From NCBI GenBank assembly GCA_964187785.1, contig OZ076409.1, forward strand, positions 2,046,001 through 2,110,000: DNA of 64,000 nucleotides, given 5' to 3'. The notes under the pieces are model-generated. The model was not told where the DNA came from and made no database searches. It was given only the letters and a program-made list of their open reading frames with translations. The position numbers and the translations under genes are program-made. Within the stretch, counting starts at the first letter, position 1, and every line of letters begins with the position of its first letter. This document shows positions 1 to 64,000 of this stretch, one piece after another. The stretch is from Amphiscolops sp. MND2022. Its lineage: Eukaryota.

Positions 1-2552
1 TCGGTGCCTATAATTCTACCAGGCACGCCGCTACAGGCTTCTCGCCCTACATGTTGACTAGAGGTGTTGAGAAAGCAATCCCCCTCACCTTTTTGTACCC
101 TGAATTTGCAGCCAAATCCTTTGATACGCATGAGGCGTATGTGGATCATGTGTTGGCTCGCCAACAAGAAATTTACGACTTGGTCCCGCGCAATACGCAC
201 CAGGCCCAGCTACGCCGAAAATTGAAATATGATCGTGCTATTCGGGCACGAGCCTACCAGCCAGGAGAGCTTGTCTGGGTTTTTTGCCGCTATGTGCCGC
301 AAAAAGGCTCCCCCAAACTGATGCGTGCCTGGCGCGGCCCGCACAAAGTGGTACAGGTCTTTCAAGAAAGACGTGTCTACGTGTTGGACACAGGCCAAAA
401 GGTTCATTTTGAGCGCCTGAAACCTCATCACAGTGGGCCCCTTGAGCTCGCCACCGCGCAAGCGGACAGCGGCGAAATAGTGGTACTCATGGACCCTGAC
501 CCTGAACGTTCTATCGATGTGGTTGACGATGATAAGTCTCAGCCTTCATATAAAACTGAACAACTACTTTCAGAAGCATCTGACGTATCCTTGCCTTCGC
601 GCAAGCACCATTGGATGGATACCCGTCTGCGCACAAAAATGCGTGCTGGAGGTTCCCGCATGCACTACCAGCAGTTCGACTACTCGACCTCGGGCACTGA
701 CGATGAGTTATCCGAAATCATGTTGCCGGTACCTCCTGATCCCGTTGATGCTGATCTTAGGGAGCCCGAAGTCCCCCAACCCCCTTCAGATCAATCAATA
801 TCACCTACCCATCATCTACCTCAACTATTCTCAGACCATGAGGGCGCGCGCTCTCCGTCACCACAAATATCTTCTCCCGAAAAACAGCCCACATTATTGG
901 GAACATCGGCTCCATTATTGACAAATCCATCACTGACGAGTTTCCTCAGTAACTATCCCATTTGGCCGGCCGCTCCTTCCCTCCCTCTGAAGTCCGCCAC
1001 CGAGGATGACGACGCTCAGTCCAATGTACCTACTCTTCCCACGACATTGCCCGGAGCGGGGACCGCTCCTTCTCTCAAAAGGGGGAGGGGGAAACCACCC
1101 AAAACGCGAAAACGGCTGGTCAGAGCGAAGGCAAGAACAAGGAAGAAGGAAATAACAACAACAATGCCATCGGAAACGACAATGCCGACCGAGTCTTCTG
1201 AAGTCCCTCGATACCAGTTGAGAAGCAGGCGGCAGCCACGCTACAAATGCGGGACCTGTGGGTTGCGAGACTGTGTCTGCTTGCTAGCCGTCAATGAGAA
1301 CCGGAGGGTTACTACTGGAGCCCGGGGAGTTCCTCCGGAGCGGGGCGAAAATCTAGTGCATCGCCTTACGGTGAGAGCTGAAAAGACTTATTCCTCCCTG
1401 GAACGATGCGGAGACTATCCCGTGGATACTATTCTGGAGAAGTCATCATCACCTGGAGTAGCAAAAGCTCCATGCCCCCGATTCAAGGAGTGGACTAGCG
1501 ACGGAAAAGGGTTAGAGTTTACCCTCGCTACGGTGATGCCCCCAGTACCCAGCAATATTGCGTTTGGACCCTTCAACTTCGAGCGGGAACCCGTGCAAAT
1601 GGTCCGATGCATCACCGCTGATCTTCTCTGTGACAAATACGGAATTCACGTGGACCCGGGCGGAGTATACAGCCCAGCACCGCACTGGTGGTTGCTGGTT
1701 ACTGCTCCACGAGTGGAGGCAATAGTGGAACCACTGCACCTGCTGTCCTGCTTGGAAGGTCTGAGGACCCTCACTACTGCGGACTTGATACTTTGCTTCC
1801 ACATTATAGACTGGTATCGTGCAAAGTGAAGTTCGCGTGGTGGTTGGAACTAATCATCACTTGTTTCACCAATTATCCTCGCATTAGATTGCTGGACGAG
1901 TGGACTCATACTTTCGAAATTCCGCTTCCCCCAAAAGCCGCTTTGAGCACCCTGGACACATGGGTCAAGGCGAGCAGTGATAATCGAGCGATGCCACGCT
2001 CGGTGTGGCAAGACCTGGCTGCAATCCAGGAGCGTACGCCCCGCGTATGCTTACCTGCCGACGATGGGCTGGGGAGAGAGATTATCTACCCGGGAATTCT
2101 GCATCCAGCCCCAACAGAGCACCTCTCATATGATGTGACTGATTTTCTACAAGTAGAAGGTGATATGATGTTAGCGTGTCCCGCTGACCTAGAGACCAAC
2201 TCAGCCGCCCTACGGTACGTGCTACGGGAGTGTGGCAAGGAGAATGTGTTTCACCATCCCCCCTGATATCAACCCAAACCCCAATCAGAGTATTCACTTA
2301 CTGATAATTAGAGCAAACCAGCGTGCGCCGCTGCTCACCGACGACTACCTACGTTGTATGACACATTTGATACAGCGTTTGATAGAGAAAGGATCCACAA
2401 GGGTCCACCTACCTATACTGGATCCAGAGCGACCCGCCCTCTCATTGGTAAACCTGTACCATACCCTAACGAATTTGCTGGAGGGCACTGGCATTCACGT
2501 GGTGCTGCATAACCGCGTGTACGTGTCCATTCTGAGCATAGGGCCGGAGTAA
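1..2552 (+). pseudogene. pol: pol C-terminus: integrase tail, low-complexity linker, Cys cluster and two macrodomain-like repeats; frameshifted
   Basis: ORFs 51-1829, 1688-2266 and 2232-2552 join into one protein via an apparent 1-nt frameshift at ~1822 and a 29-nt deletion at ~2250. The deletion is visible against the intact copies at 6047-6075 and 9313-9341. Confidence 0.75.
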
Positions 2553-2807
2553 CCTGCCCAAAACTCTTTTCTGTTGCCCCCTATTTAATTTTTCCACCCC
2601 GGTAATGGTTATGCCTGGGAGGAAGTCTTAAACTATCCCATGAAATGATTACCTTGTAACGTATCGTTAAATAACTCCTATCTTTATGTTCTAGTTAGTT
2701 AGTTGAACTACAATTTAAACTTGTTGCGGTTCCCTTGTGGAGCCGATTTTGCACCACTGTAACTGGATGATGAGCCCTAAGCTCTCCCCACAATGCACCT
2801 AGTAAGC

Positions 2808-2827
2808 CTAACGGTAATCCTTTTTAG
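2808..2827 (+). promoter_or_regulatory. Putative branch point and splice acceptor upstream of the accessory ORF (also in copies 2 and 3)
   Basis: CTAAC at 2808-2812, then cctttttAG ending at 2827, 12 nt before the ATG at 2840. Confidence 0.45.
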
Positions 2828-2839
2828 ACCTATGAAATA

Positions 2840-5742
2840 ATGGCTTATTACCCCAACAACACGGTGCCTATTCCCACGACGGGACCTCATAGCAATAGGT
2901 CTCAAGAATTGCCTGCGCGAGCGCAGAGGACTAATCAAGTCCAAAATGTAGAAGAGCGACTGAGGAACGGCCTTTCACCGTTAGCGGTAGCGGGCGTGGC
3001 CGCCCTGCTCACTCAACTAGACACGATGCAGACGCTGCCAGGTGTATCTGTGTCTCTGGTGACGGAAGTAGCTGGTTACCGTCGCACGCTAACCTGCCAA
3101 AACAATGCTTGGGATGGCCACGACTTAACGCATCAATTCCTGGATGAACGCTCTACCACGATGCTTGGGCCCAGCCAGGGCACGAGATTCGAGCAAGAAG
3201 CCTCCCTGTGAATGGTGCCTGCCAGCGTTGCAACGATGCCACCACCTCAGATGGTCGCATTGCCCCCGCCAGCACCAAAACCAGTACCAATGACGCCAAC
3301 TTATTCCGGTTCACCTGCCTTTGGGACCTCATACCGAGCGCCACACATGGTACTGCAAACCACTACTAGTGCACCAGTCTCTGATCGGGAGCCCTCGGGG
3401 TCCCGGTTGCCACCCATACTTAACCCAGAGCTGACTGGAAGGAGTACCAGCGAACATGCCGTAATTGTGGCATTACAAGCAGTGGCCAACTATCCGAACT
3501 CCTCCGATTTTGTCCGAGCCGTAGAGCAGAGAATCCCTGGACTAGCCACTTATCTGCAAGCTGCTGTTCAGCCCTCGGGCTGTGACCCTCCTGCTCCTTT
3601 AGTCGAGACAGCATCTATGGATGTAGAAATTGCTGCTGGACCAAGCAACAGCGCAAGCGCTGCTACTGGCACACGAGAAGAAACCGGGAGAAAGCGACTA
3701 ACCAAAGAAACTGCCTCAGTCACCCCAGCTGGCTCAGTAACCGAGAGCCCGACTAGTCGTCTCCCTCCCGACAAGCGCGCTGATGTACCTCGACCCCAGC
3801 TGAAAAGTGTAGTCCTCCCTAAGCCTCCGTACCGAGTGGGTCATCTAGGCCGAGGCGCGCCTCAGATGTCTCTAGCGGACGCAATCGAGCAGTATGGAGA
3901 TCCGGATGCAGGTTCGGAAGTGAGCTCTGTGTCCTCGGGCATGAATCCAATATGTCCCTGGAGATACCTGAGACGGTGGAGGAGGCCCGCCCTCCAGCCT
4001 TCCTCCCTCCATCTGATGACGTATCTGGTTCAGTAGTCACAAATGATAGCAAAAGCATTTGGATGGCCGCTGAGCATCTCTACCCCAGTCAATGCGCTAT
4101 AAAGAAAAGGGCCCCTCCCACTGAGACGGAGCAAAAGGAAATCAATCGAACCACAATACCGGCGCAGGTCACACGTTCGCTACGCCCCCGTGACGCAGAA
4201 ATGTCGGAGCAGGCTTGGGAACAGCGTGCTCGAGAGCAGCTGCCCACGACAACTAACGATTACATGGCACCCCTGCAACATAACATCACCGAGCAATTCC
4301 CCGCACGGTATGTGTTGCGAGAAGGTGAGACATGGGAAGCGAACGCCCGCTACGCCCGCAACTTGAGATCTCTGAAACCCTTATTGAAAGCAGCTTTGCA
4401 GCGCGCGCGCTACTGCATGGCAGTCGATTCTACCTGCCGGAGTGATCTGCCTATCGACAACTTGATGCCTGACGCGCTGGTACTGACTATGCCCCTGTCT
4501 CGCTTCGCTGAGATCGCTGAGATGGTTGGAGCCATATACGATCCGAACCTAAGAGGATCACAAAAGGAGCCACCCCCACAGCGCGTGATCTTTGCCAATC
4601 TTCTAGATCACATGGCTTGCGAAGGGTTGCTGCGTAATCTAGACGCCATAATGTCCGATGTCCGACGACCTGGAGACATCGCAGCCCTAGTAAATGAGGT
4701 TGTCGGTGCAATGGAACGTGCCGCAGGGATCCTTCGGGGTCGTTTGGGAGCGCTCGCGCTCTTTGTATCCCCACCAGGATTTATGTACTGGCCACGAAGT
4801 CTGCAGCAGTTCGTCTACATTCTGCTGGAGGTATGCAAGGCGCGCAGAGTTGAATTCGCTATCTGTGCACCAAACCTGCGTGTAGACCAAGAGGACCTGC
4901 GCCCAGATATCTTATCGTATCCAGCCTTCTTTGCCGCCTTATCTAGAGCGCTCGTTGCTATAGAACGCTCGGGAAATGCCCAGCTAACTATTGACGACGC
5001 TATCCTCTATGATCATGGAATGCGGATGGGCAGAATGGCCTTCGACCTTGATGGAAACCGCATCGCCCGAGAGTCAAATGTGACCGAACGAGAGGCTGTT
5101 CGTCGTTACAATTGGCTAGTGCGAAAAGACAAAGAAATCCCAGTGCGTGCAGAGTTAGCCGAGCTGACAAAACAAATCGGTGCATGGCCTGCAGCGCGCA
5201 CCGTTGAGAGGACAATCCCACAGATCCACTTCGCCTCAGGAATCGAGCCCGTGAAGCTGTCCGTAGGACTGCGGTGCATCGTGGCAATTGAAGCAACCAA
5301 TCTGAAGGCCGAGGTCGACGCCGCAGCTACCACTTACGCCTATTGGTACCAAACTAGGTTTGCCACCAGGACTCAAGCAGAAGTAGCTCAAGAGCTCAAT
5401 TGTCCATTGGAAGCCTTCTGTACCAGTCTTGGTCTGGGATGGAACCTTGAAGTGCTAACTTCCGAGTTTTCGCTGACCCCCACGCAAACGGACAAGCTAC
5501 TAGAAACCATTGGAGAGGCAACTGTCGGAGAAATACTAGCGCTCGCGCTAGCGATGGGTCCAACGAAGTTTGTAGCCGGACCACTAGCCCTACTAGTCGA
5601 CATGGTGATTGCCTGCGACCTCACCGTATTCTACAGCTACTTGGTCCTGGCACAAGGACAACTACGCAACCTGACCCGTTGGGGACAGTTAATGACTTCA
5701 AAGGACCAACCGAAATTCCGCTTCCCCCAAAAGCCGCTTTGA
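2840..5742 (+). pseudogene. Accessory ORF copy 1 (frameshifted, 3'-truncated)
   Basis: Same sequence as 9932-12807, with a 4-nt deletion at ~3950 and truncation at the 5711 junction. Confidence 0.8.
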
Positions 5743-5786
5743 GCACCCTGAACACATGGGTCAAGGCGAGCAGTGATAATCGAGCG

Positions 5787-6377
5787 ATGCCACGCTCGGT
5801 GTGGCAAGACCTGGCTGCAATCCAGGGGCGTACGCCCCGCGTATGCTTACCTGCCGACGATGGGCTGGGGAGAGAGATTATCTACCCGGGAATTCTGCAT
5901 CCAGCCCCAACAGAGCACCTCTCATATGATGTGACTGATTTTCTACAAGTAGAAGGTGATATGGTGTTAGCGTGTCCCGCTGACCTAGAGACCAACTCAG
6001 CCGCCCTACGGTACGTGCTACGGGAGTGTGGCAAGGAGAATGTGTTCTCCCTACGTCCCAAGGTGGGAGAGATTCTCACCATTCCCCCTGATATCAACCC
6101 AAACCCCAATCAGAGTATTCACTTACTGATAATTAGAGCAAACCAGCGTGCGCCGCTGCTCACCGACGACTACCTACGTTGTATGACACATTTGATACAG
6201 CGTTTGATAGAGAAAGGATCCACAAGGGTCCACCTACCTATACTGGATCCAGAGCGACCCGCCCTCTCATTGGTAAACCTGTACCATACCCTAAAGAATT
6301 TGCTGGAGGGCACTGGCATTCATGTGGTGCTGCATAACCGCGTGTACGTGTCCATTCTGAGCATAGGGCCGGATTAA
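5787..6377 (+). CDS. Duplicated pol-tail fragment with an open macrodomain-like (TARG1/Poa1p class) region
   Basis: DFLQVEGDMVLACPADL...RPKVGEILTI...IHLLIIR...YLRCMTHL...GSTRVHLPIL...LLEGTGIHVVLH follows the OARD1/TARG1 pattern. Expression is unknown. Confidence 0.5.
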   Translation: MPRSVWQDLAAIQGRTPRVCLPADDGLGREIIYPGILHPAPTEHLSYDVTDFLQVEGDMVLACPADLETNSAALRYVLRECGKENVFSLRPKVGEILTIPPDINPNPNQSIHLLIIRANQRAPLLTDDYLRCMTHLIQRLIEKGSTRVHLPILDPERPALSLVNLYHTLKNLLEGTGIHVVLHNRVYVSILSIGPD

Positions 6378-6655
6378 CCTGCCCAAAACTCTTTTCTGTT
6401 GCCCCCTATTTAATTTTTCCACCCCGGTAATGGTTATGCCTGGGAGGAAGTCTTAAACTATCCCATGAAATGATTACCTTGTAACGTATCGTTAAATAAC
6501 TCCTATCTTTAAGTTCTAGTTAGTTAGTTGAACTACAATTTAAACTTGTTGCGGTTCCCTTATGGAGCCATTTTTGCACCATTGTACTGGCCCTAAGATC
6601 TCCCCACAATGCACCTAGTAAGCCTAACGGTAATCCTTTTTAGACCTATGAAATA

Positions 6656-9009
6656 ATGGCTTATTACCCCAACAACACGGTGCCTATTCCCACGACGGGA
6701 CCTCATAGCAATAGGTCTCAAGAATTGCCTGCGCGAGCGCAGAGGACTAATCAAGTCCAATATGTAGAAGAGCGACTGAGGAACGGCCTTTCACCGTTAG
6801 CGGTAGCGGGCGTGGCCGCCCTGCTCACTCAACTAGACACGATGCAGACGCTGCCAGGTGTATCTGTGTCTCTGGTGACGGAAGTAGCTGGTTACCGTCG
6901 CACGCTAACCTGCCAAAACAATGCTTGGGATGGCCACGACTTAACGCATCAATTCCTGGATGAACGCTCTACCACGATGCTTGGGCCCAGCCAGGGCACG
7001 AGATTCGAGCAAGAAGCCTCCCTGTGAATGGTGCCTGCCAGCGTTGCAACGATGCCACCACCTCAGATGGTCGCATTGCCCCCGCCAGCACCAAAACCAG
7101 TACCAATGACGCCAACCTATTCCGGTTCACCTGCCTTTGGGACCTCATACCGAGCGCCACACATGGTACTGCAAACCACTACTAGTGCACCAGTCTCTGA
7201 TCGGGAGCCCTCGGGGTCCCGGTTGCCACCCATACTTAACCCAGAGCTGACTGGAAGGAGTACCAGCGAACATGCCGTAATTGTGGCATTACAAGCAGTG
7301 GCCAACTATCCGAACTCCTCCGATTTTGTATGGCCGCAGAGCATCTCTACCCCAGTCAATGCGCTATAAAGAAAAGGGCCCCTCCCACTGAGACGGAGCA
7401 AAAGGAAATCAATCGAACCACAATACCGGCGCAGGTCACACGTTCGCTACGCCCCCGTGACGCAGAAATGTCGGAGCAGGCTTGGGAACAGCGTGCTCGA
7501 GAGCAGCTGCCCACGACAACTAACGATTACATGGCACCCCTGCAACATAACATCACCGAGCAATTCCCCGCACGGTATGTGTTGCGAGAAGGTGAGACAT
7601 GGGAAGCGAACGCCCGCTACGCCCGCAACTTGAGATCTCTGAAACCCTTATTGAAAGCAGCTTTGCAACGCGCGCGCTACTGCATGGCAGTCGATTCAAC
7701 CTGCCGGAGTGATCTGCCTATCGACAACTTGATGCCTGACGTGCTGGTACTGACTATGCCCCTGTCTCGCTTCGCTGAGATCGCTGAGATGGTTGGAGCC
7801 ATATACGATCCGAACCTAAGAGGATCACAAAAGGAGCCACCCCCACAGCGCGTGATCTTTGCCAATCTTCTAGATCACATGGCTTGCGAAGGGTTGCTGC
7901 GTGATCTAGACGCCATAATGTCCGATGTCCGACGACCTGGAGACATCGCAGCCCTAGTAAATGAGGTTGTCGGTGCAATGGAACGTGCCGCAGGGATCCT
8001 TCGGGGTCGTTTGGGAGCGCTCGCGCTCTTTGTATCCCCACCAGGGTTTATGTACTGGCCACGAAGTCTGCAGCAGTTCGTCTACATTCTGCTGGAGGTA
8101 TGCAAGGCGCGCAGAGTTGAATTCGCTATCTGTGCACCAAACCTGCGTGTAGACCGAGAAGACCTGCGCCCAGATACCTCATCGTATCCAGCCTTCTTTG
8201 CCGCCGTATCTAGAGCGCTCGTTGCTATAGAACGCTCGGGAAATGCCCAGCTAACTATTGACGACGCTATCCTCTATGATCATGGAATGCGGATGGGCAG
8301 AATGGCCTTCGACCTTGATGGCAACCGCATCGCCCGAGAGTCAAATGTGACCGAACGAGAGGCTGTTCGTCGTTACAATTGGCTAGTGCGAAAAGACAAA
8401 GAAATCCCAGTGCGTGCAGAGTTAGCCGAGCTGACAAAACAAATCGGTGCATGGCCTGCAGCGCGCACCGTTGAGAGGACAATCCAACAGATCCACTTCG
8501 CCTCAGGAATCGAGCCCGTGAAGCTGTCCGTAGGACTGCGGTGCATCGTGGCAATTGAAGCAACCAATCTGAAGGCCGAGGTCGACGCCGCAGCTACCAC
8601 TTACGCCTATTGGTACCAAACTAGGTTTGCCACCAGGACTCAAGCAGAAGTAGCTCGAGAGCTCAATTGTCCATTGGAAGCCTTCTGTACCAGTCTTGGT
8701 CTGGGATGGAACCTTGAAGTGCTAACTTCCGAGTTTTCGCTGACCCCCACGCAAACGGACAAGCTACTAGAAACCATTGGAGAGGCAACTGTCGGAGAAA
8801 TACTAGCGCTCGCGCTAGCGATGGGTCCAACGAAGTTTGTAGCCGGACCACTAGCCCTACTAGTCGACATGGTGATTGCCTGCGACCTCACCGTATTCTA
8901 CAGCTACTTGGTCCTGGCACAAGGACAACTACGCAACCTGACCCGTTGGGGACACTTAATGACTTCAAAGGACCAACCGAAATTCCGATTCCCCCAAAAG
9001 CCGCTTTGA
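6656..9009 (+). pseudogene. Accessory ORF copy 2 (553-bp internal deletion, 3'-truncated)
   Basis: Junction gattttgt/atggccgc at ~7329 removes the equivalent of 10606-11158. Confidence 0.8.
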
Positions 9010-9053
9010 GCACCCTGGACACATGGGTCAAGGCGAGCAGTGATAATCGAGCG

Positions 9054-9644
9054 ATGCCACGCTCGGTGTGGCAAGACCTGGCTGCAATCCAGGGGCGTAC
9101 GCCCCGCGTATGCTTACCTGCCGACGATGGGCTGGGGAGAGAGATTATCTACCCGGGAATTCTGCATCCAGCCCCAACAGAGCACCTCTCATATGATGTG
9201 ACTGATTTTCTACAAGTAGAAGGTGATATGGTGTTAGCGTGTCCCGCTGACCTAGAGACCAACTCAGACGCCCTACGGTACGTGCTACGGGAGTGTGGCA
9301 AGGAGAATGTGTTCTCCCTACGTCCCAAGGTGGGAGAGATTCTCACCATTCCCCCTGATATCAACCCAAACCCCAATCAGAGTATTCACTTACTGATAAT
9401 TAGAGCAAACCAGCGTGCGCCGCTGCTCACCGACGACTACCTACGTTGTATGACACATTTGATACAGCGTTTGATAGAGAAAGGATCCACAAGGGTCCAC
9501 CTACCTATACTGGATCCAGAGCGACCCGCCCTCTCATTGGTAAACCTGTACCATACCCTAACGAATTTGCTGGAGGGCACTGGCATTCACGTGGTGCTGC
9601 ATAACCGCGTGTACGTGTCCATTCTGAGCATAGGGCCGGAGTAA
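9054..9644 (+). CDS. Third copy of the macrodomain-like pol-tail fragment
   Basis: Near-identical to 5787-6377, with an open frame. Confidence 0.5.
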   Translation: MPRSVWQDLAAIQGRTPRVCLPADDGLGREIIYPGILHPAPTEHLSYDVTDFLQVEGDMVLACPADLETNSDALRYVLRECGKENVFSLRPKVGEILTIPPDINPNPNQSIHLLIIRANQRAPLLTDDYLRCMTHLIQRLIEKGSTRVHLPILDPERPALSLVNLYHTLTNLLEGTGIHVVLHNRVYVSILSIGPE

Positions 9645-9931
9645 CCTGCCCAAAACTCTTTTCTGTTGCCCCTTATTTAATTTTTCCACCCCGGTAATGG
9701 TTATGCCTGGGAGGAAGTCTTAAACTATCCCATGAAATGATTACCTTGTAACGTATCGTTAAATAACTCCTATCTTTATGTTCTAGTTAGTTAGTTGAAC
9801 TACAATTTAAACTTGTTGCGGTTCCCTTATGGAGCCATGTTTGCACCATTGTAACTGGATGATGAGCCCTAAGCTCTCCCCACAATGCACCTAGTAAGCC
9901 TAACGGTAATCCTTTTTAGACCTATGAAATA

Positions 9932-10303
9932 ATGGTTTATTACCCCAACAACACGGTGCCTATTCCCACGACGGGACCTCATAGCAATAGGTCTCAAGAA
10001 TTGCCTGCGCGAGCGCAGAGGACTAATCAAGTCCAAAATGTAGAAGAGCGACTGAGGAACGGCCTTTCACCGTTAGCGGTAGCGGGCGTGGCCGCCCTGC
10101 TCACTCAACTAGACACGATGCAGACGCTGCCAGGTGTATCTGTGTCTCTGGTGACGGAAGTAGCTGGTTACCGTCGCACGCTAACCTGCCAAAACAATGC
10201 TTGGGATGGCCACGACTTAACGCATCAATTCCTGGATGAACGCTCTACCACGATGCTTGGGCCCAGCCAGGGCACGAGATTCGAGCAAGAAGCCTCCCTG
10301 TGA
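9932..10303 (+). CDS. 123-aa upstream part of the accessory ORF, separated from the 970-aa ORF only by an in-frame TGA
   Basis: ORF ends ...CTG TGA ATG GTG in all three copies. Confidence 0.5.
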   Translation: MVYYPNNTVPIPTTGPHSNRSQELPARAQRTNQVQNVEERLRNGLSPLAVAGVAALLTQLDTMQTLPGVSVSLVTEVAGYRRTLTCQNNAWDGHDLTHQFLDERSTTMLGPSQGTRFEQEASL

Positions 10304-13216
10304 ATGGTGCCTGCCAGCGTTGCAACGATGCCACCACCTCAGATGGTCGCATTGCCCCCGCCAGCACCAAAACCAGTACCAATGACGCCAACTTATTCCG
10401 GTTCACCTGCCTTTGGGACCTCATACCGAGCGCCACACATGGTACTGCAAACCACTACTAGTGCACCAGTCTCTGATCGGGAGCCCTCGGGGTCCCGGTT
10501 GCCACCCATACTTAACCCAGAGCTGACTGGAAGGAGTACCAGCGAATATGCCGTAATTGTGGCATTACAAGCAGTGGCCAACTATCCGAACTCCTCCGAT
10601 TTTGTCCGTGCCGTAGAGCAGAGAATCCCTGGACTAGCCACTTATCTGCAAGCTGCTGTTCAGCCCTCGGGCTGTGACCCTCCTGCTCCTTTAGTCGAGA
10701 CAGCATCTATGGATGTAGAAATTGCTGCTGGACCAAGCAACAGCGCAAGCGCTGCTACTGGCACACGAGAAGAAACCGGGAGAAAGCGACTAACCAAAGA
10801 AACTGCCTCAGTCACCCCAGCTGGCTCAGTAACCGAGAGCCCGACTAGTCGTCTCCCTCCCGACAAGCGCGCTGATGTACCTCGACCCCAGCTGAAAAGT
10901 GTAGTCATCCCTAAGCCTCCGTACCGAGTGGGTCATCTAGGCCGAGGCGCGCCTGAGATGTCTCTAGCGGACGCAATCGAGCAGTATGGAGATCCGGATG
11001 CAGGTTCGGAAGTGAGCTCTGTGTCCTCGGGCATGAATCCAATAGATATGTCCCTGGAGATACCTGAGACGGTGGAGGAGGCCCGCCCTCCAGCCTTCCT
11101 CCCTCCATCTGATGACGTCTCTGGTTCAGTAGTCACAAATGATAGCAAAAGCATTTGGATGGCCGCTGAGCATCTCTACCCCAGTCAATGCGCTATAAAG
11201 AAAAGGGCCCCTCCCACTGAGACGGAGCAAAAGGAAATCAATCGAACCACAATACCGGCGCAGGTCACACGTTCGCTACGCCCCCGTGACGCAGAAATGT
11301 CGGAGCAGGCTTGGGAACAGCGTGCTCGAGAGCAGCTGCCCACGACAACTAACGATTACATGGCACCCCTGCAACATAACATCACCGAGCAATTCCCCGC
11401 ACGGTATGTGTTGCGAGAAGGTGAGACATGGGAAGCGAACGCCCGCTACGCCCGCAACTTGAGACCTCTGAAACCCTTATTGAAAGCAGCTTTGCAGCGC
11501 GCGCGCTACTGCATGGCAGTCGATTCTACCTGCCGGAGTGATCTGCCTATCGACAACTTGATGCCTGACGTGCTGGTACTGACTATGCCCCTGTCTCGCT
11601 TCGCTGAGATCGCTGAGATGGTTGGAGCCATATACGATCCGAACCTAAGAGGATCACAAAAGGAGCCACCCCCACAGCGCGTGATCTTTGCCAATCTTCT
11701 AGATCACATGGCTTGCGAAGGGTTGCTGCGTGATCTAGACGCCATAATGTCCGATGTCCGACGACCTGGAGACATCGCAGCCCTAGTTAATGAGGTTGTC
11801 GGTGCAATGGAACGTGCCGCAGGGATCCTTCGGGGTCGTTTGGGAGCGCTCGCGCTCTTTGTATCCCCACCAGGATTTATGTACTGGCCACGAAGTCTGC
11901 AGCAGTTCGTCTACATTCTGCTGGATGTATGCAAGGCGCGCAGAGTTGAATTCGCTATCTGTGCACCAAACCTGCGTGTAGACCGAGAGGACCTGCGCCC
12001 AGATACCTTATCGTATCCAGCCTTCTTTGCCGCCGTATCTAGAGCGCTCGTTGCTATAGAACGCTCGGGAAATGCCCAGCTAACTATTGACGACGCTATC
12101 CTCTATGATCATGGAATGCGGATGGGCAGAATGGCCTTCGACCTTGATGGCAACCGCATCGCCCGAGAGTCAAATGTGACCGAACGAGAGGCTGTTCGTC
12201 GTTACAATTGGCTAGTGCGAAAAGACAAAGAAATCCCAGTGCGTGCAGAGTTAGCCGAGCTGACAAAACAAATCGGTGCATGGCCTGCAGCGCGCACCGT
12301 TGAGAGGACAATCCCACAGATCCACTTCGCCTCAGGAATCGAGCCCGTGAAGCTGTCCGTAGGACTGCGGTGCATCGTGGCAATTGAAGCAACCAATCTG
12401 AAGGCCGAGGTCGACGCCGCAGCTACCACTTACGCCTATTGGTACCAAACTAGGTTTGCCACCAGGACTCAAGCAGAAGTAGCTCGAGAGCTCAATTGTC
12501 CATTGGAAGCCTTCTGTACAAGTCTTGGTCTGGGATGGAACCTTGAAGTGCTAACTTCCGAGTTTTCGCTGACCCCCACGCAAACGGACAAGCTACTAGA
12601 AACCATTGGAGAAGCAACTGTCGGAGAAATACTAGCGCTCGCGCTAGCGATGGGTCCAACGAAGTTTGTAGCCGGACCACTAGCCCTACTAGTCGACATG
12701 GTGATTGCCTGCGACCTCACCGTATTCTACAGCTACTTGGTCCTGGCACAAGGACAACTACGCAACCTGACCCGTTGGGGACACTTAATGACTTCAAAGG
12801 ACCAACCAGATTATTCCGCCCAACTGGAGCGCATGCGTGCGTCGATCCAACACTGGCTATATTCCACCCTGGTGTTTGCCTCCGGTCTGTTCGTGGGCGT
12901 AAACCAATCCCAGCCACTACACAACTCAGACCAGCAAATCCCACGAGAAACGGCAGGATTCTCCTTGCCGCAGCAGATCGCTGATCTCACCCTGGCTGAG
13001 GTAGAGGATTTCGTGGCAGCCATGGCTCCCGTCCTGGCCCCCATCTTTGGCGCAGTGGACGTGTGCCGATACCCTACCAAGCCGTTAGCAACAGCAGTCC
13101 CAGTACACATTTTCCAGGATGGATTGAAGGCGCTGCTCAGATCAGACAAAGAAATCTCCAATCCCGCGTTATCCCATTCCCCCGGAAGTCGGCATGGAAG
13201 CCTACAGGAAAGATGA
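10304..13216 (+). CDS. 970-aa env-position accessory protein: Pro/Ser-rich N-terminus and an SGNH/GDSL-fold-like central domain
   Basis: Long open frame. YCMAVDSTCR / VLVLTMPLSRFAEIAEMV / RVIFANLLDH / ALFVSPPG resemble SGNH blocks I-III. No signal peptide or furin site is evident. Confidence 0.6.
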   Translation: MVPASVATMPPPQMVALPPPAPKPVPMTPTYSGSPAFGTSYRAPHMVLQTTTSAPVSDREPSGSRLPPILNPELTGRSTSEYAVIVALQAVANYPNSSDFVRAVEQRIPGLATYLQAAVQPSGCDPPAPLVETASMDVEIAAGPSNSASAATGTREETGRKRLTKETASVTPAGSVTESPTSRLPPDKRADVPRPQLKSVVIPKPPYRVGHLGRGAPEMSLADAIEQYGDPDAGSEVSSVSSGMNPIDMSLEIPETVEEARPPAFLPPSDDVSGSVVTNDSKSIWMAAEHLYPSQCAIKKRAPPTETEQKEINRTTIPAQVTRSLRPRDAEMSEQAWEQRAREQLPTTTNDYMAPLQHNITEQFPARYVLREGETWEANARYARNLRPLKPLLKAALQRARYCMAVDSTCRSDLPIDNLMPDVLVLTMPLSRFAEIAEMVGAIYDPNLRGSQKEPPPQRVIFANLLDHMACEGLLRDLDAIMSDVRRPGDIAALVNEVVGAMERAAGILRGRLGALALFVSPPGFMYWPRSLQQFVYILLDVCKARRVEFAICAPNLRVDREDLRPDTLSYPAFFAAVSRALVAIERSGNAQLTIDDAILYDHGMRMGRMAFDLDGNRIARESNVTEREAVRRYNWLVRKDKEIPVRAELAELTKQIGAWPAARTVERTIPQIHFASGIEPVKLSVGLRCIVAIEATNLKAEVDAAATTYAYWYQTRFATRTQAEVARELNCPLEAFCTSLGLGWNLEVLTSEFSLTPTQTDKLLETIGEATVGEILALALAMGPTKFVAGPLALLVDMVIACDLTVFYSYLVLAQGQLRNLTRWGHLMTSKDQPDYSAQLERMRASIQHWLYSTLVFASGLFVGVNQSQPLHNSDQQIPRETAGFSLPQQIADLTLAEVEDFVAAMAPVLAPIFGAVDVCRYPTKPLATAVPVHIFQDGLKALLRSDKEISNPALSHSPGSRHGSLQER

Positions 13217-13251
13217 CCATGTCTGGAGTTGGAGATTGCTAACTTCCCTAA

Positions 13252-13710
13252 ATGGAAGAGAGCTTGCGAGCTCTGGAGCCAACCTGGGTGGATCTCACGC
13301 CGAGTCGCATTAGCCGTAGAAGGCAGAGCAGAAATAGCGAGACAACAGGCGTTCGCTCTACCATGCTCGGGCCAACGATGGTGATGTCTTTGGATCGACC
13401 CATCTCTCAACCGATCACCATTAACCTTCCAACCCACAACTTGGAGCCAGAACCAGTTGGCCCGTCTTCGTTACGAACTAGTCCTCAGTCCTTGCAGCAG
13501 CAGTCAGGAGAGCACGCAGCTGAGTTGACTCCCAATGCAGCACTAGTGCAGCCCATTGCCGAGTTGTCGCTCCCCGAAGATCTGTCGGACTCTGAAACGG
13601 TTGCCACAGAAGTCTCTCCCCGACGTCGAGCGTCAGTGTCGACTGATAACCCAGAACAGACTCCAGATGATACCACTAAAGAGCGGACCCGACGCAGTTC
13701 GGCTCAATAA
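13252..13710 (+). CDS. Low-complexity Ser/Thr/Pro/Glu-rich ORF, possibly the frameshifted tail of the accessory gene
   Basis: 152-aa open frame in GC-rich sequence that becomes AT-rich after the stop. Confidence 0.35.
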   Translation: MEESLRALEPTWVDLTPSRISRRRQSRNSETTGVRSTMLGPTMVMSLDRPISQPITINLPTHNLEPEPVGPSSLRTSPQSLQQQSGEHAAELTPNAALVQPIAELSLPEDLSDSETVATEVSPRRRASVSTDNPEQTPDDTTKERTRRSSAQ

Positions 13711-14391
13711 ACCCAGCCGCTAACGGGAGCGTTCGCGCTCCCTATACACTCGAAAACAGTGCCTTAAAACTTCTCATCCAGAACGGTGCTACAATACGAA
13801 GTGCAATTTTTGTTCATAGTTATGGTTATATGATTAGTGTACCATTAGTGTTGCACTGGGTGTACGGCCAATAGAGTACGCCTGCCCCAGTGGCTTGAAC
13901 TACCAAGCAGAAAGAAAAGAAAAACTATTATTCAAAAAACTGCTATTTTTGTTGCGCACCGTTCGCGGTGTTTTTGAGTTGTCACAATCAAAAGAAGTTT
14001 TATCCCTCTTGATTGCATTTTTCTTTCTAGTCTAGTGTTCTTCATCAATTTGGTTGTTCACCTTAAGAGCCCGCAAGCTCTGGAAAAAGTTTTTAACCGC
14101 CAGAAGTGAATTGAAGACTACAAATGTCAAATGGTAAGAAAAAGAAATTTTAGCCGACTTTGGTCGCAAAAAAATTTTTACGTAAGTTGGCTGCCCAAAC
14201 GAGTTTTAACCGGCTGAAAACTTTAGCTCTCGAGCTGGAGCTAAAACCTCGTTCGTGTTTTGTACAAATAGCTAGGCAGTAAATTTTTTTTTCTCGAAAA
14301 AACTGCATTAACTGACCAAAATTGTTGCCGAAAAACAAGAACTCGTCCTTGTTCCCCGATGTGTGGATGATGGCTCCCAGCAGTCACTCTG

Positions 14392-14763
14392 ATGCAGTTT
14401 CCAGACGAGCCAGACGCCGCTTGCCAGGGACGACAAGCCAGGAGCCTGGGGAGTGATGTAACTGCAAGCTCTGGTACAGCAATATCAACCGACATGTTTA
14501 GAAATTTTGTCAAAAATTCGTTCAAATTTGACGTGGCACTCAAACATGCTCAAGACGAAGTACATGCCAGAAAAAGCACCCCAGAAAAACAGAAATCGCC
14601 GCTCGCGACGAACAAGCACCGGAGACGACTAAAAAGACGTCCCCAACGCATACAGAACACGGTATTGTGTCTATCTCTGGGAGATATCCATTACTACAGT
14701 AGAGAAAACCAGTGTTCCAGATGTTCGCCTGAGTATCCCTGCGGTATCCTGTGTGGCAACTAG
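14392..14763 (+). CDS. Small basic ORF with C-terminal Cys cluster running into the 3' LTR
   Basis: 123 aa; KHRRRLKRR; HYY...CSRC...C...C. The stop lies within the first 12 nt of the candidate LTR. Confidence 0.35.
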   Translation: MQFPDEPDAACQGRQARSLGSDVTASSGTAISTDMFRNFVKNSFKFDVALKHAQDEVHARKSTPEKQKSPLATNKHRRRLKRRPQRIQNTVLCLSLGDIHYYSRENQCSRCSPEYPCGILCGN

Positions 14764-15184
14764 CGCTAGCGCTGGGAAGCTGAGGTCAATTTCTATCAAA
14801 TGACTCTGAACTCTTGATTTCTTGTTGTATTCTTCGATGTGATAAATTAATGTGCTCGAGAGCTGTTATTTAACATCTGTTTATCCAATTTGGCGATTTT
14901 ATCAGATTCTCCAATATTACGGTTCAACCTTCATCGATTTTCAGGACGATTTTTAAAGGCTAGTTGAGCAGTGGTCTTGAGTCTTGCAAGATGCCTGTTA
15001 CTTTTAGCAGTTACAGACTAGGACCAGGCCAGAAAGCGTCCTACAAGACGGTTCCCCCACCTTGGGACTGGCTCCTTCGGAGGAAAATGAGCTAGAGTCG
15101 CGGAGATCTAGGTCCCAGATTATATTCGCTGTTCTAGTTCCTCCACTCTACGTTGCGGTTCAAGCGCCAGCGCTTATCGTTACA
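14752..15184 (+). repeat. Candidate 3' LTR of element A (433 bp)
   Basis: TG...CA ends with ~24-bp imperfect inverted termini: tgtggcaactagcgctagcgctgg versus the reverse complement of the end, tgtaacgataagcgctggcgcttg. No partner LTR lies in the window. Confidence 0.6.
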
Positions 15185-15999
15185 AAACCACCCTTTAGTC
15201 AACTTTTAAAAACGTTCGAATTCCAAGAATAAATAAACAGGGTAAATTTTCATTTCCAGGGTGAGATCGGAATAATATCTAAAACAGCAATAACTAGGTC
15301 TCGGGCTACCAATTACAGCTGATAACAGCGAAAATACATCAAATCTCACAAAGAAATGCCAGTCCACATAGCTACAAGATGGGGCGCAAAGGCTCTAAGT
15401 ACCAAATATGGATGAGTAGGCGAAAAAACTCATTTTCCGGTTCTCGATACTTAGAGTAGCCTAATGGTGAAAATCAAATGAAACCAGGTGTTAGCACGAA
15501 AAAAAAGATCTCCTCTGAGCTCTCCAACTGTTTCGTTCTCCGTGTTGCCGCTCGGTCTGCTCTCGTCCGCGTTTTGCATTGGAAATGACGGAAACAGCTA
15601 AAAGAGCAATCACATACTCAGTGCCACGACACTCATCCAGTTGTAAATTTTCACAAAACTTTCTCGACATGTCAGTTTCCAAAATTGATTGACTTTGCTG
15701 TACCAGATTGTGGGTGCCGTTACAGTTTTTTGGGAGTCGACGCACCTTTTGGATATCCAGAACGACCTCAAACATCCTTTTCCATAATGAAGACTCAATT
15801 CTTCTTCTCCGCAATTTGTCTGCGTCCATTTTGAATAACATATTAAACAACTACAAGCGAAACTGATCAATTCCTAGGTTAAATCTTAAGTGTAAACTCT
15901 TAGTGAAAACAAAACAACTAGGAAAGCTCGAGTTGAAAAATAGGATAATTGTTCAGTTGATGGCTTTTTTCAATGCTGCGTTTTCAGAGCAAGCAGTAA

Positions 16000-18900
16000 A
16001 AAAGTGTCAGCGAGCGATTAAGCACTAACTAAAACAAGATGGAAAGCCAAATTCAAAAGCTCAATGTGCAATAGTTGAAACGAGAGAGATATGTATTGGC
16101 AATGAAATAATTGAAGGCTGCTCTCCGGTGGTAGAACAATTTCTCGTTGAAGCTTTCAAGAAGTGCCTCAGGAAGGGAGCGTTTCTAGGATGCCATAATT
16201 GTTTTAAAACTTTACGTTTTACAGAAAACTGAATTCAGTGATCCCGACACCTACCTTCCATTGTGTCCACTTAGTTCATTGAGAAAGATTTTCGAAAAGC
16301 TGTTATACAATCGGATAGTTGAATGTTCTGATTAAAACTATCTTTATCTTCAGTGCAGCTCGGCTTTGGTTCTAATCATTCATACGAGATGCAATCGACA
16401 AACAAAATGCGGGTCATGATTGTTTTGTTTTGATGTTAACTTTTGTTTGAAGTTCTTAGACCATTCTCAGTTCCTGAACAAACTATTTTGTTTTAATTTC
16501 TTGGACCATTCTCAGTTCCTGAACAAACTATTTTGTTTTAATTTCTTGGACCATTCTCAGTTCCTGAACAAACTATTTTGTTTTAATTTCTTGGACCATT
16601 CTCAGTTCCTGAACAAACTATTTTGTTTTAATTTCTTGGACCATTCTCAGTTCCTGAACAAACTATTTTGTTTTAATTTCTTGGACCATTCTCAGTTCCT
16701 GAACAAACTATTTTGTTTTAATTTCTTGGACCATTCTCAGTTCCTGAACAAACTATTTTGTTTTAATTTCTTGGACCATTCTCAGTTCCTGAACAAACTA
16801 TTTTGTTTTAATTTCTTGGACCATTCTCAATTCCTGAACAAACTATTTTGTTTTAATTTCTTGGACCATTCTCAGTTCCTGAACAAACTATTTTGTTTTA
16901 ATTTCTTGGACCATTCTCAGTTCCTGAACAAACTATTTTGTTTTAATTTCTTGGACCATTCTCAGTTCCTGAACAAACTATTTTGTTTTAATTTCTTGGA
17001 CCATTCTCAGTTCCTGAACAAACTATTTTGTTTTAATTTCTTGGACCATTCTCAGTTCCTGAACAAACTATTTTGTTTTAATTTCTTGGACCATTCTCAG
17101 TTCCTGAACAAACTATTTTGTTTTAATTTCTTGGACCATTCTCAGTTCCTGAACAAACTATTTTGTTTTAATTTCTTGGACCATTCTCAGTTCCTGAACA
17201 AACTATTTTGTTTTAATTTCTTGGACCATTCTCAGTTCCTGAACAAACTATTTTGTTTTAATTTCTTGGACCATTCTCAGTTCCTGAACAAACTATTTTG
17301 TTTTAATTTCTTGGACCATTCTCAGTTCCTGAACAAACTATTTTGTTTTAATTTCTTGGACCATTCTCAGTTCCTGAACAAACTATTTTGTTTTAATTTC
17401 TTGGACCATTCTCAGTTCCTGAACAAACTATTTTGTTTTAATTTCTTGGACCATTCTCAGTTCCTGAACAAACTATTTTGTTTTAATTTCTTGGACCATT
17501 CTCAGTTCCTGAACAAACTATTTTGTTTTAATTTCTTGGACCATTCTCAGTTCCTGAACAAACTATTTTGTTTTAATTTCTTGGACCATTCTCAGTTCCT
17601 GAACAAACTATTTTGTTTTAATTTCTTGGACCATTCTCAGTTCCTGAACAAACTATTTTGTTTTAATTTCTTGGACCATTCTCAGTTCCTGAACAAACTA
17701 TTTTGTTTTAATTTCTTGGACCATTCTCAGTTCCTGAACAAACTATTTTGTTTTAATTTCTTGGACCATTCTCAGTTCCTGAACAAACTATTTTGTTTTA
17801 ATTTCTTGGACCATTCTCAGTTCCTGAACAAACTATTTTGTTTTAATTTCTTGGACCATTCTCAGTTCCTGAACAAACTATTTTGTTTTAATTTCTTGGA
17901 CCATTCTCAGTTCCTGAACAAACTATTTTGTTTTAATTTCTTGGACCATTCTCAGTTCCTGAACAAACTATTTTGTTTTAATTTCTTGGACCATTCTCAG
18001 TTCCTGAACAAACTATTTTGTTTTAATTTCTTGGACCATTCTCAGTTCCTGAACAAACTATTTTGTTTTAATTTCTTGGACCATTTCCAGTTCCTGAACA
18101 AACTATTTTGTTTTAGTTTCTTGGACCATTCTCAGTTCCTGAACAAACTATTTTGTTTTAATTTCTTGGACCATTCTCAGTTCCTGAACAAACTATTTTG
18201 TTTTAATTTCTTGGACCATTCTCAGTTCCTGAACAAACTATTTTGTTTTAATTTCTTGGACCATTCTCAGTTCCTGAAGAAACTATTTTGTTTTAATTTC
18301 TTGGACCATTCTCAGTTCCTGAACAAACTATTTTGTTTTAATTTCTTGGACCATTCTCAGTTCCTGAACAAACTATTTTGTTTTAATTTCTTGGACCATT
18401 CTCAGTTCCTGAACAAACTATTTTGTTTTAATTTCTTGGACCATTCTCAGTTCCTGAACAAACTATTTTGTTTTAATTTCTTGGACCATTCTCAGTTCCT
18501 GAACAAACTATTTTGTTTTAATTTCTTGGACCATTCTCAGTTCCTGAACAAACTATTTTGTTTTAATTTCTTGGACCATTCTCAGTTCCTGAACAAACTA
18601 TTTTGTTTTAATTTCTTGGACCATTCTCAGTTCCTGAACAAACTATTTTGTTTTAATTTCTTGGACCATTCTCAGTTCCTGAACAAACTATTTTGTTTTA
18701 ATTTCTTGGACCATTCTCAGTTCCTGAACAAACTATTTTGTTTTAATTTCTTGGACCATTCTCAGTTCCTGAACAAACTATTTTGTTTTAATTTCTTGGA
18801 CCATTCTCAGTTCCTGAACAAACTATTTTGTTTTAATTTCTTGGACCATTCTCAGTTCCTGAACAAACTATTTTCTTTTAATTTCTTGGACCATTCTCAG

Positions 18901-20931
18901 TTCCTGAACAAACTATTTTGTTTTAATTTCTTGGACCATTCTCAGTTCCTGAACAAACTATTTTGTTTTAATTTCTTGGACCATTCTCAGTTCCTGAACA
19001 AACTATTTTGTTTTAATTTCTTGGACCATTCTCAGTTCCTGAACAAACTATTTTGTTTTAATTTCTTGGACCATTCTCAGTTCCTGAACAAACTATTTTG
19101 TTTTAATTTCTTGGACCATTCTCAGTTCCTGAACAAACTATTTTGTTTTAATTTCTTGGACCATTCTCAGTTCCTGAACAAACTATTTTGTTTTAATTTC
19201 TTGGACCATTCTCAGTTCCTGAACAAACTATTTTGTTTTAATTTCTTGGACCATTCTCAGTTCCTGAACAAACTATTTTGTTTTAATTTCTTGGACCATT
19301 CTCAGTTCCTGAACAAACTATTTTGTTTTAATTTCTTGGACCATTCTCAGTTCCTGAACAAACTATTTTGTTTTAATTTCTTGGACCATTCTCAGTTCCT
19401 GAACAAACTATTTTGTTTTAATTTCTTGGACCATTCTCAGTTCCTGAACAAACTATTTTGTTTTAATTTCTTGGACCATTCTCAGTTCCTGAACAAACTA
19501 TTTTGTTTTAATTTCTTGGACCATTCTCAGTTCCTGAACAAACTATTTTGTTTTAATTTCTTGGACCATTCTCAGTTCCTGAACAAACTATTTTGTTTTA
19601 ATTTCTTGGACCATTCTCAGTTCCTGAACAAACTATTTTGTTTTAATTTCTTGGACCATTCTCAGTTCCTGAACAAACTATTTTGTTTTAATTTCTTGGA
19701 CCATTCTCAGTTCCTGAACAAACTATTTTGTTTTAATTTCTTGGACCATTCTCAGTTCCTGAACAAACTATTTTGTTTTAATTTCTTGGACCATTCTCAG
19801 TTCCTGAACAAACTATTTTGTTTTAATTTCTTGGACCATTCTCAGTTCCTGAACAAACTATTTTGTTTTAATTTCTTGGACCATTCTCAGTTCCTGAACA
19901 AACTATTTTGTTTTAATTTCTTGGACCATTCTCAGTTCCTGAACAAACTATTTTGTTTTAATTTCTTGGACCATTCTCAGTTCCTGAACAAACTATTTTG
20001 TTTTAATTTCTTGGACCATTCTCAGTTCCTGAACAAACTATTTTGTTTTAATTTCTTGGACCATTCTCAGTTCCTGAACAAACTATTTTGTTTTAATTTC
20101 TTGGACCATTCTCAGTTCCTGAACAAACTATTTTGTTTTAATTTCTTGGACCATTCTCAGTTCCTGAACAAACTATTTTGTTTTAATTTCTTGGACCATT
20201 CTCAGTTCCTGAACAAACTATTTTGTTTTAATTTCTTGGACCATTCTCAGTTCCTGAACAAACTATTTTGTTTTAATTTCTTGGACCATTCTCAGTTCCT
20301 GAACAAACTATTTTGTTTTAATTTCTTGGACCATTCTCAGTTCCTGAACAAACTATTTTGTTTTAATTTCTTGGACCATTCTCAGTTCCTGAACAAACTA
20401 TTTTGTTTTATTTTCTTGGACCATTCTCAGTTCCTGAACAAACTGTTTTGTTTTAATTTCTTGGACCATTCTCAGTTCCTGAACAAACTATTTTGTTTTA
20501 ATTTCTTGGACCATTCTCAGTTCCTGAACAAACTATTTTGTTTTAATTTCTTGGACCATTCTCAGTTCCTGAACAAACTTCACATTTACGAGGAGCTGGT
20601 TTTATTCAGTTAATGTATCATCTAACCGAAACAACGCAATTTGTATTCGAAAAAAGAAAAGATCACAAAAAAACTTCTTGTTAGCATCGGCGTACCTGAA
20701 GATTCCATTTTCAGGACGTTCACATTTCTCAACCTATGTCCATTATATAAAGTATAGGCGATTTAAAATGATATAGATGATATGACAACTTGTCTTGTTT
20801 GCAACAAACTGGCCGTCACCTCTTCAAAAGTAAAACTTTTTCTTTTGGGCCGAAACCCCCCAGGGTTAGTTGAAAAAAGTGATCTCAACATTCCTGATAA
20901 ACAACACAAGTTCTTAGTGTTTTTTTGACAC
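16000..20931 (+). mobile_element. Highly decayed CR1/L2-type LINE RT relic, interrupted by the satellite and by element B; resumes at 37207
   Basis: Remnants KIFEKLLYNRI (~16285), a Q.GF.SNHS-like stretch (~16355), LDHSQ.LNKL and a GVP(Q)GSI.G-like stretch (~20690). The start coordinate is approximate. Confidence 0.65.
16441..20580. repeat. 45-bp tandem satellite, 92 copies
   Basis: Unit ttttgttttaatttcttggaccattctcagttcctgaacaaacta; 4140 bp / 45 = 92 copies. Only a few single-base variants. Confidence 0.99.
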
Positions 20932-23444
20932 TGTCACAGCCCGCTCCCGGTCTGGCTTGTGGTTGCAGACGACTGAAGATCGGGAGAGGTCACGGAGGCA
21001 ATCTGAGATTCCCCAGATCTTACTTCAACTGGTAACTTTAAAACCTTACCCTTAGAATAAACTGTGACTAAGAGCACGAAAACAAACGTCCAACTCACGA
21101 AAAGTTTAAACAAAAATGAGAACTGAAATCAAAATTGAAATAAGATGATTTCACGCACATCCGGTAGGACGTCCTTAGTGCGTCAAAATAGAAACATTCG
21201 CCACCTGAAAATTAAATTAAAACTCGCAGTGAAATAAAGACCATAGACCGATCTAAATAGAAATATACCCAAAACCACCGTTGAAAAAAGGACATTATCT
21301 GAATCTAAAATAGAAACTACATTGAGATGACAGCTTGAGTTATTCACTCCTTTTCTAAGAAAGGCAGCTTAATTGCACTTTGAACAGCAATTAGTGCGGA
21401 TTAGGACGTCGGTACTGCGCTAAGTAAACAAAATAAAGGATACATGTATATTAGATGTCGGTAAGAAGCAGACTTGAAAGTATATAGCGTGACGTCACCG
21501 TTTCGTCCACGCTCACTAGAGAACCATTCCAATTTACCGCCTATATTAGAGACACTACTTGAAATCATTCCAATTTTCCGCCATAGTGACGTCACGGTAT
21601 TGCCTTTCTCGGCGAGGACTAATTCTACTTCAAATTTACGTCCGCGTTACGTCCACTATGTTGGACCAGGCCTAATACTAATACGTACGTCCACGGTACG
21701 TCCAAATTCCATCAAGACGAGTTGTTTTAATCCACCCAGAAGTTATGATGAATATCAATCAAATTAAATTAGTGCTAGGAATGCGTTTAAAGTATTTGGT
21801 GTTCCAACAAAATAATTAAAAGGGAATTTGAAGTCCTATGCCACGTTTTCGTCAAATATTTCCTTTGCCGGATAAATTTTACTCCAAAATTTAAGTTGAA
21901 ATGGAAGTCCCAGTATAATGTAGGTGAAAGTCACAGTTTATGGGCATGACGAAAGTAAATCGATGATATTTTCATATTGGAATTATATTTTCATACATTT
22001 GTACTTTTGTACTGCATAAAGTGCGTGCTACAACCTTGTTGTTTAATTGGACGTCGGTACGTCGTCACCCCCTAATCAGAATGTGCATTATTTTAACCCT
22101 AATGTGCATGAATTAAGAGTAAATGTTTGTATTACATTTGTGCGTTCTGTAGTGAATGGAATCTGGTGTTAGAAGGTTTTGAACTCTTGCTTGTTCAGAG
22201 ATTCCATGAAGTGCCGTCCTCATACCGTCAGATGTTTTTGTTCAAGATTACTATTTCATGTACAAGTTAAAATCTGTTGACAGAGTATTATGCATATTTA
22301 CCAAATAAGCGCTAAAATGATATTAGACGCTATTTGTAAGTGAAGTATTAATAAATTTGGACAAAAGTCTGAATTAGACAACCTAGTCCATCAATCCACC
22401 AAACGTCAATGTGTCGTTGCTTTATTTTGTTAATCGTTAATCATTTAATTTGAAACTAATTTGAGATTGTTGCTAATTCTTTGAGCTTGTTTCTCCTTCC
22501 TCTTTAGCATCATTGGAAATTATAGGGCTGAAAACATTAGTCATAGCATTTTTCTCGAGCAAAATATCAAAATTCAGGCATTAGTTGTTCATGCCGGTGT
22601 CATCTCAGCGTCAATTTCCCGCGAACCAAAGCAGTAAAACAGGGAATCATTTCCGGTTTGACAGACTGAAGTAATATCTACTTCCTGCTTGGGAGGAAAC
22701 AAAAGGACGCCGAGCTGAAATAATATGATTACGGTTGATGACTAATGCTAGATTAGGTTTGCCGTGTCTTAAAATTTGACGGAATGTCAGCGCAAATTTG
22801 GGAACTTCGTGATTTTTTCATCGATAAAACAGGAAATGACTAATTGTTCGAAGGAAATTAGGGATTATGATCGTGATCAAATGATGCTAGGAGGGTATAA
22901 ATATGATAGGATTTGATGATTGAGGGACTCAGTCCTTAGTAATTGTACAATTCAGTCGAATTCTCAATTTCACTCTCACCTTATTCTACTTTTGTCAGAA
23001 AATATTTGAAAGAAATTCAATTCTTCAAATCCAAACTTTTCTACAAAATGTCTACAACAAGAAGCCAAAAAAGAAGAAATGATCAGCAAAGCACCAGTGA
23101 GAACGTAAGTGAAGGCTTGATTTCACCTATAGTGGTAGGAAATCCTTGTCCTTTGAACCAGGACGATGAGGTAGCGGGGCCTTCCAATCCAAAATCCCCC
23201 CGGATTGAGAATAGTCTCTTAGAAAGTTTGAGAGCCTCTTTGAAGGAAGAAATAACATCGGAAATTAAGAATCTTCTTATCGAATCCCAGAAGGAGATGT
23301 TAAAACTCTTGAAACCTGAAACAAGGGGAATCATTAGGGAAAATACCGAGGAAGAAGTAGAAGAGGAGACTAGAAACTTTTATACTCCCACAAAATCAGT
23401 GAGAATAAGTTCTACTCAAAACGACCCCATAATATGTCGTAACA
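20932..23444 (+). repeat. 5' LTR of element B (2513 bp)
   Basis: tgtcacagcc...gtcgtaaca, matching 34694-37206 with about 8 substitutions counted by eye. Confidence 0.97.
22896..22934 (+). promoter_or_regulatory. Putative LTR core promoter (TATA and Inr)
   Basis: TATAAA at 22896-22901 and TCAGTC at 22929-22934, about 115 nt upstream of the gag ATG. Confidence 0.55.
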
Positions 23445-24487
23445 TGGTGACAGGAGTCCTAACCGATTCCACAAACCAGCCGAAAAGAACGAAAGCCAGG
23501 TCTCAGAGCCAACCGCCGTCAAAAGAACGTCCAGTAGCAGCAAGGACCTTATTTGCAACAGATAAAAATGATGGCACTACTCTGCCCATGCCAAAAGCAC
23601 TCACGGCGTCACTCCCGACCTTCGATGGAAAGTCGGAAAAATTCGAGCTTTTCGAAGACCTTTTTCGCAATAATATCAAAATGTATCCACACCTTACGGA
23701 AATCCAAAAAATAAACTATTTCCACTCCCTCCTCAGAGGAGATGCCTTACAAGCATTTTGTAATATCGAAGACACGAAAAAGGATTCCCTTGATGAGATC
23801 ATGACGATTTTCAAGCGACGTTTCGGAGACTATTTGTCTATGGCCAAGGCAAGATGCGAATGGGATGAGCTCAAATTCGATCCCTCGAACCAAAAACTCC
23901 ACGAATTTCTAGATGTACTGCAAAAAACAGCCAAAGAAGCTTTTGGCTCTGAAGCCCAACAATTTATTGATAAGGCGATCTATGCAAAAATGCCAGACCA
24001 TGTAAAGAAAATATTAAATAGAGCGTACCTTGAAGACAAACCCTACAATGACATCGTACTGCATCTAGAAAGGGAAATGAGACTTAACGGCCTTGGGGCG
24101 CCAGATGAAGTAAACCTGGTACCACTAAACAAAGTAGAACCGGCCCCACCAAACACTGAGTCCAAACAAGCCGACAACACAACGCAAAACACCAAGAAAG
24201 GGTATTGTTTCTACTGCAACAAATTTGGACACTACAAAGCGGAGTGTAGGAAAATGAAAAGAGATAAATGGATGCAAACCAAGAAAAACAATGGCCAAAC
24301 CGGCAACAGTTCAGGAAAACCACTTAAATGCGATACCTGTGGAAAACCCCACAAAACAGAAAACTGTTGGAACGGAGCTAACTCGGCAAACGACCCGAGA
24401 CCTAAACGACATCACCAACAAGAAAGGAAACAAGATAACTCTGCACAACAGCTGACAAATCAAGACGCAGATGAATCAAAAAACTAG
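23048..24487 (+). CDS. gag: Gag (479 aa from the first ATG) with two CCHC zinc knuckles
   Basis: LPTFDGKSEKF capsid-like motif; knuckles CFYCNKFGHYKAEC and CDTCGKPHKTENC. The start codon lies inside the LTR. Confidence 0.93.
   Translation: MSTTRSQKRRNDQQSTSENVSEGLISPIVVGNPCPLNQDDEVAGPSNPKSPRIENSLLESLRASLKEEITSEIKNLLIESQKEMLKLLKPETRGIIRENTEEEVEEETRNFYTPTKSVRISSTQNDPIICRNMVTGVLTDSTNQPKRTKARSQSQPPSKERPVAARTLFATDKNDGTTLPMPKALTASLPTFDGKSEKFELFEDLFRNNIKMYPHLTEIQKINYFHSLLRGDALQAFCNIEDTKKDSLDEIMTIFKRRFGDYLSMAKARCEWDELKFDPSNQKLHEFLDVLQKTAKEAFGSEAQQFIDKAIYAKMPDHVKKILNRAYLEDKPYNDIVLHLEREMRLNGLGAPDEVNLVPLNKVEPAPPNTESKQADNTTQNTKKGYCFYCNKFGHYKAECRKMKRDKWMQTKKNNGQTGNSSGKPLKCDTCGKPHKTENCWNGANSANDPRPKRHHQQERKQDNSAQQLTNQDADESKN
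23445..23457 (+). other. Primer binding site, probably tRNA-Leu
   Basis: TGGTGACAGGAGT immediately follows the LTR end. It matches 12/13 to the complement of the typical animal tRNA-Leu(CAG) 3' end as recalled (TGGTGTCAGGAGT). Confidence 0.65.
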
Positions 24488-24533
24488 ATACGCCGCGCCT
24501 GCGATTCGGGGAAACCGTAGCCGCGAGGGCGTA
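24478..24533 (+). other. -1 ribosomal frameshift signal
   Basis: A AAA AAC slippery heptamer (24478-24484) precedes the gag TAG, followed by a hairpin closed by tacgcc/ggcgta (24489-24533). The -1 frame is open into pol. Confidence 0.88.
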
Positions 24534-27500
24534 CTCATCAACAGATCCCCCCATCACCTATACAAACGACTCAACAGAAGGGTGTGACGACACACCAACG
24601 GTAGATCGGCTAAGACGACAAGCACTTGCTTCTATAAAAAGACCCTATCCACAAACTGAACCAGCAGAAACCTACACTCACGACAAAGACTACAGGGACA
24701 ATCCTAAACAACAAGCAAATCGTCCCACCAGCTTACCCCCCATCAATAGAGAATTCTCTGCTACAAACCAGGTAGAACAAAATGAAAGCGCCTCCGACGA
24801 CCGCCCAGCGTCACAACAAAACGAAGGAGATAACCACGACTCCACCAAAACACTTCTACCCCCAGACAATTTTCCCATGTCACTTAACTCAATCAAGGAA
24901 TACGTAGCCGAAAAGGATGGAGAAGCATATATACCTCTCCACTCCACTATAGTCCTCAAGAGCAGAAGGAGAAAGCTGTACTTGCCACTAGAATTCGGTG
25001 AAATAACAATGGACGGACTTGTCGACTCAGGTGCGTTCATCAATGCCATGTCCTGGTCAGACTACAACGCAATCAAAATGAACAGTGATAGTTGTGTCAT
25101 AAAAGAATACCCTCAACCTCCCTTCAAGATTGAATGCGCAAACGCACAACTAGAACAACCAATAGCAACAGCGGACATCCAGTTCAATATTGGAACATAT
25201 ACCTTCACGGATACCTTCGTCATCCTATCGAAAACATCATTCCCCATCATAGGACTGAACTTCATGAGAAATCACCAAGCAGTAATCGACACTGCCAACG
25301 GAACCATCAATTTCCCGCACGTCGAAATGACGCTAGCCATGACGGACGAGATGAAAAAATGCAACCCGAAACCGCTCCAAATAATGGCGGAAGGAAATCA
25401 AACACTACCGCCCCAACAAACAACAACAGTGAACGCAATAGTAATAACCACAAACATGCATGACGTCACTGGTGCGGTACAACCACTACCACAATTTGAT
25501 GAAACAGCAACAATCATTGTTGCACCAGCTCTGGCGACAGCCCATAACAAAAGGCTCAACATCAGAATCGCCAATCTAACGGATTTCCCACATACAATAA
25601 AGAATCACACAAAACTGGCAGAACTACAAATCCTCAAACCTGAGGACACGAAACAAATCCGACCAGTTGACGCCGCCGCACTCAAATTGTTAGAAGACCC
25701 CGATGACACACACATGTACATCAACGAACTTATGAAATCAAATGAACACGAACAAAACGATGAAAACCTCTGGTTCCCCACACCCGAGAACCCAGGGAAC
25801 GAAGAGGAACATACGCCAATCCAACGTCGGATCTTGAAGGAAATCCGTGAACTCATCCAAAAGGAAAACTTGGATCCAACCAAAGACCCAGAATCAAGAC
25901 AAAAATTCCTTGACATGTTCCAGTGGGAAGGATCCCAAATCGAAGGTAATGATAGAGAACAACTCGAGCAAACAATAGTCGAATACAATGACATCTTTGC
26001 CCGCCATCGCCTTGACATCGGAATCAACAATAGCTTCAAAGTCAAATTAACTCCGAAAGACGACCGTCCTATTTACACGCAAAGTTTGCCGGTACCAATC
26101 AATTTGAAAGAAGACCTAACAGTCGAATTGGCGCTAATGCACAGGTACGGCATAATAACGACCCTACCATTTTCAAAGTATGCAAGCCCAATTTTCGCAC
26201 AGAGGAAACCAAATGGCAAATTGCGTCTACTTGTCGACCTGCGAAAAATAAACGCATTAATTTCAGACGATTACATCAACAATAACCACCCAGTCAGCAC
26301 CCTGTCAGATGCAGCCCAACATCTAGCTGGGAAAAAATTGTTTTGCAAACTAGACTGCTCACAGGCATATCATTGCCTACAGATGGCAGACCAAAGATCA
26401 ATCGAAATGCTAGCCTTCAACTTTGCAAGCAGAACGTTCGCATACAAACGCCTAGCACAAGGATTGAGCAGAGCCCTGTCGGCATTTTCAAGCTTCATGC
26501 GAGAATACTTGGATAAGGTAATCAAAGCTGATCAATGCGCACAGTACGTGGACGATATCGGGATAGCGGCCAATTCCGTGGCGCAACTGATACGCAACAT
26601 TCGAGCAGTTTTTGAATGCATCAGAAGGGCAGGACTCAAATTAACCATCGAAAAATGCCATTTCGGAGTAACCGAAGTCGAATTTCTTGGAAGAACGATC
26701 ACACCACAAGGAATCGCCCCGCAAGACCATAAAATCCAAAAATTCCTAGCAAACGTGAGATTTCCAAAATCCAAGAAACAAGTACAAAGATACATCGGTT
26801 TCGTCAATTATTATCGCAACTACATCCCGAGATTGTCTGAGAAATTGCTCGGATTCTATGAACTACTGAAAGCAGACAAGCAAATCAAGGTCACAGAAGA
26901 ACTACTTGACCATTACAAAGCTATCAACGCAGCATTGGCACAAGCTTGCGGCTTAGCACTCAAACAACCAATCACGGGACGACAGTACGTCCTAATGACG
27001 GACGCCAGCTTCCGAGCCTCTGGCTACGCCCTAATGATTGAGGAAGACAACGACAAAAACCTCAATTCGAAAAAGAAGACATTTGCACCAGTCGCATTCG
27101 GATCAAAGGTGTTCTCCCCGGCTCAAATCAAAATGTCAATTTACTGCAAGGAATTCCTAGCGATCTATCACGCCTTCCTTGAATACAGCCATATTCTATG
27201 GGAAACAACCCTACCAACCCTCGTGATGACCGACAACAGATCGGTAACCCGTTTCTTCCAAACAAAAGCAATCCCGCCCACTCTGTGGAACGCATGTGAT
27301 TACGTACTACAATTCAACTTCCACATAATGCACGTCGCGGGTACGCAAAACACGGCAGCCGATTTTTTGTCAAGAATAGATCTCAATCCCAAAGAAAGAG
27401 TTGAACTAAAAATCAGAGAGGATATTACTATCAAGCCCATTCAAGTGAATCTCCAATCAACGGACGTCGCAGACGAGGAACAACTTTTCTTCCTCCCAGA

Positions 27501-29043
27501 TGAAACAATTGAAACGGAAGAAGAAATTCTACTGCAGAAAGAGCAAGCTAGACAAAATGCACGCGACGAGGAGACGACAAAAATCAAAATAGCCATCAAA
27601 GAAACCACACCAATCCCAATAAACAAGGCATCTTATACCTTTGGGGCAATAAAGGAAGATGCACGTATTAGAGTCGAGCAAGACTCGAATTTGGTTTTCA
27701 AAGCAATCAAAAAGAAGTTGATATGTGAAGAATACGACAAACACCTTCTACAGACTGATCCGACTGCCAAGCGCCTCCTAATCCACGAAAACAGACTAAT
27801 AGTAAAAGATGGAGTACTAATGCGCAAATATTACGGGGAATGTGGTCAAGTCACTCACCATCAAATTCTAATCCCCGAACATTTAATCACAGAACTCTTG
27901 AAAGCAATTCATGGACAAATGGGGAAGCATCCAGGAATCACAAAAATGATACAAGAATGCCGATCAAAATACTACTACCCAGGATTAGCACAGAAGATTA
28001 GACAGTGGGTAATGCAATGTGAAGAATGCATCAAATACAAACGAATCAACAACAGCCAAATCCGACCAAAAATGATCAACAATACGGAACATGTCTTAGG
28101 ACCAGAAGATATCCTAGAAATAGACATATTGCCGAATTTACCAAACTCTGCGGGATACCAAAACATTGTCACGATGATTGATGTCTTTTCGCGTTATTTA
28201 TTTGCATATCCAACGCAGAATGTCACAGCGAAAACAATCGGACGATGCATTGTCGACGTTATGACAAGACATGCATACTTGCCAACACTAATCCTATCAG
28301 ACAAGGGCTCACAATTTCGATCAGAAGTCGTCACAGAAATAGCCCAAATACTCGAAATTCAAATCAGCCACGCATCTACGAAGCATGCACAAACAATCGG
28401 AATTCTGGAAAGAACGCACGCTTCAATCAAAACTGCCCTAAAAATATCAACGGGTGAACGACGCTCAATGTGGCACAAATATGTCCAAATCGCAGTAATG
28501 AATTACAATACAACATACCATGAAACTCTGGGCTGCGAACCATCTACAGTATTTCATGGACGTATACCTTACAACGTTCTCGATTTAAAATTAGGCATCA
28601 AGCCAAAGTGGAAAACCACCCCCCACTCGGATATAGCAGAACAACTCCAAAAACAAATAGACGAAGTGGGGGCGACGGCGAAAGACAACATCATGCTGTC
28701 CTATCTCAAATACAAAAAATACTACGACCGCAAAGCGACCGCAGCTCCCTTAAAAATCAATGACTACTGCTACATACTTAACCCGAAAGCCGACAATCAA
28801 TCGACAAAGTTTGCGTTTCAAGATTGCATCTGGACAGGACCGTATGTAGTGATCAAAGTGCTTTCGAACAACAACTACACAATACGAAAACTTGGCACAA
28901 GATATACACAAACACTACACAGAATTCGCATACGACCTTATGTGACGGAACAACGCTTGCCCGACGTCACAGTACGAGCCAATGATTACCTTCCTGACCC
29001 AGAAGTTAAAGTCTCACACAATGAATGGTATGCGGTATCATAG
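24484..29043 (+). CDS. pol: Pol: protease, reverse transcriptase, RNase H, integrase
   Basis: LVDSGA, YVDD, TDAS..., H-H-CEEC, IDIL/SDKGSQF/LERTH and WTGPYVV motifs. The frame is open from 24484. Confidence 0.97.
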   Translation, partial: LDTPRLRFGETVAARAYSSTDPPITYTNDSTEGCDDTPTVDRLRRQALASIKRPYPQTEPAETYTHDKDYRDNPKQQANRPTSLPPINREFSATNQVEQNESASDDRPASQQNEGDNHDSTKTLLPPDNFPMSLNSIKEYVAEKDGEAYIPLHSTIVLKSRRRKLYLPLEFGEITMDGLVDSGAFINAMSWSDYNAIKMNSDSCVIKEYPQPPFKIECANAQLEQPIATADIQFNIGTYTFTDTFVILSKTSFPIIGLNFMRNHQAVIDTANGTINFPHVEMTLAMTDEMKKCNPKPLQIMAEGNQTLPPQQTTTVNAIVITTNMHDVTGAVQPLPQFDETATIIVAPALATAHNKRLNIRIANLTDFPHTIKNHTKLAELQILKPEDTKQIRPVDAAALKLLEDPDDTHMYINELMKSNEHEQNDENLWFPTPENPGNEEEHTPIQRRILKEIRELIQKENLDPTKDPESRQKFLDMFQWEGSQIEGNDREQLEQTIVEYNDIFARHRLDIGINNSFKVKLTPKDDRPIYTQSLPVPINLKEDLTVELALMHRYGIITTLPFSKYASPIFAQRKPNGKLRLLVDLRKINALISDDYINNNHPVSTLSDAAQHLAGKKLFCKLDCSQAYHCLQMADQRSIEMLAFNFASRTFAYKRLAQGLSRALSAFSSFMREYLDKVIKADQCAQYVDDIGIAANSVAQLIRNIRAVFECIRRAGLKLTIEKCHFGVTEVEFLGRTITPQGIAPQDHKIQKFLANVRFPKSKKQVQRYIGFVNYYRNYIPRLSEKLLGFYELLKADKQIKVTEELLDHYKAINAALAQACGLALKQPITGRQYVLMTDASFRASGYALMIEEDNDKNLNSKKKTFAPVAFGSKVFSPAQIKMSIYCKEFLAIYHAFLEYSHILWETTLPTLVMTDNRSVTRFFQTKAIPPTLWNACDYVLQFNFHIMHVAGTQNTAADFLSRIDLNPKERVELKIREDITIKPIQVNLQSTDVADEEQLFFLPDETIETEEEILLQKEQARQNARDEETTKIKIAIKETTPIPINKASYTFGAIKEDARIRVEQDSNLVFKAIKKKLICEEYDKHLLQTDPTAKRLLIHENRLIVKDGVLMRKYYGECGQVTHHQILIPEHLITELLKAIHGQMGKHPGITKMIQECRSKYYYPGLAQKIRQWVMQCEECIKYKRINNSQIRPKMINNTEHVLGPEDILEIDILPNLPNSAGYQNIVTMIDVFSRYLFAYPTQNVTAKTIGRCIVDVMTRHAYLPTLILSDKGSQFRSEVVTEIAQILEIQISHASTKHAQTIGILERTHASIKTALKISTGERRSMWHKYVQIAVMNYNTTYHETLGCEPSTVFHGRIPYNVLDLKLGIKPKWKTTPHSDIAEQLQKQIDEVGATAKDNIMLSYLKYKKYYDRKATAAPLKINDYCYILNPKADNQSTKFAFQDCIWTGPYVVIKVLSNNNYTIRKLGTRYTQTLHRIRIRPYVTEQRLPDVTVRANDYLPDPEVKVSHNEWYAVS

Positions 29044-29371
29044 GGAAATGGATTTTGGAAAGCAGATTGATGAACACGAATCGCCGGAAAACACAAGAAA
29101 CAACCATAACGTAGAAATACAAGAAATGGCAAATACAGACGCCGCAGCGCCGCCGTCTCCGGATTTTTCAAACCTTACAACAGACGTGGGGGATAACCCA
29201 TACATACGACGCCCCCCACCCATTGAAAGTCCACCTATTCCCCCAAGATCACCGCCTACAGCTGTCGGATACAATCAAAGGAAAATAGCCAAATACAACT
29301 TACGACCTAATCCTAAACCTAATGCGAATCCTGACTTTAGACGACTTGACGCTATTACTACGACTCACTAA
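29044..29371 (+). pseudogene. Pol C-terminal tail detached by an apparent 1-nt insertion
   Basis: TCA T[A]GG GAA ATG would read S-W-E-M-D-F without the extra A. The tail ends with a YNLRP motif typical of integrase tails. Confidence 0.6.
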
Positions 29372-29614
29372 AAGGAAAAAGTCATCATTCAGTGTCCAGA
29401 TCGAACCGACCTGACCAAGTTAATTAGAGGCATACTACGGCCTTTCCTTTTCTCTTGGAATATTGGTTTTTTTTCTGACCCCGCATTTTCTACATATACT
29501 TTTTCTGCTGGGGAGTTTTTATCTGAATTCTATCTATGGCAAATTAAAGATTCAACAATTGGATAACAAAACAACAAAACGCACTACAACAAAAGTTTTC
29601 TTGCAAACGTGTTT

Positions 29615-32600
29615 TCAATTCCTTTTCGACGAAGACGAACTGCCAGACTGTTTCTTTGATCTCTTCTTGCCACCTTTTGATGAAGAAGTGGCACCACCAG
29701 ATGATCCAGAACCTTGCAATGACGGACGCTTGACTGGCGCTGCATCACCTTTTGAAGCGACAGAACTACTACGAGCAGAGTGACCACCAGACGACTCGAA
29801 ACTTCCACCAACACGACTAACGACACGCTGATTAGCAGTCCGGAAACGCTGATAAGAAGCCTCCTTCTTCCGTTCCAAGTGAGCGCTGAACAGCTCCGAA
29901 TAACGTTGCACAAAAGCGACACGATCACTCACACATATACGCGCCCACGGGTCGAAATCAGGAGAAGAGGACATAAACTCGCGAGCACCGGAGATGGCAT
30001 CCCGAATACACTCCATAGTACGAGGAGTGAACAGTGTCTGCACTTTGAAATGAGAGGCACAAACATAACTCTGCACTCCACGCAGGCAGGACGACACCAC
30101 AGACTCTGGCACAACACAGTCCTTCAGCGAGAAAACCACAGCAGGATAAGTACTAGTGGGGCGCCGAATAACTAAATAACAGAGCTTCAAGATTCGACAC
30201 AAACTCTTTCGCGACAAGAAACTGTAGTCTGAAAGCAGATATGTCATCACGTCAGCAATACTCTCGGCACTTCTGTCTGATCCAAGATGTCGCAAACGGG
30301 CGTCCACCACAAACGTAGTAAACTCTTCTGCACCAGCTTTTGCTTCCTCAGGACTCAAGGCTCCGCTTTTCTCCAGAACCTGGACCAACTTGCTAAAGAG
30401 CCGGAAAATGTATCGATCGTCTCCTTCAAGCAGCAACTCAGGGCAGAAACAGTAGGCACCCTGTAGGAAATCCGAGGAGACAAGATTATTCTCTAGGCGG
30501 ACGTCCACCAAGCGGTCCATAAACTCCCGACACCGATTTCGGAACTCTTTTAGCTCACCAGTCGTCCCACGCTGCAATTCCTCTCCAAACTCATAATTCA
30601 GAAGAAAATCAGCAGTATCGATCTTCTTGAAAGCTTTGATTTTCTCGGGATCCATGTAGGCAGCCCAATCGTTCAACTCAGGCAAATCAGCTAATACACG
30701 AGTCCGTGACAAAAGGCAGTACACAAACTGACAGACCTCCATATAGCAATGAAAGCCGTAGTCCAATCGCCCAGATAGCTGTTTTTTGAAAGTACAACGA
30801 TCTAAACAACAAACACAAATTATACCAACCCAAGGCGCCTAACATACGACCACAAGACGACGGTCACTTACAGAGGTCTAACACATGGACCAAGAGCCCC
30901 AATCGTAAGCGGTTCGTGTTGTCGCAATACACCTGACTGTCTGTGCCTCGCATCTAAAACACACCATACAACTGCAATAAAACAGGTTTCTTCTTCACCT
31001 TTTTTCTCGCCCTAAATTCTCCCCTTTTATTCGGAACAGCTAACCACACCCAATCAAACTCAAGCTGAGTAAAAGAAATGGAAAAACAAATACCACAGCA
31101 ATTCTACTAACCATATCAGTCTCAGTTTTGATGTGACGGGGACCAGTGTAGCGAACAAACTCGCGCACAGATTTCCACACTGGTATCAATTCAGCAGCGG
31201 CTTCTCGAAGATCGCAGAAGGACACTCGACCGGCGACGATGCAGCGACGGAGCACGAGAGTATCCTCCAACCAGGGTTCCTGCAGAGCCCCCCTCAGGCG
31301 CAACATCAAATAGTCAAGCATGGAAGTGACCTCCATCATGCCCAACACCTCTTGATGAGCCTGCCGATAGCAACTGATGAACACCTCTTCAGAAAAATGC
31401 CGACTGAGGATGAACTGGTGGCCATCGTCTCGGTTGTCGCTCAACACACGTAGCAAAGAAGGACTAGCCCCTTCTATCGACAAGGGCAGTTGGCCACCGG
31501 GAATGCTACCCAAGACACGAGACAGTGAACCCAATTCCGCTTGCGGGACGCTCTGACCTAGAGGCTGCACATCGACACATACTTCCAGGCAACCGTCTTC
31601 CGCCCATGTCCGCACCAGACAATGCTTGCCATCAACGCGATCCACAAAACTAACGCTGTAACTCTTGAAGTCGGCAATGCGAGCGACCAACAAGCGCAGC
31701 ACTCGAGGAAAGACACCCTGACACAATAGCGACTGAAACATAACAATATCCAGCACTCAAGAATACTATATACCATTTCTCGACGACACCTAGACGACAG
31801 GCAATAAGGGCCACAAACGGAAAAAAAAAGAGAAAAGAAAAAGGAAAAAAAAGAACAGAATCACGCAAAATATCTTACCAAAGACTCCCCGCGGCTCCAA
31901 GTCAGGCTATACAAAGGGTTTTCCGTAGCCAGCGTTGCCCGGAAATGGCCCCACAGTTTCCGCAACAAGAGGTAGTCGCCACCACTTCGCAGCATCTCGA
32001 TGAGGCAATTTACCATTGTCATTAATGGCACACTTGAATCTACGCGCGTGCAAGACGGCAGTAAATCCTCTGGAAAACTGAAACCTTCTGGCTTCTCCTT
32101 ACATGGGCGTGACAGGTACTCTTGCACTTGGGCGTCGCTCAACTCCATCGGGTCCAGCAGCTTGTTGTACACTTTCAAGCCATGATGGACACGATACGTC
32201 ACGTCAAGAGGCCAGTGTTTGTCACTTGAAAAATGACGTGTAAGTTCACGCACCCCCTTCGTCGCAATGGAGACGTCTCGTTGGCAAAGAGTGCAGAAAA
32301 ACGCATTCTCAATCCCCGAACTTGACCCACTAACGAACAGCTCGAACACAGGGTGGTCCTTGACCATACTGCGGCGGAGTCGATTCCGCGAACTTACGAC
32401 CCGTGTCCGTCGTCGAGAAGGGCTAGCCTGTTCGAGACTCGTTTCCACACGTGCCACCAACTCCTCAAACTCTGCAAAAACAATGAAGCACGCAATAAAC
32501 ACAAATGAAAACTCGGACACCCAAAAAACACAACACTATAAAATGGCATGCTCAAAAGGCTTCTTTGTGACAACCAAATACCGCAAATGACAGTAATATT

Positions 32601-33585
32601 AAACTAACTGGCAACGAAAGGCTCCACAGTACGTGTCTCCAATTCGGACGCCACTGCCTCGCCGAACAATGCAGCTTGCTGAGAGGTGTACAAATCAGCA
32701 CCAACAGCCGCCTCTTCATCGTCACCACTCTCAACTCGCAAAGTTTGAGACTGTGCAACTGTTGATAACGTCACAGTCCGACGCCGCTTGCCAGAAGCAC
32801 CAGAGGGTTTAGACGACGACCCTACAAAAACACGAAATCTTTACCTAATAGCCTGAAACACACACCAACCTACGACAGACTTAGATGATCAATAATGCCA
32901 AATTCAAAAAAAAGAGAGAAAGAGGAAAGGGCAAATGGAAATAACAACTAGAAAAAGAAAAGAGAAAGGAATACCCACCCTGAACATTCTCCCGAGAAGA
33001 CTCCAGTTTGCTAAATGTCTCGGCGAAATCAGGAAGAAACCGGGTGAATCGCGGAGAGGTCGTTGCACTCACAACCTTCTCTGTTGCTTGCTTCCTTTTT
33101 TCCCCGGGGGGGCCAGCCTCCTCACCTTCGCGAGCAGAACCAACAGGATGCCCACTCAAAGTTCCCAAGAGCGCAGAAAGTGGAACATCTAATTCCTCCT
33201 GAGAAGAAGGGAGATCAGGGACACCAAGAGACGACGCTACAGCAGCGTCACCAGAGATTCCGGGTCCAGTGGCACCAGAAACAGTCGGAGGAGCGTCAGG
33301 TGGTTCACCAACTACAGTAGATGGCCCTGGGCCAGACACTAAAACATATTCCCATCACCGTCGCGACAAGAAAATCTAAGCTGTGGAAATACACAATGCA
33401 AAAAGGCCAATTTGCAAAAGTATAATTCACAAAAGCTTAAAGGAACAGGGAATGGTGAACTTACCAGCAACAGGAGGGACAGCCGAACGATCGGCGTCAC
33501 TTTCTTGGACGTCTCCCTCAGAGAACAGATACTGAGTATCATTGCCGCTTTGCACCCCGGAGTCGATCCGACGAGACGAAGCCAT
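29615..33585 (-). CDS. Antisense 7-exon gene, ~1050 aa, degenerate hAT-transposase-like protein with BED-type Zn finger
   Basis: Coding exons 33585-33465, 33338-32979, 32821-32633, 32471-31879, 31732-31112, 30953-30872 and 30801-29615. All six introns are GT-AG with matching phases (1,1,1,0,0,1). Total 3153 nt with no internal stop. Zn finger AFFCTLCQRDVSIATKGVRELTRHFSSDKH. Confidence 0.8.
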
Positions 33586-33635
33586 TTCAAAGCAAGAAAT
33601 CTGAAACAAAGCATGAAATGAAGACAACAATCAAA

Positions 33636-34000
33636 AAATGAAGTCATCATAACGGTGACAAAACCTAAAAGTTGGTTAATCACCAACGAAGCTGACGCCG
33701 GCATAACGTCGGCACTATAGATCGATTGAAATATCGACGAAAATGACGTCGGCATAACGTCGAAAAAAAGGTTATGAGGGTTGAAAAATTAATCCTATAA
33801 TTTACAATGACGTCATCATAACGGTGACAAAACAAAAAGTTAGCTAAGCTAACGAAATTGACGTCAGCATAACGTTGACAAACTTGGCCAAGCGGATTAA
33901 TTCAATTCGCAGCCAATAAAAAACGACGCTGGCACAGCGTCAACACCTGAAGATTAAAAAGGATTAAAACGATTGTTTAACCAATCAGAATGGAGGGATT
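33636..34000. promoter_or_regulatory. Putative internal bidirectional promoter
   Basis: TGACGTCA at 33808 and 33859, TGACGTC at 33744, CCAAT at 33913 and 33981. A ~78-bp imperfect duplication lies here, between two divergent ORFs. Confidence 0.5.
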
Positions 34001-34098
34001 TATCCCAATATTCTCCTTAATCCTAATTAATCCCAAATTCATTGTGGAACAATTAAATACAAGCGACAGCTGCAAAAGAAAGAAACCTCACAAAGAAG

Positions 34099-34797
34099 AT
34101 GAATAGTCTACTGGATATTTACGAATTGATCGACATCTCGTCGTCAAGTGAAGAAGAGGGTGAGATCACGAGGGCTTCTACACCGCTACCTAGAGTCAAC
34201 AAAGAATACCCTAGAATAATTGTTGAAATAATGAATTCGTCTGCGGAAGCTACCGCAGATGAGGAAGAATTCCTCGACCTCTCTCTGGACTCTCTGGAAG
34301 CTGAATGCAAAAGGATGAAACTCAGCACGAGCTTCGAAACTGTGGAATCAGGTCAATACCCACAATCGGAAAGTCCCGAAGAAGAAGTAATGGCCGACTC
34401 TCCAGAGAGCCCTGACGAAAGCTTGTCATCTGATATATTTGTTGTTGGACCCTCGGCAGACGATAAAGAATCGACAACGAGCAGTAAAGTAGCAGAATAT
34501 CTCGAAAAAGTGCACCAGGAAGACGCCTCTTCTTACTTCAACACCCCGCCGGGAACGCCAAGGATGATAAACTTCTTGCAGCCAAGTCCTTTGAACGATT
34601 TGGAGAAGAGAGTACAGCCAGTCACCACTACTCTGACAATTGCCTCGCAACTCAGAGCCCCGGGCAAAGTCAATCTTCCTACAGGAGCGGCCCTGTCACA
34701 GCCCGCTCCCGGTCTGGCTTGTGGTTGCAGACGACTGAAGATCGGGAGAGGTCACGGAGGCAATCTGAGATTCCCCAGATCTTACTTCAACTGGTAA
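34099..34797 (+). CDS. 232-aa acidic Ser-rich accessory ORF extending 104 nt into the 3' LTR
   Basis: ATG in AAGATG context and an open frame with D/E/S-rich composition. No family recognised. Confidence 0.55.
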   Translation: MNSLLDIYELIDISSSSEEEGEITRASTPLPRVNKEYPRIIVEIMNSSAEATADEEEFLDLSLDSLEAECKRMKLSTSFETVESGQYPQSESPEEEVMADSPESPDESLSSDIFVVGPSADDKESTTSSKVAEYLEKVHQEDASSYFNTPPGTPRMINFLQPSPLNDLEKRVQPVTTTLTIASQLRAPGKVNLPTGAALSQPAPGLACGCRRLKIGRGHGGNLRFPRSYFNW

Positions 34798-37206
34798 CTT
34801 TAAAACCTTACCCTTAGAATAAACTGTGACTAAGAACACGAAAACAAACGTCCAACTCACGAAAAGTTTAAACAAAAATGAGAACTGAAATCAAAATTGA
34901 AATAAGATGATTTCACGCACATCCGGTAGGACGTCCTTAGTGCGTCAAAATAGAAACATTCGCCACCTGAAAATTAAATTAAAACTCGCAGTGAAATAAA
35001 GACCATAGACCGATCTAAAAAGAAATATACCCAAAACCACCGTTGAAAAAAGGACATTATCTGAATCTAAAATAGAAACTACATTGAGATGACACATTGA
35101 GTTATTCACTCCTTTTCTAAGAAAGGCAGCTTAATTGCACTTTGAACAGCAATTAGTGCGGATTAGGACGTCGGTACTGCGCTAAGTAAACAAAATAAAG
35201 GATACATGTATATTAGATGTCGGTAAGAAGCAGACTTGAAAGTATATAGCGTGACGTCACCGTTTCGTCCACGCTCACTAGAGAACCATTCCAATTTACC
35301 GCCTATATTAGAGACACTACTTGAAATCATTCCAATTTTCCGCCATAGTGACGTCACGGTATTGCCTTTCTCGGCGAGGACTAATTCTACTTCAAATTTA
35401 CGTCCGCGTTACGTCCACTATGTTGGACCAGGCCTAATACTAATACGTACGTCCACGGTACGTCCAAATTCCATCAAGACGAGTTGTTTTAATCCACCCA
35501 GAAGTTATGATGAATATCAATCAAATTAAATTAGTGCTAGGAATGCGTTTAAAGTATTTGGTGTTCCAACAAAATAATTAAAAGGGAATTTGAAGTCCTA
35601 TGCCACGTTTTCGTCAAATATTTCCTTTGCCGGATAAATTTTACTCCAAAATTTAAGTTGAAATGGAAGTCCCAGTATAATGTAGGTGAAAGTCACAGTT
35701 TATGGGCATGACGAAAGTAAATCGATGATATTTTCATATTGGAAATATATTTTCATACATTTGTACTTTTGTACTGCATAAAGTGCGTGCTACAACCTTG
35801 TTGTTTAATTGGACGTCGGTACGTCGTCACCCCCTAATCAGAATGTGCATTATTTTAACCCTAATGTGCATGAATTAAGAGTAAATGTTTGTGTTACATT
35901 TTTGCGTTCTGTAGTGAATGGAATCTGGTGTTAGAAGGTTTTGAACTCTTGCTTGTTCAGAGATTCCATGAAGTGCCGTCCTCATACCGTCAGATGTTTT
36001 TGTTCAAGATTACTATTTCATGTACAAGTTAAAATCTGTTGACAGAGTATTATGCATATTTACCAAATAAGCGCTAAAATGATATTAGACGCTATTTGTA
36101 AGTGAAGTATTAATAAATTTGGACAAAAGTCTGAATTAGACAACCTAGTCCATCAATCCACCAAACGTCAATGTGTCGTTGCTTTATTTTGTTAATCGTT
36201 AATCATTTAATTTGAAACTAATTTGAGATTGTTGCTAATTCTTTGAGCTTGTTTCTCCTTCCTCTTTAGCATCATTGGAAATTATAGGGCTGAAAACATT
36301 AGTCATAGCATTTTTCTCGAACAAAATATCAAAATTCAGGCATTAGTTGTTCATGCCGGTGTCATCTCAGCGTCAATTTCCCGCGAACCAAAGCAGTAAA
36401 ACAGGGAATCATTTCCGGTTTGACAGACTGAAGTAATATCTACTTCCTGCTTGGGAGGAAACAAAAGGACGCCGAGCTGAAATAATATGATTACGGTTGA
36501 TGACTAATGCTAGATTAGGTTTGCCGTGTCTTAAAATTTGACGGAATGTCAGCGCAAATTTGGGAACTTCGTGATTTTTTCATCGATAAAACAGGAAATG
36601 ACTAATTGTTCGAAGGAAATTAGGGATTATGATCGTGATCAAATGATGCTAGGAGGGTATAAATATGATAGGATTTGATGATTGAGGGACTCAGTCCTTA
36701 GTAATTGTACAATTCAGTCGAATTCTCAATTTCACTCTCACCTTATTCTACTTTTGTCAGAAAATATTTGAAAGAAATTCAATTCTTCAAATCCAAACTT
36801 TTCTACAAAATGTCTACAACAAGAAGCCAAAAAAGAAGAAATGATCAGCAAAGCACCAGTGAGAACGTAAGTGAAGGCTTGATTTCACCTATAGTGGTAG
36901 GAAATCCTTGTCCTTTGAACCAGGACGATGAGGTAGCGGGGCCTTCCAATCCAAAATCCCCCCGGATTGAGAATAGTCTCTTAGAAAGTTTGAGAGCCTC
37001 TTTGAAGGAAGAAATAACATCGGAAATTAAGAATCTTCTTATCGAATCCCAGAAGGAGATGTTAAAACTCTTGAAACCTGAAACAAGGGGAATCATTAGG
37101 GAAAATACCGAGGAAGAAGTAGAAGAGGAGACTAGAAACTTTTATACTCCCACAAAATCAGTGAGAATAAGTTCTACTCAAAACGACCCCATAATATGTC
37201 GTAACA
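34694..37206 (+). repeat. 3' LTR of element B (2513 bp)
   Basis: Copy of 20932-23444, followed by the TSD GACAC. Confidence 0.97.
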
Positions 37207-37490
37207 GACACTCAGTTCATTTTTGGCAAATCTGCTACGTATCAAAAAATCTTTGAATCGATCCGACGGACTGAATCAATATGCATTACCCAATTTAACG
37301 TCTTTGAATTATTCGTGAAATAAATTAATCTATTTGTCCCAATGATGCCTGACTGGCTAATGCCTGTCATAGCATGATTTACACGTTAGACCACAGCAGG
37401 CCAGTTGCCGTACCCAGAATTATACTTTTAGAATGAATTTTTTTGTTATGTTTGAAAGTTTAATAAATTTCATTCAAAGTCAAAAAATTT
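37207..37490 (+). mobile_element. Probable continuation and 3' end of the LINE relic
   Basis: Rejoining the flanks gives gtgtttttttgacactcagttcattttt, resembling the LG(V)..D..L.F motif. An AATAAA and an A-rich end occur at ~37462-37487. Confidence 0.4.
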
Positions 37491-37952
37491 TGTTAACATG
37501 TTTGTGATAATAAGTTTTGACAGCAAGCTATACTAACAGGCAGAAAGGAAACGCGTTCAAATGCCTACTTGCTCAGTAAAACTAGCATAGCCGTCCGCTT
37601 CTCGTTAGCCAATCAGGGCCTTACATTTACTCACCGCTTTGTTTGCAGTTTGTATAGTATACTCGCAAGTAGCCGGAATGGACGCGGATTGTAGCTACTG
37701 CGATGCTGGTTGTCAAAAGCAAAAAGTACTGATGCTATTTGTTTTGAAGTAAGTCATACTTTATATAACTGTTTGTACAACAAATCATGATTAGTATTAC
37801 CACGCTCTTGTTGCTATAACCCGAAAAGTCCCAATTTAGGCCATTTAGGCCAATCATGACATGAAGTAACATGTACCGTAAGTCTCACCTTATATTGGGC
37901 TAGCCTTATCACCACGCCCCCGTGTTTTCCTAAGGATGATGTCCCGCTTTGA

Positions 37953-40900
37953 TGTTACCGCGTTTGTGAATTTTAGGTGGCCTGAATATGGCTCATGATG
38001 GTATTTATAGGTATGACGTTTTCAATTTACAGCTCGGAAGTTGTTACGGAATTGTGACTCTCCATTTATTTGGGTGTCATGTCCAATTGGGTATTTAGAC
38101 CCACGACGGCCACTTAAAGACAGGCATGACTCAAAATTGGAAAGCTAGATGACCTCAACGAACCTCCAAGTGAGGAGATCGAGAAAAGGATTCAAGTTGA
38201 ACGACACTGAATTTTACATACTGACGGGCCAGAGGACCAACTGGTCTGGCACGACCAACTCGCGGGTGTCATTTTTCTTGCTGAGCTGGAATTCCGAGCT
38301 GCGCAGGAGGATTCGGCCAACAATCAATCTGATTCTACTTAAAGCACAGCTGAGCAATTATTTTTTAATAACATAACCAACGTCAGCGCCGCGGAATATT
38401 TTTGGAATTGATTTTTGATCTAACTAAAACTTCCGGTCTGACATTTTGTTCGTGATCATTTTACATTCGGTAAATCTTCTGAAATTCATATACTGATCTG
38501 ATTAACAAAACAAAAAAAACCCGCAACAGAAAATTTTGTTATTCTTTGCCACCGTGGAAGGAAAAATAAAGGTTAAAAATTAACTCCGTAACCCCAACAG
38601 AATTCATACAATCTAAAATGAAACAAACATAAAGGACAGCACAGTGGGTTGTTCTTCAGCGTTAAATTAGTTGTCAAAAGTCACCTAAAGTACACTCAAG
38701 TAAGTTAAGAGAATATTTAAAACGTTCTGACAGCGTCAATCAGCGGAACTAGTCTCTGGGATTTCTGTTTTACGGCCCAAGAACGTCGTCCATCGGTTGA
38801 GTTATTTGCGCTCAGTATAGTGAGAGTTATTCTCTTATGACATCATTAGCTGAGAGAATAAGAATGGACGCCTAAGCTCTCCACATGCTCTCCGTTTACC
38901 GCTGTTCTAATCTTAATACAGACGGAGCATTACGGAGCAGATTGTAAAAATGTATTATATACCAGATGAGGTGTCGGCTAATTCTACAAGAAATTTCTTT
39001 GAAGGTCTCAACTCTAGGAAATCGTTAAAAATAGATTTTGTTGTTAAAAATTTTTGTTTGTCAAAGACTGTACTGTAATCGAGAGATGGAAAATTGTGCT
39101 AATGATCTTGAAAGTATTTCATGTTTGTTATGTGGTTTCGCTGTATAGCCGAAGTTTGTACCATTTTTTTAAGGGACTGTGTCCGTCAAAGTCACGTTGT
39201 TTTGTGTTAAGCCTGTGATATTTTTGTGTGAATCATTTGCTAGTACCAACTCATCAATATCTTATTGTTTGTGCTTTTAAATGTTATAGTTTACAATGTA
39301 ATTAATGTTTGCCCGAATATTCGTATTTTGTTGTTCTAGCATCATTTGTTCCTTCCAATTTCATACTTCGCAAAATTTCCAGCCTAAAATATTCTTTCCG
39401 TTTCAGCCGCGTCGCCATTTTCGCGTGTCATACTTTTGTCTTGAACTTCAAAGTCCGCAACTTGGAAATTGACTAGTGGCTCCGTTGATGGTAATATTGA
39501 ACGGACTTTTACTTTGCCGCCTTTTCAAGACTAAACAGAAAATGCGCTAGCAAGAAAAAAATGATTTCAACAATAGTTACGGAGAACTCACGGGACTAGA
39601 ATTATCGATACCTGATTTTCGAATGATTATTACGCAAGAATGATATGATTTGGAATATTAGGGATTTTGATTCAACAAACCTGATTTTTATGATACCTAA
39701 GAATTTTTAAGAGTGAGGAACGAACGATGCTGAGAAAGTGTATATGCCGGGTTTTAGAATTAGTCAGTCAATTGTTATCTTGTTCTAAACTTCCGGTACT
39801 AAAACGTATGAGTGAAAAATCAGTTTCGTTGAACCATCCACCCAATTCCAAAACTGTTTCCTTCTTCAACATAAAAAAGACAACTCAAAGTCAGAAAAAA
39901 GCTAGAGAAGAGCTAATATCAGGAGGATTTGAAGCCTCATCAGCTGAGAATATTCAAAATGAGAACTACCTAACTGGTCCAAGTAAATCTCCAAAAACTC
40001 AATCTAAGGAAATTGACGAGATTAGCCGTCCCTGAGAAAGAAGATCATGTGTGATCTAACTAAAATCTTAGCTGAGAATCAAAAGGGATATTAAAGTTGA
40101 TAGCTCCTGCGGTCAAAAACCAGTAACACTTTAAAATCTAGACTCTGATTTTGAATCTGAAAACATCTTTCTCAACACATCTACTCCAATAAAAGCAAAA
40201 GCAACTATTTCTAGAACTACACCGGTAAATAGTCGTAACGCGGTAACAGAAGTCCTCATTGATTCCAGAAATCAACCCACCAAAAAACCCAAACAACGTT
40301 CGCAGAAGTAACACTCCAAAGAACGTCCTCAACACTCTTGTTTGCACGGCAACCGCAAACATTTCAATCGTCCAACATGCTCCCAGGGCTGAAATTCCTA
40401 ACGACATCACCACCCGTCTTTGATAAGTAAGTCCGAAAAATGTGAACTTTTTGAGAACTTAGAAACAACATAAAAATGTATCCTCACCTAACAGAGAACC
40501 AAAAGGAATTACTTCCACTCTCTCTTAAGAGGAAACGCACTGTAAAATCAAAGACGCCTAAAAAGACATTCTAAACAAGATATTTACGTTGTTCAAACGT
40601 CGATTCGAAGATTTTCAGTCTTCAGCCAGTGGGACGCTCTGCAGTTTGACCCCACAAAACAAAAATAACACGACTTTCCGGACATTCTCCAAAAAACTGC
40701 CCAAATATCATCGACGAGGCAATCTACGCAAAAAGGCCGGATCACGTCAAAAAGGTCCTTAATAGAGCAAACCTCGAAAGACAAGCCGTAAAACGACATT
40801 GTCTTACACTTGGAAAGGAAAATGTGTCTCGACGGACTAGGAGCGCCGGACGAAACCGCTTCAGTACCACTAACCAGTGTCGACGTGGAACGCACGGAAC

Positions 40901-43900
40901 AAAAGAAGGAACCCAATCACCGAGGCTACTGTTTTCACTGTGGCAGATATGGCTACTACAAATCCCTATAACGTAAGCTGATCGATAATAATATTGTAGC
41001 AAAAAATCGATAAAACGAAACTAAAGTGGAAAATGGGGAAACAAACTCGGCAGATCCGCCAAAGCTAAAATGCGACACTTGTTGGGAAATGCACAAAACC
41101 GAAAACTGCTGGGACAGAGCAAACGCGGCAAAAGACCCTAGGAAAAAGAAGAGAGAGTTTGCCATCCCGACCAACAAAATAGGCAAACACTCACTCCCAA
41201 AAAAAGTAGAAGCGAGGGCGTACACAATGGGAGCTTCCGCAAACCGTTATGAAGAAGACGCGACTACAGAAAGCAACGAGGAACCAACGCAAGACTGGCA
41301 AAGACGCTGGAACGTTGGCATGATTCTGCGCCATAACGCACGACACCAGGACGATCCGATACCACTCCATATTTGGGTAACAATCTTCCGACACTTACGC
41401 CAACTCGAAGCGCCCTCTGCTAGAGACAAAAACTAACAGAATGTATGTCTATGACATGGACTTTCGCTTTGACCCAAGGGATGAACCGGACATTTATGAC
41501 ACAATTCATTGCCCTTCAAAACCCATGAGCAAAACCCACCGAAAACAGACGCCGACAACACATTTACCCGAGCAGCATCATCAGCAGTCCTGAAGAAGAC
41601 CCCATCCACGCCGCTAGCGCCCCTAACAATAACGTCCTCACGATTAGACGCAGACGATATCATTAGGCTTGAAGACAAACTGCTCTGGTCACTAAAATCA
41701 AAGAAACAAATGGTGAACACCCTTTCTCCTCCACCACGACCACAAACTGTTCCTGTTACGCAAATCCTCACCAAACGCTAGGACACGACGAACTGTCCAG
41801 CGCCCCTACACCAAGATATCTAGACGTTATCAAAGAGTTCATCCAATATGATGAAGACGACAACGATTACCTTCCGTTGATGTCTGCAATAACTCTTTAA
41901 AAGAAAAAAGAAAACTCTTCCTACCCATTGAATTCAGCGAAGTCAAAATAGAAGTGTTAGTAGACTCAGGTAGGTACATAAATGCTATGAGTGAAAGGTA
42001 TGCAGAAGAAATCAGGCATGAAGCAAATCAGTGCATCATCAACAAAGCGCCCCTTCTAAAGTCCAATATGCTAACTTAGAATTAGAACAACCTCTCGCAA
42101 CGGACACAATGCGATGCAAAATTGGGGAATTCACCTTTGAGGAAACATTCATTATAATGACTCAAACATCGTTCCCCATAATCGGCTTGGCGTTCCTACG
42201 AAACCACACCGCAATCGTCGACACTGCCCAAGATACAAATCACGATGGCACTGACAGATGAAATGCAAAAATTGCAACTCAAAGCCTATCACCATCAAAA
42301 CGGAGAGCAAACATACCATCCCTGTACAATCTACTCAAGTCATACACGCGTCAATATCTGTGAGCAATGACCACCCAATAACTAGGACAGTACAACCTCT
42401 GCCACAGTTCGAAGAAGGTGCAACACTCATCGTAGCTCCGGCAATAACGACAGCAAAAGACACGCGGTAACCATTGAAATCATAAGTACCACGAATTTCC
42501 CCTATACAAAAACCCCAAACAGAAAACCGGCCGAATTGCAAATACTGAAACCCGAAAAAAAACGAAATCGACCCGTCCAATAGACATAGCAGCACTAAAC
42601 CTATCCACAGATCACGACGACGTGGTCACGTACATCAACGAGGTCATGCAAGTAGAGCAACCAGATGACAATTAGGACAAATTCTGGTTATCAACTCCAG
42701 AAACACCTGGCAACGAAAAAGAACAATGTCCAATACAAAAACGATTTCTCAAAACCTTACGAGAACTAGCCGAACTTTAAAAGCTTGATCCCAAAGAAAA
42801 TGAAGAATCGCCAACAAAATTCTTTTCAATGTTCAAATGGACTGACTCACTAATTTCCGGAAAGGACCGTGAAAACCTAGAATCTACAATTGTTGAATTC
42901 AAACATTTTCGCAAGACACAGACTTGACATAGGCATGCACACACTTTTCAAGGTCAGCCTAACCACAAAGGATGACAAACCTGTATACACTCAGAGTCTA
43001 CCAATGCCTATAAATCTCAAAGAAGACCTGACGGTAGAGCTGGCCTTAATGCACTGCTACTGAAAGATAACGACACTACTTTTCTCCAAACATGAAAGTC
43101 CCATCTTCGCACAACGGAAACCAAACAGCAAGCTGCCACTACTGGTGGATTTGCGCAACATCAACGCAATCATTGCAAACAACTACATCAAGAACAATTA
43201 TTCTTTCAGCACCAGCTCAGATGCAGCACAACACAGCTGGCAAAAAACTGTTCTGCAAACTAGACTACTCTCAAGCTTACTACTGCTTAGAGATGGCACG
43301 TCAAAGGTCAGTAGAACTACTTGCTTTTAATTTTGCTAGCAGGGCGTATGTCTATCGCAGACTTGCCCAAGGGCACACCAGGGCTTTGTCTGCATTCTCG
43401 AGTTTCATAAGAGAGTTTTTGGACACAGTCATTGAAGCAGATCAGTGTGTCCAATACCTAGATGGCATTGGAATTTCCGCAAATACAACAGAACAACTAA
43501 TTAAAAACATTCGAGCAGTCTTCAAATTCATCCGAGAAGCAGGCTTGAAACTGGCGATATGATCTCGATAGTTTTTTTTAAGTTTGTGATGTGGTTTCGC
43601 GGTATAGCCGAAATAATTTCGACGTAATTATTCTTGTGTTCATTTCTGAAGCAAGCTCCCAAATTTGAAGTTTGTATCATTTTTCTAACGGACTGCGTCC
43701 GTCAAAGTCATGTTGTGTTTGTGTTAAGCATGTAGTTTTTTCTGTGTGAATCATGAAATTTGCTAATACCAATTCATCAATATCTTATGGTTTGTGCATT
43801 TAAATGGTATAGTTTACAATATCAACTGTGTTTGCCCTAATAATAGATTGTGTTATTCTAGCATCATTTGACCCTTCCAATTTCATACTTCGAACAATTC

Positions 43901-43990
43901 CAAGCCTGAAATATTTGTTCCCTTTCAGCCGCGTCGCTGTTTTTGCGTGTCATACTTTTGTCTTGAACTTCAAATTCCTCAGCTTGGAAT
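37953..43990 (+). mobile_element. Decayed Gypsy element C, related to element B, internally deleted
   Basis: The LTR end/PBS remnant gtcgtaacg|cggtaacagaagtcct (40240) parallels element B. Broken gag, PR and RT run to 43558, then 43559-43990 repeats ~39102-39470. The 5' boundary (tgttac at 37953) is tentative. Confidence 0.85.
39860..43558 (+). pseudogene. gag-pol remnants of element C
   Basis: CDTCWEMHKTENCW, VDSG, AGKKLFCKLDYSQAY and QYLDG remnants with many stops and frameshifts. Confidence 0.9.
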
Positions 43991-44857
43991 TTCGGCACTA
44001 TTCGTCGCTTTCTGAAAAGTCTTTTTCGCTTTTTGAGCCTTAGATTTTGCGCCGAATTTAGACGTTACCGATTGTCAGCATTTATAAAAGCGTTTGCGGA
44101 ACTCTAAATCCATAATTCCATGATGCGCTAACTCAAAAGATGGGAAACTTGAAAAACTTTCCCATTTTTTCTCAAATTCTTCTGAGATAATTTTTCTTTC
44201 GAAAAATTGCATCTTGTACGGTAGATTGAGAACTACCAGACGATGAGACAGCAGTCTCTCTCTGTTTTATTAATACATACGGTCAATGAAATATTAAACT
44301 TTTGTCGAAATTGCCCAAATAAGTAGATTCCATATCTTTACAAATTCCATAAGGAACAAATCTTCAAAACATTTTTGCTGAACTTTTCTGATGTGGAGGT
44401 ACTATCAATACCAAAATATTTAAAAACAGAATTCTAAACTTCAATTTGGGCAAAACGTTTAAAAGCAAATGAAGTAAATCAACAAAAATGAGAATTTTTG
44501 TGGGTACGTGTATTTCTCATCAAACCATGACAGGTTCAAATCCACTTTTTCAGAAACTATTGCAATACTATTGAAAACTTGGGCCATAAAAGAGCCAAGA
44601 GTTCTTTTTTTCTTTTGAAAATGTAACCAATGAGTGAGGGGATTCAAAAATTTCCAAGTTTTCTATTTAAATAGGATGAGTCATTGATGACAAAAAGTTT
44701 TATGAATTCGAAATTAAAACGAAGTGAGTTTACTTGCAATGCTTTGTTTTCCCGCCAAAATTTGATGTAATTAGGCAATTGAAAACTTAGGATTCACATG
44801 AAAACTCAGAACCATTGGATATCTCTTGCTTTAACTTTTTGTGAGTCATATCCGAAA

Positions 44858-47800
44858 ATGGTCTCCTTTCACCTTACCTTCGCTTGTCTTTTGTTGGTCT
44901 TTGCTGCTTCGACAATGGCAGGGTTTTCGGGAAGTAAGTCATGATTTTCCATTAAGAACTTTCGCAATTTCTCCCATAATTTTCACACAATTGCACCTTC
45001 AGTAATCTCAAAGTTTTTAGTTGGCTCTTTTCTGTTTCATGTCCCAACAACCGAATTTTTCTCTGAAAATTTCATGAAAAATGACTGGAATACAAACCAT
45101 AAACCTTCAATTTCGATTCATTTCCCGTGTGACAATTTGAATTTGAGATATAAAGTTTGTTTACAGTATTTTTCCTTGAAACGATACTTATTTTTGATTA
45201 GAAAACTAACAGCTTCCTGTTTTAAGTCACAAAACAACAGCATACGATCAAAATTATTTGTGAAAAATGTTTTGTTCGAGCAAAAAACTTCCAATAGACG
45301 TTAACTTCCTATTATGAAAGAAGGTTTTACTTTTAATTAGGCTAGGCTTAAGTTTTTAAGGAAAGTTATTTTCGAAAATTTCGGTTGTGAGGGGGAAAAG
45401 AAAAGAGCCGTCTCGGGAGCAAAAGTGAATCAAATTTTGATAAAATAACAGCTGTAATTTTTGATTTGAAATCAAACCATCTTGTATTCCGAGGAAATTC
45501 GGATTTTTGTTCAATTTGATTATGCAATATCTCGTTTCCAGTTAGGAACAAAATTTGCTCGACCATTTTTTAGCCGTTTCTCCATATTCGATTAATCGTT
45601 TTCTGAAAATTTTTTCTTCAAAAATGAACAGCCGTTGTATATTCCGTCAAAACACTATTTTTACGACGTTCGAAATTGAAAACTGAAGATTTCGTGTTTT
45701 GTGATAATTTGCCGGGTAGATTCTTAAGGAGGTCGTTTTCCGAAGAAGTTGTCATGTCAACAGTTAAGCAGCTGCATCAAAGGTACAAAGGTTGTCGTTT
45801 GCAGTTTGTATTACGAACAGTGATTCTCAAGATATTGCAATCAAGATAATTTTCAGAAAAACAGGAGATAATTTTCAGAAAAAGCCAAAAGTCGAAATTT
45901 GGCTAAGTGTTATAACTATTGTGATTTTGTTTGGTACTGAAAGAACAAGCTGGAAACGGCCAAGATTGGTGCTATATTTAAGGTAGGTTCAGTATATAAA
46001 TTTTCGAAAAAAAATGGAAAATGAGATTTTTTGAAAGGTGTCTCACAAAAAATGTAAATGGGGGACCCTTTGTGAATTTTTAACATCCATTCTGTTGTAA
46101 AATTGCAGAAAAAATGAAGGAGGGACACTTTGGTGTAATCAAAAGTTTTTCGAAGTTAAGAACAACGAGATCCCTAGTATGTTTTTGAGGTTCTGGACGT
46201 CGGTTTTGTTTTGGACGAGGTTCTGACGTTTCCAGTATGTTTTGGACATGCATACTTCAAGTTGAACAAATTAACAAAAACAAGACGGGAACGTCTAAAG
46301 TCGGTGCTATGTCTAAGGCTCAAAAAAGCGCAATTTTTCAAATTTGTTAAAGGGGGACCCTTTCGACTTTTTGAAAATCCAGTCTGTTGCAAAATATCAA
46401 AAAAGTTGAGAGGGGACCCTTTGGAGACATTTAAAAAATATAAAAATTTTTTTGGGAAAAATTTCGAAAAAAAAACGAAAAATGAGATTTTTGAAACAGT
46501 CTCATAGTGCCGAAAAACTAGAAAGGGGGACCCTTTGAGCTTTTTGAAACTTCATTTTGCTGCAAAATACCAAAAAACTTGAAGGGGGACCCTTTGGCGA
46601 CAATAAAATTCGAAAAGTCGCACAGTGCCGAAAAAAAATTGAAAGAGTCGCACAGTGCCGGAACAAAATTGGTCGAAAAGTTTCTGCCTAAAGCAAGGAC
46701 TCGAACCCGTGACCGCTGGATTCACCGTAAACCGAGTACTGACGAGTACATGTGAGCGAGAGTGAAGTCTGTACAAAGTGGTACATACGCGATGAGGTCT
46801 GTGGTCTGACGAAAAAAGAAGAAAAAAAATTAGCCACTGTAAGAGTCGGGCACTTTTCCCTAGAAAAGCGCCGACTAAAAACGGACCTAAAGCGTATGAA
46901 AAAAGGAGAAAAAACTGCCGACTGTAAAGCTGTTCTCTTCAAAAGCGCCGACTAAAAATAGCTCAGTAATTGTGAATGAAATTCGCCAAAGTTTTGCTTC
47001 TAAGAGAAAACATGCTAAATGACCAGTATTATTAGGTCTTTCCTCAACTGGAAGTGTCAAAAATTCTTCTATTGAAATGTCAATTTCTGAAACTGTAGAA
47101 AAAAAATTAGTTGTTGTTCTTGCTAATGTTTACCCTCCTTTGGAAAATGTTTCGACACTGCAAGACTCTCGGCTTCACTCCTGAAGTCAAGAAAAGAATC
47201 AATAACTTGAACGCTCATAAATAAACTGTAATAGATGGAAGTCCGGCAGATGTCATCAAGAATTGTTGTGATAGTTTTGCTCCTCTTCTAAAAAGTTGAT
47301 CAGTCTATCTTTCTCTCAAGGAACATTCCCAAGCTGCTTAAAAACAGCTAGAGTTATACCTATTAGCAAAGGAAATGATAAGTCTGATATGAACAATCAC
47401 CGACCAAACTCCTTACTATCTCTAATATCCAAGTTTTTTGAGAGAATAATGTACTCGCGAATCATAAGCTTTCTGGAGAAGTTTCACATGCTAAATGATT
47501 CTCAACTTGGGTTTCGATCTTAAAGATCATGCGTTGATGCATTTGCACACAATATGGAGAAAATAAGAGAAGACCACTACAAAACTTTTTATACCAGTAT
47601 CTTTCTTGACTTGAAAAAAGCTTTCGACACAGTGGATCATACACGATTACTTCAAAACATCAACAATATAATTACCAGAGGAAACGTTTTTTACTGGCTC
47701 CAATCTTACCTGCAAGGTAGAACTCAAGTAGTATCTATAAATAATTGTTCCTCTCAAGTGCGTGACATCAATTACGGAGTACCCCAATGATCAATTCTAG

Positions 47801-49802
47801 GTCCTCTGTTGTTCATAATGTATATCAATGATATAATATCTGTCTGTGATAAAATCCAGCCTGCATTGTTCGCAGACGATACAAACCTAATTTCTATGGA
47901 AAAAGCTGCTATCACCGACCGAATCCTCTAATAAACTGAATAGAATTGACATCTGGCTAAAGATTAATATAATCTCTTAATCTCGATAAGACGCATTGTA
48001 TGCCCTGAAAGAAGAAAAATAGATGTGATGATTTCACTATGGGATCTGAAACGATCAAAGTAATTAGCACAGTCAAAGTCAAGTATTTCGGAGTGTGGAT
48101 TGATGGGAATCTAAAATTTTGCGAACATGTGGACTATCTTTTGAAAAAGTTGGATAAACCGCTCGGAGTAGTTGCTAGGTTAAGACATTTTGTGTTAAAG
48201 AATGTGTTATTAAATTGTTACAACTTTTATGTGAAACCGGTCTTACAGTATGGATTGCATATCTATGGAGGAAATTCCTTTTTTAACTTGGAGAAATTGA
48301 GTGTCTACCAACGTAATATGATCCGATTGATCTTGTTCAAGAAACGAAATGCTAACATAAAAACTGACATGATTAAACATTATGTACTCTCGTTGACACA
48401 ATTGTATTTCTACGACTTGATCAAATTCGCATTACGAAGCGTGAAAAAAGAACTCTCTTCTGAGTTTTCAAACAATTTGTATACACGTGCCAATTCAAGT
48501 GCAACTGGAATGCAGTCCGCATTTAAATATTTGATCCCCAAAAAAACAACTTGGAATCTTGAGAATGGGGTTTTTCATTAGAAATCTTTTAAAGTCGTAT
48601 CAGGTTTAAAGATAAGGTAGATGCAAAAACCTCTGTTTTTACCAATTGCCCAATTACTTAAAAACTTCAAGCTTTCAGAAATTTTAAAACACAAATAGGT
48701 AATATTTATACAAAAAAATACACTAGGGGCCAGTGAAAGTTCCCTTATGGAGCATTTTCATGAGCATCAGGATTTTTATTAAGCTTTTCACGCTCATGAA
48801 AGTTGTGTCTGGTTATGACTGGGACAATTTTTCTTTGATAGCCCGTGGAACTAAACTTTTAAACTTCTTGATAGACCAGAAACTTGTTCCTGATAACTTA
48901 TGGGACCTCAGTCAGTCAATTGTGAAATCCACAAATTCAAAGATTTTTTGAAACTAACCCCCGATGAAAACCTACGTACGATTTTGCAGTGAAATACCTC
49001 GAAATAGCTTAATCTTTATTGCAGGAAGTGCTTCTTTATAATACACCCTAACTCATGTTTGAACCCCTGAGTGTTGATATGATTCTGAGGCCTTATCGTT
49101 AAATATGAATAACTTGTTTAATTTCCAATCGATGTCAACCAAGGAGTATGAAGTACTCCATTTGCTTCTGCCACCTGATGCAAAAATCCGCGTTGGTGTT
49201 CTTGGGGGTCTATATCTTTGCTCCCGGTGAGCATCGTAGACTCCTGGGCCATCTAACCAGGAACTCAAAATCGTCTATCTAGCTTTTTTTAAAACGTAAA
49301 TTTTCTCCATAAATTCCATTTAATTTCTTTTTTTAGTGAAACTGACATACTAAAAATAACAGATACAAAAACTCCAATACTTAAAATACGGGATCCAACA
49401 CCAGCTACTCTCTGGTTACTATTGATTCAATCTATATTAATTGGTGAAACGTTAAATAATAATAATAAATAATAATACTCTCACTCGTACTTTGTTTTAG
49501 CATGGAGCGACGCTGCTATTTGCATACTACCTCCGGACATTGGTCTCTGCAAAGCAACCATCTTCAGATATTACCACAACCCAGCGGTAGGAAGGTGTCA
49601 GAGGTTCGTGTTTGGTGGGTGCTATGGAAATCCCAATAATTTCCGGACCAAAACGCAATGCATGGATTTCTGCGATGTAAACTATGTAACTACAACGACC
49701 CAACTTATTTTTTATGATTACGATTACATGATTCCACTGTTGCCGATGCAATCTCCTGATAAGGAAGAGGAAAGTTACAGTTTGGATTTTGATGAGAATT
49801 AA
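44858..49802 (+). CDS. Secreted single-domain Kunitz/BPTI protease inhibitor, 2 exons (44858-44933 and 49501-49802), 125 aa
   Basis: Exon 1 MVSFHLTFACLLLVFAASTMAGFSG is signal-peptide-like and ends at a GTAAGT donor in phase 1. Exon 2 follows ttttAG in phase 1: CILPPDIGLCKATIFRYYHNPAVGRCQRFVFGGCYGNPNNFRTKTQCMDFC. Confidence 0.85.
45985..46958 (+). mobile_element. Non-autonomous Helentron-associated (DINE-1/HINE-like) repeat, composite
   Basis: caagacgggaacgtctaaagtcgg at 46281, repeated ggggaccctt motifs, and the end aaagcgccgactaaaaa, which is inverted relative to agtcgg(c/t)gc. Confidence 0.55.
47150..48600 (+). mobile_element. Decayed CR1/L2-type LINE ORF2 (RT) fragment in the Kunitz intron
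   Basis: FP.CLKTARVIP, HRPNSLL, FLDLKKAFDTVDH, GVPQ*SILGPLLF, FADDT and KYFGVWID motifs, with stops. Confidence 0.9.
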
Positions 49803-50738
49803 ATTAATAATATTATATATTGATAAATATAATGATGAATGTAATATATAAAAACGCGAACAAATAACTCAAAAAAGCAACAGTACTACATTCTGATATT
49901 GCATACAATTATGCCCAACCATGCTATTCGTGTGCAACCAACTATGATTGTATATTTTATATTATTCTTTATAATTATGTGATTTTTTATATTATTTTTA
50001 TAATTATCTATTTCGAACTACAGTTTGAAACAAAACAGCCAAATTGTTGTTTTAAGAATTCAACCAAAACCGCAATCAGCCAATAGGTGGTGGAAATTGG
50101 TGGAATTTTCTATAGCTTGGTTGCCCAATATACATACGAGGTCATTAAGTGTGAAGAAATAAAATTGTTGTGACTATTTAGTAGCTGCGAAAATGTTTGA
50201 TTGTTAACAATTCCTTACTAGCGAACTTTTCATCATCTATTCCCTGAACGAATGCGACGGAAAGTTTGTTCACGTCATTTTGTAGCTTAGGCACCTCGAG
50301 GCTTGGCCCACGTAAATCTACAAAACTTTGCAGAGAATTTGTCTTTAATATCCTTGATGTTGCTCTGAAAACCCGCCAGTTTGCAGAGAAATCCTAATAG
50401 GAACCTGAAAAGTTAGTGACGCTGTATGGAATTTTTGAGCTTCAAAACTTCACTAAGCAGCTCTCAAAAACGTCAAGAATTTGTCTTACAACCTACAAAA
50501 ACGTGTAAGAATTTCGAGCACTTTCAAGTAGGGTCCAAAAAATGATGTTGGGACAGATGCACAGGGATTCTCGAACGAAAGTAACAACGCCATAGACAGT
50601 AGTCACTCATCATCGAGACCGGTAGGACAATTAGGAGTTACCACATCAACGTAATTTGTACTCGAATTGGTGGTAGGTAATTCAGAGCTAAACTAAGGAG
50701 CAATATAGCACTGTAGATACGGCAAAACATCAATTTTA

Positions 50739-51342
50739 CTTGTTGAAAGTCGGGAACGGCCCAAGCTTCAAGTAATATCCAAAAAGACACTTTTGTGAAA
50801 ATTTTATCAAATTTCCTGTGTCTCTGTAAATTGATGTAAATTTTTTGATGAAGGTCTCCGGTAAGTCGCATAGTGCCGAAAACCCTAAAGAGTCCTCTCT
50901 GCTCGCAAAACGTTTTGTTTCTTGTAAAAGTCGAGGGGGGCGTCGATGAAAACAAATTAGAAAAAATCCCATGGAAAAAACGCTGGTTCCAAAAACAAAA
51001 TTCGGACATCATTATGAAAAGTCTTACAGGGCCAAAAACTTTGGGCTTTTTGAAAATCCAGTTTGTCTCAAAATATCATAAGAAGTGAAGGGGGACCCCT
51101 TCATAGCATTGAAAAAAAAATAAGGACAAGCTTAAAGAAAATTTGGTCATGCTCGAGACTCGAAACCACGTCCTTCTGTTTCGTAGACTTTCAAACATCC
51201 TGACTAACCTCTGTGCTAACTGGCAGTAGCGGTTACAAGTTACTACGCAACAGCTAATAAAACAAAATCTGTCAGTACATTGGTCTTAAAATGATGAAGT
51301 CACTACATAGTCTGCTCTTCCTACGAAAGCGCCGACAAAAAA
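50739..51342 (+). mobile_element. HINE-like repeat copy
   Basis: aagtcgggaacggcccaa start, gtcgcatagtgccgaa and ggggaccc internal motifs, aaagcgccgacaaaaa end. Confidence 0.5.
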
Positions 51343-51669
51343 TTGGGAATGTCGCAACTATCCTAAGGTACCTGCAGGTCTGAAGGAAAACAACAGAAGG
51401 TATTGTTCTCGTGTCAACTCTTGTACCAATAGAAATAGCTGAAAAATTTTATCACTACAATCTAATCACAACAGTTTGGAATGGATTGATATGGACACTC
51501 TTTAGTATACTTTTTAGTACTTTTTAGTAAACAAAAAGTAACTATTGAAACTGCAGTTTTCTGTAGAGCGCTGCAATGTAAAGTCGAAATTCCTCCGAAA
51601 TATGATTGGGCCACTAAGTTAACTAGACAATTCGCTTTTGCAATAGTTATACATTGTTCATTCAATCCG

Positions 51670-51905
51670 TTTTTAGTCGGCGCTTTTATTAATAAAAGAG
51701 CCCGACTACTACAGTCACTCGTTTTTTTCTATTTAAGACAGACTCGAAGCCACGAACGTTAAAATTAACGTTCAACTACTAAATACAGTACTAAACTACT
51801 GGACCGGCAAAGACAAACGGGGAGCGCATTTAGGATAGTGCAAAGGGTCCCCCCTTTCAGTTACTCCATTTTTATGGGCGCCGACTTTAGACGTTCCCGT
51901 CTTGT
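51670..51905 (-). mobile_element. Short HINE-like repeat copy
   Basis: tttttagtcggcgcttt...gcgccgactttagacgttcccgtcttgt is the reverse complement of the ends seen at 46281 and 46958. Confidence 0.6.
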
Positions 51906-52784
51906 AACGAATTGTTCATTTCTTCATTTGATCTGACTCTCTCGGTGTCATAGTTTCTAAAAGCCACGAAAAAAACCTTGGACGCCAAACTAGTTTCCGA
52001 TATTATCGAATTTTGGGTCGATTGTAAAATTAATCATGATTTCGAATTCACTCCATCATGGCCGTTATTTATTTTTCGAGCTTACAAATGGAAAAATTTA
52101 CGCAGCAAAATCTCAAAATGAAATCATGACTCCACGGAACCCAAAATCATAGGAAAAAACAAACGAAGGCCATATACAAGGGCATTTGAAAAATTATCAG
52201 TAAACAACATGACTTTTTGAAACAGAAAACTTCAGGATACGTTTCCAAAAGTAATGCAGGTGACTACTTCCAATTTTTTATACGAACGCTACCAACAGAT
52301 CGAAGCTCAGTTGCTCTTAAATATCCGGCAAAAAGTTCCTAATATTTTGACAATTTGAGGCTCGAGGTGCTCCGAATTTCTAGAACTCTAACGCTTTTCT
52401 CTACCACGCGTGATAGAGTTGTGTAAGCGATACAAGTGATCAGAATGTGGGCCTCTCTATCCGGTATGAGAATGGTTGTTGGCTTGTAGGAGAAATCACC
52501 AAAACCCTACAAGAAAATGAAAATGACTACCAAGATAACTCAATTGACTATATTAGTCCTTCTGAAATTGGAGGTGCTGATGTTTATTTTGTTGATGTAA
52601 TTTAAAGTTGTTTCCAATTGAATTTCAAATTGAGCCTCTTTGGTGTTTAAAATGTTCTTAAATTTTTGACTTTCTGAGGCTGGGGTTCTTATAAAATTGT
52701 TTTTATTTAACAAATGTGTGCAGGGTGAAAAAAAAACAAGCTTTTCAGAAGTAAGGTTTCTTGTATGTGAAATCACTGGAATCT

Positions 52785-53683
52785 AACATCCGGACGTGAA
52801 GAAGTCTATTTGCATCCATTTTTACTCTATTTTTTGTTTCAACGTGTTGTTACTAGTTTCTATTATCCTTGTTCTCTAATGAAGTGCGTCTCATTGTCGA
52901 GCGCGATTTTGGTTGATTTACTAGGTGAACAAACAAACGGAACGTGCCGCTTATAAACATTCGAAGAATCGCTTTTAAATACTCCTTTTATATCAAGTAG
53001 AAAGAATGAAGCCGAATTTTTACGAACAGCATTCATTCAAGCAAGAAAACTGATAAAATATAACGGGTTTCGACTCAAGAAAGGAATTTTCATAACAAAT
53101 TGACACAATTTCCGACAGGCAAAATTTGCCAGACATTTTCTCCAGGTAATTCGACACTCTACGATATCCCTAAGAAACGTCATTTTCTCATATGTGGCTA
53201 CTTTTCATTTGGATAGACATGCATACAATGCATAGATAGACATGCATAGATATGCATACAAAAAACGCACGATTTTATCAAAAAAGAGGGACGCTCCATT
53301 CAGAGATACGAGAATTTATGGCGATTCCATACCCGAAACGACCTTCTTTCTAACAAGACGTTGCTAGCTTGCAAACTTCTTATGAAAGCATACAAGTTTT
53401 GGAGAGATGTTTCCGGAGAACAATTTCAACTCGACCTTCTCAGTATGTCGGTGAATATTTAGATTGACTATCTAGATCACCAGATATCAATCCTCTTGTT
53501 ATATTTTTTGGAATTACTTCAAAGAAAAGGTGTACCGCCATCTGCCTCAAACAAAAAGTCAGCTTTGTGATAAAATTGCATTTGAGTTCTGTCAAGTTCC
53601 TTGTTTTTGCTTCACCTAGTACTAGGATGTATGTACTAACTTTCAAGTACTAACTTTGAATGCTGCTGTCAATCATTCGAACT
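52785..53683 (+). pseudogene. Tc1/mariner-superfamily transposase relic, copy 1 of a direct duplication
   Basis: Decayed FQQDGAP-like (~53275) and W..RSPD.NPL..FFW.Y.KEKVY-like (~53465-53535) motifs. Duplicated at 55920-56958. Confidence 0.65.
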
Positions 53684-55919
53684 AGAAGGACCGGGGGGTC
53701 ATTTTTGACCCCTTTGCATTTTGATTTGTTTACTGTAGCTTTTTGAGATGTATTAGAAGAATGATGTTTAGTGACTGTTACATATATTAAGTTCTTAATA
53801 TTAAGTTACTTATTAGGTTACTACAGTTAGGCTTGTTAAGCGAGCGCGTTTGTTTGCTCTGAGGAAATAAATTTCTTCCACGAACTACCAAAAGGGTCAA
53901 AATTGACCCATATGTTAGTTAAAAGTTTTTCATTTAGTTTTATGTTTTATAACAAAGTTTTCCTTCTATAATGTTGAATATAGACCGTTTATTTAATTAT
54001 TTGGTTCATCAACACTCTAATTTCGAGCGTTTTTCAGAAGATTTGATAGTTCTTTTTAAAAAATGGATCGCCCACGACGACAAACTGCTGCATCGGCCCG
54101 TTTTGCATGCTATCAAGATATAGATTTGGATCAATCTGGCGAGACTGACTATTCCGAGGAAGAAGTTGTAGCCACATAACCAATAGAAAGTGATAGCACA
54201 TGTTCTCAAAATTCAGGTAAGCCTGTGCATTTTAGTTTATAGTTGTTTTGTTCCAAGAAACAAAACGAAATATTTTTTGTAGACGACGACAATCAAGAAA
54301 GACAATCCAGATTGACAAACAGCAGTGCTAGTGCAGACAGAGTACCAAGTAAAGACGAAACAAAAGGGTTCTATTGCGGGTGCCAGAGTCTCCAGGTCGC
54401 ATACAACAACAAAACATTATTCGCAAACAGCCGGGCGTCAAACCTTTAGTGGCCGCTAGAGTTAGCACAGTTGGCGACACGTGGTTTGAGTTTTTCGACA
54501 ACGAAATGATTGACAGAGTATTACAAAACACAAACAGCAGCGAAAAATGCTAAAAAGTTATCACTAAACAAGAGTTCATAACATTTGTTGCCTTCATTAT
54601 CTACGTGGACTGCATAGTAAAAACATTCCTCTGACATACTTTTGGAGTGACAAATATGGCTCAAAAACTATTCGAAACTTGATGTCTCGAAATCGATACA
54701 AAGAAATTATGAGTTGCGTGCGTCTGGATACGAAAACAACACGTTGTTCCCGGGTATGTACGGACAAGTTTGTAGCTGCGCGGGAACTCATTACTTCCTT
54801 TGTGAAAATTGGCCAAGAGGAGTATGTGCCTGAGTTTTCACTCACTGTTGACGAAGAGCTAATGCCACTGAAAACGAGATGCCAATTTGTCAATTTCATG
54901 ACCAACCAACCGGATAAAAATGATATCAAAGTGTGGCTTTTGGTTGAAGTTGAATCCAAATCTATCGTGACCTGTATTCCTTACCACGGAAAGCCCGAAA
55001 CCCGCAATCGACCATTATCGGTTGATGTTGTTTTGGATCTAGCTCAAAACTTGGGTCAAGGTTTCAACATAACAGGCAATAATTCTTTCACATCGGTAGT
55101 GTTGGTGGAGGAGTTATTGAAAAGGAAAATTTCTTATCTGGGAACTTTTCGCTCAAATAGAAGAGAGTTGTGTGCTGAAGCAAATAAACTTTTGCAGCTC
55201 CATTCAACAAAGTTTCTTCATTTTTGCTCCATTAACGTGATTCTGGTTACTTAACAATGCAAAAACAACAAGACAGTACAGCTATTGTCTAGCATGCCCC
55301 CGAATTCAACCGTTACAGGGCCGCCAAAAAATAAACCAGAGGTTATTTTGTTTTATAATAAAAACAAAGTTGGCGTAGACGCTATGGATCAGATGATAAG
55401 AGCGTATTGCACGAGGACGGCATCCAGGCGATGGAATTTTGCTGTTTGATGCAACATTTTGGACGAATCTGTTATAAATTTCTTGATAATCTATAGAAAA
55501 ATGGCAGACGAAAATTTCTAGAAGAGGTTTCATTTATGAGTTATTTGTCGAACTGACAACCTTTTACAACCCTGAACCGAACCGGGGTTTGAATTCAGTG
55601 GGGAGTTCCAGCAACGTCAAACACCCAACTGAAACCTTTACCAGTGCCGGGAAAACGATACCAATGTCAAACATCAGAATATCAGAGCAAGACAAGTGTC
55701 AGATGTGCCAAATGTGAGAAGTTCAAATGCTCGAACGATCTGACTATTTGTGTGAAGAATGGCATGGCAACGTGTGATAATTGTTGATATTATATTTTTT
55801 GCAATAGTTGAGTTTTCAATTCGAGTAGCAAAACAAAATAATGCAATTTTTGATAGGGGTCAAAATTGAACCATAAGGTCTTTCTAGTAAGAGAAAAAAT
55901 TGGTCTTTCCAGTAGAATT
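53674..55919 (+). mobile_element. Decayed piggyBac element
   Basis: MSRNRY, LTVDEELMP, N.PDK..IKVW and YNKNKVGVDAMDQ motifs plus a C-terminal Cys-rich remnant. Imperfect TIRs attcgaactagaaggacc / ggtctttccagtagaat and subterminal gggtcaaaattga repeats. Confidence 0.88.
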
Positions 55920-56958
55920 TAACATCCGGACGTGAAGAAGTCTATTTGCATCCAGTTTTACTCTATTTTTTGTTTCAACGTGTTGTTACTAGTTTCTATT
56001 ATCCTTGTTCTCTAATGAAGTGCGTCTCATTGTCGAGCGCGATTTTGGTTGATTTACTAGGTGAACAAAAAAACGGAACGTGCCGCTTATAAACATTCGA
56101 AGAATCGCTTTTAAATACTCCTTTTATATCAAGTAGAAAGAATGAAGCCGAATTTTTACGAACAGCATTCATTCAAGCAAGAAAACTGATAAAATATAAC
56201 GGGTTTCGACTCAAGAAAGGAATTTTCATAACAAATTGACACAATTTCCGACAGGCAAAATTTGCCTGACATTTTCTCCAGGTAATTCGACACTCTACGA
56301 TATCCCTAAGAAACGTCATTTTCTCATATGTGGCTACTTTTCATTTGGATAGACATGCATACAATGCATAGATAGACATGCATAGATATGCATACAAAAA
56401 ACGCACGATTTTATCAAAAATGAGGGACGCTCCATTCAGAGATACGAGAATTTATGGCGATTCCATACCCGAAACGACCTTCTTTCTAACAAGACGTTGC
56501 TAGCTTGCAAACTTCATATGAAAGCATACAAGTTTTGGAGAGATGTTTCCGGAGAACAATTTCAGCTCGACCTTCTCAGTATTTCGGTGAATATTTAGAT
56601 TGACCTTCTAGATCACCAGATATCAATCCTCTTGTTGTATTTTTTGGAATTACTTCAAAGAAAAGGTGTACCGCCATCTGCCTCAAACAAAAAGTCAGCT
56701 TCGTGATAAAATTGCATTTGAGTTCCTGAAGTGACAGTCGAAAGAGCTACAATTAGACGTTTTCAAAAACGCTTAGACTTGTGACCAAAAAGATGGTAAT
56801 TTTCTGTTCTGAATAAGTTCAAAATACCTGCTAATTTGACTTCTGAAAGTCAATTCAATTCTTTGCACGTTCCGTTCTTTTGCTTCAACTAATACTGGGA
56901 TGAATATACTAACTTTGAAGTACTAACTTTGAATGCTGCTGTCAATCATTCGAATTAG
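55920..56958 (+). pseudogene. Tc1/mariner relic, copy 2 (retains ~140 bp missing from copy 1)
   Basis: Near-identical to 52785-53683. The extra 56727-56862 includes an FQKRL.L-like transposase end. Confidence 0.65.
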
Positions 56959-58598
56959 CATTTTTCTTCAGAAGCGAAAAATCTGTCACATGGGAAAAGT
57001 TTGAACCAATGGACTGATCAAGACGTCTAGACTGTTTTGACGGTTCGAACTAGTTGATTAGTTGCAGATGTGATTACGTAATATGATCTTCAATCAAAGC
57101 GATTGACAAAAAAGTGAACAATTTTCAAGGCCTTGTTTACAAATACGATTTTTACAAAGCAAAAATTTGTGCGTTTCGTTTTTTTTTGGTTCACTTAGAA
57201 ATTTTGATAGGCCTCACACGTGCAACAAATTTTACAGCAATAACATTGTTATATGCCATAGCAAATTCTTTTAGTCAGTTTTGGTGTTGGCTGGTTCCTG
57301 TAACATGAAGTAACATGGAACCACATTTGGCTTTTGGTTGCCTCCATCTGAAACAAGTAACACGACTATTAAAAAGGTTCTTCTGGGTCGATCAAATATT
57401 GTCTAGAGTCAGCTTCGAGTTCTGAACAATCACAATCCATAAAATGATCTGTACGAAACTTGAAAAAGTACAAAGCAATTAGAGATTGAAATCCAACAGT
57501 CCTGAGAGGCACTTTAAGCAAATTTCTTTTGATAAAAACCTGATTTACACGCAGGTGAAGGTGGGAAGGACTTTTTGGAGTTTTTGATGACCTTGTGTCT
57601 TCAAAAGATGCTTTACAGATCAAATTTCCACGACGTACTCAGCGTAGTTGAGACCGACGAAGCTCTCTGTATAAATATTGAAGAATGTCTCAATGGCCCT
57701 TCTCCGAATTGATCGCCATTTTTTGCAGTGCCTTCTTCCTTCGTGACGATTCGTGACTCTTTGAATATCAAAACGGATAAATCAGCACAAGTCACCAAAA
57801 ACATGTAAATTGCATCAACTTTTCAAGTATGAATGGGTACATTTGTTGGACCATGTCATCTATCCCCCCCAGGTACACCTTTTGGGAATTCCATCCCCCC
57901 AACACGAAAGCACATTTTGTTCTTGAACAAAAATATTTTACTGGAAAGAGAAAATTTTATGAACGTATATACTTAGAGGATTGTCTCTACAACTGTTTGG
58001 ACACTTCGAGTTAAAAATTATCGTAAATTCACGTTTTGAACTAGCTAAAATCGTATAAAAAGACCCCTTGTTCAGGACAAATTTTGTCCGATATTGAATC
58101 TAATGGGCAACTTTTAACTGGCAGTCAATGTAATGGATAGGATTATGTCGACATCAATAATTTTATTGGACCAAAATTTCAACGCAAACGATGTCGACAT
58201 AACAATATTTGAACCTTGTGTCTTATTCCCAAAACTTGGGGGCAATAGATGATATGGTCCCATTTGTTATTAGTGGTCACAAAATTTATCCGTTTCGGTG
58301 TAAAATGTCTACGTTATGCTCATGCGTAATCTTTGAAAATTAAAGTATTACAGTCCGGTCAGATTGTTATCATTACCTGAAAGATCTTGAAAGATCTTGC
58401 ATATTCTTACATATTCCCGTTTACTCTCGAAAGCCTCAAAAAGATCTTGTTCATTCTTGCTTCACACAAACCTCTTGAATTAATTGATAGGAATCTTGGT
58501 AACAGTCTTATCAATAGTGTCAAAACAATATTCAACTTGTAAAAAGAACACTGTGTTTGTTTACAATCACTTTGTTACTGTTCACAGAACCAGCTGCA

Positions 58599-58977
58599 GG
58601 GGGACTCTTCAATTCGTCGAACATTCATTTCGTCGAACAGGTATTAATTTAGCGAGCATGGTATGACGTAATAGAATGAATTGATTTCGGCCAATCAAAT
58701 TCGAGCATTCAAAATTACGATAACGTAGTCAGCTATGTTCGCATACTCCTAGTCACTAAATGCAGGAGCGAAGCGAAGCGGTGCCACATGACCATGCCTC
58801 AATATTGCTACTTGGCCAAGGGAGCAAAGCGACCGAGCCATACAACAAATACGCTTCTAGTAATCGCCACAAAATATACCCAAATAAAAATATTTGCTGA
58901 TATGGAATTCTTTCGACGCATTGAATAGCTTTTCATTTTTCGACGATTTGAATGTTCGACGAATTGAAGTTGCACCC
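58599..58977. mobile_element. MITE-like element
   Basis: Perfect 21-bp inverted repeat cttcaattcgtcgaacattca (58607-58627 and 58949-58969) with GGG/CCC outer ends and no ORF. Confidence 0.6.
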
Positions 58978-61089
58978 AATCGTCAGTGTGTTGGTTATAA
59001 GACAGCACGAAGTATTGAAATTCAAGATGTTATAGCGTTTGGTAGTTGTTGGTGTGAAGAAACGATTGGTGGTGTGAACGGCTGCAGCTTGATAGGAACA
59101 CTAATCAAGCCGTAGATGGCGTCGTTTTTTGTTTGTTTTCATTACCTTTCGTTAGCTTTTCTTGTGAAACGCTTGGCAGAATCTTGCAAGATGGTACATA
59201 ATCCCCGCGCTTTTTGTAAGAACTCCAAGGAATTCGAGCCGAAAATCTAGGATTATCAAGAATCATATACAAATTTTTTACACTGGGTAACGTATACAAC
59301 AGTCTATTTTCAGCCTGGGATTGAAGAGTATTTTTGATGGCAAACTATCATCGGCTGAATTCGTACTGTATTGATTAAAACTGTATGTGGTCCGACTGTT
59401 TCTATATGGGAGGGAAACTCGGAATCAATAGGGCCAAAAAATCTTCGTCTTGCAAGCTATTTCCAAAAATTATATATTTTCTCCCTGGGGTCTGAACAAA
59501 AATTGCTTTGTTTTCTTTTCGTCACCTTCCCAAAATCGGCATTCAAAATTTGAAAAGGTTGAACTGATCATATTAAAAAAAGAAATTTGAACTCCCGATA
59601 GTGCCGGAAAAGGTCAAAGAATGAAACCAAGCAAGAATCGAACTTTTGACCTCGTGTTTTGAAAAAATCATGCAGCACATTTTGGTTTTATATCTGCTAC
59701 GAAGTCAATGTTCTGTTTCATTGAGGAGCTTTTTTTCTAGCGAAATAAAATGGTCTTTGCAAGAATTTGAATCAAAACGCGGCGGAGATACTTATTTCTT
59801 GCTCCGATTTTTCTATGACTTATATGCAGTGTCAATTCGAGGTAACATAGCAACGTGTCTTTTCATAATTAGGAAGAATCTTTGAAGAACTTTGCTACAA
59901 TGTGTCTGTCAGGAGGTAAGAATGTACGTTCTTGATAGACTTGAATTGATTGAAAGAAACATTGTTGGTTGAAAACTTTTTGATGATGGTTTACATGAGC
60001 AGGGTCATTAAAGCATTTGGGTTCCGTCAAAAACAGCTACAGTAAGTTCTCACTCGGCAAATTTGAAATAACAGCTTGGTTCGGTTCGTACTTTAATGAT
60101 TTATAGTTCCATCGCATTCAGACTCTCCGAAAAAAAATTGAAAAAAAAATCAAAAAAGATAACTTAATTGAAAATTTTCTTCGAAATTGTCACGTATTAT
60201 GAGCCGTGTTTCTGATAAAAGAATTCAACGTGTCATGAACATTTGTAGGTGGTAAAATGGAAAGAAATAATTCGAACTAGAAAATGAATCTTGTTAATTT
60301 TGGTGCGTAAATGTAATCTTTTTGAAGATTCGCATTAAACAATGAACCGCGCGCCGTCTATTTGATTTTGGAGAACTTACTATCGGTGTATGTTCAATTA
60401 AAAGCAGCATTCTAATAAATTGACCCGAATCAATCCAAACATGCTTCATTTGTGATTAAATAGATAAATAACTTCCGATTAAAAGCATCGAACTTTGCAA
60501 TAAACCGCTCTCCGTATTCGCTCAAGTTGTCTTTATTACCTCAAAAAAATGAAAAAATGATCTAGTTTTTTTGAATAGTCATTCGGTTTTCTGAAGCAAC
60601 GATTTCTTTCTAGTAAACCGACAACTTTCATTTAGACAATATTTTTCTTGTAATTTTGCTTTGCAAGATAAGATGGCCATTTTGAAATAACCTGAGCAAA
60701 AAACAGAATCGAAAATCGATGAGTTTTCAGCAATTATCATTACTTTCGTTCGCCATAGGAGTGAAAATTGAGCGTGATGAATCATAAAAGTGCGTCCCAA
60801 ACATGAAGGGCGAGTTGTCTGTTTTTGAGGATGATTAACAAAAGCAGTGGTAATAGTTTTGGGGGGAGTTGAGACACTGCAAAGGCACCTTCAGCGTTTT
60901 CTTCTGCGCTTTCTGCCGAACTTCCTCCACCTCCTATTCACACCCCTTGGAAAACTTCTCAAATTTTTTTAAAGACTAAAATTTTTATATATGTGTTATC
61001 AGCATGAAAGGATCATCATAAAACATCTAGGACAAAAAAAGTGTCTCCTAACTTTTTCCTGAGTACATTTCCTTAGAAATACTTCATGG

Positions 61090-62600
61090 CGCAGTCAGCT
61101 TAATGAAAACTTATATTCGAAAAGAAAAACTGTCCGAACATGCACGAAGGAACAGAAGAGGCTAACAACGCAACGGGAGAAATAAACAGCCAGTAAATCC
61201 CAAACAACACAAAGACAAGATTGGTAGAACGGACATCTACCCAGAAGCTGCCCATTCCGGTCTTAGAGAAGAATGATTGCACTACTAAGAAACTATGGTG
61301 TACAAAAATTGTCAAATATATTAAAATGACCCGTGATATAGCTCTGTCAAAGCTGGCAAACTTCAGAGAAACTACCGCAGTATAAAGATCAATTGGAGGA
61401 AAACATAAAAGTTGTATTTATATGGGCGATTGGACAACCAGAAATCACAGAGGTGACAAAGACAATTCGAGAAAGAGGACCAAGCTAACTACCTTTATAC
61501 CAACTTTAGGCACTATTCAGATTACATTTTATTCCACAACGGAACAAACACCAGAGGAGAGCGCATTTCCTCAATTTAAAGCGAAAACCGGAGGAATCAG
61601 CAGAAACCTGGAAATGTATTCTCGAAATCGAGAAACTGCAGATTCGAAGAAATAACTGCGGCGGAAATGTTAGCATCAAAATTCCTCTCCGTGGTCGGAA
61701 AACCTAAAAGCGAAAATAACTTGAAAAAGAATATTGATAAAGAATGGGGATATATCGGTGGAAACAAATACTGGCGCAATTTATGATTAAATCTACGAGA
61801 AAATGAAAAAATCCGAAGACTCAGATGAAGAAACAAACATGTGAACAGAAAAAAATCATACAAAAAGATGACAAAGAAAAGCAAAGCAAATTCAGAAAAC
61901 TCGATTGCATTAGATGCGGTGCACCAAATCGGAACAAGATGCATGACTGTCCTGTTAGAACCAAAAATCTTTGGATTGTTGAACAATTGGACACTGCGGA
62001 AGGCTATGCCAATCAAAATATAGAAGAAAGCGAAAACTAAAACATAAAACCAATATTACGAAGCAACAAGCGTTGAACGAGACGAATGGTCTCCACACGC
62101 AGTGCACTCAAAAATCAGAACGGTCCTTCATGAAGACAAATACTGAAAGACGGACAACCATTCCTCTCTACAACGGTATTGGTTAATATCCGTCCATTCT
62201 ACTTCGTATTCGACTGCGGATTTCCAGTCACACTCATGCCATAACACAAATTCAATGGAGTTTCACCAAGACAACCACTTCACGAGAATATAGACACGTA
62301 AACAACAACAAAGTATTTATTGAAGGCAAAACACTGCCAAACGTCAAAACCTCCGGAGAAAAGGAGAAACTGAAACTAATAATTACAACAAAAAGAATGA
62401 GTTTTTACTCGGAATAGGTTAAATGAAGCAATTGAGGATCAATCTGGATATGAAAACAACTAACCTACCAATCCAATATATCCTGGAAGATCCGGATATA
62501 ACAGACCGAAAAAAAATTCGGAAACAATTTCCTCAAAAACACAATATTGAAAAGAATAGAAGTGGACATCCAACTGAAATCATTGCGTTCACTGGAATGT
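61090..62600 (+). pseudogene. Very decayed Gypsy gag-protease relic
   Basis: CIRCGAPN...HDCP knuckle remnant (~61910), FDCGFPVTLMP resembling DTGSPVTL.P (~62210) and an LLG...MKQL.I-like stretch (~62410). Confidence 0.55.
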
Positions 62601-63188
62601 CAATACAGGTAGGCCGCCCCAATATTTTTTAGGTTCAGGGAGAAAAAGACTCCGATATCCAGGTTTCCCGGCAAAGTTTCCATATTCTAATGATAGTATA
62701 GAATCATAAAAATCAATCGCTTTTTTTCTTTGATCTCGCTACAGTCAATCTGAACTGGAAATAGCGCGTAACTTGAACCGACCTGTCAAAAAATCGAGTA
62801 ATATACTTATGACATTAAGCAGACTCGAATTATACGATTGGTCAAAATTGTGTTCGCTAATAACTTTAGTTATTTGGAAATAAAGGACAGTGGAAATTAG
62901 TAAAACGTCGTGAGTTGAAGTTTAAAAGTGATTACCGACAACAGATAAGTATCCCCGATCACATCATGTTGAGTATGGTAGACTAATATCAAGCTGTTTC
63001 TGCATAGGAAGAGAACCAGAGATAGTCTTGGAGACAAAAATGCATCAGGTACAAAATTTAAGCAACCTACTTTAACCAGACATTATAAACAATGAAAACT
63101 TGCAGAAACATTTTCTTTCCATTTTAGCAAATTTCAGTACCTTTTTCAACCTAATGAACCATGTTCCGACAAAATTAGAGTAATATTC

Positions 63189-63659
63189 ATTTTTAGTCGG
63201 CGCTTCATGCGAAACGCGACTAATATAGTGACTCTCTTTTTGTTTTTTTCCATCCACACGAACTAACCAAAACAGTTCTACAAAACTCTACGAAATTTTA
63301 TGGTATCAAACTGAACCATTTGGTCTAGCGAACTGAATCAAAAAGGGTTTTCCTTTTTTCCAGCGTAACATACAAAACCGGGCGAGACTAAAGGGTCCCC
63401 ATACAGTTTTTTCGGCATTGTGAGACTTTTTTTCGAAAACAATTCTGCTCAAAGAGTCTTCTACCTTCAATTTTTGAATGTTTTGCAGCACTGTATTTAA
63501 AAATCTGAAAGGGCTCCTTTTTAGCGCGCCAGTGCGCCAATTCGATCTAAATTTTGGGTTTTTCTGGTACTGTAGAAGATAATACTTGACACTTTGAAGT
63601 CCTTTTGCTATTTCTGAGCCTCAGATATAGCGCCGATTTACGCCGTTCCCGGCTTTGTA
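63189..63659 (-). mobile_element. HINE-like repeat copy
   Basis: tttttagtcggcgctt...agggtcccc...ttcggcattgtgagac...gcgccgatttacgccgttcccgg. Confidence 0.55.
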
Positions 63660-64000
63660 AATCCTGTTCCAACAATTTTCGGGTAAATTAAAGTTTTCAA
63701 AAACATGTGGTAACATTTTCCAAGAGCTGCCTGCCTGATTCTGAAGGAGATGATGGGGGTTCGTCTCCCCCGCCCCCGGAATCGCCCCCTCCACTGGCCG
63801 CATCGTCCCCTCCTCCCCCTTCAGGCAATGTTCACATGACACCATACTTTGCAAACTATGCAACTTTTTATTCAGTATTGAAATGTTTTTCCAAACTTCA
63901 ACTGCTGGAAAAAAACTCTGCCACTACGAGTGCCTGAGTAGTCGAAAAATTTTTGCATCTCCTAAAAATGCGTTTTTCAAGCCTGAAGGGTCATACCTTT

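Follow-up and report, generated by a model that had tools for sequence, protein, structure and literature searches.

How does a gene of seven exons come to lie on the minus strand of a retrotransposon, and what would its product do there? A sequence-only reading of the window (the whole 64-kb stretch of DNA analysed here) had placed such a gene inside a young Gypsy element and derived it from a hAT-like transposase. The carrier is a full-length Ty3/Gypsy element of 16.3 kb. Self-BLAST of the window returned direct repeats at 20931-23444 and 34693-37206 with 99.68% identity, whose refined ends delimit the LTRs, and the parts of the element outside the antisense coding region are as follows.

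20927..20931, no strand: left copy of the target-site duplication (TSD), GACAC, 5 bp, the same pentamer as 37207-37211
20932..23444, plus strand: 5' LTR, 2513 bp, TG...CA, with 8 mismatches to the 3' LTR over 2513 bp
23048..24487, plus strand: gag, its ATG (23048) lying within the 5' LTR; Pfam DUF1759 (E 1.5e-9) and a weak zf-CCHC
24475..29043, plus strand: pol, a stop-to-stop ORF for protease, RT, RNase H and integrase, with RVT_1 (577-742), RT_RNaseH (836-942), Integrase_H2C2 (1133-1189) and rve (1210-1302)
33586..33900, minus strand: conserved stretch upstream of the antisense ATG, a candidate promoter or 5' UTR, 85-98% identical in most of the copies that have a coding cassette of only 60-80% identity
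34099..34797, plus strand: ORF3 for an acidic, Ser-rich protein of 233 aa, with its last ~105 bp inside the 3' LTR; it forms a further variable module
34694..37206, plus strand: 3' LTR, pairing with the 5' LTR
37207..37211, no strand: right copy of the TSD, GACAC, the same pentamer as 20927-20931

The carrier belongs to Ty3/Gypsy: its two LTRs have TG...CA ends, a short TSD flanks them, and gag precedes a pol that encodes RT, RNase H and integrase. Gag and pol are in different frames, overlap by 13 nt and are both open in the window element. We read the element as an autonomous, recently inserted LTR retrotransposon.

Between pol and the 3' LTR, a minus-strand gene runs from 33585 to 29615 in seven exons; the spliced frame of 3177 nt, stop codon counted, encodes 1058 aa and is free of internal stops. 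All six introns are GT-AG with pyrimidine-rich acceptors.

33465..33585, minus strand: exon 1, which contains the start codon (ATG 33585-33583, at this place in 16/16 copies)
33339..33464, minus strand: intron 1, 126 nt, GT-AG
32979..33338, minus strand: exon 2, aa 41-160, Pro/Ser/Gly-rich, of variable length (359-486 nt among copies), no in-frame ATG; dN/dS 0.3-0.6
32822..32978, minus strand: intron 2, 157 nt, GT-AG
32609..32821, minus strand: exon 3, aa 161-231
32472..32608, minus strand: intron 3, 137 nt, GT-AG
31879..32471, minus strand: exon 4, aa 232-429, with a C-x2-C-x16-H-x5-H zinc finger and a conserved LRSGG...LR.LW motif
31733..31878, minus strand: intron 4, 146 nt, GT-AG
31112..31732, minus strand: exon 5, aa 430-636, holding YSVSFVD and SIEGAS; aligns to beta1-beta5 of the RNase-H-like core in the model of the homolog P0130
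30954..31111, minus strand: intron 5, 158 nt, GT-AG
30872..30953, minus strand: exon 6, a mini-exon, aa 637-663, 82 nt in 16/16 copies, with a third-position wobble pattern; dN/dS 0-0.05
30802..30871, minus strand: intron 6, 70 nt, GT-AG
29615..30801, minus strand: exon 7, aa 664-1058 including the stop, helical domain and basic Ser-rich tail; acceptor TTGTTTAG at the same position in 16/16 copies; core dN/dS 0.06-0.08

The exon-intron count, the GT-AG introns and the stop-free CDS of the sequence-only reading thus stand, but not its length of 3153 nt (~1050 aa); the 24-nt difference probably sits at one junction or at the start. The motifs it had quoted are present, namely the CTLC...H.....H finger and the YSVSFVDRVDG, LSIEGAS, FRNRCREF and LCRILKLCYLV stretches. 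P0130, a single-ORF protein of 890 aa, aligns unbroken over junctions 4/5, 5/6 and 6/7 (27% identity over 725 aa, E 2e-72), which is an independent check of these three predicted junctions. No AATAAA or ATTAAA polyadenylation signal was found from the antisense stop to the pol stop.

We compared the window gene with 15 diverged genomic copies (16 copies and 96 introns in all). GT-AG is kept in 91 of the 96 introns, and exons 1, 3, 4, 5 and 6 have fixed lengths of 121, 213, 593, 621 and 82 nt, respectively, while exon 2 changes length in steps of 3 nt in most copies; the exceptions are copies with single-base indels. Intron lengths drift freely. Kept splice sites, fixed exon lengths and free intron lengths together make the antisense gene structure more than chance, and we therefore rejected chance ORFs as its explanation. 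The whole spliced ORF is intact in five of the 16 sampled copies, one of which (L014) has two GT-GG introns, and three further copies carry one stop each. Besides intron conservation, dN/dS across copies had been proposed earlier as a check, and over the whole antisense CDS it is 0.05-0.15 at dS of 0.18 to >4 (18 of 21 pairs with dS estimable). By part, it is 0.00-0.12 in the core exons and 0.2-0.6 in exon 2, which is disordered, and in the tail. Querying the genome with exon 7 gave 8090 first-look candidates (79 of 102 scored were without a stop, at 69-100% identity), and P0130 gave 11,115 candidates. Judged from these sequence comparisons, selection maintains the antisense gene in a very large number of copies.

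Its position is as constant as its structure. The gene lies between pol and ORF3 in 15/15 diverged copies, and the same genome has another Gypsy clade, with a pol 57% identical, in which an intronless form occupies this antisense position, tail-to-tail with pol, in all six loci examined. The segment is hence shared by sister copies. A comparison of the two zones flanking the gene, at 11-mer length with up to one mismatch, gave four inverted matches; 20 shuffles averaged 3.05, which makes this chance level, and the 8-bp flanks of the best inverted pairs differ. Both earlier proposals, that no terminal inverted repeats (TIRs) or 8-bp TSD surround the gene and that it is integral cargo rather than a nested insertion, agree with these results. 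Moreover, the gene cassette shows dS >1 between types as against 0.016-0.56 for the pol/LTR backbone; it is far older than the backbone, and the elements are therefore mosaics. There are at least six anciently diverged cassette types (dS >1) and at least three ORF3 types.

Fold comparison was done on a model of P0130, which is Hermes-like in that a large alpha-helical insertion domain splits its RNase-H-like core. Its structural alignments with Hermes have 10-12% sequence identity and an rmsd of 5.1-5.6 A, and extend to Hermes residue 609, close to the Hermes C-terminus. The zinc finger is conserved in both clades, with a spacing that we take to be compatible with a BED finger. Sequence profiles gave no such lead. 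In the six antisense ORF pieces, Pfam found no significant match, nor any to hAT or BED families, and it found zero significant matches in 10 homologs; 43 aligned members searched at E<=10 had neither zf-BED nor Dimer_Tnp_hAT (PF05699), only scattered single-member matches with E 0.03 or worse. A profile search of PDB sequences gave one irrelevant match (E 9.3), the ESM Atlas queried with exon 7 gave a best score of 0.76 and no lead, and a homologous-protein search with exon 7 returned none at E<=0.001. The family spans 587 representative clusters at E<=1e-3. Derivation from hAT is accordingly favoured by the fold of the homolog model, but not by a Pfam zf-BED or Dimer_Tnp_hAT match, and we regard the interpretation of the gene as hAT-like as supported at the level of that model. 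From its N-terminus, which is disordered and variable, the 1058-aa product would run through the C2H2 (BED-like) zinc finger and a helical N-domain, both conserved, to an RNase-H-like core that contains, like that of Hermes, a large helical insertion, and would end in a basic tail.

We consider it probable that the gene is a recruited, catalytically degenerate hAT-type transposase gene that serves the Gypsy element as an integral antisense accessory gene, likely for a DNA-binding factor. Whether the protein might instead still be an active transposase or nuclease turns on its acidic residues, the positions of which were mapped via secondary structure and aligned ranges rather than by residue-level superposition. 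In six window-clade sequences, the beta1 end carries D or E and an E follows beta4, in an 'EG[A/T/S/D/V]S' motif that resembles the hAT 'DGAS' block; with the overall Hermes-like fold retained, including the insertion domain, such a variant acidic set could cut or join DNA, for example aiding integration or excising the element. However, many members of the intronless clade, a clade equally constrained and abundant, have K/R/S/Q/A/L/V in the same two columns, and a 43-row alignment has no acidic column common to the whole family in P0130 270-360 or 690-730, in line with the sequence-only reading's view that the catalytic motifs are altered. There are, besides, no TIRs or 8-bp TSD to act as substrate, and pol already supplies the element with an rve integrase. 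An active enzyme is therefore quite unlikely, and the want of a common acidic triad and of terminal inverted repeats leads us to read the protein as a recruited DNA transposase that, to go by its sequence, would no longer cut DNA. The low identity to Hermes and the rmsd of the alignments, together with the silence of sequence profiles on hAT, are also what would be expected if the Hermes match reflected a generic RNase-H-like fold or convergence, and the ancestor were another DDE superfamily without a solved structure or no transposase at all; we hold this to be very unlikely.

Two further explanations concern how the gene entered the element. Repeat-rich genomes often have nested insertions and the protein has a transposase fold, so that a fossil hAT DNA transposon, inserted in one ancestral element and carried as a passive passenger, might be open merely through youth. 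However, dS between cassette types runs from 1 to saturated with dN/dS still low, so that the open frame cannot be put down to youth; splice signals have been kept, the same site and orientation recur in the distant second clade, and TIRs and TSD are lacking. We rejected this extremely improbable explanation. Capture of a domesticated, intron-bearing hAT-derived host gene from genomic DNA, with a host function hijacked and a hAT ancestry older than the capture, would account for six spliceosomal introns more easily than intron gain within the element, and hAT-derived host genes without DDE, such as the ZBED genes and DAYSLEEPER, are widespread. Against it, the intronless sister clade occupies the same position in the same genome, so the introns were either gained in the element or lost in that clade, and the database relatives (99 with the exon-7 profile and 25 with P0130) are all unnamed multi-copy sequences with no annotated host gene among them. 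A transduced host gene is thus unlikely.

Under the favoured recruitment of a degenerate transposase, the likeliest role of the antisense protein would be that of a zinc-finger DNA-binding accessory factor. It would work in the nucleus as a sequence-binding factor of the element, and would either drive or modulate element transcription or anchor the integration complex on chromatin. The gene has a start codon of its own and, by prediction, six introns of the spliceosomal type; in the genomic RNA of the element these lie antisense, read CT...AC, stay unremoved and are copied at each retrotransposition. A fuller scenario, which we put forward tentatively, is that a Ty3/Gypsy lineage adopted the degenerate hAT transposase as a fourth gene for a sequence-specific DNA-binding factor, which would choose integration sites or activate or protect the element's own transcription. 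Cassette and ORF3 types would have recombined onto younger pol/LTR backbones and been kept by diversity selection (e.g. for binding specificities or escape from host repressors), and the introns of one clade would have been gained or kept because they are antisense to genomic RNA.

Several known systems invite comparison. Like Hermes, the P0130 model has an RNase-H-like core with a large helical insertion, but the antisense protein family differs from the hAT superfamily in having no detectable sequence similarity, family-wide DDE, TIRs or 8-bp TSD, and its gene lies antisense inside an LTR retrotransposon, split by six introns in the window clade. Domesticated hAT host proteins (the ZBED family, DAYSLEEPER) are DNA-binding regulators with a BED-type finger and a hAT core without a working triad. 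The antisense protein likewise has a finger and a hAT-like core without a conserved triad; those are, however, single- or low-copy host genes, whereas the gene here is part of a mobile element with genomic candidates in the thousands. HBZ of HTLV-1 is spliced and transcribed from the 3' side of the provirus. It is described as an antisense gene of a complex retrovirus (PMC11963269) and is likewise an accessory protein on the minus strand of a retroelement, although unrelated to the product found here. Comparable in arrangement are the antisense ORFs of plant Ty3/Gypsy elements (Retand/Tat, Grande gene23, RIRE2), which often have Transposase_28 (PF04195) and, in the parts of the reports available to us, are described as a conserved antisense coding region between pol and the 3' LTR in most copies of a family, with a suspected nuclear or DNA-binding regulatory role, no clear similarity to other proteins, and an origin and function given as unknown (PMC11963269, PMC7264820). 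The position is shared by all 15 diverged and six second-clade copies, but the window gene differs in its seven exons and, from the homolog model, its hAT-like fold, and the six antisense ORF pieces had no Pfam match at E<=1, PF04195 included. With DUF1759 in gag and RT neighbours in the Atlas from fungi, arthropods and chordates, the carrier is probably outside the plant Retand/Tat-type lineages.

A full-text literature search, covering listings and abstracts and lying outside subscription journals and Repbase reports, found no description of such a gene. Antisense extra ORFs of Gypsy elements have been known for decades; the origin of one of them would now be nameable, as a hAT-type DNA transposase recognisable by fold alone, and DNA binding via the conserved finger is a concrete, testable hypothesis. 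One transposon class appears to have domesticated the gene of another, instead of the host doing so, and the gene survives in very many copies of two Gypsy clades, with six introns persisting in one because of its antisense orientation. The contrast in age between cassette and backbone is sharp, and makes these elements a natural system in which to study how retroelements recombine and evolve by modules.

The conserved stretch upstream of the antisense ATG contains the inverted repeat GTTGGTGATTAACCAAC and, 20 nt ahead of the ATG, a TTTCAG that is conserved, with no TATA box within 500 bp upstream of the gene. ORF3, which has zero Pfam matches, is open in 7/7 copies tested, with dN/dS of 0.12-0.20 between its allelic types.

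Self-comparison of the window revealed direct repeats of ~2.5 kb at 99.68% identity, and the following features were assigned:

20932–23444 and 34694–37206: LTRs, with TG...CA ends and 8 mismatches in 2513 bp
Flanking both LTR outer ends: 5-bp target-site duplication, GACAC
ATG at 23048, within the 5′ LTR: gag, with Pfam DUF1759 and a weak CCHC knuckle
24475–29043: pol, with Pfam RVT_1, RT_RNaseH, Integrase_H2C2 and rve
33585–33465, 33338–32979, 32821–32609, 32471–31879, 31732–31112, 30953–30872 and 30801–29615, minus strand: exons 1–7 of the antisense gene
34099–34797, plus strand: ORF3, a fourth gene (233 aa, acidic and Ser-rich), reaching ~105 bp into the 3′ LTR

The carrier is a complete, young Ty3/Gypsy element. 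In the window's own 1.07-Gb assembly, which was searched for copies, its LTR ends gave 40 scored matches among 1036 first-look candidates, many of them paired ~13.7 kb apart, pointing to full-length copies of the same size as the window element. The gag start and its first ~130 codons (23048–23444) lie inside the 5′ LTR, so that the 3′ LTR carries a second copy of this start.

Minus-strand stop-to-stop ORFs join through six GT-AG introns into a single frame of 3177 nt including the stop (1058 aa). The seven exons and six introns proposed in the sequence-only reading thus stand, but its 3153-nt CDS falls 24 nt short. Junctions were compared by aligning the whole cassette (the antisense-gene region) with that of 15 further copies in this genome (L011–L025), in which the exon-7 protein is 66–95% identical to that of the window. 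Donor and acceptor dinucleotides and pyrimidine tracts occupy identical columns, and 91 of the 96 introns in the 16 copies are GT-AG, the five exceptions being in L013, L014 (two), L024 and L025. Exons 1, 3, 4, 5 and 6 are constant in length except for single-base indels and an exon 1 that is 3–9 nt shorter in some subfamilies; exon 2 differs by multiples of 3 in most copies, and intron lengths are free to vary (intron 2, for example, spans 111–179 nt). It was this comparison alone that exposed the 82-nt mini-exon 6 and placed the exon-7 acceptor at 30801 instead of at the ORF start, 30838; the predicted gene model is, on this alignment, independent of any choice of convenient GT/AG pairs. The whole gene is fully open in five of the 16 copies, including L014 with its two GT-GG introns, while three have one stop and eight have frameshifts. 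Exon-7 matches in the same genome lacked a stop in 79 of 102 scored (8090 first-look candidates).

A profile built from the exon-7 alignment and run against 1.84 billion representative proteins retrieved 587 clusters at E ≤ 1e-3, and all relatives looked up were unnamed ENA sequences. Among these is P0130, a single ORF of 890 aa from a 4-kb contig, which aligns with residues 263–971 of the spliced antisense protein (27% identity, E 2e-72), unbroken across junctions 4/5, 5/6 and 6/7, which therefore have independent support. P0130 in turn has 24 further relatives (526–887 aa), the best 17 of which span 90% or more of the region used as query.

Selection has acted on the encoded protein: dN/dS between cassette types is 0.05–0.15 in the 18 of 21 pairs with estimable dS (dS at least 1 in all but one of these, and saturated in the remaining three). 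By part, dN/dS is 0.00–0.12 in the structured core of exons 4–7 and 0.2–0.6 in the Pro/Ser-rich exon 2 and the basic C-terminal tail.

Sequence profiles were silent on ancestry. Pfam gave no significant match for pieces of the window's antisense gene (none to the hAT or BED families), no match for 10 homologues, and no relevant match at E ≤ 10 for the 43 rows of the family alignment; a PDB sequence profile search with the family found no relevant match, and the ESM Atlas provided no lead. A fold model was made of P0130, in place of the window's spliced protein, from a 43-row alignment with 18 further relatives (627–887 aa), six exon-7-length relatives, and exon translations of the window and five loci. 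The model (mean pLDDT 80.2, 522 residues at 90 or above) predicts a small finger region followed by a helical domain, then three long antiparallel strands, a helix-strand-helix unit and an all-helical remainder of ~340 residues. A Foldseek search of the PDB with this model placed Hermes hAT transposase in all ten top ranks (E 2.3e-5 to 1.5e-3, probability 1.00), the next entry being at E 0.12. The hAT relationship put forward in the sequence-only reading is thereby borne out through a homologue, the assignment of the window's protein resting on its clear homology to the modelled P0130. A non-hAT ancestry, with which the blank profile searches would agree, has lower odds. The finger, C-x2-C-x16-H-x5-H, and a neighbouring LRSGG...LR.LW motif are conserved in both Gypsy clades that carry the gene.

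Hermes catalysis depends on D180, D248 and E572, and we mapped these positions through secondary structure and aligned ranges. Across the family, the RNase-H-like core sheet (P0130 270–360) and residues 690–730 lack a conserved acidic column, in agreement with the earlier suggestion that the catalytic motifs are altered. The β1-end position is D or E in the window clade and S, C, E, R, K, Q or A elsewhere; that after β4 is E in the window clade (SIEGAS) and R, L, E, V, Q, H or G elsewhere. We conclude from these columns that catalysis is not what unites the family as a whole; lower odds attach to residual activity in the window clade, where both positions are acidic.

The cassette had also been taken for integral cargo, and this view held. 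Inverted repeats between its two flanking zones showed no excess (four matches; 3.05 on average over 20 shuffles), and the best pairs had 8-bp flanks that do not match. With the P0130 query, 51 matches were scored in the genome out of 11,115 first-look candidates, 28 of them without a stop. These led to a second Gypsy clade, on chromosomes other than that of the window, with an intronless homologue of 870–910 aa lying tail-to-tail with pol in all six loci returned (L026–L031); the last 260 residues of this pol are 57% identical to those of the window. Two distant Gypsy clades therefore have the gene in the same antisense location, with six introns in one clade and no introns in the other, and a nested transposon was rejected on these grounds together with the absence of a terminal-inverted-repeat excess and of matching 8-bp flanks. 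Host-gene capture is a less probable origin for this gene, found in six-intron and intronless forms, than recruitment of a hAT-type transposase.

We consider it likely overall that a retrotransposon lineage recruited a hAT-type transposase, no longer cutting DNA, as an antisense accessory gene; within this reading, the specific proposal of a regulatory or tethering role through DNA binding is more tentative, somewhat short of an even chance. The element's genomic RNA would be the plus-strand transcript, in which the six introns are antisense and would be left unspliced and reverse-transcribed along with the rest. Antisense-intron reporter cassettes use the same logic, their introns surviving retrotransposition. 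Transcription of the accessory gene would start near 33586–33900 or further upstream and run towards pol; after splicing, the transcript would be translated into a protein that combines a zinc finger, a DNA-embracing body of hAT type and a basic tail.

In most copies, the sequence immediately preceding the antisense ATG, like exon 1 and intron 1, shows higher conservation than the coding cassette, which is compatible with a cis-acting role. It holds (33586–33720, minus strand) a conserved inverted repeat, GTTGGTGATTAACCAAC, and a GTCACCGTTATGATGAC motif. Fifteen of the 16 copies have TTTCAG 20 nt ahead of the ATG, a candidate acceptor for an additional 5′ non-coding exon; the 500 bp upstream of the ATG lack a TATA box.

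Comparison of window 27100–37300 with the 15 copies indicated that the parts of the element differ in age. Nucleotide identity to the window is 77–100% in pol (88–100% in 12 of the 15) and 76–99% over most of the LTR in most copies, versus only 54–87% in 14 of the 15 for the cassette (~29300 to 33300–33700). In L020, pol dS is 0.016 and cassette dS saturated; pol and cassette dS are 0.25 versus 1.02 in L012, and 0.28 versus 1.40 in L014. ORF3, without a Pfam match, is open in all seven copies tested and occurs as at least three anciently diverged types (dN/dS 0.12–0.20 between types) that assort independently of cassette type. Cassette and ORF3 are thus older than pol and the LTRs, and old gene cassettes are being recombined onto a young backbone, a mosaic history that is new beyond the sequence-only reading.

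The antisense position itself was already known: ORFs so oriented between pol and the 3′ LTR are described in plant Retand/Tat, Grande and RIRE2 elements, often with a Transposase_28 domain and with origin and function stated as unknown in the relevant passages (PMC11963269, PMC7264820), statements that the introduction of PMC8220671 merely repeats. Unlike these, the gene here has no Transposase_28 domain in Pfam. A full-text literature search, with subscription journals and Repbase reports outside its range, found no description of a Gypsy element whose antisense gene has a hAT fold or several exons.

Other repeats occur in the window. A long AT-rich tandem array of a 45-bp unit (16306–20500; at least 92 register-shifted copies, ~99% identical) ends ~400 bp before the element's 5′ LTR, and GC-rich (51–56%) tandem or segmental repeats of ~3.3–3.5 kb at 98–99% identity occupy 1915–12819. 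Two direct-repeat pairs, 39151–39467/43667–43989 (85% identity) and 52779–53589/55915–56725 (98.5%), may each be LTRs of another element.
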